IMG/VR virus record: IMGVR_UViG_3300030099_006944
Location: 123,356 to 187,355 of that record
Length of the DNA stretch: 64,000 nt
Strand: one strand, 5' to 3'
Source of the DNA: a virus
Shown here: positions 1 to 64,000 of the stretch, piece after piece
Position numbering within the stretch: the first letter of the stretch is position 1
Layout: every line of letters begins with the position of its first letter
The notes under the pieces: generated by a model
Told to the model about the DNA's origin: nothing
Database searches by the model: none
What the model saw: only the letters and a program-made list of their open reading frames with translations
Program-made: the position numbers and the translations under genes

Positions 1-2
1 AA

Positions 3-62
3 AGAACCATCGAGGAATACGAGAAAGAAAAGAAAGCAATGGATAAAGCTAAACGCAAATAG
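3..62 (+). CDS. 3' end of gene upstream of tape measure (possible tail assembly chaperone), partial
   Basis: Open frame RTIEEYEKEKKAMDKAKRK* at window edge; position immediately before TMP. Confidence 0.4.
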   Translation, partial: RTIEEYEKEKKAMDKAKRK

Positions 63-64
63 AA

Positions 65-89
65 TGTGCCCATTAATTGGGCATTTTTT
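65..89 (+). terminator. Intrinsic terminator
   Basis: TGCCCA-TTAAT-TGGGCA hairpin followed by T6. Confidence 0.55.
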
Positions 90-123
90 ATTGTGAACTA
101 ATTAAATGTAAAGAGGATTATAT

Positions 124-2730
124 ATGTTCGGACCAAAGATATTCATGGATCCAACCGAAGGTGGTGGAGGTGGCCCCAACGAGGGAAACAAAAAACTTAC
201 CGGCGCCGAAAAAGATCTGGCGGAAGGGATAGCGAGACAAAAAGAGCTAAAAGACCTCGTTGAAAAAGCAAAAAAAACGCAACAAGAAATCTTGCAAGAA
301 AAAAAAGCCGAACAAGTGATCATGTCGGATATGATCGCAGCTTCTCAAACCCAATTGGAAATTGACAAAATGCGAAGAGAAGATGCCACTAAAAAATTAA
401 TGGAAGAATTGGCAGGTCTGAGAGAGATCACTGACGAGAAAGAACAACAAGAACACCTAGAAAAGAGGTTAAGTGAAATCGCTGGTAAACGTGTCGAATT
501 AGGTGAGGATTTCATAGATATATTAAAGGACGATGAAAAGTTTACTAAAAAAATAGCAGAATTAACAGAAGCTGCTGAAAAATCCGAGGAAAAAAGAAAG
601 AAAACAATAGAAACCACAAGTCAACTTCACAACAAGATTGCTAAGAAATTGGGAATTAGCACCAAGTATAGCGATAATATGGTTGTGAGTCTACTAAAAG
701 GGAATGTTAATTTAAGTGACATGTTAGGTACTGTTTTGAGTTTCAAGAATGTTTTGAATAATGTAGTTGGTACAGCAGCCAAAATGGCTCTCGAAATTGA
801 TGACACCGCAAAGGCTCTTGGTAAGGCCACCGGCATGGGAAATCAGTTTCAAGGTCAAATATTGGCCGTGCACAGCAACACAATAGCCATGGGCGCATCA
901 ATTCAAGATGCCAGTAATGCTACTAAAAGTTTAATCGAGAATTTCTCTGCTTTTAATCCAAATGCTGACGCCGCAAATGAACATATGGCAACGAACATTG
1001 TTTTGTTAGAAAAAATTGGTGTTAACGGTGCCGACGCGGCAAAATCGATGGATTTTTTCACAAGATCAATGGGTATGTCTGCCAAAGCCGCAACAGACAT
1101 GACCAGAAACATTGCCATGATGGGCAAGAACATGGGAGTGACTGCCTCTAAGATGATTTCTGATTTTCAATCTGTATCTGGTGACATTGCAATGTACGGA
1201 GCCAGAATGGAAGGTGTGTTCCAAAATTTAGCAGCCCAAGCAAAAGCAACCGGTATGTCCATGAGTTCTTTGGTTAACTTAGGTAAGCAATTTGATACAT
1301 TTGACAAAGCAGCCGACACCACAGCAAAGTTAAATGCGGTCTTAGGCACTAGCTTATCGACGATTGATATGATGAATATGTCATATGACGAAAGAATAAA
1401 GTATCTCCAACAAGAACTTCGAAGTGTTGGGGCAAATATGGACTCTATGGATCCATATACAAAGATGTATATCGCACAATCTTTGGGAGTTAAAGATGTA
1501 GCAGAAGCGCAACGTCTACTAAACATGTCTCAAAAGGAAATGGACCAAAACAGAAGATTACAAGAAGCAGCCAACACAAGACAAGAAAAATTAAAAGAAT
1601 TGACAACAGAACTTGTTCCTGTTATGCAACAAATGAAAATTGCTTTCTCTCAAATTGCTGTTGCTGTATCTCCGGTGGTTGAATTATTCATTGGTTTACT
1701 TACAATGATCACTGACCTAAATACAGCGCTCGGTGGAGCACTTGTCCCAACCTTGATAGGCTTTGTGGCAGTCAAGAAAGCTTTGGCGGGAATTACAGCG
1801 CTGTATACTGGTTGGCAACAGTTATCTTTAATCGCAACAGGAGAAACAACATTAGCAAAAATGGCAGAACAAGGAGTTACTGCATCCGCGATCACTACAA
1901 AATATGCCGATGCTGTTGCTTCACAAGCCCAAGCAGGATCCACGACTCTTTTGGGGATAGCAACACGAAACGCTGGTCGAGCCATGGCGAAGTTTGCTCT
2001 CTTACTAATGGGGGTTGCTTTGGCTTTCCATTATTCTCAGAGTCCACCTTTGTATTTAATTGCTGGTGTTATGGCCATTGGGGTGTTTCTCTTGGCAAGA
2101 TCATTGAATACAATGGGGCCTGCTGCAATAAAAGGCGCGGCGGTACTTATGTTGGTCGCTTTGGCAATGGGGATCATGTTTGGGTCAATGACCATGCTAA
2201 TCCAATCGATCGTGCTTCTATTTGACACATTGGTCGGTAGTCTTTTTCAGATTCCGTTAGTGGTTGTTGGTATATACTCAATAGCCGGCGCAATTGCTGT
2301 TCTTGCTGCCACTTCGATCGCTGCTCTCGTTCCGATTTTGGCAATTTTTTCTACTATGTCTGTAATGGGCGCGGCTCTCCTAGGAGTCACAGCGATGGCT
2401 GGTACCGCTGTTTTAGGTGGAATCGGTGAAAGTCTTATGGCCATGGGAACCGGAATGGAAAAGTTTTCAAATGGCTTGACTCAGGTGTCAAAATTAGCAA
2501 CGCAAATGTCTGCTGCTGTGGGTGATGGATTCATGGCTATAACCAGCGATGGTGCTGGTGCCAGTGCTGTAATAGGTACCGGAGATATAATGAAAAACTT
2601 TGTTGATGGCAAGATAACTGTGGATGTCAATATACCAGAGATAAAGATGCCAGAAACCACGGTTAATGTTTATATCGATGGCAAGAAAATGGAAGGTATC
2701 ATCAAGAAAGTTGTGTCGAGGGCTGGATAA
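124..2730 (+). CDS. Tail tape measure protein
   Basis: 868 aa, coiled-coil N-terminus, Ala/Gly-rich helical repeats, hydrophobic C-terminal segments, followed by baseplate-like genes. Confidence 0.8.
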   Translation: MFGPKIFMDPTEGGGGGPNEGNKKLTGAEKDLAEGIARQKELKDLVEKAKKTQQEILQEKKAEQVIMSDMIAASQTQLEIDKMRREDATKKLMEELAGLREITDEKEQQEHLEKRLSEIAGKRVELGEDFIDILKDDEKFTKKIAELTEAAEKSEEKRKKTIETTSQLHNKIAKKLGISTKYSDNMVVSLLKGNVNLSDMLGTVLSFKNVLNNVVGTAAKMALEIDDTAKALGKATGMGNQFQGQILAVHSNTIAMGASIQDASNATKSLIENFSAFNPNADAANEHMATNIVLLEKIGVNGADAAKSMDFFTRSMGMSAKAATDMTRNIAMMGKNMGVTASKMISDFQSVSGDIAMYGARMEGVFQNLAAQAKATGMSMSSLVNLGKQFDTFDKAADTTAKLNAVLGTSLSTIDMMNMSYDERIKYLQQELRSVGANMDSMDPYTKMYIAQSLGVKDVAEAQRLLNMSQKEMDQNRRLQEAANTRQEKLKELTTELVPVMQQMKIAFSQIAVAVSPVVELFIGLLTMITDLNTALGGALVPTLIGFVAVKKALAGITALYTGWQQLSLIATGETTLAKMAEQGVTASAITTKYADAVASQAQAGSTTLLGIATRNAGRAMAKFALLLMGVALAFHYSQSPPLYLIAGVMAIGVFLLARSLNTMGPAAIKGAAVLMLVALAMGIMFGSMTMLIQSIVLLFDTLVGSLFQIPLVVVGIYSIAGAIAVLAATSIAALVPILAIFSTMSVMGAALLGVTAMAGTAVLGGIGESLMAMGTGMEKFSNGLTQVSKLATQMSAAVGDGFMAITSDGAGASAVIGTGDIMKNFVDGKITVDVNIPEIKMPETTVNVYIDGKKMEGIIKKVVSRAG

Positions 2731-4283
2731 TGACATTTTGGAACACCTATAAGCCAACAGGCAACCAAGGTAGTGAAGCTATGTCTTATAATTATGCTAG
2801 CCGGATCTACATAGGCTCTGCTATATCAAAAAGATACATAGAGTTGCCGGCATTTATCCGAGACTTAAAATATGCATTAAACAAAAACATAGAGACAATT
2901 GACGAAAAGGACAAAACCGGAGCTAGGTACATAGAGAAGGCTAGTGCTGTATCTATGACCTTATCAATTGATGTTCCAGCCGCGAGTGCTCTTGAAGCGA
3001 AGTCAAACTTAGCTAGGGTTAGTGAAATAATGAGGATGATATCTCCCAGCGGAGGGTTTACCACGATTACTTCGGCAGAGGGTGTATCCGAAACTGTTTC
3101 ACAGGCAGCGACGGCTCCAAAAATATATATACTTTGTTCAAATTTGATATCATTTGGAAGAAAAGATGTTGTTGACTTAATTAGTAATTTTTCCGAACTC
3201 AAAACAAATGGGCTACCCGGATATATAAAAGACTTCGATTACACTCCGGATATTGAAGCAGGATTTTTTATAGATGAAGATTTTCGAGCACCTAGAAACA
3301 TAAAAGTCGACATAACCTTGTCAGTTGATGCCTTGCCGCGAGACATAATCGACTCTGACGCATTAAAAGCCCTTCCGGCAGAGACTTCTGCTGTCGAGGA
3401 CGAAGTGTATGTAATTAGAGGATTCTCGATCACCGGTGAATTTATGCCCGGAGATGGTGGTGGGTGGCCTTTTGGTATATCTATCAAGGATTCTAGACAA
3501 TCTGGTGCTGAATATAACTATAAGACTCTTAATAGTCATAAAACAGATTATGCAACCAATGCAAGTTCTTTTTTCATGATTGGAAACAATGAAAAGGAAC
3601 AGCGAGGAAAATTCAACTCTAAATGGAGTAAAACTCAAATCGACCTGCAAACGAATGCCGTAGGATATGGCACACCAGTGTACTGTTTGTTCAAAATGTT
3701 CTTAGAGGACTTCAAATTCTCCAAAAAAACCTCACTAGAACCAAGAGAAGTGAACAATACTGACGTCGGGCAAGCATATTTTAATTACAGCGATAGTAAT
3801 TCAGAGGTCGATATCAAATTTTCAATCATTGCAGACGATTTGGAACAAGCGAAGAAAAATTGCGGGAAAATACAAATACTTTTTAGACTTTTATTAACCG
3901 AAAATGAACTTGATGGTGGAAATTGGTCTAACTATGCTGATATTTTTAGAGTTCTTTATTCTCCTAGTCTATTAGAGAGGCACGATTCAACCAAAGAGAT
4001 AAATAATGATCCAAATACTTTATGGGAAAATGGAATAGGTTGCAAGGTCAATGGAATCTCTGTTGATAATCACAATGATTTAGGGTATTTTATAGAAAAA
4101 GATGGAGCAATTAAGAAATACTATCCCAAAGGATTTAAAATCTCCATCACGGCTGCTATCACCGGTCGAGAAGCCTCTCCTCACTTGTACGCAGGTCGAC
4201 CCGGAAACTATAAATCTGATGGTGCGACACTAATCAGAGATGATATCACAGGGATTATAAATTTCCCGTTTAAATTTAAATAA
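2730..4283 (+). CDS. Putative tail/baseplate structural protein
   Basis: 517 aa, coupled to TMP (TAATG overlap), internally duplicated beta-rich tube-like segments. Confidence 0.5.
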   Translation: MTFWNTYKPTGNQGSEAMSYNYASRIYIGSAISKRYIELPAFIRDLKYALNKNIETIDEKDKTGARYIEKASAVSMTLSIDVPAASALEAKSNLARVSEIMRMISPSGGFTTITSAEGVSETVSQAATAPKIYILCSNLISFGRKDVVDLISNFSELKTNGLPGYIKDFDYTPDIEAGFFIDEDFRAPRNIKVDITLSVDALPRDIIDSDALKALPAETSAVEDEVYVIRGFSITGEFMPGDGGGWPFGISIKDSRQSGAEYNYKTLNSHKTDYATNASSFFMIGNNEKEQRGKFNSKWSKTQIDLQTNAVGYGTPVYCLFKMFLEDFKFSKKTSLEPREVNNTDVGQAYFNYSDSNSEVDIKFSIIADDLEQAKKNCGKIQILFRLLLTENELDGGNWSNYADIFRVLYSPSLLERHDSTKEINNDPNTLWENGIGCKVNGISVDNHNDLGYFIEKDGAIKKYYPKGFKISITAAITGREASPHLYAGRPGNYKSDGATLIRDDITGIINFPFKFK

Positions 4284-4296
4284 GGACAAAAAACAC

Positions 4297-4623
4297 ATGC
4301 CGATATTCAGAAACAACAGAACCGGAATCAATAAAAATCCACTATACGATGAACTATTGGAGAAAAGAGGGTTACCCAAGATAGAGCATTTCCGAACAAT
4401 GCCTTTCTCTGGTTTGGATACAGACACTATAATGGTCAGTGAATATATTTGGCGAGCAGGTGATTCGTTGCAAAAACTATCTAGAACCTTTTATAGAACC
4501 TATGAGTATTGGTGGGTGATCGGTTTTGTTAACAAGAAGCCCACCGATGCACATTATAAACTCGGAGACACAGTTTATATTCCCACCGATCCTTCTTATA
4601 TTGCTGATAACATTGGGAGTTAA
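4297..4623 (+). CDS. LysM-like baseplate wedge / tail protein X
   Basis: YIWRAGDSLQKLSRTFY..YWWVIGFVN..LGDTVYIP LysM-like pattern in tail module. Confidence 0.7.
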   Translation: MPIFRNNRTGINKNPLYDELLEKRGLPKIEHFRTMPFSGLDTDTIMVSEYIWRAGDSLQKLSRTFYRTYEYWWVIGFVNKKPTDAHYKLGDTVYIPTDPSYIADNIGS

Positions 4624-4625
4624 AA

Positions 4626-7600
4626 ATGTCAACTAACGAAGAAATAGTAAAAAAACTACTTGAGCTTTATTTTCAAAATAAGGAAGGGGAAAACACAAAC
4701 ACTTACATTGATCGCATTAAAAACCTTAAACCTGCTGATAGAACCGCCTTGTTTGACCGTGGGGTTGGCGTGATCGACCTTTCGGGATTGGGGGACTCTA
4801 TCACTGAGCAAAGAAAAGCACGAGCAGAAATGCTTAGTCAATACTGGGAGAGTAGAGGGATTGAAGCCAGCGGTTGGCCATGGGATGTCGTGGTAAGTTT
4901 TATTCAAGACGGCGATCATGCACTGTATCCGAAGGGCTCAGGAAAGAAAGGTCAATTTACACAAGAGGAGTACGTTGCAGCAGCCCGGGCTGGTGTGTTA
5001 AAGGCATCGGAACAAGCAAGCAAGGATGGGGGCGCTCTGGATGTTTGGAACTTTTATGAGGTATGGAGAACCGAAGGAGGGGGTGGAAAGCAATCGGCTC
5101 ACTTTCAGAGAAAAGTCAACAAGAAGAGTTTAGCTGGGCAGACCACATCTACAACCACTACTGGTTCGGGTCCAAAAACGAAACTGTGGTCGTTATATCA
5201 CAGAATTGTTGAAGGGGGTATACACTTCTTTAAGGATGAAACAAGTGATGGTGAGCCACTGTGGGGTTTCGATGGAAGAGATATGAGTGCCCGGACGGAT
5301 ATTAGTGGTATAAGAAGCAAGAACTGGGCCCCGGGGAAGCCCGGTCCATTCTTTCTGGCTCTCACAGAGGATAATGCAATCGGAGAGAAAGGTGATAATT
5401 TTTTGGGTTTCCAAACTGGAGAAAATCTATCGAGTATCGCTAGCATTGATGGAGATGGGATTGAAGATAGCAAAGTCGAGGAAGGTGATTATTCTGACTA
5501 TTCTCAATGCTTGATTTTGGCTTCTTATTTAAAATCTCCAAAGATGGAGATTAATTATTTCGCAAAACAAGGATTACTAGCAAAACAAGGTGACCCAACA
5601 GCTTATTGGAGCGACAGGATTATACCTCTGTGGCTTGAAGATCCAGATAAGTTTATAAATTACAGTATTATGCCTCCAACTTATTCTGATTTTTTCAAGA
5701 ACTTGCAAATCGATCCTCAAACGGGTAACTTCTTGAAGATCAATGAAGAATATAGACCCGCTATTGATCCAATGGCGTATTCCAAGATGGTGTTAAAGAC
5801 GTCTTTGAAATATATATATACTGAATACAATTCTGATAATACTCCAACAATCATCGATGTCCCCATAAGAAACAACTCGGTTGAAACATTACAGGGTGAT
5901 TATTTTAAATTAAGAATTGCGAATGATATTTCTTCACGGGTCGTTAGTGATGATGATGCCATGGTTATTAAAGAGTCCGGAGGCATATTCAATTCACTAC
6001 AAGACATAAAAGACTTCATAAGTAGCGTGAAAAACGCAGCTAACACCGGGGAAAACAATAATTTTTATCACCTAGAAAACGTGGATATTAAATTTGATGG
6101 TACCAATCCATCTACTGCTAGGAAAGATGTGCAGGTCTCGTTGAAATTTATTTGCGATTCTTTTCACACTTTTAGTACATATGAGATTTCCGACAAGGGA
6201 CTGCTGGGTAAAGATTTCAAAGGTAATTCAAAGAAAATTACATTAGCAGATCTGGTTTCTTTACCTACTACTGGTAAAACAATCAACGATTCTGAGCCCG
6301 GAGGGTTTATTAAAAATCAGTTTAGTCCCAACTACAATCGACTACAATTATCGATAAGCCACTTCAACTTAGTACAAGAGAGAGTATCAAAAGAAGAATC
6401 AACAACAGAGAGTGATGATAACTTTGGAGGTAGAGGAGTAGGTACACAAGGTCATCGCGGTACCACAGGTAACAACAGTGCTGGTGGGGACACAATAAGT
6501 TTCAAAAAAGTTAGCGAAAATGAATGGATTAAAACATCAAAAGCTGACGGTAACGATATGATATTGGATCTTTCCGTTATTGATCACACGATTGAAAGAG
6601 ATCCGGCAACCGGTTTTATCACTTTTACTGTAAATTATCGCGGTTATTTTGATTCTATGTTAACCACTCCTGCTTGTGATGCTTTAGCTGACAAACGAAT
6701 CAATGACAGGCGCAGCCAAAGAGATAAGCTATTAAGAAATGCAGCCAGAATAGGTTGCACCAGAAACGAAATAAAAGAAATAATGGACAAAAACCAAGCA
6801 ACCGCTCAGTTGGAAAAAGATCGCGCCATGGCATCTATAATTGAGCGATTGGCAACAAGAGGGAGACTATATGTTACAGATATCCCAACTAGTCATTTAA
6901 AGAGTTTTGTGCAGACAGGTCACCTAAACAAAACTGCTAGGGAATCTGTTGATATCATCATTGATATAGAATCACCCGTCGGTGGTGGTACTAGTATTGC
7001 GCAACTCCTAGGAGAAAGCGATATCGATCGAGCCGAATCAGAAGACATAGAACTTCAAGATAGAAACTGGGGTGGTGATGTTGCGGCCGGATTTGATGCT
7101 GCTTGGGACAAATATGTCACGGGCGAAGGCTCAGAAGGCTTTTCCGATGCGTATGGCGCTAGTGATATATATCAAAAATACAGAGACGGTCGTTCTTGGA
7201 GGACATGGTCTTTTTTCTTAGGTGATCTTTTGGATGTTATTTCGGATAGTATATACGAGGAAGGAACCAGCGTACACCACAAGCAATACAAAGCAATGAA
7301 TTTGAAATTTATGGCTTCTACATTTGCGATACCGGATTTTTTTAGCGAAGTCGGCGAGGATCATGATGATATATTGAGAAACATTCTCTCGGTACCTATT
7401 TCTTTGGATTTTTTCAAAAAATGGTTTAATGAAAACGTAACCAATAAAGATCTATTGTTTTACCCTATGGGCACCATGATTAAAGATTTAGTCGAACGCG
7501 TGATATCAGGTCTTCTATATGAAACATGTTTATCAAGCCCAACCGATACTCCCCCTATATTTAGAATTGGGTATTTTACGGATTGTAGAAAACGATATAA

Positions 7601-9071
7601 TCTAATGAGAACTTATAAGTTCCAAAGACGATCTACCGCAGTGGGTCAGTGGTCTCCATGGCTAGATTGGAAAACCGCTAGTCTTTTTAGTTACAACAGA
7701 GACAAAGCCTTGTTTCATATGGATTCAAGTGTGGAGACCAAAGACAGAAAAAACTATTGTGTTATATATTGTATGAAATCAATGGTTATGAATCGAAAAC
7801 TGACTCAGAACATTTACAACGATGAAGACAGTTTTGAGAACTTTGTACCAGTCATCTGTTATGGTACAAACAACATCGGGGCTAATTATCTATCAGATGT
7901 AAAATTTAGTAAAACTAGTACACCCGGTCTTCGCGAGGCCAGATATTTTGGTAGTGCCAATGGTGGACTAAGTCTTTTGTCAAATGTTTATGATTTGTCT
8001 TTTAGTTTTAGTAAAATGGCTGCTAATACATTCTTTTATCCGGGCTCTGTTTTTGATTTTCGGCTGCTGGATAAGGGGATGGGTAGTCCTCATGACAAAA
8101 AGTCACTAGCATATCATATGGGCTTCGGAGGGTATCATATGGTCAAGTCAGTAAATTATAATTTAAATGTACATGCCAGTGACTATCAAATAACTGTCGA
8201 TTCTAAATTTATTGGCACCAAACAACCAGAAGATCCTTGGAGAAACTTTCCAAACGCCTCTGCTATTGAAGCCGCCGTCGATGCAAAATGCGATGATCTT
8301 ATAATAAAATCAGAAAGGGTATTTGCACTTGAACAAGAACAAAGGAATGCAGATGAGGCATACAATTCAATAAGTTCTGATGGTGTTATCACCATCGAGG
8401 ATATAGAAGACGATGCAGAAAGAGCCACACTGGCTAGTGAAGAACAAGAACTGTTGGATAACCAAATTGAAGCTTGGTGGGCCGAGAACAAGGATTCGGT
8501 CATGGAAGCGGTTAAGGCGAGGATAGCCAGCAACAAGGAAACTGCTGTAAAGAACGCTTGGGCCAGGAAGGAAAACCTTCGTTGGGGTCTAGACGAGTAT
8601 TCCGGAAAGGATCTGTTAAATTCGACGGATAAACCTTTTGCAAAGGATAACGGCCTAGATGATGACCCTGATTACTACTACTACACAGGGTATACCGATG
8701 CTGGTATAGAGGAGTGGTTAACTACCGGGACCTTAGGTGACCCGGACGAAACCGGAACGAGAGCTTTTAATCCTCCGATAACGGACTTAACTTCAAATGA
8801 TCCAAACAGCATTGGACAATACCTAATAAAATCAACCGCGATACTTTATTGTCATGATGATCATTATGTGCCTTTTGTGAGAGTTCAATACCGAAATGGT
8901 TTTAAATATTACACCTACAAGCCAACTGGTGCTAGCACCGCGGCTCAGGTTGCGTACAACATGAGTAGATACGGAGCTGATGCATCTAAGTATACGAGCG
9001 AAATCATAGAGTTCAAGCCATACATTGACAGTACCACTTACCGCTGGTCAACTGAGTTCGATTATGGATAA
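4626..9071 (+). CDS. Large virion protein, baseplate hub-like
   Basis: 1481 aa after LysM gene; C-terminal FYPGSVF..GFGGYHMVKSV pattern typical of hub proteins. Confidence 0.5.
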   Translation: MSTNEEIVKKLLELYFQNKEGENTNTYIDRIKNLKPADRTALFDRGVGVIDLSGLGDSITEQRKARAEMLSQYWESRGIEASGWPWDVVVSFIQDGDHALYPKGSGKKGQFTQEEYVAAARAGVLKASEQASKDGGALDVWNFYEVWRTEGGGGKQSAHFQRKVNKKSLAGQTTSTTTTGSGPKTKLWSLYHRIVEGGIHFFKDETSDGEPLWGFDGRDMSARTDISGIRSKNWAPGKPGPFFLALTEDNAIGEKGDNFLGFQTGENLSSIASIDGDGIEDSKVEEGDYSDYSQCLILASYLKSPKMEINYFAKQGLLAKQGDPTAYWSDRIIPLWLEDPDKFINYSIMPPTYSDFFKNLQIDPQTGNFLKINEEYRPAIDPMAYSKMVLKTSLKYIYTEYNSDNTPTIIDVPIRNNSVETLQGDYFKLRIANDISSRVVSDDDAMVIKESGGIFNSLQDIKDFISSVKNAANTGENNNFYHLENVDIKFDGTNPSTARKDVQVSLKFICDSFHTFSTYEISDKGLLGKDFKGNSKKITLADLVSLPTTGKTINDSEPGGFIKNQFSPNYNRLQLSISHFNLVQERVSKEESTTESDDNFGGRGVGTQGHRGTTGNNSAGGDTISFKKVSENEWIKTSKADGNDMILDLSVIDHTIERDPATGFITFTVNYRGYFDSMLTTPACDALADKRINDRRSQRDKLLRNAARIGCTRNEIKEIMDKNQATAQLEKDRAMASIIERLATRGRLYVTDIPTSHLKSFVQTGHLNKTARESVDIIIDIESPVGGGTSIAQLLGESDIDRAESEDIELQDRNWGGDVAAGFDAAWDKYVTGEGSEGFSDAYGASDIYQKYRDGRSWRTWSFFLGDLLDVISDSIYEEGTSVHHKQYKAMNLKFMASTFAIPDFFSEVGEDHDDILRNILSVPISLDFFKKWFNENVTNKDLLFYPMGTMIKDLVERVISGLLYETCLSSPTDTPPIFRIGYFTDCRKRYNLMRTYKFQRRSTAVGQWSPWLDWKTASLFSYNRDKALFHMDSSVETKDRKNYCVIYCMKSMVMNRKLTQNIYNDEDSFENFVPVICYGTNNIGANYLSDVKFSKTSTPGLREARYFGSANGGLSLLSNVYDLSFSFSKMAANTFFYPGSVFDFRLLDKGMGSPHDKKSLAYHMGFGGYHMVKSVNYNLNVHASDYQITVDSKFIGTKQPEDPWRNFPNASAIEAAVDAKCDDLIIKSERVFALEQEQRNADEAYNSISSDGVITIEDIEDDAERATLASEEQELLDNQIEAWWAENKDSVMEAVKARIASNKETAVKNAWARKENLRWGLDEYSGKDLLNSTDKPFAKDNGLDDDPDYYYYTGYTDAGIEEWLTTGTLGDPDETGTRAFNPPITDLTSNDPNSIGQYLIKSTAILYCHDDHYVPFVRVQYRNGFKYYTYKPTGASTAAQVAYNMSRYGADASKYTSEIIEFKPYIDSTTYRWSTEFDYG

Positions 9072-9082
9072 GGAGAAAAATT

Positions 9083-10321
9083 GTGTTTAAATCCCAAAAT
9101 GAAATCACATCTACTAAACGAAAGATGCAACAAACAGCACGATGGAAATTGTATTCTCAAAAACCCTCGGTTGCTACAAAAGATCTAAACCTCATCGAAT
9201 ATCAATATTACGGATTAATAGATACAGAAAATTATTCAGTAGTTCCAGATGAAATAATGATGAGAGAAATAAAATCTCATGCACCAGAATCTCGTAATTT
9301 GGTTTTTAACTTCGTAGCAGACGCCTTTGAGGCTCTACAAAATCATTTATCAAAAGCAGTTCTTCGAGGCCAAATAGATCAGGAAGGTCCGTTTGGCAAC
9401 TTAAAAGCCTTCAAAGCATATACACCCCCTAAAAACAGATACGAAAAACATATCTCAAATATATTATACAAATTGAATACCACACAAATTCCAAAAGTAA
9501 CCGGCATTAATAATATAACATCTTATAATGACTATGTCAATTGTTTTTTTGATATAATTAACAAAAGCGAAAAGGATAGTGCAATAACACTAAGCAAGTT
9601 TAATAAATCATACTATTCCAGTATTTTAGACACCGGGCTGGCTATCAGTTACCATGATGTGCCGATGAATGATAAAAAACAAAAGTTCAATAAAATTTTA
9701 ACCAAATCTAGATTTAACTATTTCAGAGATATATGTAAAAACTTTGGGTTTTCTACGGTCTTTGATAACCCAAACATATTAGTTTTTGACGTTGCCAGTC
9801 CAGCAGCAAAGAAATATTTGGAAGCATATAGTATTTTTAATATACCATCTATATTTGCAAATTACTATATCAAGACTTATATATATGATATAGAATATAT
9901 TAATAATTATATTAATTTATATTATAATAAATATGTTAGCATGTATCCTTTAACTATAGAAACAGAAGTACACTGTAATAAAACATTTCAAAAAAGAATT
10001 ACTAGACAAAAGATAGATCTATCATACAAGATACCAATAGATATCATGATAGAAAAATATGTCATGATTCGCAACAGAGAAGAAGGCTCCCCATTCAGCG
10101 AAGGAAAAACAAAAAGGATTGTAAAAAAGGCAATTTATTTTCAAAAATCATTTGACAAAACCAAAGCACTAAGTTATATTAGTAGAGAGTTCAAAGATCA
10201 GGTATGGAACAAAAATTTTGGATATCATGATCGCCTTGAAAAAGAGCGTCAAAATAATTCCTTTGAGTCTGCCGCATTTGAACCAGATACAACACCCTCA
10301 TCAGGAGGGTCAGGATACTAG
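9083..10321 (+). CDS. Hypothetical protein (412 aa)
   Basis: Long ORF, GTG start with AAGGAG SD. Confidence 0.6.
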   Translation: MFKSQNEITSTKRKMQQTARWKLYSQKPSVATKDLNLIEYQYYGLIDTENYSVVPDEIMMREIKSHAPESRNLVFNFVADAFEALQNHLSKAVLRGQIDQEGPFGNLKAFKAYTPPKNRYEKHISNILYKLNTTQIPKVTGINNITSYNDYVNCFFDIINKSEKDSAITLSKFNKSYYSSILDTGLAISYHDVPMNDKKQKFNKILTKSRFNYFRDICKNFGFSTVFDNPNILVFDVASPAAKKYLEAYSIFNIPSIFANYYIKTYIYDIEYINNYINLYYNKYVSMYPLTIETEVHCNKTFQKRITRQKIDLSYKIPIDIMIEKYVMIRNREEGSPFSEGKTKRIVKKAIYFQKSFDKTKALSYISREFKDQVWNKNFGYHDRLEKERQNNSFESAAFEPDTTPSSGGSGY

Positions 10322-10329
10322 GAGGACAC

Positions 10330-11532
10330 ATGGTATTCCAATTAATGGACGACAAAAAAGACTGCATAGGAGTATATACAAATGGACAATTTATTTACGA
10401 TCGGATCCCCACAAACTTGGATAGCACTTGGGCTTATTCTGAACACCTTAGAGATCGTCACGTTCAGTATGCTTATTTATGGACTCAGGGATCTAAGATA
10501 TCAGATATCTGCCCTGAACACTTGCTTGCAAGATGGACAGCAGCAGACAAAAAAATAAAATCTCACTTCAAATCACTGTATGTTTCGAAGATAAATTTGG
10601 GAGATATATGCTTTTTCGACATTGTTCCAAACAAGCAATTAGAGCATTATTTCCAGACTAAGAATGAAATCTGCGATTGGGTTTTTGCAAATGTTGACAA
10701 GCCAACACACTACGGGTTGCTCCACGACAGTTATATAACAATACAAAATATTTCAAAACACGTATTGAACATCAATAAGCACAAACTTTTTAAATATTCT
10801 AATTATGATGCCAAAGCAAAGAGTTTATGGAAGTGGATACAAGATAATCCACGACCAATTGTGAATTATGACTTGTTTGGTTCAAAAACCGGTCGACTTA
10901 CAACGAAAGTAGGAAGTTTCCCCATCATGAATCTTAAAACAGAAATAAAAGATGTTGTTGAACCCAATTGGGATTGCTTTTTGGAATTAGATTTCAATGC
11001 AGCAGAGATAAGAACTATGATATCCCTAATGGGACAAAAACAACCACAGGAGGATATACATGAGTGGAACATCAAAAACATATTTAAAGAAGATATCAGC
11101 AGAGCACAAGCAAAACAAAAGTTTTTCGCATGGCTCTACAACTCGGAAAACAAAACTATCGATTCTGAATTCTATAGCAAAGACGCTCTCGTCGAAAAGT
11201 TTTATTGCGAAGAACAAGAAGAAATACAGACCCCGTTTGGTAGAAGGACAGCTTGTGATAGATTTCACGCTCTCAACTATCTCCTTCAATCCGCTTCCTC
11301 CGATAACTGTCTGGACCGGGTCAACAAAATCGAAAAATTCTTAACAGACAGGAGAAGTTATGTCGCCTTTACTATACACGATTGCGTTATTATTGACCTT
11401 CACAGGGATGATCGCCATCTTATTCCTCAACTAAAACAAATTTTCGAAGATACGAAGCTAGGTTCTTTCCCGTCTTCATGTCATATTGGCAAAAACTTAG
11501 GCAATATGAAGGAATTTGTATGGAAAAATTAG
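10330..11532 (+). CDS. polA: Truncated family A DNA polymerase
   Basis: Motif A ELDFNAAEIR, motif B RAQAKQKFFAWLY, motif C TIHDC; only 400 aa. Confidence 0.75.
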   Translation: MVFQLMDDKKDCIGVYTNGQFIYDRIPTNLDSTWAYSEHLRDRHVQYAYLWTQGSKISDICPEHLLARWTAADKKIKSHFKSLYVSKINLGDICFFDIVPNKQLEHYFQTKNEICDWVFANVDKPTHYGLLHDSYITIQNISKHVLNINKHKLFKYSNYDAKAKSLWKWIQDNPRPIVNYDLFGSKTGRLTTKVGSFPIMNLKTEIKDVVEPNWDCFLELDFNAAEIRTMISLMGQKQPQEDIHEWNIKNIFKEDISRAQAKQKFFAWLYNSENKTIDSEFYSKDALVEKFYCEEQEEIQTPFGRRTACDRFHALNYLLQSASSDNCLDRVNKIEKFLTDRRSYVAFTIHDCVIIDLHRDDRHLIPQLKQIFEDTKLGSFPSSCHIGKNLGNMKEFVWKN

Positions 11533-11729
11533 AAGAAGGTGATATAATCGTAACACTACCGAAGGTTGAAAGAATTCAGGCAATCATAGGCAGACTTGAA
11601 AGAGGAATGATTGGTGTTGTAGTTGAGACGAACCCTAGATTCAATAATGTACAGGTTTATGGAGTACTAGTAAATGGGGAAATATATTATCTTTTTGCAG
11701 ATGAAATTCAAAAAGTGGAGGAGACATGA
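11520..11729 (+). CDS. Small SH3/KOW-like protein
   Basis: EEGDIIV...GMIGVVVE pattern; ATG at 11520. Confidence 0.55.
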   Translation: MEKLEEGDIIVTLPKVERIQAIIGRLERGMIGVVVETNPRFNNVQVYGVLVNGEIYYLFADEIQKVEET

Positions 11730-11923
11730 AAGTTGGAGACTTGGTCATGACCAAGCAGTGTGTTTGGTATTACGGATCGGAGGCTAGGACAAAGCGTATG
11801 GGAATAGTTTTAGAAATTATTAGATCACCCTTAACAGGAACCATAGTACATTGCTGGTTTTCAGAAATTGGATACTACCAGATTAATGTTGAGGGAATTG
11901 AACTATTGGAGGAAAATTGTTAA
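11726..11923 (+). CDS. Small SH3/KOW-like protein
   Basis: MKVGDLV...MGIVLEI...W. Confidence 0.65.
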   Translation: MKVGDLVMTKQCVWYYGSEARTKRMGIVLEIIRSPLTGTIVHCWFSEIGYYQINVEGIELLEENC

Positions 11924-12729
11924 TAGTAGGACTTGGAGAAGCAGGAACGAATATTGCTTCGTTATTTAAACAACATGAACAGTATCATGTAGAGATCTTA
12001 GATGAGGGAAAGGGCATTAAAAAATGCGCAACAGTTGAAGAGTATGATTCAATCAATTATAAACCTCGCAAGAAAGCTATCAAATCGGCCTCTGAGGGCA
12101 TTCTGTTCGTCTGTGGTAGTGGTAAGGTGTCTGCTGCTGCGTTGCGCGTTCTAGAAGGTCTTAGGCACGTTGATATGAAGGTTGTTTATGTTGTTCCGGA
12201 TTTAGAATACTCATCACGTGATGAAAAAATAAGACATCGTGTACACTACAATATTTTACAAGAGTTTTGTAGGTCTGGATTGATATCTGAAATGATAATA
12301 TTTGAAAACAAATGCTTGTTGGAAATTGCTGGCCATGGAACGATATACAAATATTACGAGAAAGCAAATTATTTAATTTATTCTGCAATTCATACCTTAA
12401 ATTATTGCGCGCATACGAAGCCTGAGTTTGGTTCACTTCACACTCCAAAACAAATCAGTCGAATTTGTACCCTAGGTTATGGCGAAATAGAAGAAAATGA
12501 TGAAAAAATGTTTTTTTCCCTTGACAACATAACGGAAACAAGTTATATTATTAATATAAATGAGGATGATTTAGCTAACGACATTGATCTCCTACCAAAC
12601 ATTAAAGCAATGGTTGGAGAAAACAAACAACTTGAACGCGAAACTTCATTTGCGATTTGGTCCACAACTGAGGATACAAATTATTATTACACAAAACATT
12701 ACACACACTTTATTCAAGAAAAAACTTGA
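11917..12729 (+). CDS. Divergent tubulin/FtsZ-like protein
   Basis: N-terminal IVGLGEAGTNIA loop, degenerate CGSGKVSAA at signature-motif position, VYVVPD strand; TTG start with GGAGG. Confidence 0.65.
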   Translation: MLIVGLGEAGTNIASLFKQHEQYHVEILDEGKGIKKCATVEEYDSINYKPRKKAIKSASEGILFVCGSGKVSAAALRVLEGLRHVDMKVVYVVPDLEYSSRDEKIRHRVHYNILQEFCRSGLISEMIIFENKCLLEIAGHGTIYKYYEKANYLIYSAIHTLNYCAHTKPEFGSLHTPKQISRICTLGYGEIEENDEKMFFSLDNITETSYIININEDDLANDIDLLPNIKAMVGENKQLERETSFAIWSTTEDTNYYYTKHYTHFIQEKT

Positions 12730-12761
12730 CAACATAACCATAACAGGTTATATTATTATAT
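12726..12761 (+). promoter_or_regulatory. Sigma70-type promoter, repeat copy 1
   Basis: TTGACA-17-TATATT; 36 nt identical to 12892-12927. Confidence 0.85.
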
Positions 12762-12782
12762 AATACAAAGCAAGGAGATAAA

Positions 12783-12875
12783 ATGCTTAGTTTAATGTTG
12801 CTCACCATTATTGGTTGCGGCGAAAAAGAAGATGATACAGCAGAGGCTGTCGTCGAAAACTCTTCCGAGAGTTAA
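12783..12875 (+). CDS. 30-aa putative lipoprotein
   Basis: Hand-translated MLSLMLLTIIGCGEKEDDTAEAVVENSSES*; AAGGAG SD; lipobox-like IIG-C. Confidence 0.65.
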   Translation: MLSLMLLTIIGCGEKEDDTAEAVVENSSES

Positions 12876-12891
12876 AAAATAAAAAAAATAT

Positions 12892-12927
12892 TTGACAACA
12901 TAACCATAACAGGTTATATTATTATAT
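12892..12927 (+). promoter_or_regulatory. Sigma70-type promoter, repeat copy 2
   Basis: TTGACA-17-TATATT with upstream A-tract. Confidence 0.85.
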
Positions 12928-12948
12928 GTTCAACAAAAAGGAGTTATT

Positions 12949-13197
12949 ATGAGCATTACACAACAATTTCCAGTATATACTGGCACATTCACCACACAAA
13001 AAGGTGAAAAACGTACGATGAACTTTATCAAAGTTTCAGATCTTCCGACATCCTTCACTAGTGTTTCTAGTCGTGCACGAAAATTGCAACCGGGTTTTGA
13101 AACAGTCTATGATGTAGATAAAAGTCAGTATAGAACTTTCAATTATAACTCATTGATTGGGTCTGTACAGATGTCACATCGTACAATTACAATTTAA
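12949..13197 (+). CDS. WYL_2/Sm-like SH3-barrel small protein
   Basis: GTFTTQKGEKRTM...VYDVDKSQYRTFNYNSL resembles phage WYL_2 pattern. Confidence 0.6.
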   Translation: MSITQQFPVYTGTFTTQKGEKRTMNFIKVSDLPTSFTSVSSRARKLQPGFETVYDVDKSQYRTFNYNSLIGSVQMSHRTITI

Positions 13198-13255
13198 GGG
13201 TAGTCCCTTGGGTTTTTTGTCTGTTTTTTTCCTCAAAAAAACTTTCACTTTTTTC

Positions 13256-13284
13256 TTGACAAAGTTTAAAATATATGTTATATT
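13256..13284 (+). promoter_or_regulatory. Sigma70-type promoter (extended -10)
   Basis: TTGACA-17-TATATT with TG at extended position. Confidence 0.8.
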
Positions 13285-13374
13285 ATAAATATAAGCTAAG
13301 TCTTAAAACACAAAAAATCTAACGGTAAGGTTGAAACCCTGCCGTATATGATAGCAACAAAAGGAGAACTAATC

Positions 13375-14145
13375 ATGGCTATTAATATCGAAGCGATGCG
13401 AGCCAAACTTAACGCATCTAAAAATGGCAACAAAGGTCAAACAAACAATACGAAATGGCGACCAACTCAAGGAGACCAAACCATTCGTATACTTCCTACA
13501 GAAGATGGTGACCCGTTTAAGGAATTTCACTTTCATTATAATGTAGGCAAAAATCCCGGAATTCTATGCCCAAAGAAAAACCACGGAGAGGATTGTCCAA
13601 TCTGTGAGTTCGCATCTACATTGTGGAGACAAGGTGTTGAAAATGACGACACAGCTCTTAAGAATGAAGCTAAAAAACTTTTTGTTCGTAAGCGTTATTA
13701 CTCTCCAATCATTGTACGTGGCAAAGAATCCGAAGGAGTAAAAGTTTGGTCTTATGGAAAGCAAGCCTATGAAACCCTTCTAGGGTATGTTCTGGATCCC
13801 GATTATGGTGATATCACAGATTCCGAAACCGGTACTGATATTGTTCTTAATTATGATGTTCCGGGTACCCCCGGCTCTTTCCCTAAGACTACCCTAAAAC
13901 CCCGTCGACGTCCGAGCGTTTTGTGTGATGATGCTATTAGCGATTGTGATGCATTGCTCGACTCAGTCCCAGATATTGGTGGTCTTTTTGATAGAAAAAC
14001 TACTGAGGATATTCAAGCTCTGCTAGATGATTTCCTGTCTACCGACACGTCCTCCGAAAGTAGATCTAGTGAAACTACAAAGTATAATACATCATCCACC
14101 TCGGACGTCGATAAGGAGTTCCAAAAATTCATGAACGATGAGTAA
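13375..14145 (+). CDS. ssDNA-binding protein, T4 gp32-like
   Basis: WRP..GDQTIRILP, H..C..CPIC zinc site, acidic tail; AAGGAG SD before ATG 13375. Confidence 0.85.
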   Translation: MAINIEAMRAKLNASKNGNKGQTNNTKWRPTQGDQTIRILPTEDGDPFKEFHFHYNVGKNPGILCPKKNHGEDCPICEFASTLWRQGVENDDTALKNEAKKLFVRKRYYSPIIVRGKESEGVKVWSYGKQAYETLLGYVLDPDYGDITDSETGTDIVLNYDVPGTPGSFPKTTLKPRRRPSVLCDDAISDCDALLDSVPDIGGLFDRKTTEDIQALLDDFLSTDTSSESRSSETTKYNTSSTSDVDKEFQKFMNDE

Positions 14146-14173
14146 GTCGTAGTCCTCCTGTGTTGAAGGGTTT

Positions 14174-14208
14174 ACCGCCCACCCTAGAATAAAAGTGGCG
14201 GTTTCTTT
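14174..14208 (+). terminator. Putative intrinsic terminator
   Basis: ACCGCC(C)AC/GTGGCGGT stem then TTCTTT. Confidence 0.45.
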
Positions 14209-14264
14209 TAAACAAAGCAGCGGGGGAAGGCTTAAAGATCCCCCTTATATAAAAGGAGAGTGAA

Positions 14265-14756
14265 ATGACTTATAATTATAATCCCAAGCCCAAAAATATT
14301 GTCACTGTACACTATGTTGGTACCTTGGATGATGGTCAAGAGTTTGATAATTCTCACAAAAGAGGTGAGCCGTTAACATTCACGATAGGTAGTGGACAAA
14401 TGATCCCGGGTTTCGAAGCGAATGTTATAGGAATGAAAAAAGGAGAGAGTAAAAATTTTACGCTATCTCCGGATGAAGCATATGGACAAGTCAGAGAAAA
14501 CCTATTTCAGACTTTTCAGAGAACTCAGTTTCCACCAGATTTTGAGATACAAGTGGGGTCGATGATAAACGTCCCAACCAACGATGGCCAAATATTTCCT
14601 GCAACCATTAATTTTGCTGATGAAGAAAATGTGGTATTGGATTTTAATCACCCAATGGCTGGAAAAAACTTGAACTTCGATATTGAAGTTATTAATATTA
14701 TAAACGAAAAAGGAGAAACACTTGGGGAAGTTGATACAAATGAAGAAACCGGGTAA
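14265..14756 (+). CDS. slyD: FKBP-type peptidyl-prolyl isomerase (SlyD/SlpA-like, no His tail)
   Basis: VHYVGTLDDGQEFDNS, GQMIPGFE, PDEAYG, DFNHPMAGKNLNFDIEV. Confidence 0.9.
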   Translation: MTYNYNPKPKNIVTVHYVGTLDDGQEFDNSHKRGEPLTFTIGSGQMIPGFEANVIGMKKGESKNFTLSPDEAYGQVRENLFQTFQRTQFPPDFEIQVGSMINVPTNDGQIFPATINFADEENVVLDFNHPMAGKNLNFDIEVINIINEKGETLGEVDTNEETG

Positions 14757-15834
14757 AATTGACATTTCAGCGATGAAAAAATTTGTTAACAAACAAGTTG
14801 GAATAGATATCGCACACGATCTCCGTCAGGATAATCCTACGGAAGTTAAAACTTGGATCCCTACTGGATCTAGGTGGCTTGACTCTATAACTTGTAGAGG
14901 AAGGTATGGTGGTATTCCCGTTGGGAAGATTACCGAGATTGCTGGTTTAAGCTCAGCCGGCAAATCTTTTATGGCTGTTCAGATAGCCGCCAATGCTCAG
15001 AAGATGGGTCACACTGTGGTCTACTTCGATGCTGAAAGCGCTATCGATCCACAGTTTCTTACAACTGCGGGAGTCAATACGGATGAACTTCTGTATATTC
15101 AGGCTCTTTCTGTGGAGAAAGTTCTCGAAACAATTGAGGACTTAATGGGAGAATATCCTGAAACTCAATTCCTTTTCATTTGGGATAGCATTGCTGCTAC
15201 TTCTTCTGAAAAAGAAATAGAATCAGACTTCAACCCTCAATCCACTATGGCAGTCAAGCCTCGCATTTTTGCTAAGGCTTTTCCGAAACTTACAATCCCT
15301 CTTGCCAATCAACAGTGTACGTTGATCTTGATTAATCAATTAAAGACCAACATCACTAGTAATGTAGCCGAAGCAATGACAACCCCATTTATTGCTCCCG
15401 GTGGTAAGGCGATTGAATATTTCTGCTCCCAGCGTATTTGGTTAACAAAGCGAAAGGCAAAAGCAGGATATGTCACAGACCAATCTGGTTTGCGAATTGG
15501 TTCGGAAGTAAAGGTCAAGATTGAAAAATCTAGATTTGGAACGGAAGGAAGAACTTGTGGGTTCAAAATCCTGTGGGGTGGCGAGGCACGAATTCAAGAT
15601 GAAGAATCGTGGCTTGAAGCCCTGCGTTTATCCCAATCAGACCGTTTTCGGGTAGGAGGTGGATGGTACTACCTTACCGACTCTAAGGGTAAGGAGATAA
15701 AATTCCGATCCTCCTCTTGGTTGGATAAACTAAAAGATCAAAAATTTAAGTCTCTGGTCTTTGAAATTATGGATGAAGAGATAATTAAGAAGTTCGATAC
15801 TGAAGGCAAGAATTTCAATGTCGACAAAGAATAG
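14722..15834 (+). CDS. recA: RecA/UvsX-like recombinase
   Basis: Walker A GLSSAGKS, VYFDAE, IWDSIAA, LINQL, PGGKA; start TTG 14722 or ATG 14740. Confidence 0.92.
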   Translation: MGKLIQMKKPGKIDISAMKKFVNKQVGIDIAHDLRQDNPTEVKTWIPTGSRWLDSITCRGRYGGIPVGKITEIAGLSSAGKSFMAVQIAANAQKMGHTVVYFDAESAIDPQFLTTAGVNTDELLYIQALSVEKVLETIEDLMGEYPETQFLFIWDSIAATSSEKEIESDFNPQSTMAVKPRIFAKAFPKLTIPLANQQCTLILINQLKTNITSNVAEAMTTPFIAPGGKAIEYFCSQRIWLTKRKAKAGYVTDQSGLRIGSEVKVKIEKSRFGTEGRTCGFKILWGGEARIQDEESWLEALRLSQSDRFRVGGGWYYLTDSKGKEIKFRSSSWLDKLKDQKFKSLVFEIMDEEIIKKFDTEGKNFNVDKE

Positions 15835-15867
15835 TGATTTGATACATCATTGTTTTTCTCCATGTAG

Positions 15868-15899
15868 CCCTCACCTTGTAATACAGGTGAGGGTTTTTT
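15868..15899 (+). terminator. Intrinsic terminator
   Basis: CCCTCACCT/AGGTGAGGG 9-bp stem then T6. Confidence 0.8.
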
Positions 15900-15909
15900 A
15901 TTTATTTAC

Positions 15910-15938
15910 TTGACAAACTAAACACAACAGGTTATATT
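15910..15938 (+). promoter_or_regulatory. Sigma70-type promoter
   Basis: TTGACA-17-TATATT; spacer similar to 33121 and 35190. Confidence 0.85.
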
Positions 15939-15961
15939 ATTAATATAATACGGAGGACAGT

Positions 15962-16114
15962 ATGAAAAAAATATTAATTAAACACGAAGGTATTCAATTT
16001 TACGGATATCTAGTCGAGGACAAGAAAACAAAGTTTATTGCTCTCAATGAATCAAAAGTAGTAACTTGGCATTACCCTAAGGTAGCGTACTCGTACACAA
16101 TCGTGGAGGGGTAA
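15962..16114 (+). CDS. 50-aa hypothetical protein
   Basis: Hand-translated MKKILIKHEG...YTIVEG*; GGAGG SD; TAATG coupling. Confidence 0.65.
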   Translation: MKKILIKHEGIQFYGYLVEDKKTKFIALNESKVVTWHYPKVAYSYTIVEG

Positions 16115-17064
16115 TGAATAAAGTTATGTTTATCGATGGACTGAATATGTTTATCCGCAGCTACATCGTAAACCCAACTTTGGATAAGCATGGCAACCCC
16201 ATAGGCGGTTGTATAGGTTTCTTAAAATCCTTGCAAAAGGTTACTAGGAAATTTCAACCTGACGAAGTAATAGTTGCTTGGGATGGTCACGAAGGTTCAC
16301 AGCGCAAAAGAGCTTTGAACAAACAGTATAAAGAGGGTCGAGGCCCGATAAGGTTTAACCGTAGGTTAATTGAGTTGTCACCAGAAGAACAAACAAAAAA
16401 CAAAGCCTATCAACTTATTAGGCTGATGGAGTACTTAAATGAATTACCAGTCATTCAAATCACTATCGACTTTGTTGAGGCCGATGATGTTATCGCTTAT
16501 GGAGCACGGCACCCTTATTACGGAGGGTGGAATAAAATCATTGTTTCTTCCGATAAAGACTTCTTTCAACTCTGCGATAAGCAGACATCTATCTATCGAC
16601 CTATCCAAGATAAAGTGGTTACACAGCAAAGCATTCTTGATGAGTTTAAAATTCATCCCAATAATTTTGCCGTTGCTCGTGCAATTGCAGGAGACACGAG
16701 CGATAACCTTCCCGGTGTGCCTGGGGTTGGGCTTAAAACAATTGCAAAGCGCTTTCCTTTCTTGGCTTTCGAAGAAGAATCAGACTGCCAAAAGATTGTT
16801 ACAAATTGTGCAATGCAAACAAAAAAGCTTAAATTACACGAAAACATTATCAAGTCTGCTGATTTGGTAAAAAACAATTATAGAATCATGCAACTGTATT
16901 CACCAAACATCAGACCGGTGAATAGAATTTTTATTGACAATACGATAATCCAGTTTGAACCTGAGTTTTCAAAACTAAATTTTACGAAAATGCTGTTTGA
17001 AGATGACTGCGGCTATATCAAATTTGATGAACTAACTATGGTCATGAAAAAAATAAAAAGATAA
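16114..17064 (+). CDS. 5'-3' exonuclease / flap endonuclease (Pol I N-terminal-like)
   Basis: FIDGLN, AWDG, EADDVI, SSDKDF, GDTSDNLPGVPGVGLKT. Confidence 0.9.
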   Translation: MNKVMFIDGLNMFIRSYIVNPTLDKHGNPIGGCIGFLKSLQKVTRKFQPDEVIVAWDGHEGSQRKRALNKQYKEGRGPIRFNRRLIELSPEEQTKNKAYQLIRLMEYLNELPVIQITIDFVEADDVIAYGARHPYYGGWNKIIVSSDKDFFQLCDKQTSIYRPIQDKVVTQQSILDEFKIHPNNFAVARAIAGDTSDNLPGVPGVGLKTIAKRFPFLAFEEESDCQKIVTNCAMQTKKLKLHENIIKSADLVKNNYRIMQLYSPNIRPVNRIFIDNTIIQFEPEFSKLNFTKMLFEDDCGYIKFDELTMVMKKIKR

Positions 17065-17073
17065 AAAACAAAA

Positions 17074-17101
17074 TTGACAAATGAAAATTATATGTTATAA
17101 T
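17074..17101 (+). promoter_or_regulatory. Sigma70-type promoter
   Basis: TTGACA-16-TATAAT with extended TG. Confidence 0.75.
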
Positions 17102-17122
17102 TAATAACACATTGGAGGACAA

Positions 17123-18478
17123 ATGTATAATAATGATCAAGACACTTTCTCACGTTTTGGGAAAAAATTTCAAGAAAATATGTGCCAACTTATGTTGGAA
17201 GACCGGCCATTTTATGACCAAATCTCAGAAGTTATAGATATCAATTTCTTTGAAAAAAAATATCTGCAAATATTTATAGAAACACTGATGAAGCATAGAG
17301 AGAAATACTCTACTCATCCAAATTTTGAGGTAATGATGTCTCTATTGAGAACTGAATTGAACCACCATGATAGAGCAACCGCCAAAGCAGTAAGGGATTT
17401 TTTTGCTAGAATAAAATCTTCGGATGGTATCGAAGAAGCCGCTTGGATAAAAGATAAGGCTATCGATTTCTGTCGAAAACAAGTGCTCAAAGCAGCAATG
17501 CTCAAATCAGTTAAATTATTGAAGTCCTCCTCGTTTGACGAGATTGAAAAAGTTATTCAGGACGCTTTGAAGCTAGGTACAGATAATAATTTCGGACACG
17601 AGTATCACAAGGATGCCCTTGCAAGATTCGAGATCGTCAATCGTAACCCAATCACAACTGGTTGGGATCGTATGGATGAAATATGCAAAGGAGGCCTAGG
17701 AAAAAATGAACTTGGCGTTGTTATTGCTCCTACTGGCGCTGGAAAGTCAATGGTTCTTGTCCACCTCGCCACAGAAGCACTCAAAAAAGGAAAAACAGTA
17801 GTGTATTACACACTGGAACTTAAAGACACGGTAGTAGGAAGTAGGTTTGACTCTTGCTTGACCGGAATTCCTCTCAATGAACTGAGGGATCGAAAAGAAG
17901 AGGTCTTGGATAAGATTGAAAACGTCGACGGCTCTTTGATAATCAAAGAATATCCAACCAAGTCCGCTTCGGTTCAGACAATCAAAAATCACATTGAGAA
18001 ATTGAAAAAGAGAGGCATAGAACCAGATATTGTGTTGGTTGATTATGCTGATCTACTTAGACCACCTCGCGTTTCTGGTGAAAAACGTCATGAGTTAGAG
18101 GAAATTTATGAAAACCTCAGAGCCATTGCTCAGATTTATGAAATACCAGTCTGGACCGCCTCACAAACAAACCGCGGAGGCTTGAATGCTGAGGTCATAA
18201 CAATGGAAGCTATCTCGGAGGCATTCAACAAATGTTTTGTAGCCGATTTTATCTTTTCGTTGTCAAGAACTGTCCAAGACAAACAGGCGAACAAAGGAAG
18301 AGTCTTTATCGCCAAAAATAGAAATGGCCCTGACGGCATGGTGTTCCAATCGTTCGTAGATTGGTCAGATGTCACAATTAAAATATTAGATAGGGATGAA
18401 GATGTCGATGCTATGCAATCTACCGCGGAAGCTCTGACTCTTCTTAAAAAGAAATATCAAGAAATATCAGCGAAATAG
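17123..18478 (+). CDS. dnaB: Replicative DnaB-like helicase
   Basis: Walker A APTGAGKS, YYTLE, VLVDYADL, WTASQTNR, IAKNRNG. Confidence 0.9.
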   Translation: MYNNDQDTFSRFGKKFQENMCQLMLEDRPFYDQISEVIDINFFEKKYLQIFIETLMKHREKYSTHPNFEVMMSLLRTELNHHDRATAKAVRDFFARIKSSDGIEEAAWIKDKAIDFCRKQVLKAAMLKSVKLLKSSSFDEIEKVIQDALKLGTDNNFGHEYHKDALARFEIVNRNPITTGWDRMDEICKGGLGKNELGVVIAPTGAGKSMVLVHLATEALKKGKTVVYYTLELKDTVVGSRFDSCLTGIPLNELRDRKEEVLDKIENVDGSLIIKEYPTKSASVQTIKNHIEKLKKRGIEPDIVLVDYADLLRPPRVSGEKRHELEEIYENLRAIAQIYEIPVWTASQTNRGGLNAEVITMEAISEAFNKCFVADFIFSLSRTVQDKQANKGRVFIAKNRNGPDGMVFQSFVDWSDVTIKILDRDEDVDAMQSTAEALTLLKKKYQEISAK

Positions 18479-18488
18479 GAGAGCAAGT

Positions 18489-20342
18489 ATGGAACTAGAA
18501 AAAAAAATCTTGTCGGACATAACTGTGCATATGAAATATGCTCGGTACTTGGAAGACGAAAACCGTAGAGAAAACTGGAACGAATTAGTAACGAGGAACA
18601 TGAATATGCACCTCAAAAAATTCCCTAGTTTAGAAAGAGAAATAAAAAATGCTTATCAATATGTTTTTGATAAGAAAGTGCTACCTTCAATGAGAAGCAT
18701 GCAATTTGGAGGAAAACCTATCGAGGTCTCCCCAAATCGTATATTCAATTGTGCTTTCGCTCCTGTCGATAATTATCATGTTTTTTCTGAAATCATGTTT
18801 CTCCTCCTAGGAGGCACAGGCGTAGGGTTTTCAGTACAAAAACATCACGTCAATAAACTACCAGAGATCAGAAGACCTTCAAATAGAAGCCGTAGGTTTT
18901 TAGTTGGAGATTCAATTGAAGGTTGGGCAGATTCTGTAAAAGCATTAATCCAATCCTACTTCAAAGGCACTTCAAAGTTGCGTTTTGATTTTAGCGACAT
19001 CCGTCCAAAGGGCGCAAGACTAGTTACATCAGGTGGAAAAGCTCCCGGACCACAACCACTCAAAGAGTGTTTAGTAAAAATAGAAGGAATATTAGATGAA
19101 AAAGACGACGGAGAACAACTTACACCCATTGAAGTTCATGATATCATCTGCTATATTGCGGATGCAGTTCTTGCGGGAGGTATTCGTAGGGCTGCCCTTA
19201 TATCTTTATTCTCTGCTGACGACGAAGAAATGCTGTCAGCAAAAACTGGAAACTGGTGGGAACTCAATCCACAACGTGGCCGTGCTAACAATTCTGCTGT
19301 CCTTATGCGGCATCGTATTGACCGTAGCACTTTTATGTCTATATGGGATCGAGTACGTGAATCAGGTAGTGGAGAGCCGGGATTCTATTTCTCCAACGAC
19401 AAAGATTGGGGAACAAATCCCTGTTGTGAAATAGGTTTAAGACCATATCAGTTTTGTAATTTAACAGAAGTAAATGTCAGTGACGTTTCAACCCAAGAAC
19501 AACTAGAAGAAAGAGTTCGCGCTGCGACCTTCATAGGTACCCTTCAAGCGTCTTACACGGACTTCCACTACCTAAGACCTATCTGGAAGCGAAACACGGA
19601 AAAGGATGCCCTTATCGGCGTTTCTATGACCGGTATTGCATCCGGCGGTGTTCTCAAACTGGATATGCAAGAGGCCTCCTTGATTGTCAAAAGAGAAAAC
19701 AGAAGAATAGCCTTTCAGATTGGGATAAAACCAGCAGCCAGAACCACATGTGTTAAGCCGGCTGGTACAACATCGCTAACCCTAGGTACATCCAGTGGTA
19801 TTCATGCATGGCACAACGACTATTATATACGTAGAATTCGTGTGGGAAAAAACGAATCAATATATTCATACTTGGTTAATAACATTCCAGAATTAGTGGA
19901 AGATGATAAGTTCCGCCCTCATGATACAGCAATCATCATGATACCTCAGAAAGCACCACAAGGCTCCATAACGCGTCATGAAAGCGCTTTGGATTTATTA
20001 AGAAGGGTAAAGACCATAAGTGATACTTGGATCCAAGGAGGGCACCAAAATGGACACAATACTCATAATGTTTCGGCCACTGTTACTATAAAACCTGACG
20101 AATGGAAATGTGTTGGAGAGTGGATGTGGTTGAATCGTAAATGCTATAACGGATTATCTGTCTTACCTCACTCAGATCACACTTATGTACAGGCGCCTTT
20201 CGAGGATTGCACCCGAGAAGAGTACGAAAATTTACTTCCAAAGCTAAAAAGTATTAACTTGGATCTAATTATAGAAGAGCAGGACGAAACAAATTTATCC
20301 GGTGAACTAGCATGTGCCGGTGGATCTTGCGAACTATTTTAG
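18489..20342 (+). CDS. nrdJ: Class II (B12-dependent) ribonucleotide reductase
   Basis: PSMRSMQFGG, FNCA, TNPCCEI, VKPAGTTS, C-terminal ACAGGSCE. Confidence 0.9.
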   Translation: MELEKKILSDITVHMKYARYLEDENRRENWNELVTRNMNMHLKKFPSLEREIKNAYQYVFDKKVLPSMRSMQFGGKPIEVSPNRIFNCAFAPVDNYHVFSEIMFLLLGGTGVGFSVQKHHVNKLPEIRRPSNRSRRFLVGDSIEGWADSVKALIQSYFKGTSKLRFDFSDIRPKGARLVTSGGKAPGPQPLKECLVKIEGILDEKDDGEQLTPIEVHDIICYIADAVLAGGIRRAALISLFSADDEEMLSAKTGNWWELNPQRGRANNSAVLMRHRIDRSTFMSIWDRVRESGSGEPGFYFSNDKDWGTNPCCEIGLRPYQFCNLTEVNVSDVSTQEQLEERVRAATFIGTLQASYTDFHYLRPIWKRNTEKDALIGVSMTGIASGGVLKLDMQEASLIVKRENRRIAFQIGIKPAARTTCVKPAGTTSLTLGTSSGIHAWHNDYYIRRIRVGKNESIYSYLVNNIPELVEDDKFRPHDTAIIMIPQKAPQGSITRHESALDLLRRVKTISDTWIQGGHQNGHNTHNVSATVTIKPDEWKCVGEWMWLNRKCYNGLSVLPHSDHTYVQAPFEDCTREEYENLLPKLKSINLDLIIEEQDETNLSGELACAGGSCELF

Positions 20343-20351
20343 GAGAATAAA

Positions 20352-20540
20352 ATGAGAGAACGTTTGGAAATAATTATAGAAGAACTCCGTGCTGCAATGG
20401 CCGATGTTGATAAAGTCGAATCTGGAACCTATGGGTACAAAGCGGCTGCACCTAGGGCTCGCAAAGCAGCTCTTACGGCTATTAAAGAACTTAAAGAGTT
20501 GAGAGTTGAAATCCAAGAAAAAAAGAATTCTCACAATTAA
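20352..20540 (+). CDS. Histone H1-like (Hc1-type) small basic protein
   Basis: G.KAAAPRARKAALTAIKELKELR resembles GNKAAxxRxR motif of Hc1 family. Confidence 0.6.
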   Translation: MRERLEIIIEELRAAMADVDKVESGTYGYKAAAPRARKAALTAIKELKELRVEIQEKKNSHN

Positions 20541-20543
20541 TAC

Positions 20544-20572
20544 TTGACAAACGCCTTTTAATGTGTTATATT
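20544..20572 (+). promoter_or_regulatory. Sigma70-type promoter
   Basis: TTGACA-17-TATATT. Confidence 0.8.
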
Positions 20573-20618
20573 ATTTAATATGTTAAAAGGCGTTTGCTAT
20601 ATTTACAGCGGAGGTAAT

Positions 20619-20894
20619 ATGTATTTAGAGCCACATAATCGTCACCTTTTGGTGCACCCCTTAGATGATAAGGAAGAGAAAAAAGGCTTTGTCCTTCCGG
20701 AGGGTTACAAGACTCCCCAAACACCACATGTTATATGTGACGTTCTAGGAAAAGCAGAAGATTGCAAGGTAACAGTGAACATAGGAGATCGAATTGTAGT
20801 AGAAAGAACTATGTTGCACGAGATAAAAGCAATGGGAGAAACTAATTATCTAGTGCTAGAAAATTATGTTTATGGGAGACTACAAGATGAATAA
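20619..20894 (+). CDS. groES: GroES/Cpn10-like co-chaperonin
   Basis: LEPHNRHLLV, GFVLP mobile loop, VNIGDRIV, LVLENYVYG; 91 aa; GGAGG SD. Confidence 0.7.
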   Translation: MYLEPHNRHLLVHPLDDKEEKKGFVLPEGYKTPQTPHVICDVLGKAEDCKVTVNIGDRIVVERTMLHEIKAMGETNYLVLENYVYGRLQDE

Positions 20895-21714
20895 GAAACA
20901 ACTAAAAGAAATGATCAAACAGGTTATACTTGAAAACAGAAAGAAATCTGTTCTCTTGGAGACCCCTCAATTACATGAAGCAACTTTTGCAAAAGCAGCA
21001 GATTATATAGACAACAAGAAACTACCATTCTTTATTGTGTCTGCTTTTCGTGGAGAACGCGGAACAAAATACAGTAGAAAAAACATATCAGCCGCTGGTG
21101 ATGTTAAAGATTTCTTAAAATCTAAGGGATTGTCATATACCATAGTGGATGGTGGCTATACTGAGAAAAAGAGAGACAAAATAACGAAAGAACCACTTAA
21201 AAACCCTGAAACAGGTGATCCGGTTTACAGTGTTGAGGAAGAAGAGAGTTATTTGGTGTTTGGGGATGTACCTCATTACGGAGACACATCAGCAGCAGTT
21301 ACCGATGTACAAGAACTTTTTGAGATTGCCAAAGAAGCCTGTCTTATTGATCCTGAGAATCCCCAAGAAACTTTCAGTTTCGGATATCCAGTCGATATAA
21401 TAGAACCGGGTTCAAAAGAACCTGTTCGCGAAATGCGCATAGCTTTATATGAAAACGATGCTCCGAGTTATGCACGGGAACATATGTTTACCGAATGGGG
21501 TGGTCCTTGGAATTCTTTCGCAAAGATGATGAGTGATGTTGGAGCTTACACTAAGATCAGAGGCACAAAAGGTGCTTTCGCTGAAGAAAAACTTGAAGAA
21601 GCTAGGAACATGAAAGTCAACAGTGTCATGGATGGATACAAAAAACAACATTATGTTGATTACTGGACAAAAATGAAGGCCCGATGGGATCACGAAAACA
21701 AAAAGAGGTCTTAA
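20887..21714 (+). CDS. Hypothetical, possible virion-packaged protein
   Basis: 275 aa from ATG 20887; N-terminal KQLKEMIKQVILE motif. Confidence 0.55.
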   Translation: MNKKQLKEMIKQVILENRKKSVLLETPQLHEATFAKAADYIDNKKLPFFIVSAFRGERGTKYSRKNISAAGDVKDFLKSKGLSYTIVDGGYTEKKRDKITKEPLKNPETGDPVYSVEEEESYLVFGDVPHYGDTSAAVTDVQELFEIAKEACLIDPENPQETFSFGYPVDIIEPGSKEPVREMRIALYENDAPSYAREHMFTEWGGPWNSFAKMMSDVGAYTKIRGTKGAFAEEKLEEARNMKVNSVMDGYKKQHYVDYWTKMKARWDHENKKRS

Positions 21715-22428
21715 ATGTCGTACGAGAATTCAATTAATCTATACGGAGATGGTATAGGTAAAGTTCAATATATTGACCATATGGGCACTGATCTCACAAT
21801 CGTGAACAGTGCTCGTGTTTCATTTGGAGTAGAAAAGGAGGAACTAGATGATAGAGATAAGAAGCTTGTTAATTACCTTGTTAAACACAGACACACGAGT
21901 ACGTTCGAGCACAATGTGGTTACCTTTAAGTTTGTCGTTCCTCTTTTTGTGCGCTCTCAACATATGCGACACAGGACTTGGAGTTACAACGAGATTTCCA
22001 GAAGATATACAGATAAAGATCTTGCTTTTTATTGCCCAATGTCATTCCGTACTCAGCATAAGTCCAACAGGCAGTCTTCTAACAAGGATAGAATAGACCC
22101 AATACTATTTCCGGACTTATCTGATCCTAAATTTGGATTGACTTGTTCGGACTACCTCAGGCAACACACAAAAAGATCAGTGGAATTATTTAATCATTTG
22201 ATGACTGCGGGAGTGTGCAGAGAACAAGCACGAATGGTGTTGCCACAAAATATGTATACAGAATATTATGGTACCTGTAACTTAAACAACCTATTGAAGT
22301 TCATAGACCTCAGAACCCATGAGGGTGCTCAACAAGAGATACAGAACGTGGCGAAAGCATGCTTGATGATAGCATCAGATCTTTGGCCGGAAGCTGTTGG
22401 GGCGTATAGGAACCTAAGATGTGTTTAA
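21715..22428 (+). CDS. thyX: FAD-dependent thymidylate synthase
   Basis: NSARVS, HTSTFEH, RHRTWSYNEISRRY, EQARMVLP, LRTHEGAQ. Confidence 0.95.
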   Translation: MSYENSINLYGDGIGKVQYIDHMGTDLTIVNSARVSFGVEKEELDDRDKKLVNYLVKHRHTSTFEHNVVTFKFVVPLFVRSQHMRHRTWSYNEISRRYTDKDLAFYCPMSFRTQHKSNRQSSNKDRIDPILFPDLSDPKFGLTCSDYLRQHTKRSVELFNHLMTAGVCREQARMVLPQNMYTEYYGTCNLNNLLKFIDLRTHEGAQQEIQNVAKACLMIASDLWPEAVGAYRNLRCV

Positions 22429-22666
22429 GAAAGGGGACCTGTTCAAGTTCAACCAGTGCGGAACAGATTTGTTCTGTCATATATCGGGTTCCGTAGCCCT
22501 GATTGTTACTGATCCCGTGAAGATGTATGAATATGATTTTCATGAAATACCTGAGAAAAGAGAATATTATGTATACGATATAATAGTTTGTGGGCAACTA
22601 TTTATGGAGATCCCGGAAGAGTTTTTAAAAAGGATAGCGTTAAATGATGAAGAAGATACTAAATGA
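22421..22666 (+). CDS. Small SH3-like protein
   Basis: KKGDLF...ALIV pattern. Confidence 0.5.
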   Translation: MFKKGDLFKFNQCGTDLFCHISGSVALIVTDPVKMYEYDFHEIPEKREYYVYDIIVCGQLFMEIPEEFLKRIALNDEEDTK

Positions 22667-23165
22667 ATGGAAAAAATATTTGAAAGAAGGAACAGAATTT
22701 AATTACGAAGCCTTCATTAAAGAGTTTAATGAAATAATTGGTAATTCCGTTTCTTATGATTCGTCCTTTTTCCGACTAGTACAAAAGAAGTACAATCCGT
22801 CTTCTCTAGAATCACTATCAGGACTGAAGCCTAGGAAAAAAAATAAAATCATCGGCCAACTTAATGCTGGCATGACTTACACTTGGCTGGAATATGTTGG
22901 TATACAAGGGGTGAAATTTGTAATTGAATACAAAGTCTCCAAATATCTGAGTGAAGCGAAACCTGAAAATGTTGAATACCTGAAAAATAATTTTGAACAA
23001 TTTTTCGAGATTTTGGCCCAATCATCTGCAACAAGACCAGATATAGAGTTTAACACTAGACATGTGGCTCTTGCTGGCCAATTAGGAGATTGGTGGATAG
23101 CCAATGATGGCTTGGAAATGTTTAAAGATGTGTTCGCAGCAAAACTAAACATATCAGAGGTGTAA
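22644..23165 (+). CDS. Hypothetical, possible virion-packaged protein
   Basis: N-terminal MKKILNEWKKYLKE motif. Confidence 0.55.
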   Translation: MMKKILNEWKKYLKEGTEFNYEAFIKEFNEIIGNSVSYDSSFFRLVQKKYNPSSLESLSGLKPRKKNKIIGQLNAGMTYTWLEYVGIQGVKFVIEYKVSKYLSEAKPENVEYLKNNFEQFFEILAQSSATRPDIEFNTRHVALAGQLGDWWIANDGLEMFKDVFAAKLNISEV

Positions 23166-23963
23166 GTGCAGGAAATAAATTTATATTATAATAATTTAAA
23201 CATCGGAAGAACTCTAACTTGCCTTCTGCATTCTTTTAAAACAGAGACTCCTTGTATATTAACGCGGCCAACCCCACCATTTAAGTTTGACGAACATATA
23301 TCACAATACGATTTTACTTTTCTAGGTATTGAGGGGTCAAACCCACAGCAGGCTTGGGACAGGTTGTGTTTTTTGTTAAGCATGTCTGGACTCTTGTTGT
23401 TCCCAAATAATATTTCTAATGCACGAATGAACGAGAACATAGTTGATATTGTGACCAACAACAACCAGAGAATAAAAATTGAATGTGAAAATATTAATGT
23501 ATTTGATAATGACGAAACCGGCTGGTATTATGTATATGATTATTTTGATTGGAAATCAGGGTCCCTACATGATCTTGAATTGATCAATGATAATGACGAT
23601 AATTTTATAAAAAAAATTATTTTCTACTCCTCTGAGAGAGAACGTGTTAACAATAATGTCAAAGATTTAGTCGGTGTTTCATATTTAAGGGAGGACGAAC
23701 TTGAAAATCTTGAATCGTCATCTGTCTATTCTAGGCTTAAAGTTTTAAGAATGATGAAGGAAGCCGGAATAAAAGGTAGAATAACTGGCTATAACAAAAA
23801 GGGCATTGGCTCCTATACCGCTCCTGTTATTGAATTTAACAGAAGAATTGTAAAGCCGGATTTCAAGCCAACGATATCACTGAAAGAAGTATATGATATG
23901 CCAACAGAACAAGGGTACACATGGAAGTTACTAGAGAAGATAATACAAAGTACTTCCATTTAG
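23166..23963 (+). CDS. Hypothetical protein, possible degenerate Rossmann N-terminus
   Basis: 265 aa; NLNIGRTLTCLLHSF strand-helix start. Confidence 0.45.
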   Translation: MQEINLYYNNLNIGRTLTCLLHSFKTETPCILTRPTPPFKFDEHISQYDFTFLGIEGSNPQQAWDRLCFLLSMSGLLLFPNNISNARMNENIVDIVTNNNQRIKIECENINVFDNDETGWYYVYDYFDWKSGSLHDLELINDNDDNFIKKIIFYSSERERVNNNVKDLVGVSYLREDELENLESSSVYSRLKVLRMMKEAGIKGRITGYNKKGIGSYTAPVIEFNRRIVKPDFKPTISLKEVYDMPTEQGYTWKLLEKIIQSTSI

Positions 23964-24838
23964 CTGGCATCGTTCCAGTTGCGGGACAATCTCTGGACTT
24001 TGATCAACCTTGGCCTGACTGCATGATGCCAATTGCTCCTGATTTTAGTTTGTTGGAAGCCGCTGTTGCTGAGTGTGCTTGGGCCGGCTGTGATACAATT
24101 TGGATAATTTGCAACGATAATATAGCAGCTCTAATAAAAAAGAAAATTGGAGATTTCGTCGGTGATCCCGTGTGGGCTTATCGTAAATTCGATAAGTATC
24201 CCAACGAAAGTAAGCGTCAAATACCTGTTTATTATGTTCCGGTGCATCCAAAAGACAGAGACAAGAGGGATTGCCTAGCTTGGAGTGTCTTGCATGGGTC
24301 TTTAACAGCATTCAAAGTATCAGACGAGTTGTCTAAGTGGGTTATACCAAACAAATATTATGTTAGCTTCCCTTATGGTTATTTTCCAGCCTATCAACTT
24401 CGAGAATATAGAAAAATTATTTCGTCCTCAAAGAACGTGTATATAACATCTGACGACAAGTCAATGAAAGATAATTATTATTGCTCTTTTTCTTTTGGAA
24501 AGGACGAATTTATAGAATTTAGAAGGATAATCAGATCTGGTACAGGCCGTTGGAGACCCGGAGTTGACTATAAAGAGTATGACGCTTTACCAATTGAAGA
24601 AAGATGGTCAGCTAGGTTTTTTGAATTAGAACAAGTGTTTGAGCCATTTGACACCGATCGAGCACAAAAAATACCAGTTGAAAATTTTTATAATATTGGC
24701 TCTTGGAAACAGTATAAACTCTTTATGTCCGAGAATCTCGATAATGAAATAAAAAGGCCATCAAAAACAATTTTGTTAAATCAAGCTTACAAACCGATTG
24801 GGAAAAACTACTTAGAGGGTGATGCGGAAGAAACTTAA
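23921..24838 (+). CDS. Nucleotidyltransferase-like (GT-A fold) protein
   Basis: AGIVPVAG...PDCMMPI...AGCDTIWII resembles sugar-nucleotidyltransferase N-terminus, divergent. Confidence 0.6.
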   Translation: MEVTREDNTKYFHLAGIVPVAGQSLDFDQPWPDCMMPIAPDFSLLEAAVAECAWAGCDTIWIICNDNIAALIKKKIGDFVGDPVWAYRKFDKYPNESKRQIPVYYVPVHPKDRDKRDCLAWSVLHGSLTAFKVSDELSKWVIPNKYYVSFPYGYFPAYQLREYRKIISSSKNVYITSDDKSMKDNYYCSFSFGKDEFIEFRRIIRSGTGRWRPGVDYKEYDALPIEERWSARFFELEQVFEPFDTDRAQKIPVENFYNIGSWKQYKLFMSENLDNEIKRPSKTILLNQAYKPIGKNYLEGDAEET

Positions 24839-25427
24839 ATTTAAAAAATTATTAAATCATTATCGATCTCTCCAATATGAAGAAGAATACGTCAAAGAGG
24901 TTCTAAAAGAAGCTCATATTGAATTTGACGAATATTATAGGGAATTTTGTAGAATATATCTTGTCAACATAGAGAGGTTGGAAAAAAAGAAAAATGATAG
25001 ACTCAAAGCAGCCTACGAACAGAGTGAAAAACCATCCATGAAAGGCGTTGACGAAAAATTGAGAGCAAAAGATTATGATCATAAAAATGTTTTCAAGCAA
25101 ATAGCCAGAAAACTCCATCCAGACAAATTAAGTGAGGACGATCCGAGACTTAAGGAATTTGAAGATGATTTCAAAACTGCTGCCGCCGGCATCAATGACG
25201 GAAACTGGGGTGACTTGTTTAATATTGCAGAGAAACACGATATTGACATCAAGGATTATGACACAGTTAATGAATCAATTAAGGATTCAATCAAAGTTCT
25301 AGTTAAAAAAATAACAGAATTAAAAAATCAATATTCTTACATGTTTTACGAGTGTGAAGATGACAAGAACTGTAAAGATAATATAATAAAAAACTTTTTA
25401 AGACAAGTATTTGGACATAATTTATAA
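24819..25427 (+). CDS. J-domain (DnaJ-like) protein
   Basis: FKQIARKLHPDK with HPD motif. Confidence 0.7.
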   Translation: MMRKKLKFKKLLNHYRSLQYEEEYVKEVLKEAHIEFDEYYREFCRIYLVNIERLEKKKNDRLKAAYEQSEKPSMKGVDEKLRAKDYDHKNVFKQIARKLHPDKLSEDDPRLKEFEDDFKTAAAGINDGNWGDLFNIAEKHDIDIKDYDTVNESIKDSIKVLVKKITELKNQYSYMFYECEDDKNCKDNIIKNFLRQVFGHNL

Positions 25428-25434
25428 TTTATAC

Positions 25435-25463
25435 TTGACAAATGATACTAATTAGGTTATCTT
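25435..25463 (+). promoter_or_regulatory. Sigma70-type promoter
   Basis: TTGACA-17-TATCTT; spacer contains ACTAATTA. Confidence 0.65.
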
Positions 25464-25483
25464 ATATATGTGAGGATAAAAAT

Positions 25484-26434
25484 ATGAAAGAAGTTATGAA
25501 TCATTGGCGAGGCTTTATCAACCCAGATTTGAGCCCAATTATAAAAAAGAGACTGGAAGAGGCTCTCACCCGACGTCAGTTTTTAGCCGGCACTGCTGCT
25601 GTTGCTTTACTTTATGCGATCATGAATAGTGATTATTTTAAGGCATTAACTGATCAACAGCAAGATGAATTAATTCAGGCTTCACCAGAGGAGTTAGCCT
25701 CATTGGGCCTTGAAGACCCTGCTTATATTAAAGCTGTTCGTGAATACGAGAGGGAAGAGACTGAATCCCCACGTGATAAGTATGAAGGTCTAAGTTCACG
25801 GGAAATTAAAGATCTGCAATTCTCTACGATTGGAAAGCTAATGATAGCACCAACAAAACTACCAGATGATAGAGAATGGCGCCTAGCACCCACATCACAA
25901 AGCCAAGTCAGTGGTTATTATGCTTATGCAACAGAGTTGGATTTGGATCTTATAGCAGAAACAAACCCAGAGATAACAAAAGCCATGGATCTCGCATACG
26001 ATTTTTATAAGGGGTTTGGTCTAACTAGATTGATGAAGTATGTATATGGACAACCGGAGTTTTTTAGCTATACTACAATGGAAAAAGCGAACGAAGGTCA
26101 GTTGTTTGACACCATTGAAACCGAGGCTACACAAACCAACTACTTGACCGGCAAGACAGAAAACATAAAAGTTAGGAAACTTCCATTAGCTTGGACAGTA
26201 GCTAATCGAGTGCTTATAGACCAAGTTTCTTTTTTAGAATCGGAACTGCAAGAAGCAAAGACAGATGAAGAGATCGATGCTGTTCTAGAAAGGTATGGCG
26301 TAGGTACAGAATATGGTAGTGGTTATTCAAAAACATCGAAATATGATGTGGTTAAAAAATTAAAAAGAATTGCCGGCAATTCTTTGAGTAGAATTGAAGA
26401 TGACAGCAGGGTTGTTGGAAAACATAGTAATTAA
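25484..26434 (+). CDS. Hypothetical protein with internal twin-arginine-like motif
   Basis: 316 aa; TRRQFLAGTAAVALL at about residues 27-41. Confidence 0.6.
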   Translation: MKEVMNHWRGFINPDLSPIIKKRLEEALTRRQFLAGTAAVALLYAIMNSDYFKALTDQQQDELIQASPEELASLGLEDPAYIKAVREYEREETESPRDKYEGLSSREIKDLQFSTIGKLMIAPTKLPDDREWRLAPTSQSQVSGYYAYATELDLDLIAETNPEITKAMDLAYDFYKGFGLTRLMKYVYGQPEFFSYTTMEKANEGQLFDTIETEATQTNYLTGKTENIKVRKLPLAWTVANRVLIDQVSFLESELQEAKTDEEIDAVLERYGVGTEYGSGYSKTSKYDVVKKLKRIAGNSLSRIEDDSRVVGKHSN

Positions 26435-26445
26435 TTGGAGGAAAA

Positions 26446-26625
26446 ATGTTAAGAATTGTGAACGTTATTTTATTTATATCAGTGGTCTTGGGTATATATC
26501 TCACCACAGAGGTTGATGATAAATCAGAAAAACAAGAAGTGGTTGAAATCTATCCGGGTGATACCGCTGATGAGTATGAAAAAATAAAGGAGATTTTAGG
26601 GTCCGAAAAGGCTTCGACGGAGTAG
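26446..26625 (+). CDS. 59-aa single-TM protein overlapping tmRNA 5' end
   Basis: Hand-translated MLRIVNVILFISVVLGIYLTT...GSEKASTE*; GGAGG SD 26437-26441. Confidence 0.65.
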   Translation: MLRIVNVILFISVVLGIYLTTEVDDKSEKQEVVEIYPGDTADEYEKIKEILGSEKASTE

Positions 26626-26930
26626 AATCAAGGGGAGAGTGCATGCAGGGAAGATACGCCCTTAACAGTTCAAGTTTTATAAACGCAAACAATAATTTGT
26701 ATTTCGAAGAAGCCCTAGCGGCTTAATCGGGTGGCTGCTCCGAGCCATCTATCCAAGAGGAGCAAAACAACAGGACAGTTGTAAAAATCAAAACAACTCA
26801 ACGCAACAGGACGGTAAGCGTTGTTTTATGACCGTCTATCTTTCTGGTTGGAGAAATAATCAGATAAGCATGTGAACGACTCAAACTAAGACTATTGCGG
26901 ACGCGGGTTCAACTCCCGCCGGATCCACCA
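26599..26930 (+). ncRNA. ssrA: tmRNA
   Basis: Acceptor GGGTCCG/CGGATCC-ACCA with G3.U70, 5' TTCGAC motif, T-arm GCGGGTTCAACTCCCGC, tag frame 26685-26726 ANNNLYFEEALAA*. Confidence 0.95.
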
Positions 26931-26936
26931 AACATT

Positions 26937-27008
26937 GCGGGTGTGGCTCAGTGGTAGAGCATCGCGTTGCCAACGCGAGGGTCGTGGGTTCGAATCCCAT
27001 CACCCGCT
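26937..27008 (+). tRNA. tRNA-Gly(GCC), CCA not encoded
   Basis: GCGGGTG/CACCCGC acceptor, TCGCG-TTGCCAA-CGCGA anticodon arm, GGTTCGAATCC T-arm, U73. Confidence 0.95.
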
Positions 27009-27030
27009 TATTTTTAACTTGGAGGAAAAA

Positions 27031-27195
27031 ATGAAATATTTAAACAGTAAATGGTTTACATTCTTTTGTGTATGCCTTAATTTTTATTTTGCCGTGCAAT
27101 CCTTTTTCTTAGGAAATTGGCTTGTGTTTGGCATATGCAGCTTGTTTGCAGCAATCTGTGGTTATAGTTTTTGGTACCAAATGGAGGAAAAATGA
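27031..27195 (+). CDS. 54-aa two-TM membrane protein
   Basis: MKYLNSKWFTFF...; GGAGG SD; true start downstream of tRNA. Confidence 0.7.
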   Translation: MKYLNSKWFTFFCVCLNFYFAVQSFFLGNWLVFGICSLFAAICGYSFWYQMEEK

Positions 27196-28073
27196 AATAT
27201 CTATTACCTTTTTTATTAGCTTGCACGGAAGTGTCTATTAACAAAATACCAACAGATCCTGTTGATACATCGAAACCCATAGCGGATACCACAGAACCTT
27301 CACAGCCGGCCTCTGAGCCCTCTGTGGAGCCTATGGAAGGTATCGGAGGGTATGTACACTACTATCTTCGTCAAGTGGCTTGTCCGGCTTGTATGGGCGA
27401 ATCAAATGAGATTACGGTTGAGTTTGATGCAAGGTTTCACGATAGAACTTTTGATACCTACACAAGGCACATTCCCGAACAAGGTCAGTGCACCCAAAGT
27501 ATAACTCAGATATGGCCAAACTTACCCCTAATAGATATGGGATCAGAAATAAAAGCCAGAGCTAACAATTCGACTATTCATGCGTACCGAACAAGCCAAA
27601 ATAATTATTTTTATGCTTGGTATACAGATGCCTCTTATATAAGAGACACTGTACACTCTATATCTCGCGAGGATAACTATGAATTTGCAGAGTTCACATC
27701 GTTTCATGGTTTCGATTACATTGAGCCTTATGAGTTACGCTTTGTAGATCCTTCGTATGCTTTTGCTGCTCCGATATACCGTTCTGGTGCGACTTTCTGG
27801 TGGGCTCCCTATGGTACCAACACTACCTTTACAATAACGCTAGCAGTATATACTCCTGACGGCTCATCGTTGTTAGGTTATGTTGCCTGTTCAGGTGGTG
27901 ACTCTGGCATGATGACCGTTCCCGGACAATATTTGTCCTCTTATCCCTATGGGGCTCTTGTCGCTGTGCATATGGCTCGGCACAAAGTTGAGCTAGTACC
28001 ATGGGAAGAACAAAACACTTTCCTTGAAACACATATGGAGTGGGAAGTAATAGGAACAGGACATATAGAATGA
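27192..28073 (+). CDS. Putative lipoprotein
   Basis: MKYLLPFLLA-C lipobox-like, EPS-rich linker, CxxC. Confidence 0.65.
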   Translation: MKYLLPFLLACTEVSINKIPTDPVDTSKPIADTTEPSQPASEPSVEPMEGIGGYVHYYLRQVACPACMGESNEITVEFDARFHDRTFDTYTRHIPEQGQCTQSITQIWPNLPLIDMGSEIKARANNSTIHAYRTSQNNYFYAWYTDASYIRDTVHSISREDNYEFAEFTSFHGFDYIEPYELRFVDPSYAFAAPIYRSGATFWWAPYGTNTTFTITLAVYTPDGSSLLGYVACSGGDSGMMTVPGQYLSSYPYGALVAVHMARHKVELVPWEEQNTFLETHMEWEVIGTGHIE

Positions 28074-28372
28074 CAAAGAAGCAAAAAGACATATTAATAA
28101 AAGATAGACAGAAGATCGGAAGACCAAAGAAATACAAAGTTGTTTTCTACAATGACGACTATACTCCTATGTTCTTGGTCACTTCGATATTGATAGAAGT
28201 ATTTAATAAAGGATTACCCGAAGCACAATCGATTATGATGAGGGTACACAAACAAGGAAAAGGAGTAGCAGGTGTCTATTCAAAAGAAATCGCACAAACA
28301 AAAGTTGAAACAACAAAAATGTATGCAAGAGAAGCAGGATACCCGCTCCACGCCGAAGCAGAACCAGAGTAG
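28070..28372 (+). CDS. clpS: N-degron adaptor ClpS
   Basis: YKVVFYNDDYTPM, MMRVHKQGKGVAGVY, YPL. Confidence 0.92.
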   Translation: MTKKQKDILIKDRQKIGRPKKYKVVFYNDDYTPMFLVTSILIEVFNKGLPEAQSIMMRVHKQGKGVAGVYSKEIAQTKVETTKMYAREAGYPLHAEAEPE

Positions 28373-28424
28373 TTGCCCCTGTTGTGAATGTGATCCATGT
28401 GATTGCGGTTGGGGGTCTTATTAG

Positions 28425-28673
28425 TTGTTATCTTCTTACCCTTTTGACGTTGACTATGAGGTTGGTGACCTAGTGATGCTAGCCCACCCAGTTGAATTCA
28501 TGGGGGACTTCGTCGACCGAGGCGAGGTAGGAATAATAGTTAAATTATACGATCGTACATATGGATCACATATCATATATGATTGTAGAATTCTTCTGGG
28601 CTGCGGGAGCCATTTGGACTGTTGGTTTTCTGAGTTGATCAATGTAACAAGGTTGTCAAATGGCAATCTTTAA
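28425..28673 (+). CDS. Small SH3/KOW-like protein
   Basis: YEVGDLV...GIIVK. Confidence 0.55.
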   Translation: MLSSYPFDVDYEVGDLVMLAHPVEFMGDFVDRGEVGIIVKLYDRTYGSHIIYDCRILLGCGSHLDCWFSELINVTRLSNGNL

Positions 28674-28887
28674 AGAAAAATTTGATGTAGGAGACTTAGT
28701 TATACTTAACACCTCATTCCCTAGTGTTTTGAAAAATCAACTGGGGATTATTATTCAAATCGGAGTAAACACGGTATATCAGTTAGAAGAAAACATACAG
28801 GAAAATTGGTATGTCGCGCAGTTTGGCTCAATCAGATTAATAGTTAGTGTTGATATGATTATAAAAGTTGAAACAAAAAATGAGTGA
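28660..28887 (+). CDS. Small SH3/KOW-like protein
   Basis: FDVGDLV...LGIIIQ...W. Confidence 0.6.
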   Translation: MAIFKEKFDVGDLVILNTSFPSVLKNQLGIIIQIGVNTVYQLEENIQENWYVAQFGSIRLIVSVDMIIKVETKNE

Positions 28888-29107
28888 CATAAACATCGGC
28901 GATTTGGTTCGCTTAAAGAAGGAGCATGACCCAGAGGGCAAGATAGGAATAGTCACAGACATTAGCCCAAGATATTCTCACCTAGTTTCACATGGAAAGA
29001 CAAAGGTTATAAGAATATATTGGCCAACCATCGATACAATCGATTGGGAATATGATTTTTTTCTAGAAAAAATTGACCCAAAGGACTTGACAGAAGATAA
29101 AGAATAG
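28880..29107 (+). CDS. Small SH3/KOW-like protein
   Basis: INIGDLVRL...IGIVTD...W. Confidence 0.6.
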   Translation: MSDINIGDLVRLKKEHDPEGKIGIVTDISPRYSHLVSHGKTKVIRIYWPTIDTIDWEYDFFLEKIDPKDLTEDKE

Positions 29108-29115
29108 GTTATATT
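29087..29115 (+). promoter_or_regulatory. Sigma70-type promoter
   Basis: TTGACA-17-TATATT. Confidence 0.8.
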
Positions 29116-29134
29116 ATATAAAATTGGAGGATAA

Positions 29135-30217
29135 ATGATTTTTATATGGAACTATGCCTTTAGGCATTTAATGAAAAAATATTGGGGAAACAGGTACAGA
29201 TCGATACCAGTTTTCCATATGGAACTGGCAGGAGATATGCTGGGTAATTTTAGACATGATAAGAATGGTTTCAACACTATTTGTTTAGCCAACAACCAAG
29301 GACTTACAGATAGGCAATTGATGGGTGTTCTATTGCACGAAATGTGCCACCACGTTGCTTATGAGAAGCATGGAATGGATATTGATGCTCATGGGGCCGA
29401 ATGGGAAACCGAGATGAAATTTGTAGGGTTTGAATATCCCATAGACCAAGACACAGATGGCACAGAATTCTTTTCCGAAGAAGAGTATCAAGAGATACTT
29501 CGGTTATTACCCGGAGAACAAGAGACCTTTGAGTGGACTGACTCTTTGACTTTTATGAAAAAAATGGAAAAGAATTGTGTTGACTTAGTTTTAACCGACC
29601 CGCCATATATCATAAGTAAACCTTCGGGATTCAAAAGTGTTAAAGAAGGAGTGGAGCGTTTTGCTGTGTCGACCGAACATGGAGAATGGGACAAAGAGGA
29701 AAATTTTTCTCTGAAAGATTTGCGAGATTCCGTAAAAGAGTATTATCGTGTATTAAAGAAGCACGGTACTGCTATTGTCTTTTGCGATCTCTGGAAGATC
29801 ACAGACGTAAAGCGTATAATGGAAGAAGTAGGCTTTAAGCAAATTCGCTTCATAGAGTGGCTCAAAACAAATCCGGTCCCTCTCAATTCGAGCAGGAACT
29901 ATCTTACAAACGCCAGAGAGGTCGCTCTCCTAGGCGTAAAGGTCAGCAAGCCCACGTTTCATTCGAGCTATGATAATGGGATTTATCAATTACCGATTTG
30001 CCACGAGAAAGGTAGGTTTCACCCAACACAAAAGCCTCTTATGCTGATGCAACTGTTAATAGAAAAACATAGTAACCCGGGAGACGTGGTATTGGACACA
30101 TTCGCCGGAGCAGCGACCACGCTGCTCGCCGCCAAAAATTTAGGCCGTGGATTCCTTGGTTGTGAACTTGACGAAGAATTCTTTGTTAAAGCAGAGAAAC
30201 GACTCTTCGATCTCTAA
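29135..30217 (+). CDS. SprT-like metalloprotease fused to beta-class N6A/N4C DNA methyltransferase
   Basis: LLHEMCHH...HGAEW then DLVLTDPPY, HPTQKP, VLDTFAG. Confidence 0.85.
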   Translation: MIFIWNYAFRHLMKKYWGNRYRSIPVFHMELAGDMLGNFRHDKNGFNTICLANNQGLTDRQLMGVLLHEMCHHVAYEKHGMDIDAHGAEWETEMKFVGFEYPIDQDTDGTEFFSEEEYQEILRLLPGEQETFEWTDSLTFMKKMEKNCVDLVLTDPPYIISKPSGFKSVKEGVERFAVSTEHGEWDKEENFSLKDLRDSVKEYYRVLKKHGTAIVFCDLWKITDVKRIMEEVGFKQIRFIEWLKTNPVPLNSSRNYLTNAREVALLGVKVSKPTFHSSYDNGIYQLPICHEKGRFHPTQKPLMLMQLLIEKHSNPGDVVLDTFAGAATTLLAAKNLGRGFLGCELDEEFFVKAEKRLFDL

Positions 30218-30247
30218 TTATTAAAGCAATATTAGGAGGGATTATGA

Positions 30248-30523
30248 ATGGAGGCGATAATTGAGGGCTTGGCCCAATATGGACCATTGGGTCTTTGGAC
30301 TGCATCTTTGCTTTGGATGAACTGGCAGCAACGCAAAGATCAAAAAGAAGATGAAGAAAGAGCAGCCGATCGATTGCGGTATTACCAAGAAAACATCATA
30401 ACAAGACTTGAAAATCAAGAAAAAATGCTCGAAAGGGCACTAATTAAGTTGGACGACGGTCTTAGTGCTATGCGTGAAAAATATGCCGAAGATCGTATAA
30501 TGCGAATGAAGGGTGACAAATGA
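30248..30523 (+). CDS. Putative holin (N-terminal TM plus coiled coil)
   Basis: QYGPLGLWTASLLW then charged coil; BhlA-like topology. Confidence 0.45.
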   Translation: MEAIIEGLAQYGPLGLWTASLLWMNWQQRKDQKEDEERAADRLRYYQENIITRLENQEKMLERALIKLDDGLSAMREKYAEDRIMRMKGDK

Positions 30524-32097
30524 AAAAAAAGACATTATATAAATTAATCGAACAAGTCTTAAATGAGGCTGAAATTAAAGAACTAATGGCATCGGCAGAC
30601 CCAGATTATATTGCGCAAGCTGTCGACATTGCCGTTATGCTTGGAGACGAAGAAAAACAACAAGTCATTGATGGATTTTTGCAGTTAAAGGCAGAAGATT
30701 TTTTATACAGTGCACACACCTTAATGGAAGAAGACGATGAATTCTCAGTAAGGCAGATGATGCCGATTTACGATACAGTCAAATACACACTCCTTAGTGT
30801 CTTTAGAAAACGCAGAATGCCTACTATCACTAGAAACCAAGACGCGTCACCATGGCTGTTGGAGCAAGCTTATTTGTTTCTGAATAGACTACATCAGAAA
30901 AAAGCGGCAGACAGAGACATGCTGTATTTAGCAAAAAACCCAGCAACACCAGTTAAAGTATTGAATAGATTGAAAACATACTGGATGGCCGAGGTTAGAA
31001 AATCTGCCGAGAATAACTTATCATCACGTGATCCATTAGAAGAAAAAAAGAAGCGCAAGAAGAAAGAAAAGACCAAGAAGGATGCTTGCTATCATAAGGT
31101 GAAGTCGCGTTATGATGTTTGGCCGTCTGCTTATGCTTCCGGCGCTCTTGTTAAATGTCGCAAAGTCGGAGCAAAGAATTGGGGTAACTCAAAGAAAGAA
31201 TCTTTGGGCGAAGCAGAAATTACCGACGACGAAAAAGAAGAACTGAAAGATATTTCAAAGCAACTAAAAGGCGCCGTTAAGGCTCACGGTAAGCAGGCAA
31301 AGACAATTGACAAAGCAATTAAAAAAGAAGGCAAGAAAAACTGCGGCTGCGGTCAAGATCCCTGTAAGACATATGGTATTCAAGAACAAAAAACTGAGGA
31401 ACTTGAAGAGCGATGCCAAAAGGGATATAAGACCCACGACACGCAAAAAACAAAAGAAATGTTTGGAAGAACATATCGTAATTGTGTAAAAGCCGAAGAG
31501 GGCCAACTAGACGAAGAGGGATTGAAGGCTTGGTTTGATGATGCCGATGGTGATGGACAAAGCGGCTGGGAGCAAATTGGCGGTAAATACGATGGTAAAC
31601 CGTGTGCCAAGCAGCCCGGACAAAAAACCAAGCCAAAATGTGCATCCCCAGAAAAAGCAGCATCAATGACCAAAAAAGAAAGAGATAGTGCTGCTAGAAG
31701 AAAAAGAAAAAAAGATCCGAATCCAAATCGCAAAGGTAAAGCAAAAAACGTTAACACAGACCCAAAGAAAGAATCTCTATATAGAATCATCGAAGCGGTC
31801 ATCGAAGAAATGAATAACGAACTTGCCGAGGCGGAACTGGAAGAAAAGAAAAATTCAAAGTGCACCAAGGCTACAAAGAAAGCATCATCCACCCGCAAAG
31901 GAAAGAAGTGGATGAAGTGTGTAAAGAGCGACAGTGGTGGATACAAAAGAATTCACTGGGGACAAAAGGGCGTAAGAGTTACCGGTAAATCTGGTAACAC
32001 AAAAAGAAAGAAATCATTTAAGGCTAGACACAATTGTTCCAAGGCAAAATCGAATACACCACAAGGCCAAGCGTGTAAAGATTGGGCGGAAGAATAA
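30520..32097 (+). CDS. Mosaic basic protein, possible internal virion protein
   Basis: 525 aa; LRV/HEAT-like LAKNPATP, several Lys/Cys-rich modules (KDACYHKVK, PCAKQPGQ, ARHNC). Confidence 0.6.
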   Translation: MKKKTLYKLIEQVLNEAEIKELMASADPDYIAQAVDIAVMLGDEEKQQVIDGFLQLKAEDFLYSAHTLMEEDDEFSVRQMMPIYDTVKYTLLSVFRKRRMPTITRNQDASPWLLEQAYLFLNRLHQKKAADRDMLYLAKNPATPVKVLNRLKTYWMAEVRKSAENNLSSRDPLEEKKKRKKKEKTKKDACYHKVKSRYDVWPSAYASGALVKCRKVGAKNWGNSKKESLGEAEITDDEKEELKDISKQLKGAVKAHGKQAKTIDKAIKKEGKKNCGCGQDPCKTYGIQEQKTEELEERCQKGYKTHDTQKTKEMFGRTYRNCVKAEEGQLDEEGLKAWFDDADGDGQSGWEQIGGKYDGKPCAKQPGQKTKPKCASPEKAASMTKKERDSAARRKRKKDPNPNRKGKAKNVNTDPKKESLYRIIEAVIEEMNNELAEAELEEKKNSKCTKATKKASSTRKGKKWMKCVKSDSGGYKRIHWGQKGVRVTGKSGNTKRKKSFKARHNCSKAKSNTPQGQACKDWAEE

Positions 32098-32115
32098 AAA
32101 ACTTCACCAAAAAAC

Positions 32116-32144
32116 TTGACAAACATCCTCCAACCAGTTATATT
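32116..32144 (+). promoter_or_regulatory. Sigma70-type promoter
   Basis: TTGACA-17-TATATT. Confidence 0.85.
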
Positions 32145-32176
32145 ATATACATAACACAAACACATTGGAGGACACA

Positions 32177-33118
32177 ATGACTAACTATCGACTAGGCTAT
32201 GCCTGTATAAACATGACGCTTGGTGCGCAAAAGCCCAAGGTTACAACTAACCGCTCTATGATCAAGCGAACTTTCAAAGAGAAAGGTATCGCTTATGCTT
32301 CTGAGCTAGCTCTGCAAAATGTCAAGGACTTGAAGTCAATCCTTGAATGGAATTTGAAGAATGACATCACGTTCTTTCGCATGTCATCAGATATCTTCCC
32401 ATGGGCTTCCGAGTATCAACTCGAAGACCTACCTGACTTTACTGAGATCGAAGAGATTTTATTTGAATGTGGTCTGTTTGCCGAAGAACACAACATGCGC
32501 CTCACAACGCATCCCGGCCCATTCAACAAACTTTGCTCACCAAACGAGCAAGTGGTGCTAAACACCATCCGTGATCTAGAAATTCACGGTAAACTAATGG
32601 ACTTGTTGTGCCAACCACGCACACCAAAAGCCAAAATCAACATTCACGTTGGAGGTGCATACAATGATAAACCTATGGCCCTTGGCAATTTTTGCCGGAA
32701 CTTCGCTAAGTTATCAGATGCTGTACGGTCTCGACTGACTGTAGAGAACGACGACAAAGAGTCGCTATATTCAACCCAAGAGTTGTACGATGGTATATTC
32801 AAAAAGATAGGCATCCCCATTGTACATGACTACCACCATCATCATTTTTGTACTGGTGGTTTGTCTCAACTGGATGCCGTTGAATTGGCTCTCTCTACGT
32901 GGGGTGATGTTCGCCCTGTTGTTCATTACAGTCAGTCACGTTCCGTGGAGCACAACGACCCCAAGATCAGAGCCAATGCTCACTCAGACTCTTACTGGAC
33001 TCCGATTGATACCTTTGGTTTTGATATGGACGTGATGCTAGAATGTAAACACAAGGAGCTAGGTCTATTCAAAATGCGAGAATTAATGGCGGAAAATTTA
33101 CAATTAGCAGCGAAATAA
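32177..33118 (+). CDS. uvsE: UV damage endonuclease (UVDE)
   Basis: LGYACIN, FFRMSSDIFP, RLTTHPG, INIHVGG, VENDD, VHDYHHH, AHSD, MLECKHKE. Confidence 0.93.
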   Translation: MTNYRLGYACINMTLGAQKPKVTTNRSMIKRTFKEKGIAYASELALQNVKDLKSILEWNLKNDITFFRMSSDIFPWASEYQLEDLPDFTEIEEILFECGLFAEEHNMRLTTHPGPFNKLCSPNEQVVLNTIRDLEIHGKLMDLLCQPRTPKAKINIHVGGAYNDKPMALGNFCRNFAKLSDAVRSRLTVENDDKESLYSTQELYDGIFKKIGIPIVHDYHHHHFCTGGLSQLDAVELALSTWGDVRPVVHYSQSRSVEHNDPKIRANAHSDSYWTPIDTFGFDMDVMLECKHKELGLFKMRELMAENLQLAAK

Positions 33119-33120
33119 AC

Positions 33121-33149
33121 TTGACAAACTAAGCATAACAGGTTATGTT
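33121..33149 (+). promoter_or_regulatory. Sigma70-type promoter
   Basis: TTGACA-17-TATGTT. Confidence 0.75.
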
Positions 33150-33176
33150 ATATATAACACAAACATGGAGGACAAC

Positions 33177-33770
33177 ATGGATTATATAAAACCATTTAAA
33201 GAAGCACGTAAAGTGGAACTGCAATTAAACGAAGAAGGTAAGTCTGGGAACCGCTCTTCACAAAGGACAGATGTTCTCAATGATTATACCATTGAGCTAA
33301 TCAAAAAACACATCCCAGAGAACAACTTGAATCAGTGGAGATTTGAAACCGAGGAAAACATAGATTGTTCTCGCGGTGACACTTTTTCAATTGACGTCCT
33401 GTGCTATCACAACGATCAATTGAAGTGTTTGCTTCTGTTGAAGGCTATCGGCAGTTCCTATAATAAAAATAGGCACAACTACGCAAACACTGTTGAAGGT
33501 GAGTGTGCACGAATCTTTGATTACGAAGAGAGAGAAGATGGTTTATCTGTTATTTTCATCGACTGGATTCCCAACAAGGTCCCAGCAGGAACCAAAATGG
33601 AAACTCCAAATATTCCCGATTTAACAAAATCAGAGAAAAGGTGGAATAGTTTTTTAGCCGACAGAGATTCGTCTGTTTCTTTCTGCAAAGTTAGATTTGA
33701 TTTGGGGACATACAAAAACATATCCGGTGCTGATAAGTTAAAAGAATCTTTGGTTAGGAGTTTTTCATGA
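33177..33770 (+). CDS. Putative PD-(D/E)XK restriction endonuclease
   Basis: FSIDV...LLLKAIGSSYNKNRHNY...GE pattern; ATGA-coupled to a methyltransferase. Confidence 0.5.
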   Translation: MDYIKPFKEARKVELQLNEEGKSGNRSSQRTDVLNDYTIELIKKHIPENNLNQWRFETEENIDCSRGDTFSIDVLCYHNDQLKCLLLLKAIGSSYNKNRHNYANTVEGECARIFDYEEREDGLSVIFIDWIPNKVPAGTKMETPNIPDLTKSEKRWNSFLADRDSSVSFCKVRFDLGTYKNISGADKLKESLVRSFS

Positions 33771-35188
33771 AAGAATTATATGAATATGAAGATCTTTTAG
33801 ACAAAGACAAAAAGAAGAAGATGGGAATCACTTATACTCCCGAAAAAATTGTGCATTATATTAATGAAGCATGCTTAAAAGCGTGGACCGGCAAAAATCC
33901 CCCAAAAGTTGTTGATTTTAGCGCCGGAACAGGCGTTTTTTTGGTAGATATGGCTAAAAAGATAAGCGAGAGATACAACATTTCTCTTGGTGAAGTGTAT
34001 AGGCAATATATATTTGCAAATGATTTGGACGTAGAAGCAGTAAATCTGTTTAGTTCTACCACTGGCTGTAAAAACATAACCACCGTTGATGGACTAGGTT
34101 TCGATTTATCAGAATATGATATAATCATTGGTAACCCACCATATGTAAAGATACAGAATCTTTCCAAAGAAGATCAGACAAGAATAAGAAATTTTTCTTG
34201 GTGCAAAACTGGAAATACCGATCTTTATATTGCTTTTTGCGAAATGATGTGTACGTCTGGTAAGATTTTTGGTTTTATTTGCCCGAACAGTTGGCAAAAG
34301 ACCGCAACAGGACAAGAAATGCGTAATTGGTTCTTGAATTCAAAAATTATTTCTACATTTGTTGACTTCCGACACAAGAAAGTCTTCGATGTCTCAGCGT
34401 ACACTAGTATACTGTTGTCCGATTCTATCAAAAAGGAATCTTATGTGTTTCAAACGGATTTGGACTCTGACACGGAAACAAAAAAATTTGATGAAGTAAC
34501 AGCAGATGACTTCTTTTTGTATACAACCGAGAACACCTTTATAAAACAGAACAAAGAGAAGAGTAATTTATTGTTCGATAAGTGCTCAATGAAAGTGGGT
34601 ATAGCAACACTGGCTGATGGTGTGTATTTCCTCAAAGATTGTAAAATTTCCGGGAAACTTGTGTTGTTCGGCGAAGAGAAGATAGAAAAAGCCGTGGTTA
34701 AACATTGCTATAAGGCTTCTAAATTAGTCAGATATGATGATGACACTCATGACATGATTATATATCCATATGACAACAAGAAGAGTCTTATACCTGAAAG
34801 AACCATGAAGAAAAAATACCCATTAGCGTATAAATATCTAGAAAAACACAAGGAAAAACTATTACAACGTGATGCAGGAAAGTTCAAAAAGAAGTGCAAC
34901 GAAGGTAAAGCGGTCTGGTATGAATACGGAAGAACACAGGGCTTGGGATTGAAATCCAAAAAGATTTTGATATCTCCCATAATGTGTAAAAAATATTTTA
35001 TGTCGATTGATGATGGTCTCTTTATGTCTGGTTATTGCTTAGAGGTCAAAAAAGACTCTGATTATGAAGATGTACTAGCTGCAATTCAGCAAGAAGATTT
35101 TAAAAAATGGGTGCACCTATTTGGATCCCCAAAGAGCGGCGGATATTATTCCTTGAACAAAGCCGCATTGAAAAAATATCGTTATTAA
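33767..35188 (+). CDS. Gamma-class N6-adenine DNA methyltransferase (Eco57I/TaqI-like)
   Basis: YTP, VDFSAGTG, IIGNPPY, DLYIAF, VDFRHKKVF, WYEYGRTQ. Confidence 0.9.
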   Translation: MKELYEYEDLLDKDKKKKMGITYTPEKIVHYINEACLKAWTGKNPPKVVDFSAGTGVFLVDMAKKISERYNISLGEVYRQYIFANDLDVEAVNLFSSTTGCKNITTVDGLGFDLSEYDIIIGNPPYVKIQNLSKEDQTRIRNFSWCKTGNTDLYIAFCEMMCTSGKIFGFICPNSWQKTATGQEMRNWFLNSKIISTFVDFRHKKVFDVSAYTSILLSDSIKKESYVFQTDLDSDTETKKFDEVTADDFFLYTTENTFIKQNKEKSNLLFDKCSMKVGIATLADGVYFLKDCKISGKLVLFGEEKIEKAVVKHCYKASKLVRYDDDTHDMIIYPYDNKKSLIPERTMKKKYPLAYKYLEKHKEKLLQRDAGKFKKKCNEGKAVWYEYGRTQGLGLKSKKILISPIMCKKYFMSIDDGLFMSGYCLEVKKDSDYEDVLAAIQQEDFKKWVHLFGSPKSGGYYSLNKAALKKYRY

Positions 35189-35189
35189 C

Positions 35190-35218
35190 TTGACAAACTA
35201 AACATAACACGTTATATT
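35190..35218 (+). promoter_or_regulatory. Sigma70-type promoter
   Basis: TTGACA-17-TATATT. Confidence 0.85.
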
Positions 35219-35253
35219 ATAGATATAAAATAAAAAAGACATTGGAGGAAAAT

Positions 35254-37008
35254 ATGTCAAAAGGATATAAAATACAAATGAACGATGCTGCAGCAGTGTC
35301 ACAAGTGATCAATCACCTTAGCACAGGTATACCAAAAGAAATGGCCCTGAGGGAACTTGTGATCAATGGAATTGAAGCATGTGGTAGAAATACGGCAGAA
35401 TCTGACCAACATTGTGTCTTGGTTGTTAAAGATCATCAGCTCAACAACAAACTATCTGTTATAAACACTGGCGGTGACTTTTTGAGCCAAAAAGTTTTTC
35501 AAGATAATTTAGCAACTTTAGGTAAAACTGGAAATTTAGTTGGCGAAGACTATGTTTTGGATAATAATAAGGGAATCGGTGCGAAAATTTCATATTTACC
35601 AAAGGCAAGACTTGGACTACTTTATAGATCAGTCGAGAAGGGTGAAGAAGAAGGTATATTTGCGCGAATGTGCGATAATGGTAATGGAATTTATCACCTA
35701 CCAACTTTTGAATGTGAATACACTGGAGACCAAACTTCTTGGCCAATATGCGACTCTTTTTCTGAATATAGAAGCAACTCAACCACCACAGAAGTTGTAA
35801 CAATGGGAGACAATATAGATCAGGACACTTGGTTAGATTTTGACCAAACTTGTTCCCTAAGAAAGGCAAGTACAGATGGTGGTACTGGATACGGTGTCTT
35901 CAGGTATTTAACCCATAGATTATGGACTCAACCGCAAGCACCAGTTAAAGTTGGCATATATGAAAAGTCCACCGGCGATTTATCTAGATTGGCAACAGTG
36001 AACGGTCTTAAATCGTTTATGATCAAAAAGGGTTGTAAACAATATGGCACAGTCAATTTTAAATACAATGATAAGATAGATATCGTAGCACACTGGAGTA
36101 TTATTAAAGATGCAAAAGATTCGGGATATTCATCTAATTGGTCAGCGTCTGGCTATACTGGAATTGCTTGGAAAGGAGAGGTTTACTCTGACTTTAAACA
36201 ACATCATTTATCAGTCAAGAAAGATTTAAATGATTGTGGTGTTATAATAAAATATAACAAAGTTCTTATTATTTTTGAAATAAGAGATGATGTTCAATTA
36301 AACACCAATTCCGGTAGAACCGAACTTTTTGATGGTGATAGCAAAATAGACAAAACTTTGTTGCATGATTTGTTTAGAGAAAACTTTCCACAAAAATTGA
36401 GAGAATGGCAAGAAGAAAATCAACTGAAAGATGAAAACTCCGAAGATCTAATGAAGCAAATCGCTAAAGATATGAAAGGGCTTGGTTTTGGTTCGTCTAA
36501 AAAAGGGACTGTCTCCACGCAAAGTCCACTGAAGATTGCCAGGACATCTAATCACAAAAGTATTCCTGCTTTAAAATCAGCCGCAGTAAAAAGCAAATCA
36601 ATGAAAAAAATAAATTCTGCTACGAATTTAAGAAACTATAAGCCAATCCCTCATCGTGAAATTGCCGATGAAAATGCTCCGTTGATTGAATTTCATTATA
36701 GAGATTATGTGCTACTTTTAAACACTGGATCTTCTGTTTATCAGAATAGAAGAAAAAGGATCTTAAATCAACTAGGGGAAAGTTGTCTAGTAAATGCTAC
36801 CTTGGAATTTCAAATAAAAAGGAAGATGGTAGTCAATGCAATCTATACTATTTTTGAAACAAGTAGCAATTACGCAGACTCGACTTTAGAAGAGAGGAAA
36901 GAAAAGTGGCTCCCCCAAAATCTTGAAGCCAACTGGAATGATTCGACTGAAAAAGAAATTTTGAAAATCATTAAAAGAAAAAATGACGAGCGGAAAAAAG
37001 CCGCTTAA
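35254..37008 (+). CDS. GHKL (Hsp90/MutL/MORC-like) ATPase-domain protein
   Basis: LRELVINGIEA N-box, VINTGG, KGIGAK G2 box; 584 aa. Confidence 0.65.
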   Translation: MSKGYKIQMNDAAAVSQVINHLSTGIPKEMALRELVINGIEACGRNTAESDQHCVLVVKDHQLNNKLSVINTGGDFLSQKVFQDNLATLGKTGNLVGEDYVLDNNKGIGAKISYLPKARLGLLYRSVEKGEEEGIFARMCDNGNGIYHLPTFECEYTGDQTSWPICDSFSEYRSNSTTTEVVTMGDNIDQDTWLDFDQTCSLRKASTDGGTGYGVFRYLTHRLWTQPQAPVKVGIYEKSTGDLSRLATVNGLKSFMIKKGCKQYGTVNFKYNDKIDIVAHWSIIKDAKDSGYSSNWSASGYTGIAWKGEVYSDFKQHHLSVKKDLNDCGVIIKYNKVLIIFEIRDDVQLNTNSGRTELFDGDSKIDKTLLHDLFRENFPQKLREWQEENQLKDENSEDLMKQIAKDMKGLGFGSSKKGTVSTQSPLKIARTSNHKSIPALKSAAVKSKSMKKINSATNLRNYKPIPHREIADENAPLIEFHYRDYVLLLNTGSSVYQNRRKRILNQLGESCLVNATLEFQIKRKMVVNAIYTIFETSSNYADSTLEERKEKWLPQNLEANWNDSTEKEILKIIKRKNDERKKAA

Positions 37009-37032
37009 AAACAAAAAACTTAACATTGCCCC

Positions 37033-37061
37033 TTGACAAATGTCTTGGGGCGTGTTATATT
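37033..37061 (+). promoter_or_regulatory. Sigma70-type promoter
   Basis: TTGACA-17-TATATT, extended TG. Confidence 0.85.
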
Positions 37062-37097
37062 ATATACATAATAAACAACAACAATCATGGAGGACAC

Positions 37098-40000
37098 ATG
37101 AATAAGATAGATTTTGTTGGGCTACACGCTCATTCTGGGGTTGGATCCCCTTTCGATGGATTTGGATATCCACAAGACCATATGGACTTTGCTTACAATA
37201 ACGGAAGCAGAGCCCTAGCACTAACAGACCACGGAAACATGAATGGTCTGGCTTACCAAGTTCTTCACGCCAAACGAATGAAGAAGGAAGGTAAAGACTT
37301 CAAGCCTATCTTTGGTGTTGAAGCGTATTTTATTGAGTCTGTTGCTGACTGGAAGGTAAAACTCGAAGAACACAGAGCGGACAAAGATAAGTCTAAAAAC
37401 ATTGACGACGCTCGCTCCGGAACAACCGTTGAGAACGAAGCGGAGTCCAAGTCTGCATCCAAATCAGAACTAAATCGTAAGAGACACATTGTTCTTCTTG
37501 CAATGAATCAGGAAGGCTTAAATAATATTTTTAAGTTGGTTTCGGAATCTTATCACGGAGATAACTTTTATCGTAAGCCTCGTATTGATTTTGATATGTT
37601 AAAGAAGTATAACGAAGGCATCATTGCCCTTTCTGCTTGTCTTGGTGGTATCTATGCTGGTTGTTATTGGGAGAACCGCGAAGAGGGCTCTGAGGCTGTT
37701 CTTGACTGTATGAGAACCATGACCAACAAAATGCTTGATATATTCGGTGATCGTTGGTATGGTGAGTTACAGTGGAATGCTGTACCCGAACAACATGAGC
37801 TAAACAATTATGTTATTCAAATGCATAAAGAATTTGACATACCTTTGGTGTCGACATGTGACTCTCATTATCCAACGCCTGACGCTTGGAACGATAGAGA
37901 ACTATATAAGAAAATAGGCTGGCTTGGCAAAGGAAAGCCAGAATGGATGTCTGATGAACTACCTGAAAGCGTGGATGAGATTGGCTATGAACTGTATCCA
38001 AAGAACGGCGAACAAATGTGGTCCGATTATAAAAGATACAGCAACATTGTACATACCGACATTTCTTATGATGATGAAATTGTTCGCCGATCTATGTTGG
38101 AGACGGTCAATATTGCTTTTGAAAGGATTGATAATTTTCTCCCTGATAACACTGTACGCTTGCCTGATTTTGTCGTACCTGCTGGCCATCATCCTGCAGA
38201 ATACTTGGCTCAATTATCCTTCGAGGGCCTATTTAAAATTTTGGAATTACGTTCTATCGAACGAGGGTCAGCCACTTGGGTGGAGTACACCGATCGACTG
38301 AAACACGAACTCGATGTTATCTCGGATAGAGGGTTCTCAAAATATTTCTTGACTATGAAGTCAATCACGGATAAGACAAATGAAGTACAACTCTCAGGGC
38401 CCGGACGAGGATCAGCAGCAGGATCGCTGGTCGCTTATGCACTGGGCATTACACAAGTGGATCCAATTAAGTATGGTTTATTATTCTCACGTTTTCTCCG
38501 CGCCGACGCAACGGATTATCCTGATATTGATTATGATGTATCCGATCCTATGGTGCTTAAAGAAATTCTTATTGATGAGTGGGGTTCTAATACCGTAGTT
38601 CCTATTTCTAACTTCAATACGTTACAGTTAAGATCTTTGATCAAAGATATTTCAAAGTTCTATGATATTCCGTTTACTGAGGTCAATAAAGTTACAAACA
38701 CAATGATGAATGAAGCCACACCTCTGGCTAAGAAGAAGCATGGAATACGTGCTGGTGTGTACACGCCTACATTTGAGGAAGTCTGTGAATTCTCTGAGAC
38801 TCTTCAAGCATTCTTCTTAGAATACCCGAAGGTCAAATCTCATGTTGAAGGGTTGATGGGACAAATCCGTTCCACTTCTCGTCACGCCGGAGGTGTGGTT
38901 ATCGGAGAAGAGTTGGATAAATATATGCCACTTATAGCTTCCAAAGGTGTCCGTCAGACTCCTTGGTCGGAAGGGATGAATGTACGTCAACTTGAACCGA
39001 TGGGTTTCATTAAGTTTGATATTCTTGGTCTTGCTACATTGAGAATGATGGAGGAAGCAATTGAGCGTATCTTACAAAACCATCATGGAATTAAGTCCCC
39101 AACTTTCGAAGATATCAAAAAATATTACGACGAAAACCTACACCCAGATGTAATTAATCTAAATGATCAAGACGTTTATAAGAACATATTTCAAGCCGGC
39201 AAGTGGATGGGTATCTTCCAGTTCACAGAAAAAGGTGCACAATCACTTTCGAAGAGGGCGCAACCGAAGTCAATTATTGATATATCTGCGATTACTTCTA
39301 TTTATCGTCCCGGGCCTTTATCTGCTGGTGTGGATAAGGCATATGTGGACGCTGTTAGAGACCCTCTACTAGTAAAGTATGAAAATGAAATAGTCGAAGA
39401 GATCACCAGAGAAACTAGCGGCTTTCTTATATTTCAAGAACAAATTGCTCTTCTTGCCCACAAACTTGGCAAAGACATTAATCTTGATGATGCTAATTTG
39501 CTCCGCAAGTTGTTGACCAAAAAAGGTCTCGATGCCGCCAAGCAAGCTAAGAAAGAAGAAATAATGACAAAGTTTGTTCGTGGTTGTGTCGAGAAGAACA
39601 TTTCTCGCGATGTAGCTATGGATATGTGGCAAAAGTTTGAATATTTCTCTGGCTATGGTTTCAATAAATCACATGCTGTTGCTTATTCTTTGATATCCTA
39701 TCAGACTGCTTGGTTGGCTACATACTACAATGCGGAGTGGGCTTGTGCTTTCTTGGACAAGGAACCAGAGTCTCGTAAAGAAGCAGCGATTAATATTGCT
39801 AAATCTTGGGGTTATACAATCAAGTCATTGAACATCAACACGTCCGGACGTAAATGGTCTAGTGTTGGTAAAAATACTCTTGTTGCGCCTTTAACAACTA
39901 TTAAAGGTCTCGGTGATGCAGCCATTGATGAGATCATTGAGAAGCGCCCATTTACGTCCGTAGAGCATCTTTTGTTTGATGGAGGTGTGGTAGCACGAAA

Positions 40001-40553
40001 ACTCAATAAGAAGTCCTTAGATGCCCTTTGTAGAGCCTCTGCGATGGATGATTTGATGGATGATAGGTTCTTTGGGGATAAACATTTCTGGTCTGCTGTT
40101 GTGGTAGATAAACCCAAGAGTAAGAAGAAATTAAATGAGAATATTGAGACTTATAAACAAGAAGGGTCTTTCTCAACATCCGAGAGAATTCAGAACATTC
40201 AAACCTTAACCGGTATATATCCGATCAACATGGTTATGACAAATCGTGCACGAAAGATATTAAAGGAGTTTGTTGTTCCGCCGATATCAGAGTTCGATTC
40301 CGATCTGGGTGTTGCTTGGTGTATACCGACTAAAATTAGCAAAAAGAAAAGCAAAAATGGCAAATGGTTTTATACTATCGACACCATTGACTCGAACTCT
40401 GTCATGACAAAGATTCGCTGTTGGGGAGTTGATCCGGATAAGGACTTTATTTACCTTAACAAACCCTATGTCATCAAGAAACCAAGCTACAATGAAACTT
40501 GGGGATTCTCAACTTATGGTCGCGTCGATAAAAAATGGATGATGATCAGTTAA
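37098..40553 (+). CDS. dnaE: DNA polymerase III alpha subunit (family C)
   Basis: PHP LHAHS/TDHG, GRGSAAGSL, PDIDYD, KFDILGL, FQEQ, GYGFNKSHA. Confidence 0.96.
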   Translation: MNKIDFVGLHAHSGVGSPFDGFGYPQDHMDFAYNNGSRALALTDHGNMNGLAYQVLHAKRMKKEGKDFKPIFGVEAYFIESVADWKVKLEEHRADKDKSKNIDDARSGTTVENEAESKSASKSELNRKRHIVLLAMNQEGLNNIFKLVSESYHGDNFYRKPRIDFDMLKKYNEGIIALSACLGGIYAGCYWENREEGSEAVLDCMRTMTNKMLDIFGDRWYGELQWNAVPEQHELNNYVIQMHKEFDIPLVSTCDSHYPTPDAWNDRELYKKIGWLGKGKPEWMSDELPESVDEIGYELYPKNGEQMWSDYKRYSNIVHTDISYDDEIVRRSMLETVNIAFERIDNFLPDNTVRLPDFVVPAGHHPAEYLAQLSFEGLFKILELRSIERGSATWVEYTDRLKHELDVISDRGFSKYFLTMKSITDKTNEVQLSGPGRGSAAGSLVAYALGITQVDPIKYGLLFSRFLRADATDYPDIDYDVSDPMVLKEILIDEWGSNTVVPISNFNTLQLRSLIKDISKFYDIPFTEVNKVTNTMMNEATPLAKKKHGIRAGVYTPTFEEVCEFSETLQAFFLEYPKVKSHVEGLMGQIRSTSRHAGGVVIGEELDKYMPLIASKGVRQTPWSEGMNVRQLEPMGFIKFDILGLATLRMMEEAIERILQNHHGIKSPTFEDIKKYYDENLHPDVINLNDQDVYKNIFQAGKWMGIFQFTEKGAQSLSKRAQPKSIIDISAITSIYRPGPLSAGVDKAYVDAVRDPLLVKYENEIVEEITRETSGFLIFQEQIALLAHKLGKDINLDDANLLRKLLTKKGLDAAKQAKKEEIMTKFVRGCVEKNISRDVAMDMWQKFEYFSGYGFNKSHAVAYSLISYQTAWLATYYNAEWACAFLDKEPESRKEAAINIAKSWGYTIKSLNINTSGRKWSSVGKNTLVAPLTTIKGLGDAAIDEIIEKRPFTSVEHLLFDGGVVARKLNKKSLDALCRASAMDDLMDDRFFGDKHFWSAVVVDKPKSKKKLNENIETYKQEGSFSTSERIQNIQTLTGIYPINMVMTNRARKILKEFVVPPISEFDSDLGVAWCIPTKISKKKSKNGKWFYTIDTIDSNSVMTKIRCWGVDPDKDFIYLNKPYVIKKPSYNETWGFSTYGRVDKKWMMIS

Positions 40554-40557
40554 AAAC

Positions 40558-40586
40558 TTGACAAACAATTGTCAATATGTTACATT
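40558..40586 (+). promoter_or_regulatory. Sigma70-type promoter
   Basis: TTGACA-17-TACATT. Confidence 0.75.
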
Positions 40587-40606
40587 ATATTATATTGGAG
40601 GAAAAA

Positions 40607-40825
40607 ATGAGAATAATATCAATAACAGACAAATATGGGGGAGAAAGATTGATCAACCCCAATCAAATAACACAAATATGGGATGACCGCGGCCCTAGCA
40701 CAGGTAGCAAGGAGGTGATAATAACTCTTTCTTGCGGAAGCCACATTAGAACACAATTTACAACAATCGATCATGCTCTCGATTATATACAAAGAGCATC
40801 AAGTCATTCACTAGTAGGAGGATAA
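40607..40825 (+). CDS. FlbD/SwrD-like small protein
   Basis: LINPNQITQI...IITLSCG pattern. Confidence 0.5.
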   Translation: MRIISITDKYGGERLINPNQITQIWDDRGPSTGSKEVIITLSCGSHIRTQFTTIDHALDYIQRASSHSLVGG

Positions 40826-40826
40826 T

Positions 40827-41126
40827 ATGACTAAATTTGAATTTGTAACAAACAACACCGCTGCAATCGTAGAAGAATACGAAGAAGCAGCGTTTAAAAC
40901 AAAAGAGCAACACATGGCTGATTATATCAAATCAATGAAAGCCTTGGAAGATGCTATGGAGCCGTACAAAGAACAAAAGCGAGAGCTTAAAACAGAGTAC
41001 ATCGATAGCGGCTGGTTAACAAAAGAAGATATTTCTTTAACAGTTCGAGCTTATCGACTACTTAAAAACGATGTTGATATCGAGGCGCTTCTTGATATTT
41101 ATGATAATTTAAAAGGAGATAAGTAA
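40827..41126 (+). CDS. T4 DsbA/GapR-like dsDNA-binding protein
   Basis: YIKSMKALED...QKRELK..SGW..YR...IYDNL helical pattern. Confidence 0.5.
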   Translation: MTKFEFVTNNTAAIVEEYEEAAFKTKEQHMADYIKSMKALEDAMEPYKEQKRELKTEYIDSGWLTKEDISLTVRAYRLLKNDVDIEALLDIYDNLKGDK

Positions 41127-41587
41127 TGTTAATTGACTATTTCAAATTAAGAGATAGTGCATTGGATCCCGTCCGAGCTAACCCCTCGGATGCGGGTTTG
41201 GATGTTTTCTATTGTCCTTCGGACGAAAGAGACAGTGTTTTAATACAACCCGGAGAATCTATTGTTCTAGAAACCGGATTGAAGTTTGGTGTGCCACATG
41301 GTTTTATGTTGGAAGTCAAAAATAGATCATCAGTGGCATCTAAGAGACGATTGGTTGTTGGGGCATGCGTTATAGACCCGGGTTACAACGGCGAACTGTA
41401 TGTAAACTTGGTAAATGTAGGAAACAGTGCTCAGTTAATCGAGAGTGGTACGAAAATTGCACAAGTGATTATGGTACCTGTTATTCATTTTCGTGCACGA
41501 AAGATAATGACTGACTCGTTGTATGATAATCCTATTTGTGTTTCTAACAGAGGAACAAGCGGCTTTGGTTCAACGGGGACTAATTAA
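41126..41587 (+). CDS. dut: Trimeric dUTPase
   Basis: DAGLD, RSS, VIDPGYNGE, IAQ, RGTSGFGSTG. Confidence 0.95.
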   Translation: MLIDYFKLRDSALDPVRANPSDAGLDVFYCPSDERDSVLIQPGESIVLETGLKFGVPHGFMLEVKNRSSVASKRRLVVGACVIDPGYNGELYVNLVNVGNSAQLIESGTKIAQVIMVPVIHFRARKIMTDSLYDNPICVSNRGTSGFGSTGTN

Positions 41588-41591
41588 AATA

Positions 41592-41924
41592 ATGCCCAAT
41601 AAATACGCGAAAGACACGAAGAAGTTCACATTTTATGCGAAGGATGATTTGCATGCAAAATTTAAGATACGCATGCAACACCACACCTTAACACAATCAG
41701 AATTTCTTCGCGCCTGCGTTCAAGCCGTTGTTGATCAGGATCCAACAATGGAATCCTTTATTGATGAATATAAGGAAAAGAACGGAAAGCAAAGTAAAAA
41801 GCAAAGATCCAAAATCAAAAAAGATCAAGAAGACTCGAAGGACTTGCTAGATTCTTTGGGTTTCGGTGATGGAGACATTGATTCCATCTTTGATCTAATA
41901 GCGAAAGAACACCCAGAAATTTAA
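41592..41924 (+). CDS. Putative ribbon-helix-helix DNA-binding protein
   Basis: KFTFYAKDDLHAKF...TQSEFLRACV. Confidence 0.5.
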   Translation: MPNKYAKDTKKFTFYAKDDLHAKFKIRMQHHTLTQSEFLRACVQAVVDQDPTMESFIDEYKEKNGKQSKKQRSKIKKDQEDSKDLLDSLGFGDGDIDSIFDLIAKEHPEI

Positions 41925-41991
41925 TAATTTATGAATTTTTCTGTTTTTGGTGTCTATTTAGTTTGAAATAAAGTCTTAAGGAGAGATAATT

Positions 41992-42549
41992 ATGGCTAAA
42001 AAATTATTGAGCGAAGCACAGGTTCGCAGATTTGCAAAGTTGGCTAACCTTTCGCCAATGAACGAAATGAAAATGGAAGAAGAGGAAACCGTAGAAGAAG
42101 GTATGTATGCCGAAGAGGAAGAGGATATGGCTGATGAAGAAGCCCCTCCTGCCGAAGAAGAGCCTGCGCCTGAACTGGATGCCGAAGAACCAATGGAAGA
42201 GCCAATGGATGATATGGGTGGCGAAGATTTAGAATTAACTGATGATGAAGCCCAAGCCATTATTGATCTCGGAAAGAAACTTGAAGCAGCTATGCCTGCC
42301 GGTGGCGAAGAAGAAATGGAAATGGATGCTGTTGAACCAGCAGAAGAACCAGCCCCAGAAATGGAAATGGGTGATGAAGAAGAAATCATGGAAGCTCTTC
42401 GTGGTATCAACTATATCCCCGGAAAAAAAGAAATCGTTGAAGAAGTTGCTCGCAGAGTTGCAAAGCGTTTACTTAAAGCAAAACGTGCACAAAAAGAACT
42501 CAATGAAGCACTAGGCAATGGTTCTGTTCGTCGTCAAACCAAGAAATAA
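41992..42549 (+). CDS. Acidic low-complexity protein, possible scaffold/virion protein
   Basis: Glu/Pro/Met-rich core with basic ends. Confidence 0.6.
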   Translation: MAKKLLSEAQVRRFAKLANLSPMNEMKMEEEETVEEGMYAEEEEDMADEEAPPAEEEPAPELDAEEPMEEPMDDMGGEDLELTDDEAQAIIDLGKKLEAAMPAGGEEEMEMDAVEPAEEPAPEMEMGDEEEIMEALRGINYIPGKKEIVEEVARRVAKRLLKAKRAQKELNEALGNGSVRRQTKK

Positions 42550-42550
42550 T

Positions 42551-42579
42551 TTGACAAATATTAGTTAATGTGTTATAAT
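42551..42579 (+). promoter_or_regulatory. Consensus sigma70 promoter
   Basis: TTGACA-17-TATAAT with extended TG. Confidence 0.88.
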
Positions 42580-42580
42580 T

Positions 42581-42606
42581 AGGAGAGGAGACCCCTCTCC
42601 TTTTTT
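42581..42606 (+). terminator. Intrinsic terminator overlapping predicted start site
   Basis: AGGAGAGG/CCTCTCCT stem then T-run. Confidence 0.65.
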
Positions 42607-42618
42607 ATTGGAGGATAA

Positions 42619-43002
42619 ATGTTAGAATATATTATCGGATTCACCTGTGGAGTGGTATTGTTTTATTTTTTGTCATATGTAATGGCATTAGGTCACTCTA
42701 TTAGCGTCCTAAAACAAACACAAAGAAGTTGTGCTGCTCTCTTTGTTGTTAGTGAACAGGGATTACATGAGGTTTTACACCTCAAATATTTGGCCATGGA
42801 AGAATCCGGCAGGTCTGAACAAAATATAACAGCACAAAAGTACATTGATCAAATGAGTATCGATAGCATTCGTAAAACAATCATGAGAAATTATGTTAGG
42901 GTCTTTCCGGAAAGCTATAAAAATGTTATGGAATATTCAACTTGGGAAGAAATGGAAGCGTATGTTAATACGGCCTTAAAACAAGGCGAAGATATATCAT
43001 GA
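42619..43002 (+). CDS. Hypothetical membrane-anchored protein
   Basis: N-terminal hydrophobic helix; GGAGG SD. Confidence 0.6.
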   Translation: MLEYIIGFTCGVVLFYFLSYVMALGHSISVLKQTQRSCAALFVVSEQGLHEVLHLKYLAMEESGRSEQNITAQKYIDQMSIDSIRKTIMRNYVRVFPESYKNVMEYSTWEEMEAYVNTALKQGEDIS

Positions 43003-43012
43003 GGATTAATCA

Positions 43013-43654
43013 ATGGAATTTGAAAAGAAAAGCAAAAAGAAAGCTAAAAAAGAAGAGCCACAACCGGCTGAGGAAAAACAAGAACTAACAGCAGAAGAAT
43101 TACTGGGCGCCCTTCAAGGTAACAATCCCGAACAAAGAAGTATTATGTTGGTCGGTGAGATAGATGAAGAGAAGGCTGCTGATCTTATTTCTGCTCTCTT
43201 GGTGTTGTCCCAACAAAAAGCACCCGGTCAGGAAAAGGCAGACGATATTAAAATATATGTCTCGACCTATGGAGGATCAGCAGATGAAATGTTTAGTATC
43301 TATGACGTCATGAGTTATTGTAAACAATTCTGCGATATCGAAACAATAGGGTTGGGAAAAGTAATGTCAGCCGGTACACTTATCTTGGCTTCCGGCACCA
43401 AAGGAAAGAGAAAGATTGGAAAACACTGCAGAGTGATGATTCATTCAGTTAATGGTGGTTCAATTGGTGAGTTACACAACTTACAGAACGAAATGGAACA
43501 AATGAAAGGTCTGCAAGATAATTACATACAGTGTCTCTCAACAGAAACAGAAATGACAAAAAGACAAATCCAGTCACTAATTAATAGAAAGGTAAACGTT
43601 TATCTTTCGGCTAGTGAAGCCATAGAGAAAGGTCTAGCAGATGAGGTGTTATAG
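43013..43654 (+). CDS. clpP: ClpP-family serine protease
   Basis: STYGGS, GKVMSAG (Ser), RVMIHS (His), YLSASEAIEKGLAD. Confidence 0.88.
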   Translation: MEFEKKSKKKAKKEEPQPAEEKQELTAEELLGALQGNNPEQRSIMLVGEIDEEKAADLISALLVLSQQKAPGQEKADDIKIYVSTYGGSADEMFSIYDVMSYCKQFCDIETIGLGKVMSAGTLILASGTKGKRKIGKHCRVMIHSVNGGSIGELHNLQNEMEQMKGLQDNYIQCLSTETEMTKRQIQSLINRKVNVYLSASEAIEKGLADEVL

Positions 43655-44553
43655 TGGGTATAGAAGACAAAATATTTTATAATGAAGGTTCGGCAGCTAA
43701 ATTGGGATGGGATCCCAAGTGGTTTGGTTGCAAGAAATTCAGTGAAAAATTGGTAGCTGCAATTGAAAAATTTCAGAAAGAACATGGGTTAACAGCGGAT
43801 GGCTGCTGTGGGCCTACAACTTATAGAAGAATTTATAACGATAGAGTTGCGAACATTGAAGACCACTCTCCAATGTCACATAAGGATAATACCGAGTCTT
43901 TTCTTATATACAATAGCGACTACATTCCAATCGAATGGCCGAAGGTAAAGTTGTTTTTTGAAGGCGGTGGTTTAAAACTTCGAGGAGGATACAAACATCT
44001 CAACTATAAACGTGATCCAAAGTTTTTTGTATGTCACTGGGATGTTTGTCTTTCCTCTGAGATTTGTTATAAGGTGCTTTCAAAGCGTGGAATCAGTGTA
44101 CATTTTTCAATTGATAATGATGGAACAATATATCAGTTTATGGACATGAATGACGTGGCGTATCATGCCGGCGGAAAAGTTTGGAATGATCGCTCGATTG
44201 GTGTTGAGATCTCCAATGCTTTCTACCCAAAGTATCAGAACTGGTATGAGAAGAGGGACTATGGAAAGAGACCGGTTGTTAAGAATGCTTATGTTCATGG
44301 TAAGAAACTAGAAGAGCATTTGGGTTTTTATCCTGTTCAATTAGAGGCATTGAAAGCGTTGATGAAAGCCGTCCATAAAGCCACGGGAATACCCCTTCAA
44401 GCTCCCCTTGATCGTTCGGGCAAGACCAACACTAAGGTGAGCAAGAAAGCCGCTGAGGGCCGCTTTGAAGGCTTTATAAGCCACTATCATCTGACCAAGC
44501 GAAAGATTGATTGCGCTGGTTTGGACATTAAGAAACTATTAGAGGAATTATAG
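43654..44553 (+). CDS. Endolysin: PG-binding domain plus Amidase_2
   Basis: FQKEHGLTADG..GPTT; VCHW, SVHF, AYHAG, SIGVE, SHY. Confidence 0.85.
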   Translation: MGIEDKIFYNEGSAAKLGWDPKWFGCKKFSEKLVAAIEKFQKEHGLTADGCCGPTTYRRIYNDRVANIEDHSPMSHKDNTESFLIYNSDYIPIEWPKVKLFFEGGGLKLRGGYKHLNYKRDPKFFVCHWDVCLSSEICYKVLSKRGISVHFSIDNDGTIYQFMDMNDVAYHAGGKVWNDRSIGVEISNAFYPKYQNWYEKRDYGKRPVVKNAYVHGKKLEEHLGFYPVQLEALKALMKAVHKATGIPLQAPLDRSGKTNTKVSKKAAEGRFEGFISHYHLTKRKIDCAGLDIKKLLEEL

Positions 44554-44555
44554 AA

Positions 44556-46364
44556 ATGAAACAGAGCGATTTAGATAAATTGATTGAGCAGGTGATTGCG
44601 GAGAAGACAGTTATTGACTTAACAAATCGCTTGCCAAGTAGCGGTGTCGATAATGAAGACGAAGACGAAGATGTCAGAAATGCACTTGACTTACCGGATC
44701 GAACAAAAGTAAAAAGACCCGAAAAAACAGGGGATGATGAATATAAATATTCAGCTTCCAGTGTAAATAGAGATATGGGCTTCAATCAGAATACACTCAG
44801 CAAGAAACAAATAAAATATATCGCGGGCTTGAAGGACGACGACGGTGAGCCGGACGGGGCCAAAAGAAAAGGTCATTTCATCACCGATGACGATTTTAAA
44901 ATTCTGTTTTCCAAGACAGACACTGCTGCTGTGGAAGTGGTAAAAACACTCTTTACAAAAGTTTTCAAATTAGATGGAACCGGCGGAATAGGCACCAAAC
45001 CAGAAGAGACGTTGGGCAAATTGATCAATCTTTATATAGGCTCAAAAATGCAAAAAGATCTTGATCCGAATTATCAGCAGTTAAAAGATTGGGTACCCGG
45101 AGAGAGAGTAGATCTGCTAGCACCGGTGGTACAAGCGGCGCTTAAAAAAGTTGGCAAGGTACCCGAGGAATTTGGCTGGGGGATGTTTCCTAATCCTATG
45201 AAGGGTTCGGAAGTCGCTCCGGGAACAAAAGGAGAAGATACTGTTGATAGATTTCAAAAGGTCGGAAGTGAACAAGTTAATTTGGACCCAATGTTGGCTG
45301 GTATTTTTAAAGAATTTGAGGGTGGCTCGATTAATGATCGTTTTAAGCAACTAGAAGAATTCGCTTCGATCTTCAAGGGAGAGACTGATGAAACTTCAAT
45401 CCAAGCCGGTCTGCAAAGTTGGATGTCAAAAAATAAGAAAAATCAATTTCAACTCATGAATTATGCTTACGCTGTGGCAATGATAGCGGATGAATCCAAG
45501 AAACAATCGTCCTCCAATGCAGGTGCTTTCTTAGAAGGTTATTTAAATTATTTTATAGGCGCACCATCCGTTGGTGGCTTGTCTGCTGCAACAGATAATA
45601 TCGCAAAACTACTTAACAGCGGTGCATTAGTGTACACTAGTGCTAAGTTTTATACCGGAGGTACAAAAGTACCACAAGATGGCCTCAACCTTGCCAAAGA
45701 AGCTGAAAATCAAAGTGTTTATTACATCATAGCCTCGAAACAAGCTGAGACTGGTGGTGATGTAAAGGGAGCATCATATGATAAAATAGATTTCCACATG
45801 GTGGAGATTATTTCCAACAACAAGGCCACAAATAAAAAAAACCCATGGGGATTATCGCAAGTTAATTTAGGTCCGAACCTCAGACAACAAGGAACTCCGC
45901 TGGTTGTTAGAAAAGGCACCGGAAGTAACGAATCAAAAGCTATCATAAGTTATAAAAATAAAGATCCCATGTTTACAATTTATACACTGCCGGCAAAACT
46001 AGCAGGTGAAATAATCGAAAACAAACAAACATTTGATAATATTTTTATAAAATCAGTCAGAAATTCTACCGAAGAGGCTCTTGCGGTCGTTAAGTCTATT
46101 TCGGCAAATTTAAGTAGTATCCAAGAATTAGATTATAAAACTAAAAAATTATCCGGAGATGTTGGAACAAATTCAGCCGGTCAGGCCTTACTAAAAAACA
46201 AAACTGCGATTATGGCTCGCTTCGCTCAACTACAAGGTGATCTTAAAAGCGGCTATGATACTATTTTTGCGGCAGTCGAAGAAGACACCGGTCCGGTAAG
46301 TGAGTCTAATTTGTCGCTAGACAGCCTAATCGAAGCAATTATTAAACAAAAGTTGCTAAAATAA
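44556..46364 (+). CDS. Hypothetical 602-aa protein, possible virion-packaged
   Basis: N-terminal DLDKLIEQVIAE motif, similar C-terminal SLIEAII. Confidence 0.6.
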   Translation: MKQSDLDKLIEQVIAEKTVIDLTNRLPSSGVDNEDEDEDVRNALDLPDRTKVKRPEKTGDDEYKYSASSVNRDMGFNQNTLSKKQIKYIAGLKDDDGEPDGAKRKGHFITDDDFKILFSKTDTAAVEVVKTLFTKVFKLDGTGGIGTKPEETLGKLINLYIGSKMQKDLDPNYQQLKDWVPGERVDLLAPVVQAALKKVGKVPEEFGWGMFPNPMKGSEVAPGTKGEDTVDRFQKVGSEQVNLDPMLAGIFKEFEGGSINDRFKQLEEFASIFKGETDETSIQAGLQSWMSKNKKNQFQLMNYAYAVAMIADESKKQSSSNAGAFLEGYLNYFIGAPSVGGLSAATDNIAKLLNSGALVYTSAKFYTGGTKVPQDGLNLAKEAENQSVYYIIASKQAETGGDVKGASYDKIDFHMVEIISNNKATNKKNPWGLSQVNLGPNLRQQGTPLVVRKGTGSNESKAIISYKNKDPMFTIYTLPAKLAGEIIENKQTFDNIFIKSVRNSTEEALAVVKSISANLSSIQELDYKTKKLSGDVGTNSAGQALLKNKTAIMARFAQLQGDLKSGYDTIFAAVEEDTGPVSESNLSLDSLIEAIIKQKLLK

Positions 46365-46365
46365 C

Positions 46366-46394
46366 TTGACAAACCTCTCACAAGAGGTTATATT
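46366..46394 (+). promoter_or_regulatory. Sigma70-type promoter with palindromic spacer
   Basis: TTGACA-17-TATATT; AACCTCT-CACA-AGAGGTT at 46372-46389. Confidence 0.85.
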
Positions 46395-46418
46395 ATAAAT
46401 ATAATATTCGGAGGTAGA

Positions 46419-47987
46419 ATGAAATATTATAATCAAGGGTTTGCCCTCAACCAAAAAATTATTGAGGGTGTAGACATCCTTGCTAATAATGTTGCAACCA
46501 CTCTCGGTCCACGAGGGAGGAATGTAGCATTGTATCACAAGGAACAAAATGTACCAGTTATTACCAAGGATGGTGTAACGGTAGCAAAATTTATTACACT
46601 TGAAGACCCGTTCCAAAATCTTGGAGCTCAGGTCATCAAACAAGCAGCAGAGCGATCTGTTGCTGACGCTGGTGACGGTACCACTACGGCAACCGTTCTA
46701 GCCAGAGCAATCCTTAAAGGATCGCAACGTTATTTGTCATCGGGTGTTTCCCCTGTGGAACTCAAACGAGGCATTGACAAGGCAGTTACGGCTGTCACAG
46801 AACGTCTTTCTGATATGTCTAGACCAATTCAGACTGAGGAAGACATTCGCCATATTGCTACGATCTCAGCAAACAATGATAGATCCATCGGTACTCTAAT
46901 CGCGACAGCAGTCGACAGAGCAGGTAAAGATGGGTCGGTCTTAGTCGAAGAGGCTCGTAGTCTTACTACCTCCCTTGACTTGATCGAAGGGTTCAGATTT
47001 GATTCTGGGTATGTTTCTAATACGTTTATTAATAACCAAAGAACAGGCACAGTTGATTACGAGAACCCTTTGATTCTTGTCACTGATGAGAAGGTAGAAC
47101 ACGTTGAGCAGATCATGCCAACGCTTGAAGTTTGTGCTAGGGACAATCGTCCTTTGCTACTTATTTCAAATGATATTGAAGGTCAAGCACTAGCTGCTTT
47201 GATAGCCAATGCTGTACGTGGTACAATGAAAGTTTCAGCAGTCAAGGCACCCAAGTATGGCGAGGAAAGACGGAGTATCATGAAAGATCTTTGTGCTTCT
47301 ATTGGAGCTACTTTTATTACGAGAGAACAAGGTTTAACTCTGAAAGATGTTAAATTGACTCACTTCGGTCAATGTAAAAAAATCAGTCTTACCAAAGGTT
47401 GGACAACTATCGTTGGCGGTAAAGGAAACCCAGAGGACGTTGAAACTCGTATTGAAGCTGTGAAGAATGAAATCCAACAGACAGATAACCTTTCTGAGTG
47501 TGAAAGATTACAGGAGCGGATCACAAGACTTGCTTCCGGTGTTGCTGTCATTAAAGTCGGAGCAGCCACTGAGGTTGAAATGCTAGAAAAGAAACATCGG
47601 ATTGATGATGCTTTGGAAGCAGTAAGATCAGCCCAAGAAGAAGGTATCATTCCGGGCGGTGGTGTAGCGCTCCTCAGAGCCGCCACAGAGCTTTTTGTTG
47701 AAACAGAAAATGAAGAACAGTCCCTAGGTGCACAAGTGGTTTTACAAGCCTGTGAGGCTCCTCTAAGACAGATGGCGATTAATGCTGGTGAGTCTGAGGA
47801 TATCGTAATACAAAATGTTAAGAGCGAGACTGGTGATACCGGTTATGATTTTCTTAATAGGGTAATGGTAAGTACTTATGAAAAAGGTATTATCGACCCA
47901 TGTAAGGTTACAAAGTGCGCTTTGCAGAACGCTGCGAGCGCTGCTGGAACTTTACTTACAACATCGCATGCGATTGTTGATTGTTGA
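46419..47987 (+). CDS. groEL: Chaperonin GroEL
   Basis: TLGPRGRNV, ITKDGVTVA, GDGTTTATVLA, GVAVIKVGA, GIIPGGG, GIIDP; lacks GGM tail. Confidence 0.96.
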   Translation: MKYYNQGFALNQKIIEGVDILANNVATTLGPRGRNVALYHKEQNVPVITKDGVTVAKFITLEDPFQNLGAQVIKQAAERSVADAGDGTTTATVLARAILKGSQRYLSSGVSPVELKRGIDKAVTAVTERLSDMSRPIQTEEDIRHIATISANNDRSIGTLIATAVDRAGKDGSVLVEEARSLTTSLDLIEGFRFDSGYVSNTFINNQRTGTVDYENPLILVTDEKVEHVEQIMPTLEVCARDNRPLLLISNDIEGQALAALIANAVRGTMKVSAVKAPKYGEERRSIMKDLCASIGATFITREQGLTLKDVKLTHFGQCKKISLTKGWTTIVGGKGNPEDVETRIEAVKNEIQQTDNLSECERLQERITRLASGVAVIKVGAATEVEMLEKKHRIDDALEAVRSAQEEGIIPGGGVALLRAATELFVETENEEQSLGAQVVLQACEAPLRQMAINAGESEDIVIQNVKSETGDTGYDFLNRVMVSTYEKGIIDPCKVTKCALQNAASAAGTLLTTSHAIVDC

Positions 47988-48019
47988 GACTAATTAGGCA
48001 GTACGGAGGATCATGAAAC

Positions 48020-48280
48020 ATGAGTGAAAACGAGCATCAAGATTTAAAAGACGCAATCGTAGACTTAGCACATCAGATTCAGCGAATGGCTGACAAGCAA
48101 GATGAAATGATTGACGATGTAAAAAAAATCAAGGAAGCAATTTATAATCCGGATCAAGGATTATATGCCAGAATTCGTGATCTTGAACAGTGGCAGCAAG
48201 GAGTGGCAAAATTTATTTGGACTGTCGGAATTGCTGTCACGGGCCTAATTATACAAGCAATATATATTAATATGTTTTAA
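48020..48280 (+). CDS. Coiled-coil protein with C-terminal TM (holin-like)
   Basis: GLYARIRDLE then hydrophobic C-terminus. Confidence 0.5.
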   Translation: MSENEHQDLKDAIVDLAHQIQRMADKQDEMIDDVKKIKEAIYNPDQGLYARIRDLEQWQQGVAKFIWTVGIAVTGLIIQAIYINMF

Positions 48281-48295
48281 TTACTTGGAGGTAAC

Positions 48296-48640
48296 ATGAG
48301 AGTTAGAATCTCTTACGGTGTGGAAATAGAAAATGTCCCATCAACAGTTTCTGATCTGCTCTGGGACTCAATAGAGTCACTAGAAAAGACAGTAGAAAGT
48401 TTAAAAAAGGTCATAGAAGACCTAGAAGATATCGAACGCAACGGAGAAAGGGTTTCCGAATCCATTGATAAATGCCGGCAAGACTTATCAAAAATAGACC
48501 TAACAGCGTCCGATTGCCAATCAATCATAACAGGATTGGTTAATTATTACAACGGAGAAGAAGATGTATCAGATAGGAGACCTGTTGTGGATCCCGGCGG
48601 GAACATTGCTAATGAGACCACGAGTACTGGGGAGGGATGA
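48296..48640 (+). CDS. Hypothetical helical protein
   Basis: GGAGG SD, 114 aa. Confidence 0.6.
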   Translation: MRVRISYGVEIENVPSTVSDLLWDSIESLEKTVESLKKVIEDLEDIERNGERVSESIDKCRQDLSKIDLTASDCQSIITGLVNYYNGEEDVSDRRPVVDPGGNIANETTSTGEG

Positions 48641-48800
48641 TCTCTTTTCCAATTTCAAAAAGACTGACCACCCATGCTTAGGATTGTTCATTGAGCATGT
48701 AGGTGGTGACTACTGTAATATTAATGTCGAAGGACAAGAATGGTCAGTGCAAACTAGACAAATTAGACACAACGTATCATTGGAGGATTGCTATGGTTAA
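48564..48800 (+). CDS. Small SH3-like protein
   Basis: YQIGDLLW...GLFI...W. Confidence 0.55.
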   Translation: MYQIGDLLWIPAGTLLMRPRVLGRDDLFSNFKKTDHPCLGLFIEHVGGDYCNINVEGQEWSVQTRQIRHNVSLEDCYG

Positions 48801-49068
48801 ATTAATAGAAATAAAAAAATCAATAAGAGGAAGCTCGACAGCACTGAGTGAACTGTACGTGAACCCTGATCATATTGTATCAGTGTCGGAAGATATAATC
48901 GCTAATGAAACGTTGCTTCATGAAGCCAAGAACCTAGGTTTGGTTGAGGGAGTGAGGTTTAGTAAGGTTGTTATCTCCGAAGGTAATCACCCTAGGACAT
49001 TAACAATTGTTGGTTCACCAACAGAAATATATAATAAAATCCGAAAAAGACAAGTTTTGAGAGGCTAA
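48793..49068 (+). CDS. FlbD-like small protein
   Basis: YVNPDHIVSV...IVGSPTEI; GGAGG SD before ATG 48793. Confidence 0.45.
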   Translation: MVKLIEIKKSIRGSSTALSELYVNPDHIVSVSEDIIANETLLHEAKNLGLVEGVRFSKVVISEGNHPRTLTIVGSPTEIYNKIRKRQVLRG

Positions 49069-49353
49069 ATGATATATTATAAAATTATTTGTTGGAACGA
49101 GTGTCCCTTCTGCCTTAAGGCAAAAATGGAAATGATAGAGAGAAAACTGCCATTCGAATACTGCTCTGTGGATCATAGCAACAGAATGTTAGATTATTAT
49201 AAATCTATTTATAAACATGGGACTGTACCTATGATTGTAAAAATCAGTGAAACAGGCGAAGAAAAATTTATTGGAGGGTATACCGATCTTATCAAGTACT
49301 TCACCAAAAAAGATATTGAAGCAGAAATTTGCGCTACTGGTCGAGAGGGTTGA
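49069..49353 (+). CDS. Glutaredoxin
   Basis: CPFC, TVP, FIGGYTDL. Confidence 0.9.
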   Translation: MIYYKIICWNECPFCLKAKMEMIERKLPFEYCSVDHSNRMLDYYKSIYKHGTVPMIVKISETGEEKFIGGYTDLIKYFTKKDIEAEICATGREG

Positions 49354-49699
49354 ATATGACTTCGAGGTTAGTGTGGAATTTATAAACGGGCTTAATTCAT
49401 ATTGGGTACCAACTCCGAAAGATGAAATTGAAGAACTTGGAATAACTGGGATAATTGACATTGGAGATGACCAATCAGATTTTGAAAAACTTGTATCTTT
49501 GGTGCACGAGATTGGACATGTTCTTTTTAATGATAGCAACAAGTTAAAAGAGCATAGGAGAATTTTACTATTTGAAGAGGCGCTAGCATGGCATATGGGA
49601 TATGACTATGCATTGTCTGTGGGAGTAGAAATAAATTTAAAAGAATACTCAGAGCGAGTAGAAAAAGCATTGCAATTATATATAAAGGAGTCGAAATGA
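49316..49699 (+). CDS. HExxH metallopeptidase (ImmA/IrrE-like)
   Basis: LVHEIGH...EEALAW; start uncertain (TTG 49316). Confidence 0.55.
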   Translation: MKQKFALLVERVEYDFEVSVEFINGLNSYWVPTPKDEIEELGITGIIDIGDDQSDFEKLVSLVHEIGHVLFNDSNKLKEHRRILLFEEALAWHMGYDYALSVGVEINLKEYSERVEKALQLYIKESK

Positions 49700-50043
49700 T
49701 TGTTAATAAACCATGGGGACACGAGAATATCTGGGCCTTAACTGAAAAGTATGTTGGAAAAATACTTTACATAAAAAAAGATAAGAGGCTATCGTTACAG
49801 TTTCATAAAGTTAAAGAGGAGACAATAATGGTCTTAGAGGGAGTGATGGAGTTGGTTTTAGAAGAAGGATCACGAAGGGAAGAAAATAGAATCATAATGC
49901 ATCCCGGCGATACATATCACATTTCACCGATGACAGTACATCGGTTCTGTGCCTCCCAAGGCACTGATGTTAAGTTGGTCGAAGTTTCAACAACAGAGAT
50001 ACATGACGTAGTTCGTCTTGATGACGATCATGGGAGATCGTAA
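49696..50043 (+). CDS. Cupin (mannose-6-phosphate isomerase C-terminal-like)
   Basis: KPWG, LSLQFH..KEET, VHRF. Confidence 0.85.
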   Translation: MIVNKPWGHENIWALTEKYVGKILYIKKDKRLSLQFHKVKEETIMVLEGVMELVLEEGSRREENRIIMHPGDTYHISPMTVHRFCASQGTDVKLVEVSTTEIHDVVRLDDDHGRS

Positions 50044-50612
50044 TGTTTTGGTTATTATTTGGAGCACTGTTGACACACGCTGAACAGCCAGAGATAAAAA
50101 AGGACATATATGTAGCTCCTCCAACTATTCATGATGAAGCTCTGAGGGAGTTTCAACCTTACCTTAATAGTCTTTTGGTATCTTCTGCTCAATCAAACAA
50201 ACATTGGGTTCGGAGGACACACAAGGCTAAAAAAGTTAATATCCATGATAAACACACAATCGAATCCGTTATGGATACTGTTTGTGATTATGATAAACCA
50301 CTGAAATGTGGATCAGAAAATATGCACTGGGTGCTGGTTACTGATATATTTGTTACACCAAACTTTGCAACCGTTGTTGTAAAGATGTACGACGAAAATA
50401 CAGAACTCATAGCTAGTGCTTCAAAATCCTCTTATTCTGTTGAGAAGTGCAAAGACCAGACGACAGTCACAACTATAAAGAGTCCGGGTCGACCAGCAAC
50501 AGAAATTACAGAAAAAAAACCTGACTTGTGCACAATTGTCAATCCGAAAATTTTATCGAAAGATTTAAAACAAGTGATCACAATACTGTTTGCGAGTATA
50601 CATCCTGCCTGA
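50043..50612 (+). CDS. Hypothetical secreted protein
   Basis: Short hydrophobic signal MFWLLFGALLTHA. Confidence 0.55.
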   Translation: MFWLLFGALLTHAEQPEIKKDIYVAPPTIHDEALREFQPYLNSLLVSSAQSNKHWVRRTHKAKKVNIHDKHTIESVMDTVCDYDKPLKCGSENMHWVLVTDIFVTPNFATVVVKMYDENTELIASASKSSYSVEKCKDQTTVTTIKSPGRPATEITEKKPDLCTIVNPKILSKDLKQVITILFASIHPA

Positions 50613-50650
50613 ACACCCAGTAATCCCGGGGCCTGTTCAGGTTTTTTGTT
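50608..50650 (+). terminator. Intrinsic terminator
   Basis: CCTGAACA/TGTTCAGG stem then T-run. Confidence 0.55.
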
Positions 50651-50684
50651 TTTTGATCCCTAGTTAATATAGGGGGGGACAAAA

Positions 50685-51398
50685 ATGATTAAAGGATTAT
50701 TATTTTTTATGTTAATGTGCACACCTCCGGCCAATGCACATTTTAATATTGATTTAAGGCCGGAATATGACGATAGTTACACAGCGGAATTGGACCCTTA
50801 TGCTCCTCGGGGTCTTAAAGTGTCGTACCTTTCATCCGTAGCAATCCAGATTCTAGAAGATGGGATGCCAGTTGGCTCAGGGTCTGGTAATTATTTTAAA
50901 TTAGGAAAGGATAGGTTCATCCTGACAGCGGCTCATGTTGTTGAGGGACAAGACGAAATTTTAATAGTTGAAAAAAGTTTCTCCGTGACTGTCGCGAAGA
51001 TTTTGTATGTAGATTCAAACTATGATATAGCCGTACTGATTCCGGAAGAGAGGCTTCGTTATACTAAGCCCATCCCATTCCGCAGAGACATAAACAATCA
51101 AATGGGAGAAAAAGTTTATCATTGTGGGCACCCTGCTCGTGAGGGCTGGCACATATCAGAAGGTATTTTGACCGGCACACATCAAGATTCGTTACTAGTT
51201 AATACGTTCGCTTGGCCCGGCTCATCTGGTTCGGTTCTTTTTGACGAATCAGGAAGAGTTCTCGGGATTATCTCTGCTCTTAGAGTAGATGGTCCATTTG
51301 GAATTCCTGATCTAGTTGAGCACATTGTGTTAGCTGGGAATATAAAAATGCTAGATCAGAAAACCTTAAAGGAATTGTTAAAGGATGCCAGATTTTAA
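50685..51398 (+). CDS. Trypsin-like serine protease with signal peptide
   Basis: LTAAHVV, YDIAVL, PGSSGS triad motifs. Confidence 0.88.
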   Translation: MIKGLLFFMLMCTPPANAHFNIDLRPEYDDSYTAELDPYAPRGLKVSYLSSVAIQILEDGMPVGSGSGNYFKLGKDRFILTAAHVVEGQDEILIVEKSFSVTVAKILYVDSNYDIAVLIPEERLRYTKPIPFRRDINNQMGEKVYHCGHPAREGWHISEGILTGTHQDSLLVNTFAWPGSSGSVLFDESGRVLGIISALRVDGPFGIPDLVEHIVLAGNIKMLDQKTLKELLKDARF

Positions 51399-51633
51399 AA
51401 ACAATATTGCCAAAACTTTTCCAATTGGAACATTAATAAAAGATGGTGAAAAGATAGGGATAATATATAGAGAAATAAAATCTGGTACTTGGACAGATCA
51501 ACCTCTGTTCAATTGGAGAGTTAATTATGAAATATTTTATGACGATGGGACAGTGTGTGTGATGGGATCGGACACAATAGAAAGACTTATCGATGCTGGA
51601 AAAATCGAACTAATTCAGGAGGATAAAGACTAA
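51385..51633 (+). CDS. Small SH3-like protein
   Basis: FPIGTLI...IGII. Confidence 0.55.
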   Translation: MPDFKNNIAKTFPIGTLIKDGEKIGIIYREIKSGTWTDQPLFNWRVNYEIFYDDGTVCVMGSDTIERLIDAGKIELIQEDKD

Positions 51634-51884
51634 TGCCCTTCTACTCTCTTGGGGACCTACTACCCTACTACCCTACTCCCCCCTTCCTCGAAATTGATCA
51701 CATAATCATAGCGTTGTGGGATCGACACTTAGAGCTTGAATTAGCTTCTCCCTTCGATAAGGTACGCACTGAACAACACTTGGAAGTCACTGCTGCTGTC
51801 ATTGAGTTTTGGGAAGAAAAACTAGAAGAGATTAATAACTATGAAGTGCAGCAAAGGCGATCTGATCGCGATAAGAACGATTGA
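51633..51884 (+). CDS. Hypothetical protein
   Basis: TAATG coupling, 83 aa. Confidence 0.5.
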   Translation: MPFYSLGDLLPYYPTPPFLEIDHIIIALWDRHLELELASPFDKVRTEQHLEVTAAVIEFWEEKLEEINNYEVQQRRSDRDKND

Positions 51885-52155
51885 AGACCGTAGGGTTTCT
51901 GCTGTTGTGGTGTCCTTATACAACCGCGGACAGTTCCTGTATTGTTATATCTTGGAAACTGACACGTATCGCTTGGTTTATGAAGGAGAGGTTGAGTTTG
52001 TGATCACAAATGATTTCGGAACAGACATGAAAATGGATCATGATATATATAATTTAGACTATTCCTTCTATGAAGCATGCTCGGAGCTATTCGCTTACTC
52101 TCCTTTTTACGGATCTTTGCTTGACGAGGAAGATCTTAGTGAAGAAGACGAATAG
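51841..52155 (+). CDS. Small SH3-like protein with acidic tail
   Basis: SKGDLI...AVVV. Confidence 0.55.
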   Translation: MKCSKGDLIAIRTIEDRRVSAVVVSLYNRGQFLYCYILETDTYRLVYEGEVEFVITNDFGTDMKMDHDIYNLDYSFYEACSELFAYSPFYGSLLDEEDLSEEDE

Positions 52156-52517
52156 TGTCAAAAAAATGTCAAATGTTCGTCAAATGTCAAGTGTCAAAAA
52201 GTTGTCAAATTTCTCGATTTGTCCCATAGTTCGGGCTTTGTAGAGATCTCTTGACATTTTTTTGACAAAAAACTTTACATAACTATACACTTCGCTGTAA
52301 AAAAACTTTACATAACTCCAAAAAACTTAACATAACTCGTAAAAAACTTTACATAACTATGGAGTTGCTGTAAAAATAAAATCACGGAAAACTCCCATGA
52401 TATGGTAATATAACACGTTTCCACACATTTGTCAAACATTTTCTTGACATTCTCTTGACAAAAAACTTTACATAACTATACCAATATGTAAAGGAAATGC
52501 AAAAACTTTACATAACT
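52156..52517. repeat. Non-coding repeat cluster (iteron-like 17-mers and TGTCAA/TTGACA repeats)
   Basis: AAAAACTT(T/A)ACATAACT at 52268, 52301, 52321, 52342, 52461, 52501; TGTCAA/TTGACA pairs at 11-bp period. Confidence 0.9.
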
Positions 52518-52556
52518 ATACACATGCGCGATACCTTTTATTACCACATGCGAGGC

Positions 52557-52620
52557 GGTCAAAAAATGTCCGAAAAAGGAACAGAAAAGATTTGACAACT
52601 GAACCACAACGGGATACAAT
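52557..52620 (+). promoter_or_regulatory. Early-type promoter P0 with displaced palindrome
   Basis: GGTC-N7-GTCC 52557-52571; TTGACA-17-TACAAT. Confidence 0.8.
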
Positions 52621-52650
52621 ATAGTATAACCCTAAAATCAGGAGGACAAA

Positions 52651-52896
52651 ATGATAGAAGGATTATTGTACAGTTGCCGCTGGCGAACGAACCAGTGGAA
52701 CTATGATAACAACTCATGGGATCGTGGTTGGGATATGCTTATATTTATAGGAGTAGAGACAATCAATCGTGATGATGGAGTTGTGATAAATAACTATCGT
52801 TTCCACGATATAATCAATAACAAAAGCATCCTGATGGACAAAGGTCTTATCAGGCATTGCAAAGAAATCAAAGGAGATAGCCATGAGTGCGATTAA
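52651..52896 (+). CDS. Hypothetical protein
   Basis: GGAGG SD, 81 aa. Confidence 0.65.
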   Translation: MIEGLLYSCRWRTNQWNYDNNSWDRGWDMLIFIGVETINRDDGVVINNYRFHDIINNKSILMDKGLIRHCKEIKGDSHECD

Positions 52897-53140
52897 AAAA
52901 ATGAACCAAGAACTTAAAAAAATATTAGGCAGAGAACCAACGATCCACGAACAGATCGACATTCTTATATTGAAATCTATCAAAGATAGAGTACTAGAAC
53001 TCCAGCTAACATACCAGATAAACCCGAATGAAGAGTTGCAAGAGCAATATGAACGAGCAGTGCGCTGCATGCAAGAAGTACAGGATCGAAATCCCGAAAT
53101 CTTCGGAGGGATAGATAGCGATGGAGGTGACTATGAATAA
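52883..53140 (+). CDS. Hypothetical helical protein
   Basis: GGAG SD, 85 aa. Confidence 0.6.
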   Translation: MSAIKKMNQELKKILGREPTIHEQIDILILKSIKDRVLELQLTYQINPNEELQEQYERAVRCMQEVQDRNPEIFGGIDSDGGDYE

Positions 53141-53351
53141 CTTTAAGATCGGAGACTTTGTAAAAAGCGACACGGATGATTTGTTCATCGGGCTTATCGT
53201 AAGTGAAAATTACAAAGGCTTTGAGGTTGCTTGGGACGATGGGGACTTCACCTATGGTGAGGGCAAAGGTACAATGTTTCTCCATGAGATGAAGCCGAGC
53301 GATTGGACACCAGCACTCTACAAAGCATTTTCGGACTTTTTTTGTCCTTGA
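53133..53351 (+). CDS. Small SH3/KOW-like protein
   Basis: FKIGDFV...GLIV...VAW. Confidence 0.65.
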   Translation: MNNFKIGDFVKSDTDDLFIGLIVSENYKGFEVAWDDGDFTYGEGKGTMFLHEMKPSDWTPALYKAFSDFFCP

Positions 53352-53375
53352 TTTATTTTAACAACGTGATACAAT
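53333..53375 (+). promoter_or_regulatory. Early-type promoter P1
   Basis: GGAC-N7-GTCC, TTGATT-16-TACAAT. Confidence 0.8.
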
Positions 53376-53408
53376 TATAGTATAACCCAAACGACCTAGG
53401 AGGTCAAC

Positions 53409-53750
53409 ATGAAAAACATAAAAGAATGTATTCACTGCGGTGAAGAGTTTAGTTTACACTGCCCTAAAAAGCGACGAGTAGGTGGCAAGATCAACGAGTG
53501 TCCCGATTGCGTCGAGGAGCTGGGTCTTGAAATCAAGAGTAGAGTTCGTGCCTTCACTACTGGTGATGGTAAAATGTCTGCTATGCAGATCCTGCGCTTC
53601 GAGAATGAAGATGATGCTGACGCTTACGGCAAGACTTGGGAAGCCAACCGTGGCTGGAACAACCAACGTCGTGGCGGTCTTAACAACGTGGCTTTCTCCA
53701 AGGTTGGAGAGAACATCGGCAACTCTAATCACAAGGGGAAAGCATCATGA
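53409..53750 (+). CDS. Zinc-ribbon protein
   Basis: CIHC...CPDC. Confidence 0.65.
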   Translation: MKNIKECIHCGEEFSLHCPKKRRVGGKINECPDCVEELGLEIKSRVRAFTTGDGKMSAMQILRFENEDDADAYGKTWEANRGWNNQRRGGLNNVAFSKVGENIGNSNHKGKAS

Positions 53751-53905
53751 AATCAGGAGACTTGGTAATGACCAAAAGCACAAAAGAAATAGGTATCGTT
53801 GTCAGTGCATCTTCGACACACTGTGCAGTCTTTATTCACAAGAACAGGACGAAGAAAGTGAACCTAACATTCCGTATCCATAAGGATCTATTGGAGGTAA
53901 TATGA
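53747..53905 (+). CDS. 52-aa SH3/KOW-like protein
   Basis: Hand-translated MKSGDLV...IGIVV...LLEVI*. Confidence 0.7.
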   Translation: MKSGDLVMTKSTKEIGIVVSASSTHCAVFIHKNRTKKVNLTFRIHKDLLEVI

Positions 53906-54042
53906 AAGTAGGTGATTTAGTTTATTATGGCTACGACAAGTCTGTCGGTGTTGTCATAGAAGTTAAGGAAAATGGAGATTGCCGTTGTGTTTTCGATGGG
54001 ATAATCTATCTATGCGCCCAGCAATCATTGGAGGTAATATGA
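53902..54042 (+). CDS. 46-aa SH3/KOW-like protein
   Basis: Hand-translated MKVGDLV...VGVVI...SLEVI*. Confidence 0.7.
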   Translation: MKVGDLVYYGYDKSVGVVIEVKENGDCRCVFDGIIYLCAQQSLEVI

Positions 54043-54236
54043 AAACAGGTGACTTGGTATCTTGGTCTTTATCTTGGGTCGTGAGTTGTTCGGACGTTAA
54101 TAAAGAAATGTATCGTAACCAACTCGGTTTCATACTACGCAAGTCAGAAGATATAACAAACTGCTGGTTTGTGCTCTGGGATGATGGAAAAACAAGTGAA
54201 GTGCATAAAGATTATTTGGAGGTAATATGCGAATAG
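54039..54236 (+). CDS. 65-aa SH3/KOW-like protein
   Basis: MKTGDLV...VLWDDG...LEVICE*. Confidence 0.7.
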   Translation: MKTGDLVSWSLSWVVSCSDVNKEMYRNQLGFILRKSEDITNCWFVLWDDGKTSEVHKDYLEVICE

Positions 54237-54382
54237 GTGATCTAGTTAGGCATAAGGAACACCATGGTTACATGGGAATAGTAGTGGAACTCGGCTTTCG
54301 AGACATGCTTGTTGCTTGGCACGATGGAGAGTTATCTTGGACTTACAAAAGTCAGATGGAGGTGATAAATGAAAGTGGGTGA
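54227..54382 (+). CDS. 51-aa SH3/KOW-like protein
   Basis: Hand-translated MRIGDLV...VAWHDG...MEVINESG*. Confidence 0.7.
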   Translation: MRIGDLVRHKEHHGYMGIVVELGFRDMLVAWHDGELSWTYKSQMEVINESG

Positions 54383-54575
54383 TTTAGTTATGTGGATACA
54401 ACAAGACCACCATCATGGAATGATTGGGGTTATCGTAGATATAGAAACACCAGAGAGCAACCCAGCATTTAACAGAACCATGTATGATGTTCTGTGGGCT
54501 GATGGTGTTGTAGGGTTTGAACTCTACGCTAGCGAACTTATGGTGGTGGAAGATGAAGAAATCTCCACAGTTTGA
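54369..54575 (+). CDS. 68-aa SH3/KOW-like protein
   Basis: MKVGDLV...VLWADG. Confidence 0.7.
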   Translation: MKVGDLVMWIQQDHHHGMIGVIVDIETPESNPAFNRTMYDVLWADGVVGFELYASELMVVEDEEISTV

Positions 54576-54750
54576 GATCGGTGATCTCGTCGAGTTCAGA
54601 TATGACCTTTTATATCAACAGTTGGTCGGTATCGTTACCTATTACTATATGTACAACGGGCATTTGTGGTACAAAGTTCAATGGGCTAATGGCAAAGAAC
54701 AGGATATAGCCGAGATAGAGCTAAAAAAAGTAAAAACGGACAAAAAATGA
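54553..54750 (+). CDS. SH3/KOW-like protein
   Basis: FEIGDLV...VQWANG. Confidence 0.65.
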   Translation: MKKSPQFEIGDLVEFRYDLLYQQLVGIVTYYYMYNGHLWYKVQWANGKEQDIAEIELKKVKTDKK

Positions 54751-54780
54751 CCTTGCTTTTTCAGCAGGGTATGATACATT
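54738..54780 (+). promoter_or_regulatory. Early-type promoter P2
   Basis: GGAC-N7-GACC, TTGCTT-16-TACATT. Confidence 0.8.
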
Positions 54781-54811
54781 ATTAGTATAACCAACAAACA
54801 GGAGGTGTCCA

Positions 54812-55183
54812 ATGGGATACAGATCAGACGTTGCAATAGCAATACACAAAGACTTACAAGGTGATTTCCTCACCTTCCTCAACACAGAAGAACTCATGGC
54901 TGAAATCTTCGGAGATGACTCTTACTTTAGTTTAGACAAGGACTACAAAGGCGAAGGGCACTGGCTCTTTACAGCCGAGGACATCAAGTGGTACGCAACT
55001 TGGGATGAGTTCGCAGACATTCAGATGTTCGAGAAGTTTATGGACGCTATGGAAGAGGAAGAAGAGAAAAGAGAGAAGTATCGTTTCATCCGCATTGGCG
55101 AAGAACTCGAAGATATAGAGTATCGTGGCGATTGGTACGAAAGTGAGATCCATGTCAAGCGTGAAATACAAGTGGGGTGGTAA
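54812..55183 (+). CDS. Hypothetical acidic protein
   Basis: MGYRSDVAIAI..., GGAGG SD. Confidence 0.7.
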   Translation: MGYRSDVAIAIHKDLQGDFLTFLNTEELMAEIFGDDSYFSLDKDYKGEGHWLFTAEDIKWYATWDEFADIQMFEKFMDAMEEEEEKREKYRFIRIGEELEDIEYRGDWYESEIHVKREIQVGW

Positions 55184-55185
55184 TC

Positions 55186-55344
55186 ATGAATGTAGGTGAT
55201 TTAGTAAGATACAAAGATGATGATGACATCGGTGTTATCATGTGGATTGGTACAACCAAACTTAGTTATTATATTCAGTGGGCTGACGGCACAGATGGCT
55301 TCCACATAGCAAGCGAATTCGAGGTGATAAATGAAAGTGGGTGA
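55186..55344 (+). CDS. 52-aa SH3/KOW-like protein
   Basis: Hand-translated MNVGDLV...IQWADG...FEVINESG*. Confidence 0.7.
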   Translation: MNVGDLVRYKDDDDIGVIMWIGTTKLSYYIQWADGTDGFHIASEFEVINESG

Positions 55345-55495
55345 TTTAGTAAGTCCCAAGCACACAAAGTGGCTATTTGGTATTGTCGTTAGGCAACCAA
55401 TGGAACACGGAGTACTATGGATGATCCAGTGGAGCAATGAAAAGCGTAGTTTGGAACGAAAAGAGAACTTGGAGGTGATACATGGAAGTAGGTGA
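55331..55495 (+). CDS. 54-aa SH3/KOW-like protein
   Basis: Hand-translated MKVGDLV...IQWSN...LEVIHGSR*. Confidence 0.7.
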   Translation: MKVGDLVSPKHTKWLFGIVVRQPMEHGVLWMIQWSNEKRSLERKENLEVIHGSR

Positions 55496-55631
55496 TTTAA
55501 TTAAGAGGCGTAATAATGGAGACTTGGCGATAGTTCTCAAAATCTCCAAGCGGAGAGTGAAGATAATGCGTCTTTCCTGTGGAAACACCCAGTGCGTCTG
55601 GGATTATGAATATGAGGTGATAAATGGCTAA
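55482..55631 (+). CDS. 49-aa SH3/KOW-like protein
   Basis: Hand-translated MEVGDLI...YEVING*. Confidence 0.65.
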   Translation: MEVGDLIKRRNNGDLAIVLKISKRRVKIMRLSCGNTQCVWDYEYEVING

Positions 55632-55923
55632 CATATATTGGAACAAAGAGAAAGCCCCGTTTGACGAGGCAGAAGAAAAAATAAAACCCTTGGTGATAGA
55701 GTGTACGGATAGTGCCTTCTTCATTAAGAAACATTCGGGAGACTGCGGTACTACCATGAATGTATATGCGGAGACTGATGATCCAGAAGTCTCCTCATGG
55801 CATACTCGCCTCCCAGCCCAGTTCATGGGCTGGCGTGTGTTGATGTACAACTGCCCCACGGGCTACATAAAAGCGTTTCTTGACGTTAAGAAGGAGGATA
55901 ACGATGATGTTTCAGGTTGGTGA
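55624..55923 (+). CDS. Hypothetical protein
   Basis: GAGG SD, 99 aa. Confidence 0.6.
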   Translation: MANIYWNKEKAPFDEAEEKIKPLVIECTDSAFFIKKHSGDCGTTMNVYAETDDPEVSSWHTRLPAQFMGWRVLMYNCPTGYIKAFLDVKKEDNDDVSGW

Positions 55924-56101
55924 TTTAGTAAGGATTAAGTATGGCTTCACAGACAGCGACAGCAATGAGTTCGATTGGATAGGCATGATACTCTCCTACC
56001 GTGGCAAGAGTGGGCTAGACAACGAGGACGAGTGGATAGTGCAGTGGGCACATGCTGCACATGAAGCAGTCGAATACGGCTACTACTTGGAGGTAATATG
56101 A
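55904..56101 (+). CDS. SH3/KOW-like protein
   Basis: FQVGDLV...VQWAH...LEVI*. Confidence 0.7.
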   Translation: MMFQVGDLVRIKYGFTDSDSNEFDWIGMILSYRGKSGLDNEDEWIVQWAHAAHEAVEYGYYLEVI

Positions 56102-56247
56102 AAGTAGGTGATTTGGTCAGAATGACCCAGTATCACTACTGGGGTCTGGGTATAGTGGTGGCTCTCGATGAAGATGTAGCCGCATTTATCCGTTGGGCTG
56201 ATGGTCGCGGCGGGGGGAGATACATAGAAGATTTGGAGAAACTATGA
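56098..56247 (+). CDS. 49-aa SH3/KOW-like protein
   Basis: Hand-translated MKVGDLV...IRWADG...LEKL*. Confidence 0.7.
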   Translation: MKVGDLVRMTQYHYWGLGIVVALDEDVAAFIRWADGRGGGRYIEDLEKL

Positions 56248-56519
56248 TTAAAATAAACAGAAATAAAAAAGCCATTCAGATCGGGGAACTGGTCATTGTA
56301 AAGAAATGGGTAACAAACAAGGGCTATGTTTATTCCGACAGGATTGGAATAGTCATGGCTGATGAAGGTGTCGATGAACTCGGGCAAGAACAATGGGGTC
56401 GTTGGCACGTAGCGTTGGAGAATGGAGATTACATTGGCTGTTCGTCCAACGAGATCGAAGTAATACAGGAGGTGGACGATGGATCTGATAGAACTACAGC
56501 TCTCAGTGAGAACCATTGA
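56244..56519 (+). CDS. SH3/KOW-like protein
   Basis: IQIGELV...IGIV...IEVI. Confidence 0.6.
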   Translation: MIKINRNKKAIQIGELVIVKKWVTNKGYVYSDRIGIVMADEGVDELGQEQWGRWHVALENGDYIGCSSNEIEVIQEVDDGSDRTTALSENH

Positions 56520-56685
56520 TATATTGCAAAAGGTTGGCGTTTGGCATGTTGAGGACATCTTAGAGAAAATGAAGACAGACCCCACCAGTATGACACTAGC
56601 CTTGGCTAAAATAAATGCAAAAGACTTCGCCGAGATTACGGGGGAGATAGGAAAACGGACAAAAGTTGTCCTCGACAATCCTTGA
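56479..56685 (+). CDS. Stand-alone RNA polymerase alpha-CTD-like protein
   Basis: LIELQLSVRTIDILQKVGVWHVEDIL...KINAKDFAEI matches LELSVRxxNxLxxxGIxxVxDL pattern; GGAGG SD. Confidence 0.65.
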   Translation: MDLIELQLSVRTIDILQKVGVWHVEDILEKMKTDPTSMTLALAKINAKDFAEITGEIGKRTKVVLDNP

Positions 56686-56699
56686 AAACAGGATACATT
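56657..56699 (+). promoter_or_regulatory. Early-type promoter P3
   Basis: GGAC-N7-GTCC, TCGACA-16-TACATT. Confidence 0.8.
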
Positions 56700-56731
56700 A
56701 TTAACATAACCCAAACGACTTGGAGGTCGAA

Positions 56732-57703
56732 ATGAAAATATACGAAGATCGCGATAGCAATAAACGAACAACTCATTGCCCTACCTGTGGCAATGAAGGT
56801 CACATGTGGATGACTTGCCCTGTTCCAGCCAAAATGATGGAGTTAAAGAAACAAGGCAAAGAGCCTGACATAAGCCTGTTTTCCACTTGGTATCAGGGTT
56901 CTTACTCCCGTAGGGATACTAATGGTAAACTTGTTTATCACGACCGCATTTTTAGCCAAATGAGATCAGCCTACGACAAACAACAACGTCGGATAGAGTA
57001 CAGAAAAGAAAAGAAAGCCCGTAAAGAACGGCTCTACGGCAAACCTGCAAAGCGTAAAGTTTCTTGTGGGTTCTGCGGAGAGACTGGGCATAACCGTAGG
57101 CACTGTGATCTAATGGTCAACTTTGTTGATGATCTCGAACGAGCCTCTCAGAACTATCGCAAGCAGTTCTACGAGCGTTTTGTCAAAGGTATGGGCTTCG
57201 CCGAAGGTGCTCTACTCAGCTTAAGTGCAAGTCATTTCATGATTAACAACCGATGGATAGAAGATTGGTCTGGTATTGGAGTTATCACTAGAATAAGTTG
57301 GGAAGATGTTAACATGGGTCTAACTATGAATAGTTGGGATTACAAATCCACTTTGGAAGTGGACTGCCTTATCGATGGAGAAACCTATACAATAAAAAAT
57401 CCCTTTTCCCACCTAAGCGACAAAGCACTCAACGGCGATGTAGCTGATCTGTTCAGCAGCGGTAGCAGATGGGGTGCTCGAATAGACAGCGTACTAGCAC
57501 CTAGCGAGAACATTCCTTCGGAAGAATGGTTTAACGATGGTTACACCGAGTGTTGGGAGTGGATAGCAAAGAACAAATCTTTGTCAGATGTTTCAGCCTA
57601 CCTATCTCCCCTGATAGCCAAGTGGCATCCATCCCGTAGAGGTCGCAATGCAGGAAAGTTGAACTACCGATTGTCCCAGTATGGCTATAAAAGACCAAAG
57701 TAG
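56732..57703 (+). CDS. Double CCHC zinc-knuckle protein (paralog A)
   Basis: CPTCGNEGHMWMTC and CGFCGETGHNRRHC. Confidence 0.8.
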   Translation: MKIYEDRDSNKRTTHCPTCGNEGHMWMTCPVPAKMMELKKQGKEPDISLFSTWYQGSYSRRDTNGKLVYHDRIFSQMRSAYDKQQRRIEYRKEKKARKERLYGKPAKRKVSCGFCGETGHNRRHCDLMVNFVDDLERASQNYRKQFYERFVKGMGFAEGALLSLSASHFMINNRWIEDWSGIGVITRISWEDVNMGLTMNSWDYKSTLEVDCLIDGETYTIKNPFSHLSDKALNGDVADLFSSGSRWGARIDSVLAPSENIPSEEWFNDGYTECWEWIAKNKSLSDVSAYLSPLIAKWHPSRRGRNAGKLNYRLSQYGYKRPK

Positions 57704-57745
57704 GACATTTTCTGTCCTTGCTTTTTCCGAATACCATGATACATT
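57703..57745 (+). promoter_or_regulatory. Early-type promoter P4
   Basis: GGAC-N7-GTCC, TTGCTT-16-TACATT. Confidence 0.8.
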
Positions 57746-57775
57746 TATAGTATAACCCAAACAGCGGAGGACAAA

Positions 57776-58003
57776 ATGCTGGTAGAAGTTGGAGATATGA
57801 TATATTGGTTAGATGGTGCTGGTGAAACCGACATAGGGTGGGTAGTTTCTGTGGAAAGACGTAGTCCCCTCGGATACGGCGAACTAGAAAACCTCATTCA
57901 TATAAGGTGGTTATTCAAGGAAGAACGCAAGAAGCGCATCTGGGAACAAACTATTAAGGAAAACAGTTTTATAACACTAATAAAAGGAGGTCAGCATGGC
58001 TGA
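57776..58003 (+). CDS. SH3/KOW-like protein
   Basis: VEVGDMI...IGWVV...IRW. Confidence 0.65.
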   Translation: MLVEVGDMIYWLDGAGETDIGWVVSVERRSPLGYGELENLIHIRWLFKEERKKRIWEQTIKENSFITLIKGGQHG

Positions 58004-58277
58004 ACCAATGGACAAAATAGAAGTAATAATGAAAACTGCCAAAATGCTGGCAGATGAAAACCGCGGAGAATGGTCAGGTGATGTTCATGAGTTTGCCACA
58101 GCAAGCGCATATATCACCTCTGACGAGCGTTTGTGGCTGACGAGCCATGATGTTAAGGTGTTCCACAAAGAACTCAAAGATGGGGCTTTTGTGAGCGAAT
58201 ATGCCTATGTTTCAGCCTCATATGCAGATGGGCAACCTCTGCTAGTCGTAACAGATGTAGACACAGGGAAGGTGTAG
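57996..58277 (+). CDS. Hypothetical protein
   Basis: GGAGG SD, 93 aa. Confidence 0.6.
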   Translation: MAEPMDKIEVIMKTAKMLADENRGEWSGDVHEFATASAYITSDERLWLTSHDVKVFHKELKDGAFVSEYAYVSASYADGQPLLVVTDVDTGKV

Positions 58278-58278
58278 C

Positions 58279-58485
58279 ATGTACAGATACAAAATAGGGG
58301 AACTGGTCGAACTGTCTGCGGCTGGTCGGAAAAGAGATCACAACGACAAGGTTTATGACATGATAGGAATGGTTCTCAGGATAGACAACATGGAAAAATA
58401 CCCCTACATTATCCAGTGGTTCGGAAATGTTCCATATGGAACATTTCCGATGAAAGAATATGAGATCAAACGGGTTCGAGGATAG
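58279..58485 (+). CDS. SH3-like protein, paralog of 60354
   Basis: GELVELSAAGRK...PYIIQW...YEIKR. Confidence 0.7.
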   Translation: MYRYKIGELVELSAAGRKRDHNDKVYDMIGMVLRIDNMEKYPYIIQWFGNVPYGTFPMKEYEIKRVRG

Positions 58486-58502
58486 CGAGTGAATAGCAAA
58501 GC

Positions 58503-58545
58503 GGACATTTTTTGTCCTCGACAAATCGTCGGAACGTGATACATT
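58503..58545 (+). promoter_or_regulatory. Early-type promoter P5
   Basis: GGAC-N7-GTCC, TCGACA-16-TACATT. Confidence 0.8.
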
Positions 58546-58576
58546 ACTAACATAACCCAAAACAACGGAGGCAACA

Positions 58577-58840
58577 ATGCCAAAACGTAAACCAAAAATG
58601 ACTGATTTAGAGGCTACAATGATAGCTGAAGGCGCACAGGAAGCAGAAAGCGATGAGCAATACATAGCCGCTTGGCAACATCTTATAGACACGGGACTTG
58701 CATGGTCTTTGCAAGGTTTCTTCGGTCGCACCGCTTCTGTTATGATACAGAACGGCTTGTGTTACATGCCTATCAAGAAGCAACCTAAAAAGCCAAAGTC
58801 CACAGGTGGACAAACCCCTAGAACTCCAGAGGAAAAGTAA
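58577..58840 (+). CDS. Hypothetical phage protein
   Basis: WQHLIDTGLAWSLQGFFGRTA; GGAGG SD. Confidence 0.7.
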   Translation: MPKRKPKMTDLEATMIAEGAQEAESDEQYIAAWQHLIDTGLAWSLQGFFGRTASVMIQNGLCYMPIKKQPKKPKSTGGQTPRTPEEK

Positions 58841-58841
58841 A

Positions 58842-59738
58842 ATGAATATATATAACAACGATGGAAAATCATCCAGCAGACGAAAATCAAAATGTTCCTA
58901 CTGCCGAGCAGAAGGGCACAACGCAACCGAGTGTCCCCGTGTAGCCGAGGACTATGCTTGGTTCTCCCAGTCCCCTCCCGTGATACCCATAGGGGTAAGT
59001 AAGTCTACTGCTACCTGCCAATGGTACAGCAACCCGAAGTATTGGGGAGAGTGGTATCAAAAGTGCATTGACGCTCATGCAAAGCAAGAAGCCGCTAAAA
59101 AGAAAATCAAGTCCTCTCCTGCTGGGAGTGCTAGGTCAGCCCCCAAGTGTGGGTTCTGTGGCTCGATACACCACAACCGCCGCAACTGTGATGCTATGAC
59201 AGACTACACAGCCGATGCTATAGCTGCTAATCGAAACTGGCGAAGGGCTTTCTATGAAAAGTTTGTACAAGAAATGGGTATCTCCGAAGGAGCGTTGTTG
59301 AATGTTGCACAAAAGCAAGGATATGGCAACCCCGACAAAGAGACAATCGCTGTCGTTACAGCAGTCAACTGGGATGAACTGTCGTTATTCTGTGGTTCTC
59401 CTAACACCAGCGGATACTGCTATCGTGACGAGAACTACAAGCAGTATCTCAAAGTCACTGTTCAAATAGGGAGCGACACTCATACCTTGAACTTTGAGAA
59501 AGGCATTGATCACCGTATATCCAACAAAACCAAGAGGAACTTGGTCAAGTTCTCGGGACAACGATACGGCTGGGGCAATCCGCATTTCATATCAGTACTC
59601 TCAGCAGCACCAACTCCCCTTGGTGCGGAGTGGATAAATGAAGGGCATGCCAAGGCTATGGAGTTCTTAACGAAAAAACGCTCCAAAGCAAAACTCGATG
59701 AAGCTGATGTGACCGACCTTATCAAACTATGGCTGTAA
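58842..59738 (+). CDS. Double CCHC zinc-knuckle protein (paralog B)
   Basis: CSYCRAEGHNATEC and CGFCGSIHHNRRNC. Confidence 0.8.
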   Translation: MNIYNNDGKSSSRRKSKCSYCRAEGHNATECPRVAEDYAWFSQSPPVIPIGVSKSTATCQWYSNPKYWGEWYQKCIDAHAKQEAAKKKIKSSPAGSARSAPKCGFCGSIHHNRRNCDAMTDYTADAIAANRNWRRAFYEKFVQEMGISEGALLNVAQKQGYGNPDKETIAVVTAVNWDELSLFCGSPNTSGYCYRDENYKQYLKVTVQIGSDTHTLNFEKGIDHRISNKTKRNLVKFSGQRYGWGNPHFISVLSAAPTPLGAEWINEGHAKAMEFLTKKRSKAKLDEADVTDLIKLWL

Positions 59739-59742
59739 AATC

Positions 59743-59785
59743 GGTCATTTTCTGTCCTCGACAAATCTTCAAATCGTGATACATT
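59743..59785 (+). promoter_or_regulatory. Early-type promoter P6
   Basis: GGTC-N7-GTCC, TCGACA-16-TACATT. Confidence 0.8.
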
Positions 59786-59816
59786 ACTAATATAACCCAA
59801 ACAACAGGAGGCTCTT

Positions 59817-60014
59817 ATGGACTACCAAACTCGAAATGGAGAACAGGCTGGTGACCTTGTTCACTGGACTGACTACACCGCTAACTACTTTGAAGATCCT
59901 CAGGATTACATTGGAATTATCCTAGACTACTCCCCTAGAGAGGACATGTTCATTGTTCTCTGTGAAGGAAAGCAGTGCTCTTGGCTTGCTTGGCAATGTG
60001 AGGTGGTGTCATGA
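59817..60014 (+). CDS. SH3/KOW-like protein
   Basis: AGDLV...IGIIL...CEVV. Confidence 0.65.
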   Translation: MDYQTRNGEQAGDLVHWTDYTANYFEDPQDYIGIILDYSPREDMFIVLCEGKQCSWLAWQCEVVS

Positions 60015-60172
60015 AGATAGGCGATTTAGTAAAAGGCAAGAAGAACGAAATACTCGGCTATGTAACGAACAATCGGATCTCTTATGGGGAAAAATGGGTC
60101 GTAGTCTATTGGCTCAAAGTAGAACTCCAATCAATACAGCATATCGACGACTTGGAGGTAATATGCAAATAG
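60011..60172 (+). CDS. 53-aa SH3/KOW-like protein
   Basis: Hand-translated MKIGDLV...VYW...LEVICK*. Confidence 0.7.
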   Translation: MKIGDLVKGKKNEILGYVTNNRISYGEKWVVVYWLKVELQSIQHIDDLEVICK

Positions 60173-60366
60173 GTGATTTAGTAGATGATGGGTTTGGTTG
60201 CTTCGGTGTAATCACTGCGCTTGGATGGATTTTTCCTGAGAGTGTAAGCGGAAAGATCGCGGCTTATCATGTCCACTTCCCAACAGATCCCGCCCTCAAC
60301 GGGTGGTATGAATACAATGACTTAAAACTTATTTCCCGAACTGTGGAGGAAACATGCAAAAAATAA
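60163..60366 (+). CDS. SH3/KOW-like protein
   Basis: MQIGDLV...FGVIT. Confidence 0.7.
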   Translation: MQIGDLVDDGFGCFGVITALGWIFPESVSGKIAAYHVHFPTDPALNGWYEYNDLKLISRTVEETCKK

Positions 60367-60569
60367 AAAATGGAGAACTGGTCGAACTTTCTTCAGCTGG
60401 TCGAAAAATGAAACAGAACGATGAGGTGGTAGGGCTGTGGGGCATGGTCATGGAATACGACAGTACAAATCGACACCCTTATAGAATACAGTGGTATAAA
60501 GCCGATGGAACTACAAAGAAGTTCCCTATGGCTCGATATGAAATCAAAAGATTTAGAGGTGTGAAATGA
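60354..60569 (+). CDS. SH3-like protein, paralog of 58279
   Basis: GELVELSSAGRK...PYRIQW...YEIKR. Confidence 0.7.
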   Translation: MQKIKNGELVELSSAGRKMKQNDEVVGLWGMVMEYDSTNRHPYRIQWYKADGTTKKFPMARYEIKRFRGVK

Positions 60570-60742
60570 AGGTTGGAGATTTAGTGAGATATGGTGGAAG
60601 CAAAGATTGCTTGGGGATTGTCACGAGGGTCGTAACATCAAAAGCAGTTGACAGAAGCGCATGCGCTGTACGCTGGGCGAATGGAGTGACAAGTCACCAT
60701 TCAACAAAGTGGCTCATCCCCGTGAAGCCGGAGAACAAATGA
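60566..60742 (+). CDS. 58-aa SH3/KOW-like protein
   Basis: Hand-translated MKVGDLV...LGIVT...VRWANG. Confidence 0.7.
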   Translation: MKVGDLVRYGGSKDCLGIVTRVVTSKAVDRSACAVRWANGVTSHHSTKWLIPVKPENK

Positions 60743-60746
60743 AAGC

Positions 60747-60789
60747 GGTCATTTTCTGTCCTTGACTTTTTCTCACAATCGGATAGATT
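60747..60789 (+). promoter_or_regulatory. Early-type promoter P7
   Basis: GGTC-N7-GTCC, TTGACT-16-TAGATT. Confidence 0.75.
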
Positions 60790-60819
60790 ATTATTGTAAC
60801 CCAAACAAACGGAGGTCTT

Positions 60820-61011
60820 ATGGACTACCAAATCGGCTCAAAACTAAAAGTAAACTTTTCTGGAAAGACAGAGATTGTCTATGTTATAGAAAAGAGTGAT
60901 AACATCTTCGACACAGGCTCTAAGGGATTTGTAGCGTACATCGAGTGTGATGGCTACACTGTTGACTGCTGGGCTTATGACTTTGATATATTGGAGGTTC
61001 TATGCAAGTAG
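60820..61011 (+). CDS. SH3-like protein
   Basis: YQIGSKL...ILEVL; GGAGG SD. Confidence 0.6.
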   Translation: MDYQIGSKLKVNFSGKTEIVYVIEKSDNIFDTGSKGFVAYIECDGYTVDCWAYDFDILEVLCK

Positions 61012-61187
61012 GGGATTTAGTAAAATGCGCTTTGGATATCTATGGAATAGGTATTGTTATCAAAACTGGGGTGAAAGTAGGCTACAGGCAAAGAATAAAA
61101 GTCCAGTGGCTCAATCCTCCCGAATGGCTCTTGACGAGTGGCGGGAACATAGCCAGCCACTTTCCCAGTAACTTGGAGGCAATATGA
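61002..61187 (+). CDS. SH3/KOW-like protein
   Basis: MQVGDLV...IGIVI...VQW...LEAI*. Confidence 0.7.
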   Translation: MQVGDLVKCALDIYGIGIVIKTGVKVGYRQRIKVQWLNPPEWLLTSGGNIASHFPSNLEAI

Positions 61188-61405
61188 TTTTTAATGTAAC
61201 AAAGTACGTTTATGTACTCCAAATACGATATAGCGGTAATGAGGACGATGTTTATGTTTTCTCCACAAGAGAAAAGGCAGAAGCAATGGTCTATGAGTTC
61301 TTTGAGCACATCGAAGAACCGAGAATGAAACTCGATGACTTTGAGGAATACTTATTCTCTCAGGACATTGGCTACTTTACTATTGAAAGACAAGAAATAC
61401 AATAA
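61184..61405 (+). CDS. Hypothetical protein
   Basis: VYVL...VFSTREKAE pattern. Confidence 0.65.
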   Translation: MIFNVTKYVYVLQIRYSGNEDDVYVFSTREKAEAMVYEFFEHIEEPRMKLDDFEEYLFSQDIGYFTIERQEIQ

Positions 61406-61415
61406 GGAGGCTCTC

Positions 61416-61613
61416 ATGAGCAATCAAATAAAACTAACAATCGATATATCCGATGAACTTTTGAATAAAATAATAACCGTGATAGCCCTGTCTGGTGCTA
61501 CTCCCCCAACCCCGATGGGCGGTGTACCTATGGTAATGCAGAAAAGCCCAGCTAAAGAACCAGAGCGTCCTTCTATGGGCTTCCAGCCTCCAACAAAGGA
61601 AGGTGACAAATGA
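61416..61613 (+). CDS. 65-aa protein with Pro-rich tail
   Basis: AGGAGG SD before ATG 61416. Confidence 0.6.
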   Translation: MSNQIKLTIDISDELLNKIITVIALSGATPPTPMGGVPMVMQKSPAKEPERPSMGFQPPTKEGDK

Positions 61614-61792
61614 CCCCTTTTGAGAAAGCCGCCTACAACGTCAAGCAGTTGGCTATAAGACTGAGCCTGTATCAGTTAATGTTACAGACAGTCGAAGACA
61701 CCAAGGACTTAGATGAAAAAGAGGCTGATTTAGTGTGGGAAGTTATTTTGGCAATGCTGGAAGCCTCCGACCTTGGGGGAGAAATCAACTAG
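61610..61792 (+). CDS. Hypothetical helical protein
   Basis: ATGA overlap, 60 aa. Confidence 0.55.
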   Translation: MTPFEKAAYNVKQLAIRLSLYQLMLQTVEDTKDLDEKEADLVWEVILAMLEASDLGGEIN

Positions 61793-61793
61793 T

Positions 61794-61846
61794 GGACATT
61801 TTTTGACCCTTTTTGACTTGACAAATCAGCTAGAACCTGATAAGCT
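61794..61846 (+). promoter_or_regulatory. Early-type promoter P8 with displaced palindrome
   Basis: GGAC-N7-GACC, then TTGACA-17-TAAGCT 9 bp downstream. Confidence 0.7.
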
Positions 61847-61878
61847 ATAGATATAACCCAAACAGATGGAGGTCGAAA

Positions 61879-62577
61879 ATGACCATTACCGTGAAACAAT
61901 TAGTTAAAGCCGCCGAAAATGCTAACAAACTCGGCAACCTTCGCGATTGCAGTACCCTAGCAGACTTGGCTGGTAGTGTTAAGAAGTGGGGGAAACTCAC
62001 CTCTCGTCAAGCCGAGTTCGCAGCGGCTCTTATCGAGCGCAACTCAAACGAGAAGGCTAGTAAGATTGATGAAGAGCGTGAGAACCACCGTATCAAGTGG
62101 CAAGAGGATGGTGCTTATCGCGAATGGGTTCTGTTCTTGGCTACATTCTTTGCTACTTCTGGACAGACAGCATATCAGCACCATATCCACAACAGGCAGC
62201 GCAATGCTCGTAGGGTTCTCCAAGCCTCCCGTGATGCGGAAGGTGGTGTACCTAGCCTCGATGATTGTAATCGCTTGACCACTTCCAAGTTAGCCCCAAG
62301 ACTTCGAGATACTTTTGAGAAGCCCCTACTCTACTCCGTAGGTGACCTAGTACAGGTTCGTGCTAGTGAGTTGCGCTACGGAGAAAGAGCCAAAGGCTTG
62401 GGAGAGCAAATGGGCTGGATCATAGACACCAACGCTCGCAACGTCCATCGTGTCGCGACTTATAGCAAGACCAAGGGTGGAACTCGGATCTACAAAGTTA
62501 TGTTCCCTTCGGGAGAACAGTACCGAGAAGAACGACAACTTAAACTTGTATCCAGAAAGAACCACAACAAGGAGTAG
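61879..62577 (+). CDS. Hypothetical protein with C-terminal SH3-like domain
   Basis: YSVGDLVQV...MGWII near C-terminus. Confidence 0.65.
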   Translation: MTITVKQLVKAAENANKLGNLRDCSTLADLAGSVKKWGKLTSRQAEFAAALIERNSNEKASKIDEERENHRIKWQEDGAYREWVLFLATFFATSGQTAYQHHIHNRQRNARRVLQASRDAEGGVPSLDDCNRLTTSKLAPRLRDTFEKPLLYSVGDLVQVRASELRYGERAKGLGEQMGWIIDTNARNVHRVATYSKTKGGTRIYKVMFPSGEQYREERQLKLVSRKNHNKE

Positions 62578-62579
62578 CC

Positions 62580-62762
62580 ATGGAAATAGGAACTTTAGTT
62601 ACCCACATCCACGATCAATACGAAGGTATAGGGATAGTGATACATGACGACCAACGAGAATACACAGAGGGCGAGAAATACTCAATGGTTACAGTCCATT
62701 GGCTCGATGGCGTTGGGGTTGGTCTTTACTGGACTGATGAATTGGAGGCAATATGCAATTAG
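62580..62762 (+). CDS. SH3/KOW-like protein
   Basis: MEIGTLV...IGIVI...VHWLDG...LEAI. Confidence 0.7.
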   Translation: MEIGTLVTHIHDQYEGIGIVIHDDQREYTEGEKYSMVTVHWLDGVGVGLYWTDELEAICN

Positions 62763-62968
62763 AACTTGGACAGCTTATCATAGACGCACACGAAGGCTAC
62801 CGAGATACAGGCGTAGTTATCGAAATCTACGAAGATTGCTATGGTGACAACATTTACAGCATTTTTTGGGTTTGTCCTCGGGATAGAGGGCACTACACCA
62901 CTACCCTAGCATACACAGAAGAAGAACTCGATATGGAATACTCCCACTGCTTCGAGGTCATACGATAA
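62753..62968 (+). CDS. SH3/KOW-like protein
   Basis: LGQLI...TGVVI...IFW...FEVI. Confidence 0.65.
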   Translation: MQLELGQLIIDAHEGYRDTGVVIEIYEDCYGDNIYSIFWVCPRDRGHYTTTLAYTEEELDMEYSHCFEVIR

Positions 62969-62969
62969 C

Positions 62970-63012
62970 GGACATTTTTTGTCCTTGACTTTTCACCACA
63001 AAATGATACATT
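62970..63012 (+). promoter_or_regulatory. Early-type promoter P9
   Basis: GGAC-N7-GTCC, TTGACT-16-TACATT. Confidence 0.8.
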
Positions 63013-63043
63013 ACTTATATAACCGAAACGACTGGAGGACATT

Positions 63044-63220
63044 ATGTCGTACAAATGTAGATCACCCTGCAAATCTTCGAAAAAGAAGAAACAACCCAAA
63101 GAGCGGAACTGGTTGGCAGTTCGCGCATTTCAAAGAAGCGGTGCTGGTGTTCACACCGATAAAAAAAAGAAACGCAATAAACGTGCCTGTCGAGGCAAAG
63201 TCAAGCAACCAAACTATTAG
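63044..63220 (+). CDS. 58-aa highly basic peptide
   Basis: Hand-translated; GGAGG SD; RNWLAVRAFQRSGAGVHTDKKKKRNKRACRGK. Confidence 0.7.
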   Translation: MSYKCRSPCKSSKKKKQPKERNWLAVRAFQRSGAGVHTDKKKKRNKRACRGKVKQPNY

Positions 63221-63229
63221 GAGTTAACT

Positions 63230-63514
63230 ATGTTAGCAAATCAACTTATCTCTCTTCTCTCATTTCAGTCTTTCACTCGTGGTTCTCGTAAAGACGATAT
63301 ATCCTTGAACCCTGCCAGTATTCAATATATAACAACTGATAGCCGCCCTGTAAACACCGAAGGTGGTACATTCTATGCGACAGTTATTCATCTTGCGAAT
63401 ACTTCGATCAAAGTAGCCCAAAGCAGAGAGTTCATCGAGTTCCAAGTAAATCGGTCTAGAGAACCTGAGCAAGAATATATTCAGGATAGATCCCAACTCG
63501 CCGCTGCTAAATAA
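63230..63514 (+). CDS. FlbD-like small protein
   Basis: ISLNPASIQYI...TVIHL...VAQS..FI. Confidence 0.5.
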   Translation: MLANQLISLLSFQSFTRGSRKDDISLNPASIQYITTDSRPVNTEGGTFYATVIHLANTSIKVAQSREFIEFQVNRSREPEQEYIQDRSQLAAAK

Positions 63515-63518
63515 AAAC

Positions 63519-63561
63519 GGACATTTTTTGTCCTTTACAAATCCCTCCAACGTGATACATT
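63519..63561 (+). promoter_or_regulatory. Early-type promoter P10
   Basis: GGAC-N7-GTCC, TTTACA-16-TACATT. Confidence 0.75.
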
Positions 63562-63656
63562 ATAGTTGTGAGGGAGAGATAAACACTCTTTCTTTTTTCA
63601 ATCACTATTTATTATATAACCCGTCCTTTCGAGGACACTTCTAATGGAGGTCAATC

Positions 63657-64000
63657 ATGGCTATTGACTTTAAGACACTCAACTCTGTACTTCCTTTCAT
63701 TCTTGACGCTAAGTTCCCTGTTCTTATCCGTGGTCGGCACGGTATCGGTAAATCCGCTATCGTATATCAGATTGCAAAAGACCGTGGTCTGCCTGTCATT
63801 GAGCGTCGTGCCTCTCAAATGACCGAAGGTGACTTACTTGGTCTACCGAAGGTAGAAGGTAACGTCACAAAGTGGCTTGCTCCCGAATGGTTACACCAAG
63901 CATGCAATGAGCCAGCAATCCTATTCCTCGATGAAGTAGACCGTGCAACTATGGAAGTTCGCCAAGGTATCTTCGAGTTGTGCGACAGCCGGAAGATCGC
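63657..64000 (+). CDS. MoxR/AAA_5-type ATPase, partial at window end
   Basis: Hand-translated; Walker A GRHGIGKS, EGDLLGLP, Walker B LFLDEVDR; GGAGG SD. Confidence 0.85.
   Translation, partial: MAIDFKTLNSVLPFILDAKFPVLIRGRHGIGKSAIVYQIAKDRGLPVIERRASQMTEGDLLGLPKVEGNVTKWLAPEWLHQACNEPAILFLDEVDRATMEVRQGIFELCDSRKI

Follow-up and report, generated by a model that had tools for sequence, protein, structure and literature searches.

Reading of a protein-coding gene into a tmRNA gene of the same strand has been described in bacteria. In Carsonella ruddii, smpB reads into ssrA, an arrangement noted by Mao et al. (2009) and analysed by Hudson, Lau & Williams (2014; PMC4131195), and according to these authors tmRNA maturation should there give a non-stop smpB mRNA, itself a substrate of trans-translation. 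The same article counts 250 bacterial coding sequences that overlap a t(m)RNA gene located downstream of them in the same orientation, and it cites E. coli arfA, whose mRNA loses its stop codon through an RNase III cut and whose product is controlled by tmRNA tagging (PMC4131195). RNase P is established as the enzyme that makes the tmRNA 5' end (PMC3985003). Phages also encode tmRNAs, among them the mycobacteriophage Bxz1 group, Bacillus phage G and the OM43 phage Melnitz (PMC4131195, PMC9004378), and a tmRNA was reported in 2.3% of phage genomes (PMC9004378).

Here we analysed a phage locus in which a small membrane-protein ORF ends inside a tmRNA gene. As in the other phages, a complete tmRNA is carried by a large phage behind an early promoter, but in the portions of the above reports on which we draw, phage tmRNAs appear as stand-alone or riboswitch-controlled genes and a coding gene reading into them is not described. 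The likeness to Carsonella smpB-ssrA, as far as the quoted account goes, is a same-strand coding sequence with its stop inside the tmRNA gene, so the concept has already been published (PMC4131195) and the phage case is a new and unusually well-conserved instance of it. In Carsonella the gene is smpB itself, which implies direct autoregulation, in the degenerate genome of an endosymbiont, and the intrusion is described there as variable and as present in half of the strains only; in the phage the gene codes for an unrelated membrane peptide, the junction has stayed invariant among deeply diverged loci, and displacement of the tmRNA promoter to a site upstream of a cassette is evident from the comparison of relatives. 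The other bacterial overlaps (PMC4131195, Table 4) are likewise of the upstream same-strand kind and are candidates for high-frequency non-stop mRNAs, each going back to few evolutionary events, whereas the phage case involves a different gene family, evidence for promoter displacement and saturated synonymous divergence.

The arfA system shares with the locus the logic of a cut inside an ORF that removes the stop and makes the fate of the product depend on trans-translation, which in the phage is predicted from the layout. The ArfA protein is basic and ribosome-binding, whereas the phage peptide is acidic and membrane-anchored, does not belong to the ArfA family (PF03889; no Pfam match at E <= 0.01) and would not be expected to have rescue activity. 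RNase III acts on arfA at a hairpin, whereas in the phage the expected enzyme is RNase P and its target a tRNA-like structure, and no arfA-type hairpin was found in the small ORF or its leader (26430-26640; no significant fold, z = -0.88).

The tmRNA gene and its neighbourhood

The window, by which we mean the whole stretch of DNA analysed, is the last 64 kb of a 187,355-bp IMG/VR virus record. Its long ORFs lie almost all on the + strand, as do the promoter, genes and RNAs of the presumed transcription unit described below, and the genome is compact, with gene overlaps of the ATGA type. Genes of the window include a class II ribonucleotide reductase, a DnaB-type helicase, a DNA polymerase, a GroEL-like chaperonin, ClpS and a SprT-methyltransferase fusion. 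When the region was compared by blastn with 50,697 phage records, the tRNA-Gly was the sole match, so there is no cultured close relative among these records.

A one-piece phage tmRNA was found at 26599..26930 by ARAGORN and, with identical ends, by Rfam (RF00023, 103.3 bits against a gathering score of 47, model positions 1-374), and the Rfam result was the same on the whole phage record. Its tag reading frame (26685-26726) encodes ANNNLYFEEALAA and then a stop, with an alanine resume codon and a hydrophobic LAA-type degron at the end, as expected of a tmRNA. The acceptor stem is also tRNA-Ala-like: 5'-GGGTCCG pairs with CGGATCC-ACCA-3', with a G3.U pair and an encoded CCA, and this pairing therefore fixes tmRNA nt 1 at 26599. 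A T-arm is present and co-varies among the relatives.

The tmRNA is followed, 6 nt beyond its CCA end, by a tRNA-Gly(GCC) at 26937..27008 (ARAGORN, Rfam), and the remainder of the presumed transcription unit (27031..28372) consists of a 54-aa hydrophobic ORF (27031-27195), a 293-aa gene (27192-28073) and a ClpS gene (about 28070-28372; Pfam PF02617, E = 7.6e-28), whose synteny with the tmRNA region is retained in relatives. There is no SmpB gene in the phage record. Upstream of the promoter described below lies a 202-aa gene (24819-25427) with a conserved HPD motif, three homologs of which gave weak, sub-threshold matches to DnaJ (PF00226, E = 0.03-0.17), and the GroEL-like gene is at 46419-47987 of the window. 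Taken by their sequences, the HPD-containing gene, the tmRNA, ClpS and the GroEL-like gene suggest a phage protein-quality-control kit.

Overlap of the small ORF with the tmRNA gene

The small ORF (26446-26625) has an ATG start, 59 codons and a TAG stop at 26623-26625, and its Shine-Dalgarno sequence GGAGG (26437-26441) is separated from the ATG by 4 nt. Residues 4-21 are hydrophobic (mean Kyte-Doolittle 2.31) and form one predicted membrane helix; residues 22-51 carry a net charge of -7 and include the acidic C-terminal motif VEIYPGDTADEYEKIKE(I/L)L, with which the part coded by codons 1-51 (26446..26598) ends. The overlap (26599..26625) is 27 nt long and consists of codons 52-59 (GSEKASTE) and the TAG, which are tmRNA nt 1-27; it covers the acceptor-stem 5' strand, the D-loop analogue and the start of helix P2, and the stop itself is tmRNA nt 25-27. 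Since 26599 - 26446 = 153, or 51 codons, codon 52 begins with tmRNA nt 1.

A sequence-only reading of the same DNA had described a 59-codon ORF with a GGAGG Shine-Dalgarno sequence and an N-terminal membrane helix, a TAG 27 nt inside the tmRNA and a mature tmRNA 5' end on the boundary of codons 51 and 52. All of this was borne out. We reject any special meaning of the exact codon boundary. Rescue of stalled ribosomes is independent of codon phase, and the phase is a one-in-three outcome that was inherited from a single ancestor, so the exactness is without consequence for rescue.

Conservation and selection in the small-ORF family

A word-indexed search of 5.8 billion proteins gave 16 protein clusters with 61-100% identity to the small ORF, 14 of them 59 aa in length, and the 59-aa protein is present on 39 contigs. 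The two odd lengths (55 aa and 78 aa) are gene-calling differences with the same TAG stop: in one cluster the caller chose a different start and in the other the TAG was read as Q. When the profile of codons 1-51 was searched against 1.84 billion representatives, it found its own family and one frameshifted allele and nothing else. Neither the 59-aa protein nor the 316-aa protein encoded in front of it belongs to a PHROG or Pfam family or has a usable Atlas match, and the cassette proteins gave no fold match in the PDB, where the model of the 316-aa protein was modest (pLDDT 62.8).

The DNA was compared for 10 distinct family members. The junction of ORF and tmRNA was identical in the 10 distinct loci, and the tmRNA 5' end was the ORF start + 153 in nine loci, which are all those with a correct ARAGORN 5' end; in the tenth (L036) the ARAGORN call is misplaced and the junction sequence is the same as elsewhere. 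Across all 16 family members the overlap was identical except for one variant (S53 synonymous, K55R), and in none of the intact members of the 16 clusters does the ORF stop ahead of the tmRNA. The constancy of the last eight codons (GSEKASTE) comes from their being tmRNA sequence. The 16 nt around the Shine-Dalgarno sequence were invariant in 11 distinct sequences, and the start codon is invariant too.

Over the whole small ORF, dN/dS was 0.06-0.3, with dS ranging from 0.6 to saturated. In codons 33-51, which encode the VEIYPGDTADEYEKIKE(I/L)L motif, the first two codon positions are conserved and the third is free, so that pS was 0.4-0.9 against a pN of 0-0.05 in most pairs, and pN was 0.11-0.16 in pairs with the most divergent member (L025). 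Protein conservation extends up to Leu51 and ends at the predicted cut site. On account of the dN/dS values and of the third-position wobble in codons 33-51, the small ORF is judged to be a genuine, translated gene under purifying selection, and it is a genuine same-strand coding sequence with its stop inside a tmRNA gene, as in the Carsonella type of overlap. Translation of the ORF and conservation of its overlap were two of the three points on which the sequence-only reading had made itself dependent, and both came out in its favour, the overlap and frame being kept in all intact family members found.

The frameshifted allele occurs in two low-coverage contigs (L077:1279-1419 and L078:1255-1395). 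One nucleotide is missing from a T-run at codon 35, and the resulting product of 46 aa stops before the tmRNA. Either a sequencing error or a natural loss of function could account for this allele.

Promoter layout and origin of the cassette

For the promoter analysis, a position weight matrix (PWM) was built from the phage's own promoters. The stereotyped class (cTTGACAA-N13-gGTTATATTAT) has 14 + strand sites of at least 28 bits, between window positions 10151 and 46365, and a different promoter flavour was seen after about 52 kb of the window. One member of this class, an early sigma70-type promoter at 25434..25466 (TTGACAA-N13-GGTTATCTTAT; 30.2-30.8 bits), lies 1.16 kb upstream of the tmRNA in front of a cassette of two genes. 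The first is the 316-aa gene (25484..26434), whose product has an invariant RRQF motif after an N-region of about 28 residues and then a hydrophobic stretch, like a Tat signal or a membrane anchor; the match to Pfam TAT_signal was sub-threshold only, and the protein is 65-83% identical in 7 loci (alignment A4). The second is the small ORF, which always follows at a distance of 11 nt.

In front of the 316-aa gene the PWM gave 23-33 bits in 6 loci, and between the start of this gene and the tmRNA no promoter of the phage's own class was found in 7 loci, where scores were at most 7.7 bits. A tmRNA promoter within the ORF, which the sequence-only reading had named as evidence that would count against it, is thus missing for this class (<=7.7 vs 23-33 bits). 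The T4-type late promoter TATAAATA did not occur between 25400 and 26700, there was no convincing terminator between 25484 and the tmRNA, and the next promoter of the class is at 29086 (30.4 bits), with none in the rest of the unit before this site. A promoter of another class (middle, late or weak sigma70), which is beyond the reach of the PWM scan, may lie within the coding sequence. From this arrangement, the small ORF and the tmRNA are most likely co-transcribed from the upstream promoter. The contig pieces of four RNA runs (<=4% of words) covered only conserved parts of the tmRNA or tRNA, mostly from other organisms, and none of them crossed 26598/26599.

Related loci were gathered through the downstream 293-aa gene, and 9 of the 21 carry a tmRNA. 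Four loci (L003, L005, L006 and L008) are without the small ORF, and in these a promoter (TTGACA-N-GTTATATTAT; TTGACA-N-GTTATATTATAATTATAATA) directly adjoins tmRNA nt 1. In three of them (L003, L006 and L008) this promoter comes after a homolog of the 202-aa gene; in the clade of the window a promoter of the same class also comes after the 202-aa gene, and it now stands in front of the 316-aa gene. The correspondence between the promoters of the window and those of the four loci was established by eye from the alignment. The cassette with the 316-aa gene is absent from 5 related genomes that are near-complete or mostly complete. As promoter-adjoining tmRNAs are widespread among the related contigs, the cassette insertion is the derived state. 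By this comparison of sequences, the two-gene cassette sits exactly between the tmRNA and its ancestral promoter. The TAG at tmRNA nt 25-27 is also found in the tmRNAs of relatives without the small ORF, and it was therefore not created for this ORF. All loci with the cassette stem from one insertion event, which means that their number is not a measure of independent replication.

Packing around other phage tmRNAs

We also surveyed about 40 phage tmRNA loci with a common 5' motif. A promoter adjoins the tmRNA in about ten of them, and real-looking ORFs have their stop 0-11 nt before tmRNA nt 1 in about fifteen; a true overlap was confined to the family of the 59-aa ORF. Since ORFs that end 0-11 nt upstream are common, the tmRNAs of related phages are commonly embedded in mRNAs, and judging from these spacings the overlap in the window is the extreme of a continuum of tight packing. 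For the same reason, tight packing explains the layout without any regulation.

Discussion

The reading that we prefer, at a probability of roughly 55%, is that the small ORF is a real gene whose message would be made stop-less by excision of the tmRNA, as a tolerated by-product of the cassette insertion. In one clade of marine phages, a two-gene early cassette, encoding a predicted envelope-targeted protein of 316 aa and a predicted single-pass membrane protein of 59 aa, would have been inserted between the tmRNA gene and its sigma70-type early promoter. The small gene lacks a stop of its own, and its translation continues for 8 codons into the tmRNA, up to the ordinary TAG of the latter. Because the sole recognisable promoter is now the one in front of the cassette, both the tmRNA and the tRNA-Gly behind it would have to be cut out of a polycistronic mRNA, and a cut by RNase P at 26598/26599 would leave a small-gene message that ends at codon 51 with no stop. 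Ribosomes that finish before cleavage would make the 59-aa protein, so the full protein would come only from unprocessed transcripts, and ribosomes that reach the 3' end of a cleaved message would stall there, as substrates of trans-translation. The coupling would most likely be a tolerated by-product of tight packing that limits how much of the small protein is made. Depending on the rates of translation and of RNase P cleavage, stop-less messages could make up a small fraction. Co-transcription and the RNase P cut to a stop-less mRNA are considered most likely because neither an own-class promoter nor a terminator was found inside the cassette. This agrees with the sequence-only reading in so far as it had proposed a co-transcript processed to a 51-codon stop-less mRNA, for which the promoter layout, the coding status and the conserved overlap are good grounds.

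Another possibility is that nothing but packing is involved. The tmRNA would then come mainly from an unrecognised promoter within the cassette, or the co-transcripts would be rare or rapidly degraded, and the small protein would merely borrow its 8-residue tail from the tmRNA. The compact one-strand genome with its ATGA-type overlaps and the continuum of spacings between ORFs and tmRNAs among the relatives are what such a process would produce, and there is a -10-like block at 26463 within the small ORF (12.9 bits). However, this block has no -35 element and most relatives differ from it in the first base, no full promoter exceeded 7.7 bits in the 7 loci, and the ancestral tmRNA promoter has been kept upstream of the cassette. 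We regard this explanation as unlikely.

By-product coupling, as preferred above, has also to be weighed against the proposal that the overlap is a selected feedback. In that case each matured phage tmRNA would obligatorily create one stop-less message for an early membrane protein, the 51-aa product would be tagged and destroyed while trans-translation works and would persist when it fails, and the free peptide would report rescue capacity and tune or switch an envelope function. The junction has indeed been kept through saturation of synonymous sites, with no own stop gained in 16 clusters, and conservation of the protein reaches Leu51 and ends at the cut site, but constraint on Leu51 and on tmRNA nt 1 explains this persistence equally well, and may be all that it reflects. 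The transcription unit also carries ClpS, which modulates the degradation of ssrA-tagged proteins by ClpAP. As to the precedent of arfA, which is cited in the article on Carsonella (PMC4131195), the phage peptide is acidic and membrane-anchored, matches neither ArfA nor any other family and has no known output. In the absence of tmRNA, moreover, its release from the ribosome would depend on a back-up factor. The ORFs of neighbouring phage lineages end in ordinary stops 0-11 nt ahead of the tmRNA, and there is a frameshift allele that may be natural (L077, L078). A sensor role of the peptide was the second half of the sequence-only reading, and it is the half that found no support: the peptide is acidic, membrane-bound and not ArfA-like, and packing explains the layout. 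We consider such a selected sensor distinctly improbable. If it were true after all, the locus would have built an ArfA-like logic on RNase P and a viral tmRNA, and the envelope function might be, for example, the exclusion of other phages or the timing of lysis.

The coupling might also run in the reverse direction, with ribosomes on tmRNA nt 1-27 unfolding the acceptor stem and blocking RNase P, so that less initiation on the ORF, as may occur under translational stress, would mean more tmRNA maturation. A ribosome terminating at nt 25-27 would sit over the 5' strand of the acceptor stem and the beginning of helix P2, and the Shine-Dalgarno sequence of the small ORF is strong. But the idea is purely inferential, the leader has no special structure (see the fold result above), and in sister phages the same tmRNA matures behind a short leader that is not translated; we consider this direction of control very improbable. 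Finally, the view that the small ORF is an untranslated frame, open by chance, as its shortness and its lack of a family match might suggest, is effectively refuted by the substitution pattern (dN/dS and the excess of pS over pN in codons 33-51) together with the invariant Shine-Dalgarno sequence and start codon.

Under the preferred by-product reading, maturation of a viral rescue RNA should here generate a substrate for the very rescue pathway in which this RNA acts. If the coupling is functional, it offers a natural handle on the use of trans-translation by phages; if it is not, it shows how far packing may encroach upon a structured RNA and still be tolerated by selection. A clade of uncultured marine phages is the setting of this conserved layout, and for annotation it carries a warning, namely that overlap with a tRNA-like gene alone is no ground for discarding an ORF.

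Variants of the tmRNA and its neighbours in related phages

Two hybrid tmRNAs were seen among the related contigs (L030:1513-1844 and L035:313-646). Their first approximately 25 nt are of the cassette-clade type (GGGTCCG...GGAGTAG), and the sister-clade type (CGAGTCC) is seen in the 3' acceptor strand and the T-arm. As a result, the acceptor stem contains a U4.G wobble and a C5.A mismatch, and helix P2 shows apparent mismatches. This combination suggests either that the cassette spreads through recombination events that break within the tmRNA or that the contigs are chimeric metagenomic assemblies.

Gene stops 0-11 nt before tmRNA nt 1 were found in L043/L057 (a 116-aa membrane ORF), L061, L076 and L052/L063/L070/L073/L074. 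In such other lineages, for example where a TAA stands immediately before the GGG, an RNase P cut would leave the stop at or near the mRNA 3' end. A small basic protein with a KSAGVRARKGLR-type motif is a recurrent neighbour of the tmRNA in other lineages. Cys-rich micro-ORFs of about 20 aa (MEKCECCGC...-type) end 1-6 nt before the tmRNA in L018, L065, L066 and L076, and a similar Cys-rich frame is present in the window at 28323-28424, where it overlaps the end of clpS.

Follow-up and report, generated by a model that had tools for sequence, protein, structure and literature searches.

Co-oriented arrays of a conserved 21-nt site at the borders of the early gene block in a clade of uncultured marine T4-type phages

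The window analyzed here, a stretch of 64,000 nucleotides, constitutes the final 64 kb of a 187,355-bp IMG/VR virus record (window position = genome position - 123,355) that represents an uncultured, 187-kb marine phage of the T4 type. Its large terminase is of the T4 gp17 type (E 2.6e-42 to 3ezk), and the genome also encodes a DnaE-type polymerase, GroEL, and ribonucleotide reductase. The two ends of the record share an overlap of ~42 nt inside a gene, indicating that it was assembled as a circle; two related full-length records have no end overlap, which is uninformative about ends. No isolated phage matches the genome at the DNA level, and no close cultured relative was found. Nearly all genes of the genome are on the + strand, and because they share one strand, GC skew, which the initial annotation had proposed as a check, carries no signal for an origin and is uninformative. 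The largest ORF-free gap on the + strand of the genome is located at positions 52244-52650 of the window, and the region 52156-52650, which we refer to as block A, is the conserved non-coding left border of the early (host-takeover) gene block. The claim that it contains no ORF was substantially borne out, only short mechanical ORFs crossing it, and neither an Rfam family nor a tRNA was found in the block. The protein encoded immediately upstream has no Pfam or PHROG family; its homologs (24-53% identity in tblastn searches) lie directly upstream of similarly organized arrays (type A, see below) in more than 20 contigs.

The components of block A are listed in Table 1. The composite element at 52251-52288 recurs at 52442-52481 and again at genome positions 6511-6553. 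The array region has a GC content of 24-27%, within the lowest 1.3% of 120-nt windows, and DNA of lower stability is found in several other regions; among 120-nt stretches, the two of lowest stability in the genome, at window positions 9826-9946 and genome positions 21293-21413, have a GC content of 12-13% and are far more AT-rich than the arrays. A leftward sigma-70-type promoter, P-, is embedded in the array. It consists of a perfect -35 box, TTGACA (52435-52430), a 17-nt spacer, and an extended -10 element, TGtTATATT, ending at 52407, and is followed by a terminator hairpin with a folding energy of -8.6 kcal/mol (z -3.3). The predicted product of this leftward unit is an RNA of ~30-60 nt comprising little beyond the terminator. 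To the right, the palindromic operator CGGWCA-N5-TGWCCG, which is found upstream of early promoters here and in relatives, precedes the first early promoter (TTGACA at 52592-52597, TACAAT at 52615-52620), the Shine-Dalgarno sequence AGGAGG (52640-52645), and the ATG codon (52651) of the first early gene. These two promoters belong to different classes. Early promoters, such as that at 52592-52620, combine TTGACA, a distance of 16-17 nt, a -10 element gATACAWT, and an upstream palindrome, and are confined to the early block. P- belongs to the general promoters of the genome, which have the motif TTGACAAA with a -10 element TGTTATAWT, as exemplified by positions 13007-13035 (genome 136362-136390), and occur in the rest of the genome with 30 strict matches on the + strand versus 4 on the - strand.

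Table 1 Features of block A (window coordinates) and position of block B (genome coordinates)
Feature	Position	Strand	Remarks
Last gene before the block	51841-52155	+	104 aa, beta-rich, acidic tail
Six (T/C)GTCAA hexamers, spacings 11, 11, 7, 7, 11	52156-52208	+	two TGTCA-N6-TGTCA pairs
Spacer element (~40 nt) between facing hexamer arrays	52209-52250		conserved in sub-clade (alignments)
Composite: TTGACA-N5-TTGACA, M copy 1 (17-mer 52268-52284), ATAC	52251-52288	+	repeat family
M copies 2, 3 (variant), and 4 (52301, 52321, 52342)	52301-52360	+	20-21 nt packing; AT-rich, ~25% GC
Intrinsic terminator of the leftward unit	52366-52401	-	hairpin 52401-52381, then U-run
Leftward sigma-70-type promoter P-	52407-52435	-	11/12 matches, TG present
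Composite: TTGACA-N5-TTGACA, M copy 5 (52461-52477); M copy 6 (52501-52517)	52444-52517	+	
Palindromic operator of early promoters, CGGWCA-N5-TGWCCG	52556-52572		recurs
First rightward early promoter to ATG	52592-52653	+	conserved in all aligned relatives
Block B, non-coding, ~740 nt	genome 5984-6726 (L046:1985-2727)		three M copies

The six 17-mers recorded in the initial annotation are all present, far in excess of chance expectation. Five are exact copies of AAAAACTTTACATAACT (52268, 52301, 52342, 52461, and 52501) and the sixth (52321) is a T-to-A variant, all on the + strand and separated by 33, 20, 21, 119, and 40 nt. When up to three mismatches are allowed, the window contains seven matches versus 0.79 expected, a number reached in none of 100 shuffles. 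The full conserved site, hereafter M, spans ~21 nt and reads cA-AAAAACTTTACATAACT-AT-(G/A), with the invariant positions CTTTACATAAC. The whole genome contains nine copies with at most one mismatch, all on the + strand and in two places only: six in block A (genome positions 175,623-175,872) and three, starting at 6534, 6579, and 6601, in block B (6,534-6,617), which is located ~18.3 kb downstream of block A, across the circular junction and outside the window.

Relatives were identified by exact-match scans for the 17-mer in viral and metagenome contigs. Multi-copy clusters are present in seven related viral contigs, and the metagenomes contain at least 120 loci, with two or more copies of M in at least 57 contigs. 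A sequence logo built from 178 non-redundant instances among the matches listed (57 metagenome and 7 viral contigs) shows that conservation is limited to ~21 nt, with information near zero on both sides; in 82% of the copies in this set, ACTAT is followed by G or A. M is co-oriented with the genes in every one of the carrier contigs listed (at least about 60, all marine), and no reverse-strand copy was found in the 57 metagenome contigs among the matches listed or in five related records. Among the same matches, arrays consist of one to seven copies, with the tightest packing at 19-20 nt. The helical spacing suggested for the 17-mers does not extend to the clade, where the distances peak at 20, 27-30, 35, 40, and 50 nt without clean phasing. 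Each genome carries two to four M loci, always at the borders of the early block, and an overlap between M and the stop codon of the preceding gene occurs in two relatives. Examination of relatives, as recommended in the initial annotation, thus revealed a strongly conserved block, so that absence from relatives cannot be held against it. In Flavobacterium phage immuto and Microcystis phage Mel-JY01, the nearest cultured phages by terminase, M does not exceed the control level. Neither the 17-mer nor a 15-mer was found in full in the literature searched, where an 11-mer appears only in unrelated subjects, and the feature is not described in the papers or phage records searched.

The loci fall into two types. 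Type A, to which block A belongs, follows the conserved small gene and displays a fixed order: two to six M copies, the leftward promoter, one or two further M copies, the palindromic operator, and the first rightward early promoter. Among the matches listed, this type comprises 20 distinct loci (23 with near-duplicates), and in all 20 the leftward promoter is flanked by M arrays; in relatives, its boxes are conserved and its spacer is variable. A hairpin with a U-run directly follows the leftward promoter in most of 21 distinct relative sequences, and the stems differ in sequence between relatives while the hairpin and U-run are kept. In type B loci, one to three M copies are found in the spacer ahead of one to three of the last early transcription units, often followed by a short palindrome rich in GC and by the operator. 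The palindrome AAGGCC-NN(N)-GGCCTT is located, in many loci of this type, ~40-55 nt after the last M (for example, L104:4040-4060, L104:5306-5326, and L128:865-880) and supplies the only CCGG/GGCC sites at that point. Type A arrays, which have no strong upstream terminator, are longer than those of type B (mean of 4.6 versus 2.2 copies). By contrast, a strong terminator lies 14-19 nt ahead of the array in 15 of 46 type B cases, compared with 5% of control windows; because strong terminators precede a third of these arrays, M appears to reside in non-transcribed spacers and to act as DNA. In common with block A, block B has the 17-mer, pairs of the TGTCAA hexamer, and a composite of ~45 nt (two TTGACA hexamers 11 nt apart and the 17-mer). 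It also contains approximately eight CGTAAC/GTTACG hexamers and a G/T-rich tract, and segments of it are conserved with the relative G002.

The position of the arrays with respect to the early block emerges from two lines of evidence, namely the depletion of CCGG/GGCC sites and the location of early promoters. The genome contains a CCGG/GGCC-poor stretch from 174,573 to 6,855, with two sites inside, and the sites resume at block B. At 23 type A loci, the density of these sites drops six-fold, from 2.96 per kb to the left of the array to 0.47 per kb to the right, and in the relative G001 the depleted stretch begins slightly ahead of the type A array and stops 27 nt short of a type B copy. Early promoters bearing the operator first appear immediately beyond the type A array, and the last of them lie a short distance past the type B arrays. 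Thus, the arrays bracket the early block, an observation that shows where they are located, not what they do. In this genome, the early block ends at a strong intrinsic terminator on the + strand (L046:4070-4100, genome ~8069-8099), located after the last early unit that bears the operator.

Collectively, these observations indicate that the M blocks are very probably protein-binding cis elements marking the borders of the early block. Since M is near-invariant, asymmetric, 21 bp long, arrayed, located in non-transcribed spacers, and restricted to two blocks, we infer that it is the iteron-like binding site of one conserved sequence-specific DNA-binding protein. Several other identities were considered and rejected. 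M is not a host-type promoter in which TTTACA would represent the -35 box, given that a -10 partner is lacking and that information content drops to near zero beyond the 21 nt, nor does the composite of TTGACA, M, and TATAC qualify as a promoter, the proximal hexamer and the would-be -10 element not being kept in the sub-clade. A role as an activator site at fixed geometry is contradicted by the distance to the next -35 box, which varies continuously from 41 to 204 nt, and a role at the RNA level is weakened by the strong terminators just upstream of a third of the type B arrays. M also differs from the late motif, ACTAATTA. The latter precedes late gene starts by 12-30 nt and those of several non-early genes by 12-37 nt (for example, at window positions 97-104, 25447-25454, and 47989-47996, corresponding to genome positions 123452, 148802, and 171344), in 16 forward versus 2 reverse copies, and is a candidate late promoter diverged from the TATAAATA of T4. 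No integrase or resolvase, of the kind that an att or res recombination site would call for, was found in the genome, and no TGT/DpdA or QueC was found that could point to the border of a domain modified with 7-deazaguanine. Finally, M is neither a host chromosomal site nor part of a prophage form: bacterial genomes contain a 19-mer only in single copy, and hence M is not a recognizable host regulon site. These bacterial copies, most of which lie in a conserved protein gene of many Flavobacteriia and Saprospiraceae (L174-L220; ..DSYVKFF.. on the reverse strand) or at contig ends resembling insertion sequences, including those of one Marinisporobacter MAG, are coincidences unrelated to the phage.

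Among the four readings offered in the initial annotation, a replication origin and a border or genome end are compatible with the evidence, and a Pho box is the weakest. We rank first, tentatively, the possibility that block A is an iteron-type origin or a control region of early replication, because direct repeats are found in the largest intergenic region, the array is AT-rich, and a host-type unit is embedded in it in rigid geometry. Iteron arrays comprise at least three direct repeats of ~17-22 bp in one orientation, and six such repeats are present here and one to seven in relatives. In this scenario, a putative M-binding protein would load on the arrays beside the AT-rich stretch, opening at block A would be activated or primed by the small transcript made from the embedded promoter, and block B might have a secondary or auxiliary function, such as that of a late origin or, by analogy with oriR of phage SPP1, of a site where forks stall. 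The two origins of SPP1, ~13 kb apart, carry the same direct repeats together with an AT-rich unwinding element and are both bound by gp38, one of them being situated within a long stretch between genes; replication proceeds in one direction, and fork stalling has been proposed to occur at oriR (PMC6316719, PMC3485210). As in SPP1, the same direct repeats are found at two loci separated by more than 10 kb, transcription signals bracket the long intergenic region that contains one of these loci, and the genes are on one strand. However, no gp38-like initiator was found here and the repeats are not inside an initiator gene; furthermore, a genome can contain as many as four loci, a promoter-terminator mini-unit is embedded, and the phage is of the T4 type. 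T4 itself provides another parallel, in that conserved direct repeats adjoin an early-type promoter at oriE (PMC3016281). In both cases, direct repeats beside a host-type early promoter are kept in the syntenic regions of related T4-type phages, and their role is undefined in T4 as well. Unlike the oriE repeats, with which it shares no sequence, the site described here is 21 nt long, unevenly spaced, and present at both borders of the early block, and the phage relies on a DnaE-type polymerase.

Several observations speak against an origin. The AT-rich stretch is not the least stable DNA of the genome. The predicted leftward RNA would be A/U-rich and should be released at the terminator, which would make it a poor primer in an R-loop. 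Moreover, the co-orientation and border placement of the M loci are more regular than an origin needs. Host DnaA boxes are found in many, not all, iteron-type origins, and no match to the DnaA box TTWTNCACA is present in the 3 kb around the block. The small proteins encoded in the flanks and next to the clusters have no match to DNA-binding or Rep families, and no initiator gene was found.

The regularity of placement would be accounted for if M were an asymmetric site at which a phage regulator blocks or silences RNA polymerase in a direction-dependent manner, in the way stoperators do, a possibility that we consider real, if rather unlikely. In that case, M and the leftward unit would insulate the early block from read-through arriving from upstream non-early genes, and M would also insulate the last early units from each other. 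Among the matches listed, the arrays point in the direction of transcription in 57 of 57 contigs, at every locus type, and are always intergenic and at borders between temporal classes. Those of type A, with no strong terminator upstream, are the longer ones, and the overlap of M with the upstream stop codon in two relatives fits the same picture, as does the leftward promoter, which faces incoming transcription and ends at once in a terminator, an arrangement suited to an insulator. Stoperators of the L5 type are likewise asymmetric and intergenic and function in one orientation; they are 13-mers scattered singly throughout the genomes of temperate phages and bound by the immunity repressor (PMC9283540). 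M resembles those of mycobacteriophage L5 in its asymmetry, its location in short intergenic spaces at many loci, and an orientation locked to transcription, with no reverse copy among the matches listed, but it is 21 nt long, arrayed, restricted to two borders, and carried by a phage without signs of lysogeny or an integrase or resolvase gene. The main difficulty is that a third of the type B arrays are positioned behind a strong intrinsic terminator (-12 to -22 kcal/mol), which would render a roadblock redundant there; location within transcribed DNA holds for type A arrays but fails for this third. In addition, M copies are also found on the right-hand side of the leftward promoter, where there is nothing to block, and no regulator gene was identified.

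A further reading, which we regard as unlikely, connects the arrays to the physical structure of the virion DNA. Block A would lie at the leading DNA end, with M read by the terminase or by a protein controlling entry, and blocks A and B would border either the segment that enters first or a terminal redundancy of ~19.6 kb, for which the terminal repeat of phage T5, with its repeat regions and injection-stop signal, and phage SPO1, with its terminal redundancy, are the comparison cases. Because DNA translocation is directional, such a role would explain the strict co-orientation of M. This reading agrees with the exact coincidence, across 23 loci, of the type A array with the fall in CCGG/GGCC density (2.96 to 0.47 per kb), with the proximity of the depleted stretch (174,573-6,855) to the two groups of M copies (175,623-175,872 and 6,534-6,617), and with the end of that stretch 27 nt before an M copy in G001. 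The left terminal repeat of phage T5 contains three untranslated repeat regions that are conserved better than the surrounding genes (10.1101/866236). The likeness extends to large, untranslated, repeat-dense regions that are conserved above neighboring genes, lie several kb apart, and mark the edge of a pre-early segment avoiding restriction sites, just as blocks A and B bracket the CCGG/GGCC-poor stretch. Furthermore, six contigs (L056, L085, L096, L098, L112, and L142) end within 60 nt after an M array versus 1.5 expected. Such ends could be assembly breaks at tandem repeats, which are to be expected, or a hint of physical ends.

Other considerations weigh against fixed ends, foremost the T4 gp17-type large terminase: T4-type phages package DNA by the headful mechanism, and the packaged DNA is circularly permuted, without fixed ends. 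The two ends of the record join within a gene to form a circle, and the density border reveals only the start of the early block, with which any element in the spacer would coincide. In T5, the elements consist of inverted repeats that contain paired DnaA boxes, whereas the M copies are direct repeats and no such pairs in large inverted repeats were found here; T5, moreover, has proven fixed ends and two-step transfer, in contrast to a phage with a T4-type terminase. We consider it quite improbable that the M blocks border a first-entering or terminally repeated segment of ~19.6 kb in a phage whose head, tail, and terminase are of the T4 type. If true, this would amount to staged delivery, in the style of T5 or SPO1, of a host-takeover block free of restriction sites and marked by oriented arrays.

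The hexamers that accompany M in block A raise the question of a phosphate response. All those claimed in the initial annotation are present, namely TGTCAA at 52156, 52167, 52192, 52203, and 52430, CGTCAA at 52178, and TTGACA at 52251/52262 and 52444/52455, and a further TGTCAA, missed previously, is found at 52185; TGTCAA/TTGACA reaches 10 hexamers per 400 nt versus a genome mean of 0.35. TGTCA-N6-TGTCA pairs with an 11-bp period (52156/52167 and 52192/52203; inverted, 52251/52262 and 52444/52455; one in block B) are exclusive to blocks A and B within the 187 kb, and positions 52156-52172 form a perfect 17-nt inverted repeat with 52251-52267. The inversion TGTCAA-N8-TTGACA proposed at 52430-52449 dissolves as a unit, since 52430-52435 represents the -35 box of the conserved leftward promoter. 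The core of the proteobacterial Pho box is CTGTCAT-N4-CTGTCAT, and the suggestion that these arrays are Pho boxes through which a PhoB-type host regulator would render early transcription phosphate-responsive stands insofar as the 11-bp TGTCA direct repeats match this core, positions 52155-52172 agreeing at 14 of 18 positions with the proteobacterial consensus, which may not be that of the host. However, the hexamer arrays are conserved only in the nearest sub-clade (L077, L082, and L112), and in one relative the palindromic operator stands in their place. Unlike the sites of the PhoB regulon, they have no conserved -10 element 10-12 nt downstream in the sub-clade alignment and no phosphate genes nearby. 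Two of the six hexamers are at 7-nt offsets, and the hexamer is also the host -35 box, in which capacity one copy serves. A Pho-box function is accordingly very improbable and the weakest of the options initially put forward.

Least plausible of all, to the point of being scarcely credible, is that M is a compact promoter for an unrecognized phage RNA polymerase or sigma-like factor, since the resemblance to T7-type promoters (~20 conserved nt followed by a purine, here ACTAT and then G or A in 82% of copies, each pointing with the genes) is set against the lack of a T7-type polymerase or sigma-70 regions 2 or 4 among the genes of this genome, the packing of copies at 20 nt, the presence of an ordinary early promoter between every array and the next gene, the restriction of M to two blocks rather than to a gene class, and the dissimilarity of the early and late promoter motifs to M.

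In kind, protein-binding repeat arrays in a control region are known; what is new is the combination, in which an invariant, oriented site marks the two borders of the early block and a promoter-terminator mini-unit is embedded, and it is the function of the arrays, for which an origin ranks first, that we infer. The clade is common in marine and estuarine metagenomes and has no cultured member. M provides a sequence tag for the start of the infection program in new contigs and a defined bait for identifying the protein that binds it, as well as a direct route to testing iteron-type origins or staged entry in a T4-type phage. The promoter-terminator mini-unit, for its part, is compact and conserved, and its role in origins or insulators can be tested in any sigma-70 host.

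Follow-up and report, generated by a model that had tools for sequence, protein, structure and literature searches.

A palindrome repeated at promoters of an uncultured marine T4-like phage points to a DNA-binding protein that may control a whole block of small early genes

The 64-kb window analysed here (the whole stretch of 64,000 nucleotides) is the final part of a 187-kb circularly assembled phage record. The phage is an uncultured marine, T4-like virus, its kinship to T4 being based on the terminase, the capsid protein, gp19, gp25, gp32 and the prohead protease. A pattern scan of the window for GGWCNNNNNNNGWCC, i.e., GGWC-N7-GWCC, returned 13 matches against approximately 1.3 expected—in 100 shuffles the mean was 1.29 and the maximum 4, with 0 of 100 reaching 13. 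The eleven copies reported in the preliminary description of this DNA, from 52557 to 63519, were all recovered exactly, each upstream of a sigma-70-type promoter; the first 52 kb, in which none had been noticed, do contain two matches (8728 and 27924), both inside long ORFs, with no promoter downstream and within chance expectation. Five further copies, previously overlooked, lie beyond the record junction, where the array continues, and 16 units are found in an 18.7-kb hyperplastic region of small ORFs. The eleven units of the window are as follows.

P0, 52557..52653 (+): palindrome 52557-52571, GGTCA-A5-TGTCC; A-rich 20-bp spacer; -35 TTGACA 52592-52597; 17-bp spacer; -10 TACAAT 52615-52620; leader; GGAGG; ATG 52651
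P1, 53333..53411 (+): palindrome 53333-53347, GGACT-T5-TGTCC; abutting -35 TTGATT 53348-53353; 16-bp spacer; -10 TACAAT 53370-53375; ATG 53409
P2, 54738..54814 (+): palindrome 54738-54752, GGACA..TGACC, central A.A mismatch; abutting -35 TTGCTT; -10 TACATT 54775-54780; ATG 54812
P3, 56657..56734 (+): palindrome 56657-56671; abutting -35 TCGACA; -10 TACATT 56694-56699; ATG 56732 of a 323-aa ORF
P4, 57703..57778 (+): palindrome 57703-57717; abutting -35 TTGCTT; -10 TACATT 57740-57745; ATG 57776
P5, 58503..58579 (+): palindrome 58503-58517; abutting -35 TCGACA; TG-extended -10 TACATT 58540-58545; ATG 58577
P6, 59743..59819 (+): palindrome 59743-59757, GGTCA..TGTCC, T.T mismatch; abutting -35 TCGACA; -10 TACATT 59780-59785; ATG 59817
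P7, 60747..60822 (+): palindrome 60747-60761, T.T mismatch; abutting -35 TTGACT; -10 TAGATT 60784-60789; ATG 60820
P8, 61794..61881 (+): palindrome 61794-61808, A.A mismatch; 9-bp spacer; -35 TTGACA 61818-61823; 17-bp spacer; -10 TAAGCT 61841-61846; ATG 61879
P9, 62970..63046 (+): palindrome 62970-62984; abutting -35 TTGACT; TG-extended -10 TACATT 63007-63012; ATG 63044
P10, 63519..63659 (+): palindrome 63519-63533; abutting -35 TTTACA; -10 TACATT 63556-63561; long leader with a hairpin and T-run, 63570-63604; MoxR-type ATPase ORF from 63657, crossing the record junction

The palindrome comes a few bases after the upstream stop codon. Nine copies adjoin a -35-like hexamer (TTGATT, TTGCTT, TCGACA, TTGACT or TTTACA), their ends lying 22 bp upstream of the -10 box, which reads TACATT, TACAAT or TAGATT; the spacer between the two boxes is 16 bp. 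The two displaced copies (52557, offset 20; 61794, offset 9) go with a perfect TTGACA and a 17-bp spacer. This anatomy agrees with the preliminary description, as does the A- or T-tract, in either orientation, at the palindrome centre. The W position is mismatched in 5 of the 11 copies. From the start of the palindrome to the start codon the distance is constant in abutting copies (+73 to +76), and the shared ATAACCCAAAC-type leader before GGAGG, likewise described earlier, is exact or near in 10 of 11 units, the exception being copy 63519 with its other, longer leader. The palindrome measures 15-17 bp; in its full form of about 17 bp, C-GGWCA-n-WWW-n-TGWCC-G, the symmetry is lengthened by a flanking C before it (59 of 71 copies) and a flanking G after it (19 of 20 among copies scored as displaced).

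The same palindrome was found in at least five related records, with 10-25 copies each. Matches to the strict form, GGWCA-N5-TGWCC, numbered 17, 25, 17 and 13 in four complete genomes, 70 of these 72 falling in the early ORFan region, and two more partial records held 10 and 18 copies. The palindrome sequence is kept although the median protein identity across genomes is 51-70%, and it is the sequence, not a structure, that is conserved.

The linkage between palindrome and promoter was compared over 99 sites in all, a count inflated by paralogous duplication. Measured to the -35 box, the offset is 0 in 62 of them, 9-10 in 9, 19-20 in 25 and 30 in 2; no other offset occurs among the 99, and one site has no promoter. 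Hence 98 of the 99 sites stand at phased offsets on one helix face, their centres at about -42 when abutting and at about -52.5, -63 and -73 when displaced, in steps of approximately 10.3 bp. Since the 9-10-bp spacers are unrelated in sequence, spacer length is what is kept. A perfect TTGACA was present in 0 of 33 abutting copies in the genomes G000, G001 and G003 and once in G006, and in 18 of 20 displaced copies. The genome G002 has TGGNNN at the -35 position in 17 of 17 palindrome promoters, and its palindrome-free promoters have TTGACA in 21 of 22 among the matches listed (approximately 16 distinct promoters). The -10 of the palindrome promoters is TACAYT. We also observed roughly two dozen near-consensus promoters without the palindrome (TTGACA-17-TATATT or TATAAT), overlooked until now and located mostly in the replication and nucleotide-metabolism region, which indicates that the palindrome marks a separate, intrinsically weaker promoter class. 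A site over the -35/UP region is also a classic repressor position.

Judged from sequence, the palindrome could well be the putative operator of a two-fold symmetric protein helping RNA polymerase, set within a PeSL-like promoter cassette—a reading whose chances we put at about even, and in which we infer, rather than observe, that a protein binds, that it acts positively and when the promoters fire. A sequence-specific DNA-binding protein, either a dimer or a dimer of dimers, would occupy the ~17-bp palindrome, keeping to a single helix face with respect to the host sigma-70-type promoters that make up this dedicated class. Most likely it would aid RNA polymerase binding or opening: at about -42 it may contact the -35/sigma region 4 (class II-like), and at about -52.5, -63 and -73 its effect may be relayed by the alpha C-terminal domain or by bending of the DNA (class I-like). 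The promoters would be built weak, through the TACAYT -10 and, at abutting sites, an imperfect -35 plus a 16-bp spacer, one relative apparently having no real -35 whatever. The cassette would follow a fixed-length order (stop codon, palindrome, promoter, C/A-rich leader, GGAGG and ATG), and approximately 16 such cassettes would drive the small ORFan genes of the 18.7-kb hyperplastic region, as the probable counterpart of the PeSL cassettes in T4-like phages. The binding protein may be of host or phage origin; if it is phage-encoded, the palindrome promoters cannot be the very first to fire.

Class II and class I activator-dependent promoters are well known from CRP, FNR and lambda cI at PRM. 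The likeness lies in a two-fold symmetric site near -42 by a sub-optimal -35, or upstream in ~10.3-bp steps, with the closer site going with the poorer -35 box; unlike in the CRP/FNR family, the half-sites and the 5-N5-5 spacing match no site of that family, and about -52 is used too. The class II-like activator dependence proposed in the preliminary description is borne out in part: its geometry stands, as class II (~-42) and class I-like (~-52.5, -63 and -73), and so do the weak -35 boxes of abutting copies, including TGGNNN in G002; dependence in the strict sense is less secure, because, at abutting copies, 3-5 of the 6 positions of the -35 match and the -10 is TG-extended in many promoters, so that they may fire without help. 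The MotA/AsiA middle promoters of T4 likewise form a second sigma-70-dependent class combining an upstream protein site (putative here) with a sub-optimal or missing -35; in contrast to T4, no MotA/AsiA homologue is detectable here, and the palindrome lies at -42 or further upstream instead of an asymmetric box at -30.

Taken as a whole, the unit is similar to the PeSL (promoter-early stem-loop) cassettes described for T4-like phages (Arbiol et al. 2010, PMC2839356; Comeau et al. 2014, PMC4122927), a likeness missed earlier. Both kinds of unit are composite, lie in intergenic spaces of hyperplastic, ORFan-rich regions in the T4 superfamily, and combine an inverted repeat immediately 5' of a sigma-70-type promoter with A/T-rich DNA 5' of the -35 and a conserved Shine-Dalgarno and start codon; both recur in many copies per genome and stand at indel boundaries between close relatives. 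The palindrome itself might be a PeSL-type stem-loop working in RNA or single-stranded DNA, where it would weakly terminate or attenuate transcription arriving from the cassette upstream and offer a homology patch for cassette shuffling, with no dedicated protein. In T4-like phages, such stem-loops just upstream of promoters in ORFan-rich regions were shown to terminate and recombine, their stems being stable (poly-G/poly-C or A3-4G3...C3T3-4; PMC2839356, PMC4122927). The placement of the palindrome just 3' of a stop codon would suit this role, as would an association with indels or replacements between close relatives, in that homology-block ends between G000 and G003 fall in units in 9 of 36 cases versus 7.9% expected (p = 0.002), a test confounded by the units' intergenic location. 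Unlike the published stems, the arm here is just 5 bp, the sequence and not the pairing is kept, and the repeat is promoter-locked in helical-turn steps. The centre is mismatched in 26 of 71 copies (37%), and no covariation or compensatory change in the stem was found among these 71 sites, the only variable pair being A/T in 44, T/T in 13, A/A in 13 and T/A in 1 (Fisher p = 0.27). The median folding energy is -4.6 kcal/mol (-1 or weaker in 26 of 71), no consistent T-run follows the stem (29 of 71 copies have 0-2 T among the 8 nt after it), and only 2 of the 11 window copies passed a lenient terminator scan of the coding strand. The G+C-rich stable stem and U-run of an intrinsic terminator are lacking, and on folding, covariation and T-run alike the palindrome does not look like the stable, terminating stem-loop of the PeSL kind. 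Given the central mismatches, the missing covariation and the weak folding energy, it is very unlikely to act as a hairpin; the earlier view of a protein-type site is supported. Phasing to a downstream promoter and compensation at the -35 would moreover be meaningless for a terminator, and the stem-loop explanation strikes us as highly improbable, whereas a recombination role is compatible with a protein operator and is not its rival.

A serious rival to the helper protein is a shut-off repressor: a phage protein made after infection, e.g., a Mnt-like ribbon-helix-helix (RHH) tetramer, would block sigma region 4/alpha-CTD, turning the ORFan block off together while the palindrome-free replication promoters stay on. 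In 62 of 99 copies the site lies against or over the -35/UP region, and in geometry and outer boxes it is the same as the annotated P22 Mnt repressor operator (GGTC-N7-GACC). Mnt-type RHH proteins are mostly repressors, and multi-operator phage repressor regulons exist (P1 C1, phiC31 c and L5 gp71). RHH dimers read 4-bp boxes with A/T-rich spacers between them (PMC3413123), and an RHH-like protein, conserved in the phage clade, is the only recognisable sequence-specific DNA-binding candidate kept in all four complete genomes; its ORF comes immediately after a dUTPase-like ORF, with a palindrome-free promoter approximately 1 kb upstream. The candidate is weak, with sub-threshold family matches only and a low-confidence model (pLDDT 60), and its DNA-facing beta-strand residues differ between subfamilies, whereas the palindrome does not. 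Mnt itself differs in repressing from one operator, with a G/C-rich centre. Repression would also leave unexplained the strict helical phase of the copies at -52, -63 and -73, the avoidance of a consensus -35 by abutting promoters and the absence of a canonical -35 from all G002 copies, for one would expect consensus boxes, such as the palindrome-free class has, in promoters designed for full strength before repression; we consider this sign of regulation unlikely. A host Fis-type nucleoid protein, by comparison, would be a sub-case of our main explanation, with abundant Fis, if the host has it, at -42, -52, -63 and -73 coupling the ORFan block to the host growth state. Fis is known to use alpha-CTD for activation from positions near -41 and -71. 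The palindrome agrees with the E. coli high-affinity consensus GNNYAWWWWWTRNNC at all of its defining positions—positions 1, 4, 5, 11, 12 and 15 vary little or not at all and 7-9 are A/T in 70 of 71—and the 15-bp core has G/C ends, Y-R steps at +/-3-4 and an A/T centre; an invariant site across phages at ~50% protein identity is what a conserved host protein would lead one to expect. Against Fis, the G at -6 and the W at -5 are invariant though not read by it, the flanking bases at +/-8 are C/G instead of the T/A favoured by E. coli Fis, and G or C occupies 36 of 142 positions at +/-2 (palindrome positions 6 and 10 in 13 and 23 of 71, respectively); TerL relatives occur in MAGs of discordant taxa, where the motif is at background frequency. 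Fis appears quite unlikely on this evidence. No HTH_8, GerE, Sigma70_r4, HTH_3, MotA or AsiA domain was detectable in the phage (HTH_8 was not above noise), and 0 of 64 early ORFs matched a DNA-binding Pfam family.

The helper-protein reading, in which the palindrome points to a DNA-binding protein with a whole block of small early genes under its control, can be carried one tentative step further. A dedicated phage protein, possibly delivered with the DNA and unlike MotA, AsiA or standard helix-turn-helix proteins, might bind the 17-bp palindrome phased at -42/-52/-63/-73 and turn on 10-25 weakened sigma-70 promoters per genome, having fully replaced the -35 in one lineage; we regard this as possible, if on the doubtful side. 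T4-type phages are the textbook case of a stepwise takeover of host RNA polymerase, and to our knowledge only phages closely related to T4 have the MotA/AsiA switch. If true, a dedicated phage protein of this sort would represent a new way for T4-type phages to make the early/middle switch, in an abundant uncultured marine far-T4-like clade. The finding bears on how distant marine T4-like phages order their early genes, and it suggests that some PeSL "stem-loops" may be protein sites and not terminators. The clade offers a clean, testable regulon—two sigma-70 promoter classes per genome, one of them marked by a conserved putative operator with activator geometry—in which the 99 natural variants form a ready mutational series and the 17-bp site a bait for the factor, whose origin in host or phage would be a clue to the host's identity.

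The palindrome GGWC-N7-GWCC matches the window 13 times against 1.29 expected occurrences, a count that none of 100 shuffles reached. Eleven of these matches, between 52557 and 63533, are the copies reported in a preliminary description, whose details of the units proved correct when read in sequence context. The palindrome in nine copies runs straight into a -35-like hexamer; after a 16-bp spacer comes a -10 box (TACATT, TACAAT or TAGATT), often preceded by TG, and in these abutting copies the start codon lies at +73 to +76 counted from the palindrome start. Two copies are displaced (offsets of 20 and 9 bp) and carry a perfect TTGACA with a 17-bp spacer. The units share a C/A-rich leader (ATAACCCAAAC), followed by GGAGG and the start codon. 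One detail had to be corrected: the first 52 kb, where no copy had been noticed, contains matches at 8728 and 27924—both inside long ORFs and without a promoter.

Two of the last units in the window have individual features. The first gene of unit P9 (63044-63220, + strand) encodes an extremely basic 58-aa protein rich in Lys, Arg and Cys. Unit P10 has a long leader (63562-63656), in which a 9-bp hairpin and the T-run behind it occupy 63570-63604; the leader also includes a stretch, CAATCACTATTTATTA, conserved with the related record G003. Lying ahead of the MoxR-VWA gene pair, it may serve as an attenuator, encode a small RNA or contain a second promoter. Atypical structured leaders also occur at genome positions 7253 and 6659.

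The window forms the end of a 187,355-bp IMG/VR phage record (G000), the last 42 nt of which (window 63959-64000) repeat genome positions 1-42 with 41/42 identities, within a MoxR-type AAA ATPase gene. The assembly is therefore circular, and the block of small ORFan genes is continuous across the junction. Five further units lie beyond the junction (genome positions 788-7267), and together the 16 units form a single array spanning about 18.7 kb; an additional look-alike promoter at genome position 6659 has no palindrome. The phage belongs to the T4 superfamily as a distant member; it has genes for terminase, portal, capsid protein, sheath, gp19, gp25, gp32 and prohead protease, and it also encodes a DnaE-type polymerase, GroEL, ribonucleotide reductase and a tmRNA. 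In the window, the sole Rfam matches were the tmRNA and one tRNA: a one-piece tmRNA at 26599-27008 (103 bits; tag ANNNLYFEEALAA), followed directly by tRNA-Gly(GCC). Neither the region nor a core region had a megablast match among 50,697 phage records. By terminase and capsid protein identity (44-49% overall), the closest cultured phages are Flavobacterium phage immuto (about 48%) and Microcystis phage Mel-JY01 (44-48%), and the palindrome array is absent from both.

An IMG/VR pattern scan and follow-up searches showed that three complete records (G001, G002 and G003) and two partial ones (G005 and G006) share this architecture, with median protein identities to G000 of 70% for G003, 54% for G001 and 51% for G002. 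The strict form GGWCA-N5-TGWCC matches the four complete genomes 17, 25, 17 and 13 times, and 70 of the 72 strict matches fall within the ORFan block. The observation is real, statistically strong and conserved across the whole phage clade. The two strict copies outside the block (27924-27938 in the window and 42635-42649 in the genome) are compatible with chance, about 0.4 being expected per genome; the latter copy is followed after 36 bp by a gene's upstream TATAAT box, a spacing that departs from the phase of the offset series described below. Tandem palindromes, 92-104 bp apart, were observed in G001 (L029, reverse-complement 1317 and 1421), where the first palindrome has no promoter of its own, and in G002 (L030, 3058 and 3150), where the short transcript from the first promoter would enter the next unit directly. 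For one protein conserved in the clade, metagenomes including Tara Oceans yield more than 600 relatives, so the phage group is marine and common.

A GroEL scan of genome contigs for a host gave no match. Relatives of the terminase TerL (64-75% identity, contigs L079-L086) occur in eight MAGs of discordant taxonomy—Flavobacteriaceae twice, Legionellales, WOR-3, Acidiferrobacteraceae, Isosphaeraceae and an archaeon (Aenigmatarchaeote) among them—and in the WOR-3 case the relative sits within a 2.85-Mb 'chromosome'. These assignments look like mis-binned phage contigs, and we therefore make no host call. The palindrome occurred at background frequency in all five of the TerL-relative MAGs checked. 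The universal GGAGG sites and the TTGACA/TATAAT promoters would argue against a Bacteroidota host.

The phage also possesses a palindrome-free promoter class. Roughly two dozen near-consensus promoters of G000, mostly ahead of replication and nucleotide-metabolism genes, show A-rich upstream DNA, AC-TTGACA-AAC, 17 bp and then GTTATATTAT (TATATT) or TATAAT, and none carries the palindrome.

Palindrome-free promoters in the window
Range: 12726-46400
Examples: 12726, 12892, 13256, 15910, 17074, 20544, 25435, 29087
Examples, continued: 32116, 33121, 35190, 37033, 40558, 42551, 46366

G001-G003 share this class, there too without the palindrome. The palindrome is therefore the hallmark of a distinct set of promoters, in which the -10 box (TACAYT) is weaker; where the palindrome abuts, the -35 box and the spacer are weaker too. 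Calling the palindrome promoters 'early' is an assumption.

The palindrome is tightly coupled to its promoter. Across 99 copies examined for this linkage, the offset from palindrome to -35 box is 0 in 62, 9-10 bp in 9, 19-20 bp in 25 and 30 bp in 2; no other offset occurs, and a single copy lacks a promoter. The corresponding distances to the -10 box are 22/23, 32/33, 42/43 and 53 bp—about 10.3 bp per step—placing the site centres near -42, -52.5, -63 and -73 (taking the -10 box as -12 to -7). Because the nine spacers of 9-10 bp are unrelated in sequence, their length is the selected property. A perfect TTGACA is found in 0 of 33 abutting copies from G000, G001 and G003 and once in G006, abutting copies having mostly a 16-bp spacer; displaced copies carry TTGACA in 18 of 20 cases, with a 17-bp spacer. 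All 17 copies of G002 abut a hexamer reading TGGACT, TGGATA or TGGCNN, which fails the best-conserved -35 position, and most of these hexamers (TGGAC) are themselves a GGAC half-site. TTGACA is present in 21 of the 22 listed matches to palindrome-free promoters of G002 (about 16 distinct promoters); the polymerase of its host therefore uses an ordinary -35, with which the palindrome class dispenses.

A palindrome in such a position could act as an RNA hairpin or as a protein-binding site, and 71 copies were compared on this point. Of five stem pairs, four are constant throughout and hence uninformative either way. The only variable pair (positions 3 and 13) reads A/T in 44 copies, T/T in 13, A/A in 13 and T/A in one, i.e., 37% are mismatched and covariation is absent (Fisher p = 0.27). 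Folding of the 15-mer is weak (median -4.6 kcal/mol; 26/71 copies at -1 kcal/mol or weaker), a T-run 3' of the stem is inconsistent among the copies, and a coding-strand terminator scan with lenient settings accepts only two of the 11 window copies; a pure stem-loop or terminator role is improbable. The sequence is kept and the pairing is not, in agreement with the protein-type site favoured in the preliminary description. The arms are constant, positions 7-9 are A or T in 70/71 copies, C precedes the palindrome in 59/71, and the next base is G in 19 of the 20 copies classed as displaced, in which no T is imposed by the -35 box; the C and G flanks therefore extend it to a 17-bp symmetric site. 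Such conservation would be the mark of a two-fold symmetric protein that reads the major groove twice, on either side of a narrow A/T minor groove.

At class II and class I promoters, a bound protein contacts RNA polymerase and aids it. The putative palindrome-binding protein would likewise contact and help RNA polymerase, since the phasing, the -35 compensation and the G002 case fit such a role; we regard this activator-type reading as roughly evenly poised between right and wrong. The main rival, a shut-off repressor binding the palindrome, is distinctly less probable and yet a serious contender: the palindrome overlaps the -35/UP region and resembles the P22 Mnt operator, annotated as GGTC-N7-GACC. 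Ribbon-helix-helix (RHH) proteins can act as activators as well as repressors, as a study on AmrZ describes (PMC3325190). The activator-dependent promoters with weak -35 boxes originally proposed offer the best available interpretation, still provisional in sign, timing and factor.

Several candidates for the binding protein were considered. The palindrome fits the high-affinity consensus GNNYAWWWWWTRNNC of E. coli Fis (PMC3302801, PMC4784862); however, the palindrome is invariant at positions that Fis does not read, and its +/-8 flanks are C/G, not T/A. HTH_8, GerE, Sigma70_r4, HTH_3, MotCF and AsiA domains were not recognisable in the phage. Among 64 early ORFs, Pfam matched only the MoxR-type AAA protein and a VWA/metallopeptidase, with no regulator family, and neither Pfam nor PHROGs revealed a transcription factor among 33 small proteins conserved in the four genomes. 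An alpha-CTD mimic at 56479-56685 was rejected (no RNA_pol_A_CTD match in Pfam), as was the MoxR-type ATPase as an NtrC-like enhancer-binding protein, which gave only a weak Sigma54_activat cross-match and, by inspection of the joined sequence, shows nothing resembling a C-terminal Fis-type helix-turn-helix.

A 110-aa RHH-like protein (41592-41924, + strand) is a candidate binder, albeit an unlikely one. Its gene directly follows a dUTPase-like ORF, with a palindrome-free promoter about 1 kb upstream, and the protein is conserved across the four complete genomes (39-75% identity). The N-terminus is RHH-like (a KKFTFY strand and two helices); a lysine-rich linker connects it to an acidic C-terminus that is itself conserved (IFDLIA.EHPEI). 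Metagenomes, Tara included, contain more than 600 relatives of this protein, and no homologue occurs in cultured phages (50,697 phage records); a profile search against PDB sequences returned nothing. RHH matches were sub-threshold only (NikA-like, ParG, RelB), alongside phi29 p4 at E = 0.005; atlas neighbours were found at 0.90-0.91, and the AlphaFold model, at a pLDDT of 60, is of a quality too low to support fold comparison. The residues of its DNA-facing strand vary between subfamilies, but the palindrome does not.

The closest known parallel in layout is the promoter-early stem-loop (PeSL) cassette of T4-like phages, in which an inverted repeat accompanies a sigma-70 early promoter, A/T-rich upstream DNA, a Shine-Dalgarno sequence and a start codon; PeSLs concentrate in ORFan-rich hyperplastic regions, terminate transcription and mediate cassette shuffling (PMC2839356, PMC4122927). 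The present units share this layout, the location and an association with rearrangements: 9 of 36 ends of G000/G003 homology blocks fall inside units (7.9% expected, p = 0.002), a figure confounded by the units' intergenic position. In contrast to PeSLs, the repeat has short arms that frequently mismatch; its sequence is what is conserved, and it keeps phase with the promoter. We therefore file the element as a probable PeSL variant in which a class II/I-type operator would replace the terminator stem. Intermediate between PeSL cassettes and activator-dependent promoters, the palindrome units are of solid interest for phage transcription biology and directly testable.

Follow-up and report, generated by a model that had tools for sequence, protein, structure and literature searches.

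The alpha-CTD of bacterial RNA polymerase is a docking hub for UP elements and many activators. The known phage strategies against this domain use either enzymes or unrelated binders. For instance, T4 Alt and ModA ADP-ribosylate R265 of alpha (PMC2988021), and gp67 of the S. aureus phage G1 binds region 4 of sigma-A and blocks the contact of alpha-CTD with UP elements. The gp67 promoter of phage G1, which has an extended -10, was not inhibited by gp67 in vitro (PMC3694059). In addition, free alpha-CTD proteins are common in the sequence data of phages and are already present in the public databases under automatic names, and no functional study of them was found in a full-text literature search. 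Here, we describe a 68-aa protein of a marine phage that appears to be a strongly diverged relative of this domain, and we discuss what it might do in the infected cell.

The source of the DNA is an uncultured marine phage. The window analyzed in this study is the last 64 kb (64,000 nt) of its 187,355-bp IMG/VR record, which was rated complete by CheckV. The phage genes include those for a DnaB-like helicase, a ribonucleotide reductase, a DnaE-type DNA polymerase, and GroEL. No close relative was found among isolate phages, and the phage GroEL is too divergent to name a host. Several features elsewhere in the genome were also recorded. A tmRNA (Rfam RF00023, 103 bits; tag peptide ANNNLYFEEALAA), directly followed by tRNA-Gly(GCC), lies at 26599-27008 of the window, and the tag might be useful for host identification. 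A divergent control region or an origin may be present in the intergenic region at 52130-52650, where a 23-nt direct repeat (AAAAACTTTACATAACTATAC-like) occurs six times, together with perfect 17-nt inverted repeats (TGTCAAAAAAATGTCAA / TTGACATTTTTTTGACA) and strong promoter-like sites on both strands. Outside the window, a 237-aa ORF (record G000:C1:46230-46328) gave a weak Sigma70_r2 match (E = 0.015) and may encode a diverged phage sigma factor for late genes.

The initial annotation had reported a 68-aa ORF with a GGAGG Shine-Dalgarno sequence. Its coordinates are right, and AGGAGGT was found six nt before the ATG (Table 1). The first homology search yielded 20 homologues of the protein at 69-78% identity, and a wider profile search yielded 143 (at least 140), all of them metagenomic and some derived from Tara and other marine metagenomes. 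Every family member is 61-76 aa long, the gene has identical placement in seven independent contigs, and its dN/dS ratio is 0.08-0.26 where dS is unsaturated. Thus, with homologues of one size class, conserved synteny, and these ratios, the ORF is a real gene under purifying selection. Meanwhile, similar DNA or protein was absent among 50,697 isolate phage records, no homologue was present in 185,579 prokaryote species genomes, and PHROGs offered no meaningful family for the protein or its relatives. The protein is free-standing, that is, no linker connects it to the N-terminal dimerisation domain of alpha. No fused form was found in a profile search of 1.84 billion representative proteins, and a dedicated search for longer relatives was also empty, which is weak evidence. 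Furthermore, no alpha-NTD was found near the gene.

Table 1. Positions of the gene, its control elements and neighbors, and family residues at the positions equivalent to E. coli alpha-CTD determinants
Feature	Position	Strand	Details
alpha-CTD-like ORF	56479-56685	+	68 aa; ATG at 56479, stop codon ends at 56685; (HhH)2 core = residues 1-58, basic tail = residues 59-68
Shine-Dalgarno AGGAGGT	56467-56473	+	six nt 5' of the alpha-CTD-like ATG; read directly from the sequence
Palindrome GGACA-N5-TGTCC, GGACAAAAGTTGTCC	56657-56671	.	within the last codons of the alpha-CTD-like ORF; encodes part of the tail (K)RTKVV
Sigma-70-type promoter of the next gene	56672-56699	+	-35 TCGACA 56672-56677; 16-nt spacer; -10 TACATT 56694-56699
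Nearest upstream palindrome-promoter module	54738-54780	+	
91-aa SH3-like gene	56244-56519	+	weak NifZ match; overlaps the alpha-CTD-like start by 41 nt
323-aa protein with two CCHC zinc knuckles	56732-57703	+	follows the alpha-CTD-like gene in every context
Zinc-knuckle paralogue	58842-59738		
R265 equivalent	family position 11		R29, K19, S12, T6, M4, N2 (of 72)
N268 equivalent	family position 14		D42, H17, N12 (of 72)
G296 equivalent	family position 46		K48, N17 (of 72)
K298 equivalent	family position 48		D or E in 56/72
S299 equivalent	family position 49		D in 72/72

At the sequence level, the resemblance to alpha-CTD is weak for the single protein and significant, beyond chance, for the family. 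The window protein matched PF03118 (RNA_pol_A_CTD) with 15.6 bits (E = 0.013), below the gathering threshold of 23.8 bits and over residues 3-34 only, which correspond to the first HhH. Its sequence matches to alpha subunits in the PDB had E-values of 0.04-0.9, and a precomputed PF03118 match was carried by only two family clusters. When the family profile was run with hmmsearch against the 1.84 billion representative proteins, a few clusters of its own family came first, followed by unambiguous alpha-CTD proteins, which were reached over positions 2-60 at E = 9e-7 to 5e-5. These proteins are themselves PF03118 members at E = 1e-20 to 1e-100. In hhalign, the family aligned with the metagenomic protein P0030 at 94.6% (E = 6.5e-8, columns 4-58), and with a protein containing a partial RpoA dimerisation domain and three alpha-CTD copies at 71% (E = 3.6e-5). 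In addition, 61 of the 74 aligned sequences, each scanned singly, matched PF03118 at E ≤ 0.1, and other families never recurred. The alpha-CTD likeness suggested by the initial annotation was thus borne out by the family profile and by hhalign, with both HhH motifs covered.

The AF2 model built on the 74-sequence alignment (pLDDT 91, pTM 0.74) has an (HhH)2 fold with helices at residues 3-6, 10-18, 24-33, 35-44, and 47-66. An earlier model from 20 close homologues (pLDDT 59) was set aside. The Foldseek list obtained with the model was dominated by alpha-CTDs (Streptomyces, Mycobacterium, Helicobacter, Vibrio, Synechococcus, Thermus, Bacillus, and E. coli), and its E-values were all above 0.4. 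Structural alignments with alpha-CTDs gave Z = 5.0-6.3 and rmsd = 2.6-3.1 Å over 56-58 residues, with model residues 1-61 corresponding to E. coli 255-311. Other (HhH)2/SAM-like domains, including Brr2 Sec63, LINE-1 ORF2p, and the Rad51 N-terminal domain, were tied with them at Z of about 5-6, so the fold alone gives no pointer to transcription. The HhH alpha-CTD fold expected from the earlier reading was recovered in the model, and the profile and structure comparisons pointed mostly to alpha-CTDs, with the ties remaining. The predicted fold agrees with alpha-CTD homology and proves nothing by itself. Taking sequence and fold together, we consider it very probable that the 68-aa protein is homologous to the RNA polymerase alpha-CTD.

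To compare the functional residues, E. coli positions were mapped via hhalign and the structural alignment, and residues were counted over 72 family members. At R265, N268, G296, K298, and S299, the window protein has R (R11), D (D14), N (N46), K, and D (D49), respectively. The earlier claim that the N, G, and S positions are changed is therefore correct. The accompanying claim that the Arg is kept is right for the window protein, where R11 occupies the position of R265, but it does not extend to the family, in which Arg is found in 29 of the 72 members. The complete 265 determinant for UP-element DNA, formed by these five residues, was not found in the family, and, judging from the aligned positions, the family has not maintained it. 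Because the Arg is unconserved and two key DNA-contact positions are acidic, canonical binding of A/T tracts is unlikely. Basic residues are still supplied by K44, K46, and the KKRTK tail, and the Asp at the S299 position could be a simple helix N-cap. The median pI of the core is 4.2. Genuine alpha-CTDs are also net acidic, according to our own reading of the E. coli sequence. Thus, overall acidity was set aside as an argument against DNA binding, and the specific contact positions were used instead.

Other parts of the domain are retained or rebuilt. D259 and E261 of E. coli alpha-CTD face sigma region 4. In the family, position 5, the equivalent of D259, is E or D in 66 of 72 members, and position 7, the equivalent of E261, is E in 35 and Q in 34. 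These residue types fit the acidic 261 determinant as far as the alignment can tell. The N-terminal signature ELxLS(V/I) is also retained. Meanwhile, the equivalent of the 287-determinant loop contains a 4-residue insertion with an invariant Pro35, and a near-invariant Trp22, which should be solvent-exposed if the alpha-CTD structures are a guide, stands in the first HhH hairpin. Most of the other invariant residues (S9, L16, L42, I45, and F50) are at core or helix-capping positions in alpha-CTD. Of the hairpin glycines, the second is gone, and the first is Gly in 38 and Asp in 33 of the 72 members (Gly20 in this phage).

The C-terminal tail of the protein requires separate consideration. The initial annotation had noted that the 3' end of the gene overlaps a palindrome, and this was confirmed: GGACAAAAGTTGTCC at 56657-56671 is followed by TCGACA. 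The -35 of the next promoter and its spacer as far as 56685 are inside the last codons and the stop codon of the alpha-CTD-like ORF, and downstream of the -10 the conserved module goes on with ATAACCCAAAC and GGAGG. In the family, CGGACAAAAAATGTCC and the T(C/A)GACA behind it, which are the palindrome and the -35, code for the tail RTKNVLD. This dual coding is found at 56652-56685 of the window, at about 2115-2157 of L081, and at about 2662-2704 of L083. In L002 and L003, which are without that palindrome, TTGACA contains the stop codon TGA, and the protein is shorter at its C-terminus. Thus, the conservation of the tail is imposed by the DNA. This overlap illustrates that conservation of a protein sequence can come from a DNA element and not from the protein's own function.

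Palindromes of this type are numerous in the genome. For the pattern GGACA-N5-TGTCC with at most one mismatch, chance alone would give 1.2 matches in the window; we found 12 there and 18 in the genome. Sixteen of these 18 copies belong to a composite module consisting of the palindrome, a -35 (TTGACA or TCGACA), a 16-17-nt spacer, (TG)A-TACATT, ATAACCCAAAC, and GGAGG, and all 16 modules are located at 175.9-187.3 kb or 0.8-7.3 kb of the record (window 52557-63561; record 788-7267, L007). At the early promoters, a near-consensus -35 is accompanied by a TGn extended -10 and by a palindrome that occupies the proximal UP position. In 12 module copies, the palindrome abuts the -35 and has its center near -42. 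Measured against the -10, the palindrome of the four others is shifted by 10, 10, 11, and 21 bp, which corresponds to one or two turns of the helix. Since helical phase is kept in the displaced copies, a protein touching RNAP from one face of the helix is suggested, and the pattern fits, on sequence grounds, a site for a dimeric protein that contacts RNAP in this way. In five copies, the middle of one half-site has an A/T change (GGTCA/TGACC variants) that is not compensated in the other half-site. The palindrome regulon, with its 16 promoter modules and helical phasing, is real.

We also considered the palindrome as an intrinsic terminator or RNA hairpin. This was rejected because the hairpins are weak, the changes are uncompensated, and the copy inside the alpha-CTD-like ORF has no T-run. 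The palindrome stem alone has -6.4 to -6.9 kcal/mol and the GGTCA variant -2 kcal/mol; the copy at 58503 reaches -11.7 kcal/mol through a second, adjacent stem.

The placement of the alpha-CTD-like gene within the palindrome regulon, as originally described, is correct, and the early region, where the palindrome promoters are found, includes the gene. A module search of the genome found no further module between 54780 and 56657. We infer that the module at 54738 drives a run of nine or so small genes ending with the alpha-CTD-like gene, and that this run is one transcription unit or operon. The gene is surrounded by dozens of small early genes without assigned function. More than twenty genes of 45-90 aa encode one SH3-like type of protein (MKVGDLV ... 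LEVI; window 53768-62968 and record 3775-5983), and they are often joined by an identical stop/SD/start junction. The 91-aa neighbor upstream of the alpha-CTD-like gene is related to this type and is much more strongly conserved. The 41-nt overlap of the two genes is the same in seven of seven contexts, and the 91-aa protein shows 78-84% identity versus 47-66% for its alpha-CTD-like neighbor. Furthermore, the two genes share one distribution: like the alpha-CTD-like gene, the 91-aa gene occurs in G001 and G002 but not in G003 or G004. The constant overlap, the high conservation, and the shared presence and absence suggest a two-gene module, and the 91-aa protein is a candidate partner on gene arrangement alone.

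What could such a protein do? Our preferred reading, which we hold tentatively and at somewhat less than an even chance, is that it is an alpha-CTD-derived decoy or adaptor that does not bind DNA but a protein partner, and that it acts on host transcription. Under this proposal, an early phage protein descended from the bacterial RNA polymerase alpha-CTD would have lost the reading of DNA and would serve for protein binding instead. The decoy would occupy a partner with which the host alpha-CTD normally interacts (for example, region 4 of sigma, an activator, or a different RNAP-associated factor), and the host promoters that depend on alpha-CTD (UP- or activator-dependent) would be weakened. 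The early promoters of the phage would be spared, having no alpha-CTD dependence, as we propose from their strong near-consensus -35, extended -10, and own upstream palindrome site. The protein would probably act jointly with the 91-aa SH3-like protein.

Several observations support the decoy, which was the other possibility offered by the initial annotation and which would fit the residue pattern. The DNA-touching residues are lost, which makes protein binding likelier than binding to promoter DNA. In addition, the gene is located in the early region, it is the terminal gene of a run behind a sigma-70-type promoter, and it is under selection. However, K44 and K46 remain nearby and the Asp at S299 may be an N-cap, so that DNA binding is possible. 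The contact between alpha-CTD and sigma region 4 is weak and DNA-dependent in known systems, and a free domain might thus compete poorly. Moreover, the structural matches are tied with other (HhH)2/SAM-like domains, and it is gene arrangement that links the 91-aa protein to the decoy. A more specific version is that the 68-aa protein and the translationally coupled 91-aa protein together form a dominant-negative imitation of the host alpha-CTD, which would dock, without DNA binding, on the RNAP or activator surface that serves alpha-CTD and would turn the alpha-CTD-dependent host promoters off while phage promoters, with their extended -10 and palindrome, stay active. We regard this version as unlikely.

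A second explanation is that the alpha-CTD-derived scaffold was reused outside transcription initiation, for example as the adaptor of the SH3-like partner in DNA metabolism, anti-defence, or sequestration of host proteins. We consider this rather unlikely. Every specific functional determinant of alpha-CTD that can be tested is changed or rebuilt, and the fold class widely serves protein-protein contacts, as in SAM domains, NusA AR2, and the Rad51 N-terminal domain. In addition, the gene lies among the small early genes of unassigned function, and its closest genuine alpha-CTD, P0030, is encoded in an island of GmrSD, HTH, and kinase genes and not beside RNAP genes. However, the N-terminal signature and the sigma-facing acidic positions are retained, early expression as deduced from location fits host takeover, and no positive pointer to another pathway was seen.

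The third explanation makes the protein a DNA-binding cofactor of the palindromes. In this view, the early promoters would be activated or shut off by the 68-aa protein, which might dimerize and would be bound at about -42, to either the A/T tract or the GGACA half-sites. The initial annotation had offered this as one of two possibilities and had joined the protein and the palindromes in a single transcription-takeover module. In favor of it, the gene is located within the regulon, with one palindrome at its 3' end, and gene and motif occur together in G000, G001, and G002, so that every phage found with the gene has the motif. The palindrome center falls at the proximal UP subsite, and displacements of +10, +10, +11, and +21 bp keep the helical phase. 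Furthermore, basic residues remain at K44, K46, and the KKRTK tail.

The relatives speak against such a cofactor. When IMG/VR was scanned for the palindrome with the -35, several more phages with many copies were found. Two of them are complete: G003 has 191 kb and at least 10 palindrome modules, and G004 has 184 kb and at least 5. Both share the zinc-knuckle and p99 early families with the present phage at 21-37% identity, and additional shared families are DUF7417 in G004 and p123 in G003. However, a homologue of the alpha-CTD-like protein was absent from both even at E ≤ 1, in a search in which the positive controls were matched (G001, E = 1e-36; G002, E = 1e-32). Thus, the co-occurrence of gene and motif gave a negative answer for an obligatory link: with two complete relatives carrying the modules without the gene, the alpha-CTD-like protein is not an obligatory cofactor of the palindrome promoters, and neither the cofactor idea nor the combined takeover module was borne out.

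Other observations also disfavor the cofactor. The canonical DNA-contact positions are acidic or variable, and the basic tail is conserved as promoter DNA itself and is missing from L002 and L003. The (HhH)2 domains in the fold-match lists, such as the Rad51 N-terminal domain and the thumb/finger domains of polymerases, bind the DNA backbone non-specifically and not 5-bp half-sites. For these reasons, we judge the cofactor explanation improbable. We would place the alpha-CTD-like gene outside the core palindrome regulon, as an accessory module of one sub-lineage. The zinc-knuckle paralogues (about 300 aa, with two CCHC knuckles each) have each their own palindrome promoter. Their family was found in every palindrome-bearing relative examined, including those without the alpha-CTD-like gene, and is therefore a better phage-encoded candidate for the link to the motif.

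Finally, a chance resemblance, or a decaying domain without function, is very improbable and largely refuted: the sub-threshold, half-domain Pfam match of the single sequence and the poor Foldseek E-values would agree with it, but the profile evidence is significant over the full domain, most of the aligned sequences match PF03118 on their own, and the gene shows purifying selection and strict synteny.

If the protein is indeed such a dominant-negative imitation of the host alpha-CTD, it would represent host takeover by mimicry of a polymerase subunit domain, of which we know no characterised example. The family is informative in this respect, because evolution has separated the functions of the domain: the fold and the sigma-facing residues were kept, and the DNA-contact residues were removed. 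Since the functions are already separated within the family, it can be predicted which surface matters, and the family allows a simple test of the decoy idea.

Compared with the alpha-CTD of RpoA (about residues 250-329; PF03118; PDB 1LB2, 3K4G, 1Z3E, and 9DVT), both HhH motifs of the phage protein are homologous, and its model has the same four- to five-helix (HhH)2 fold. The phage family also shares the ELxLS(V/I)R-type signature, and its residues at the positions of D259 and E261 are likewise acidic or polar. However, the phage protein is untethered to the alpha N-terminal domain and falls below the Pfam gathering threshold. The phage family has other residues in place of N268, G296, K298, and S299 (acidic ones at two of these positions) and does not conserve R265. 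The 4-residue insertion and invariant Pro in the 287 loop, the near-invariant Trp in hairpin 1, and the unmaintained hairpin glycines are further differences.

The closest genuine alpha-CTDs are P0030 and P0036, metagenomic proteins of 136 aa with two canonical alpha-CTD domains each. Their identity to the phage family is 31% by MAFFT and 33% over the hhalign columns, and they have in common with it the EKMNxDP segment and the loop insertion, which is 3 residues long in these two proteins. They differ in that the DNA contacts in the first domain of P0030, which is the aligned one, are still R, N, G, K, K, and S, and this domain matches Pfam at E = 1.5e-20. P0030 is located at L004 6001-6411, in a metagenomic island with a GmrSD-type nuclease, an HTH protein, and an APH-type kinase.

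The best structural matches of the 68-aa model in BFVD were free alpha-CTD-domain proteins of phages. These include the Mycobacterium phage Mithril protein A0A5Q2WLP1 and entries of 'uncultured Caudovirales phage', which are also encoded by phages without the rest of RpoA. As a virus-encoded alpha-CTD domain with no other part of RpoA, the present protein belongs among them. However, the phage alpha-CTD proteins in UniProt are 111-149 aa long, have residues beyond one domain, and were automatically named alpha-CTD, whereas the family described here is a bare 58-residue domain with a degraded DNA determinant and a tail encoded by a promoter. What is new is thus a diverged bare-domain variant, lying below the Pfam cut-off, from which the DNA determinant appears to have been removed.

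With T4 Alt and ModA and with gp67 of phage G1, we propose a functional analogy. All would be early or injected products that remove the contribution of alpha-CTD at host promoters, and the promoters of the present phage resemble that of gp67 in carrying a TGn extended -10. There is no homology to these proteins, and the proposed action differs: instead of covalent modification or a sigma-binding protein of unrelated fold, the present phage would use competition by a look-alike of the domain.
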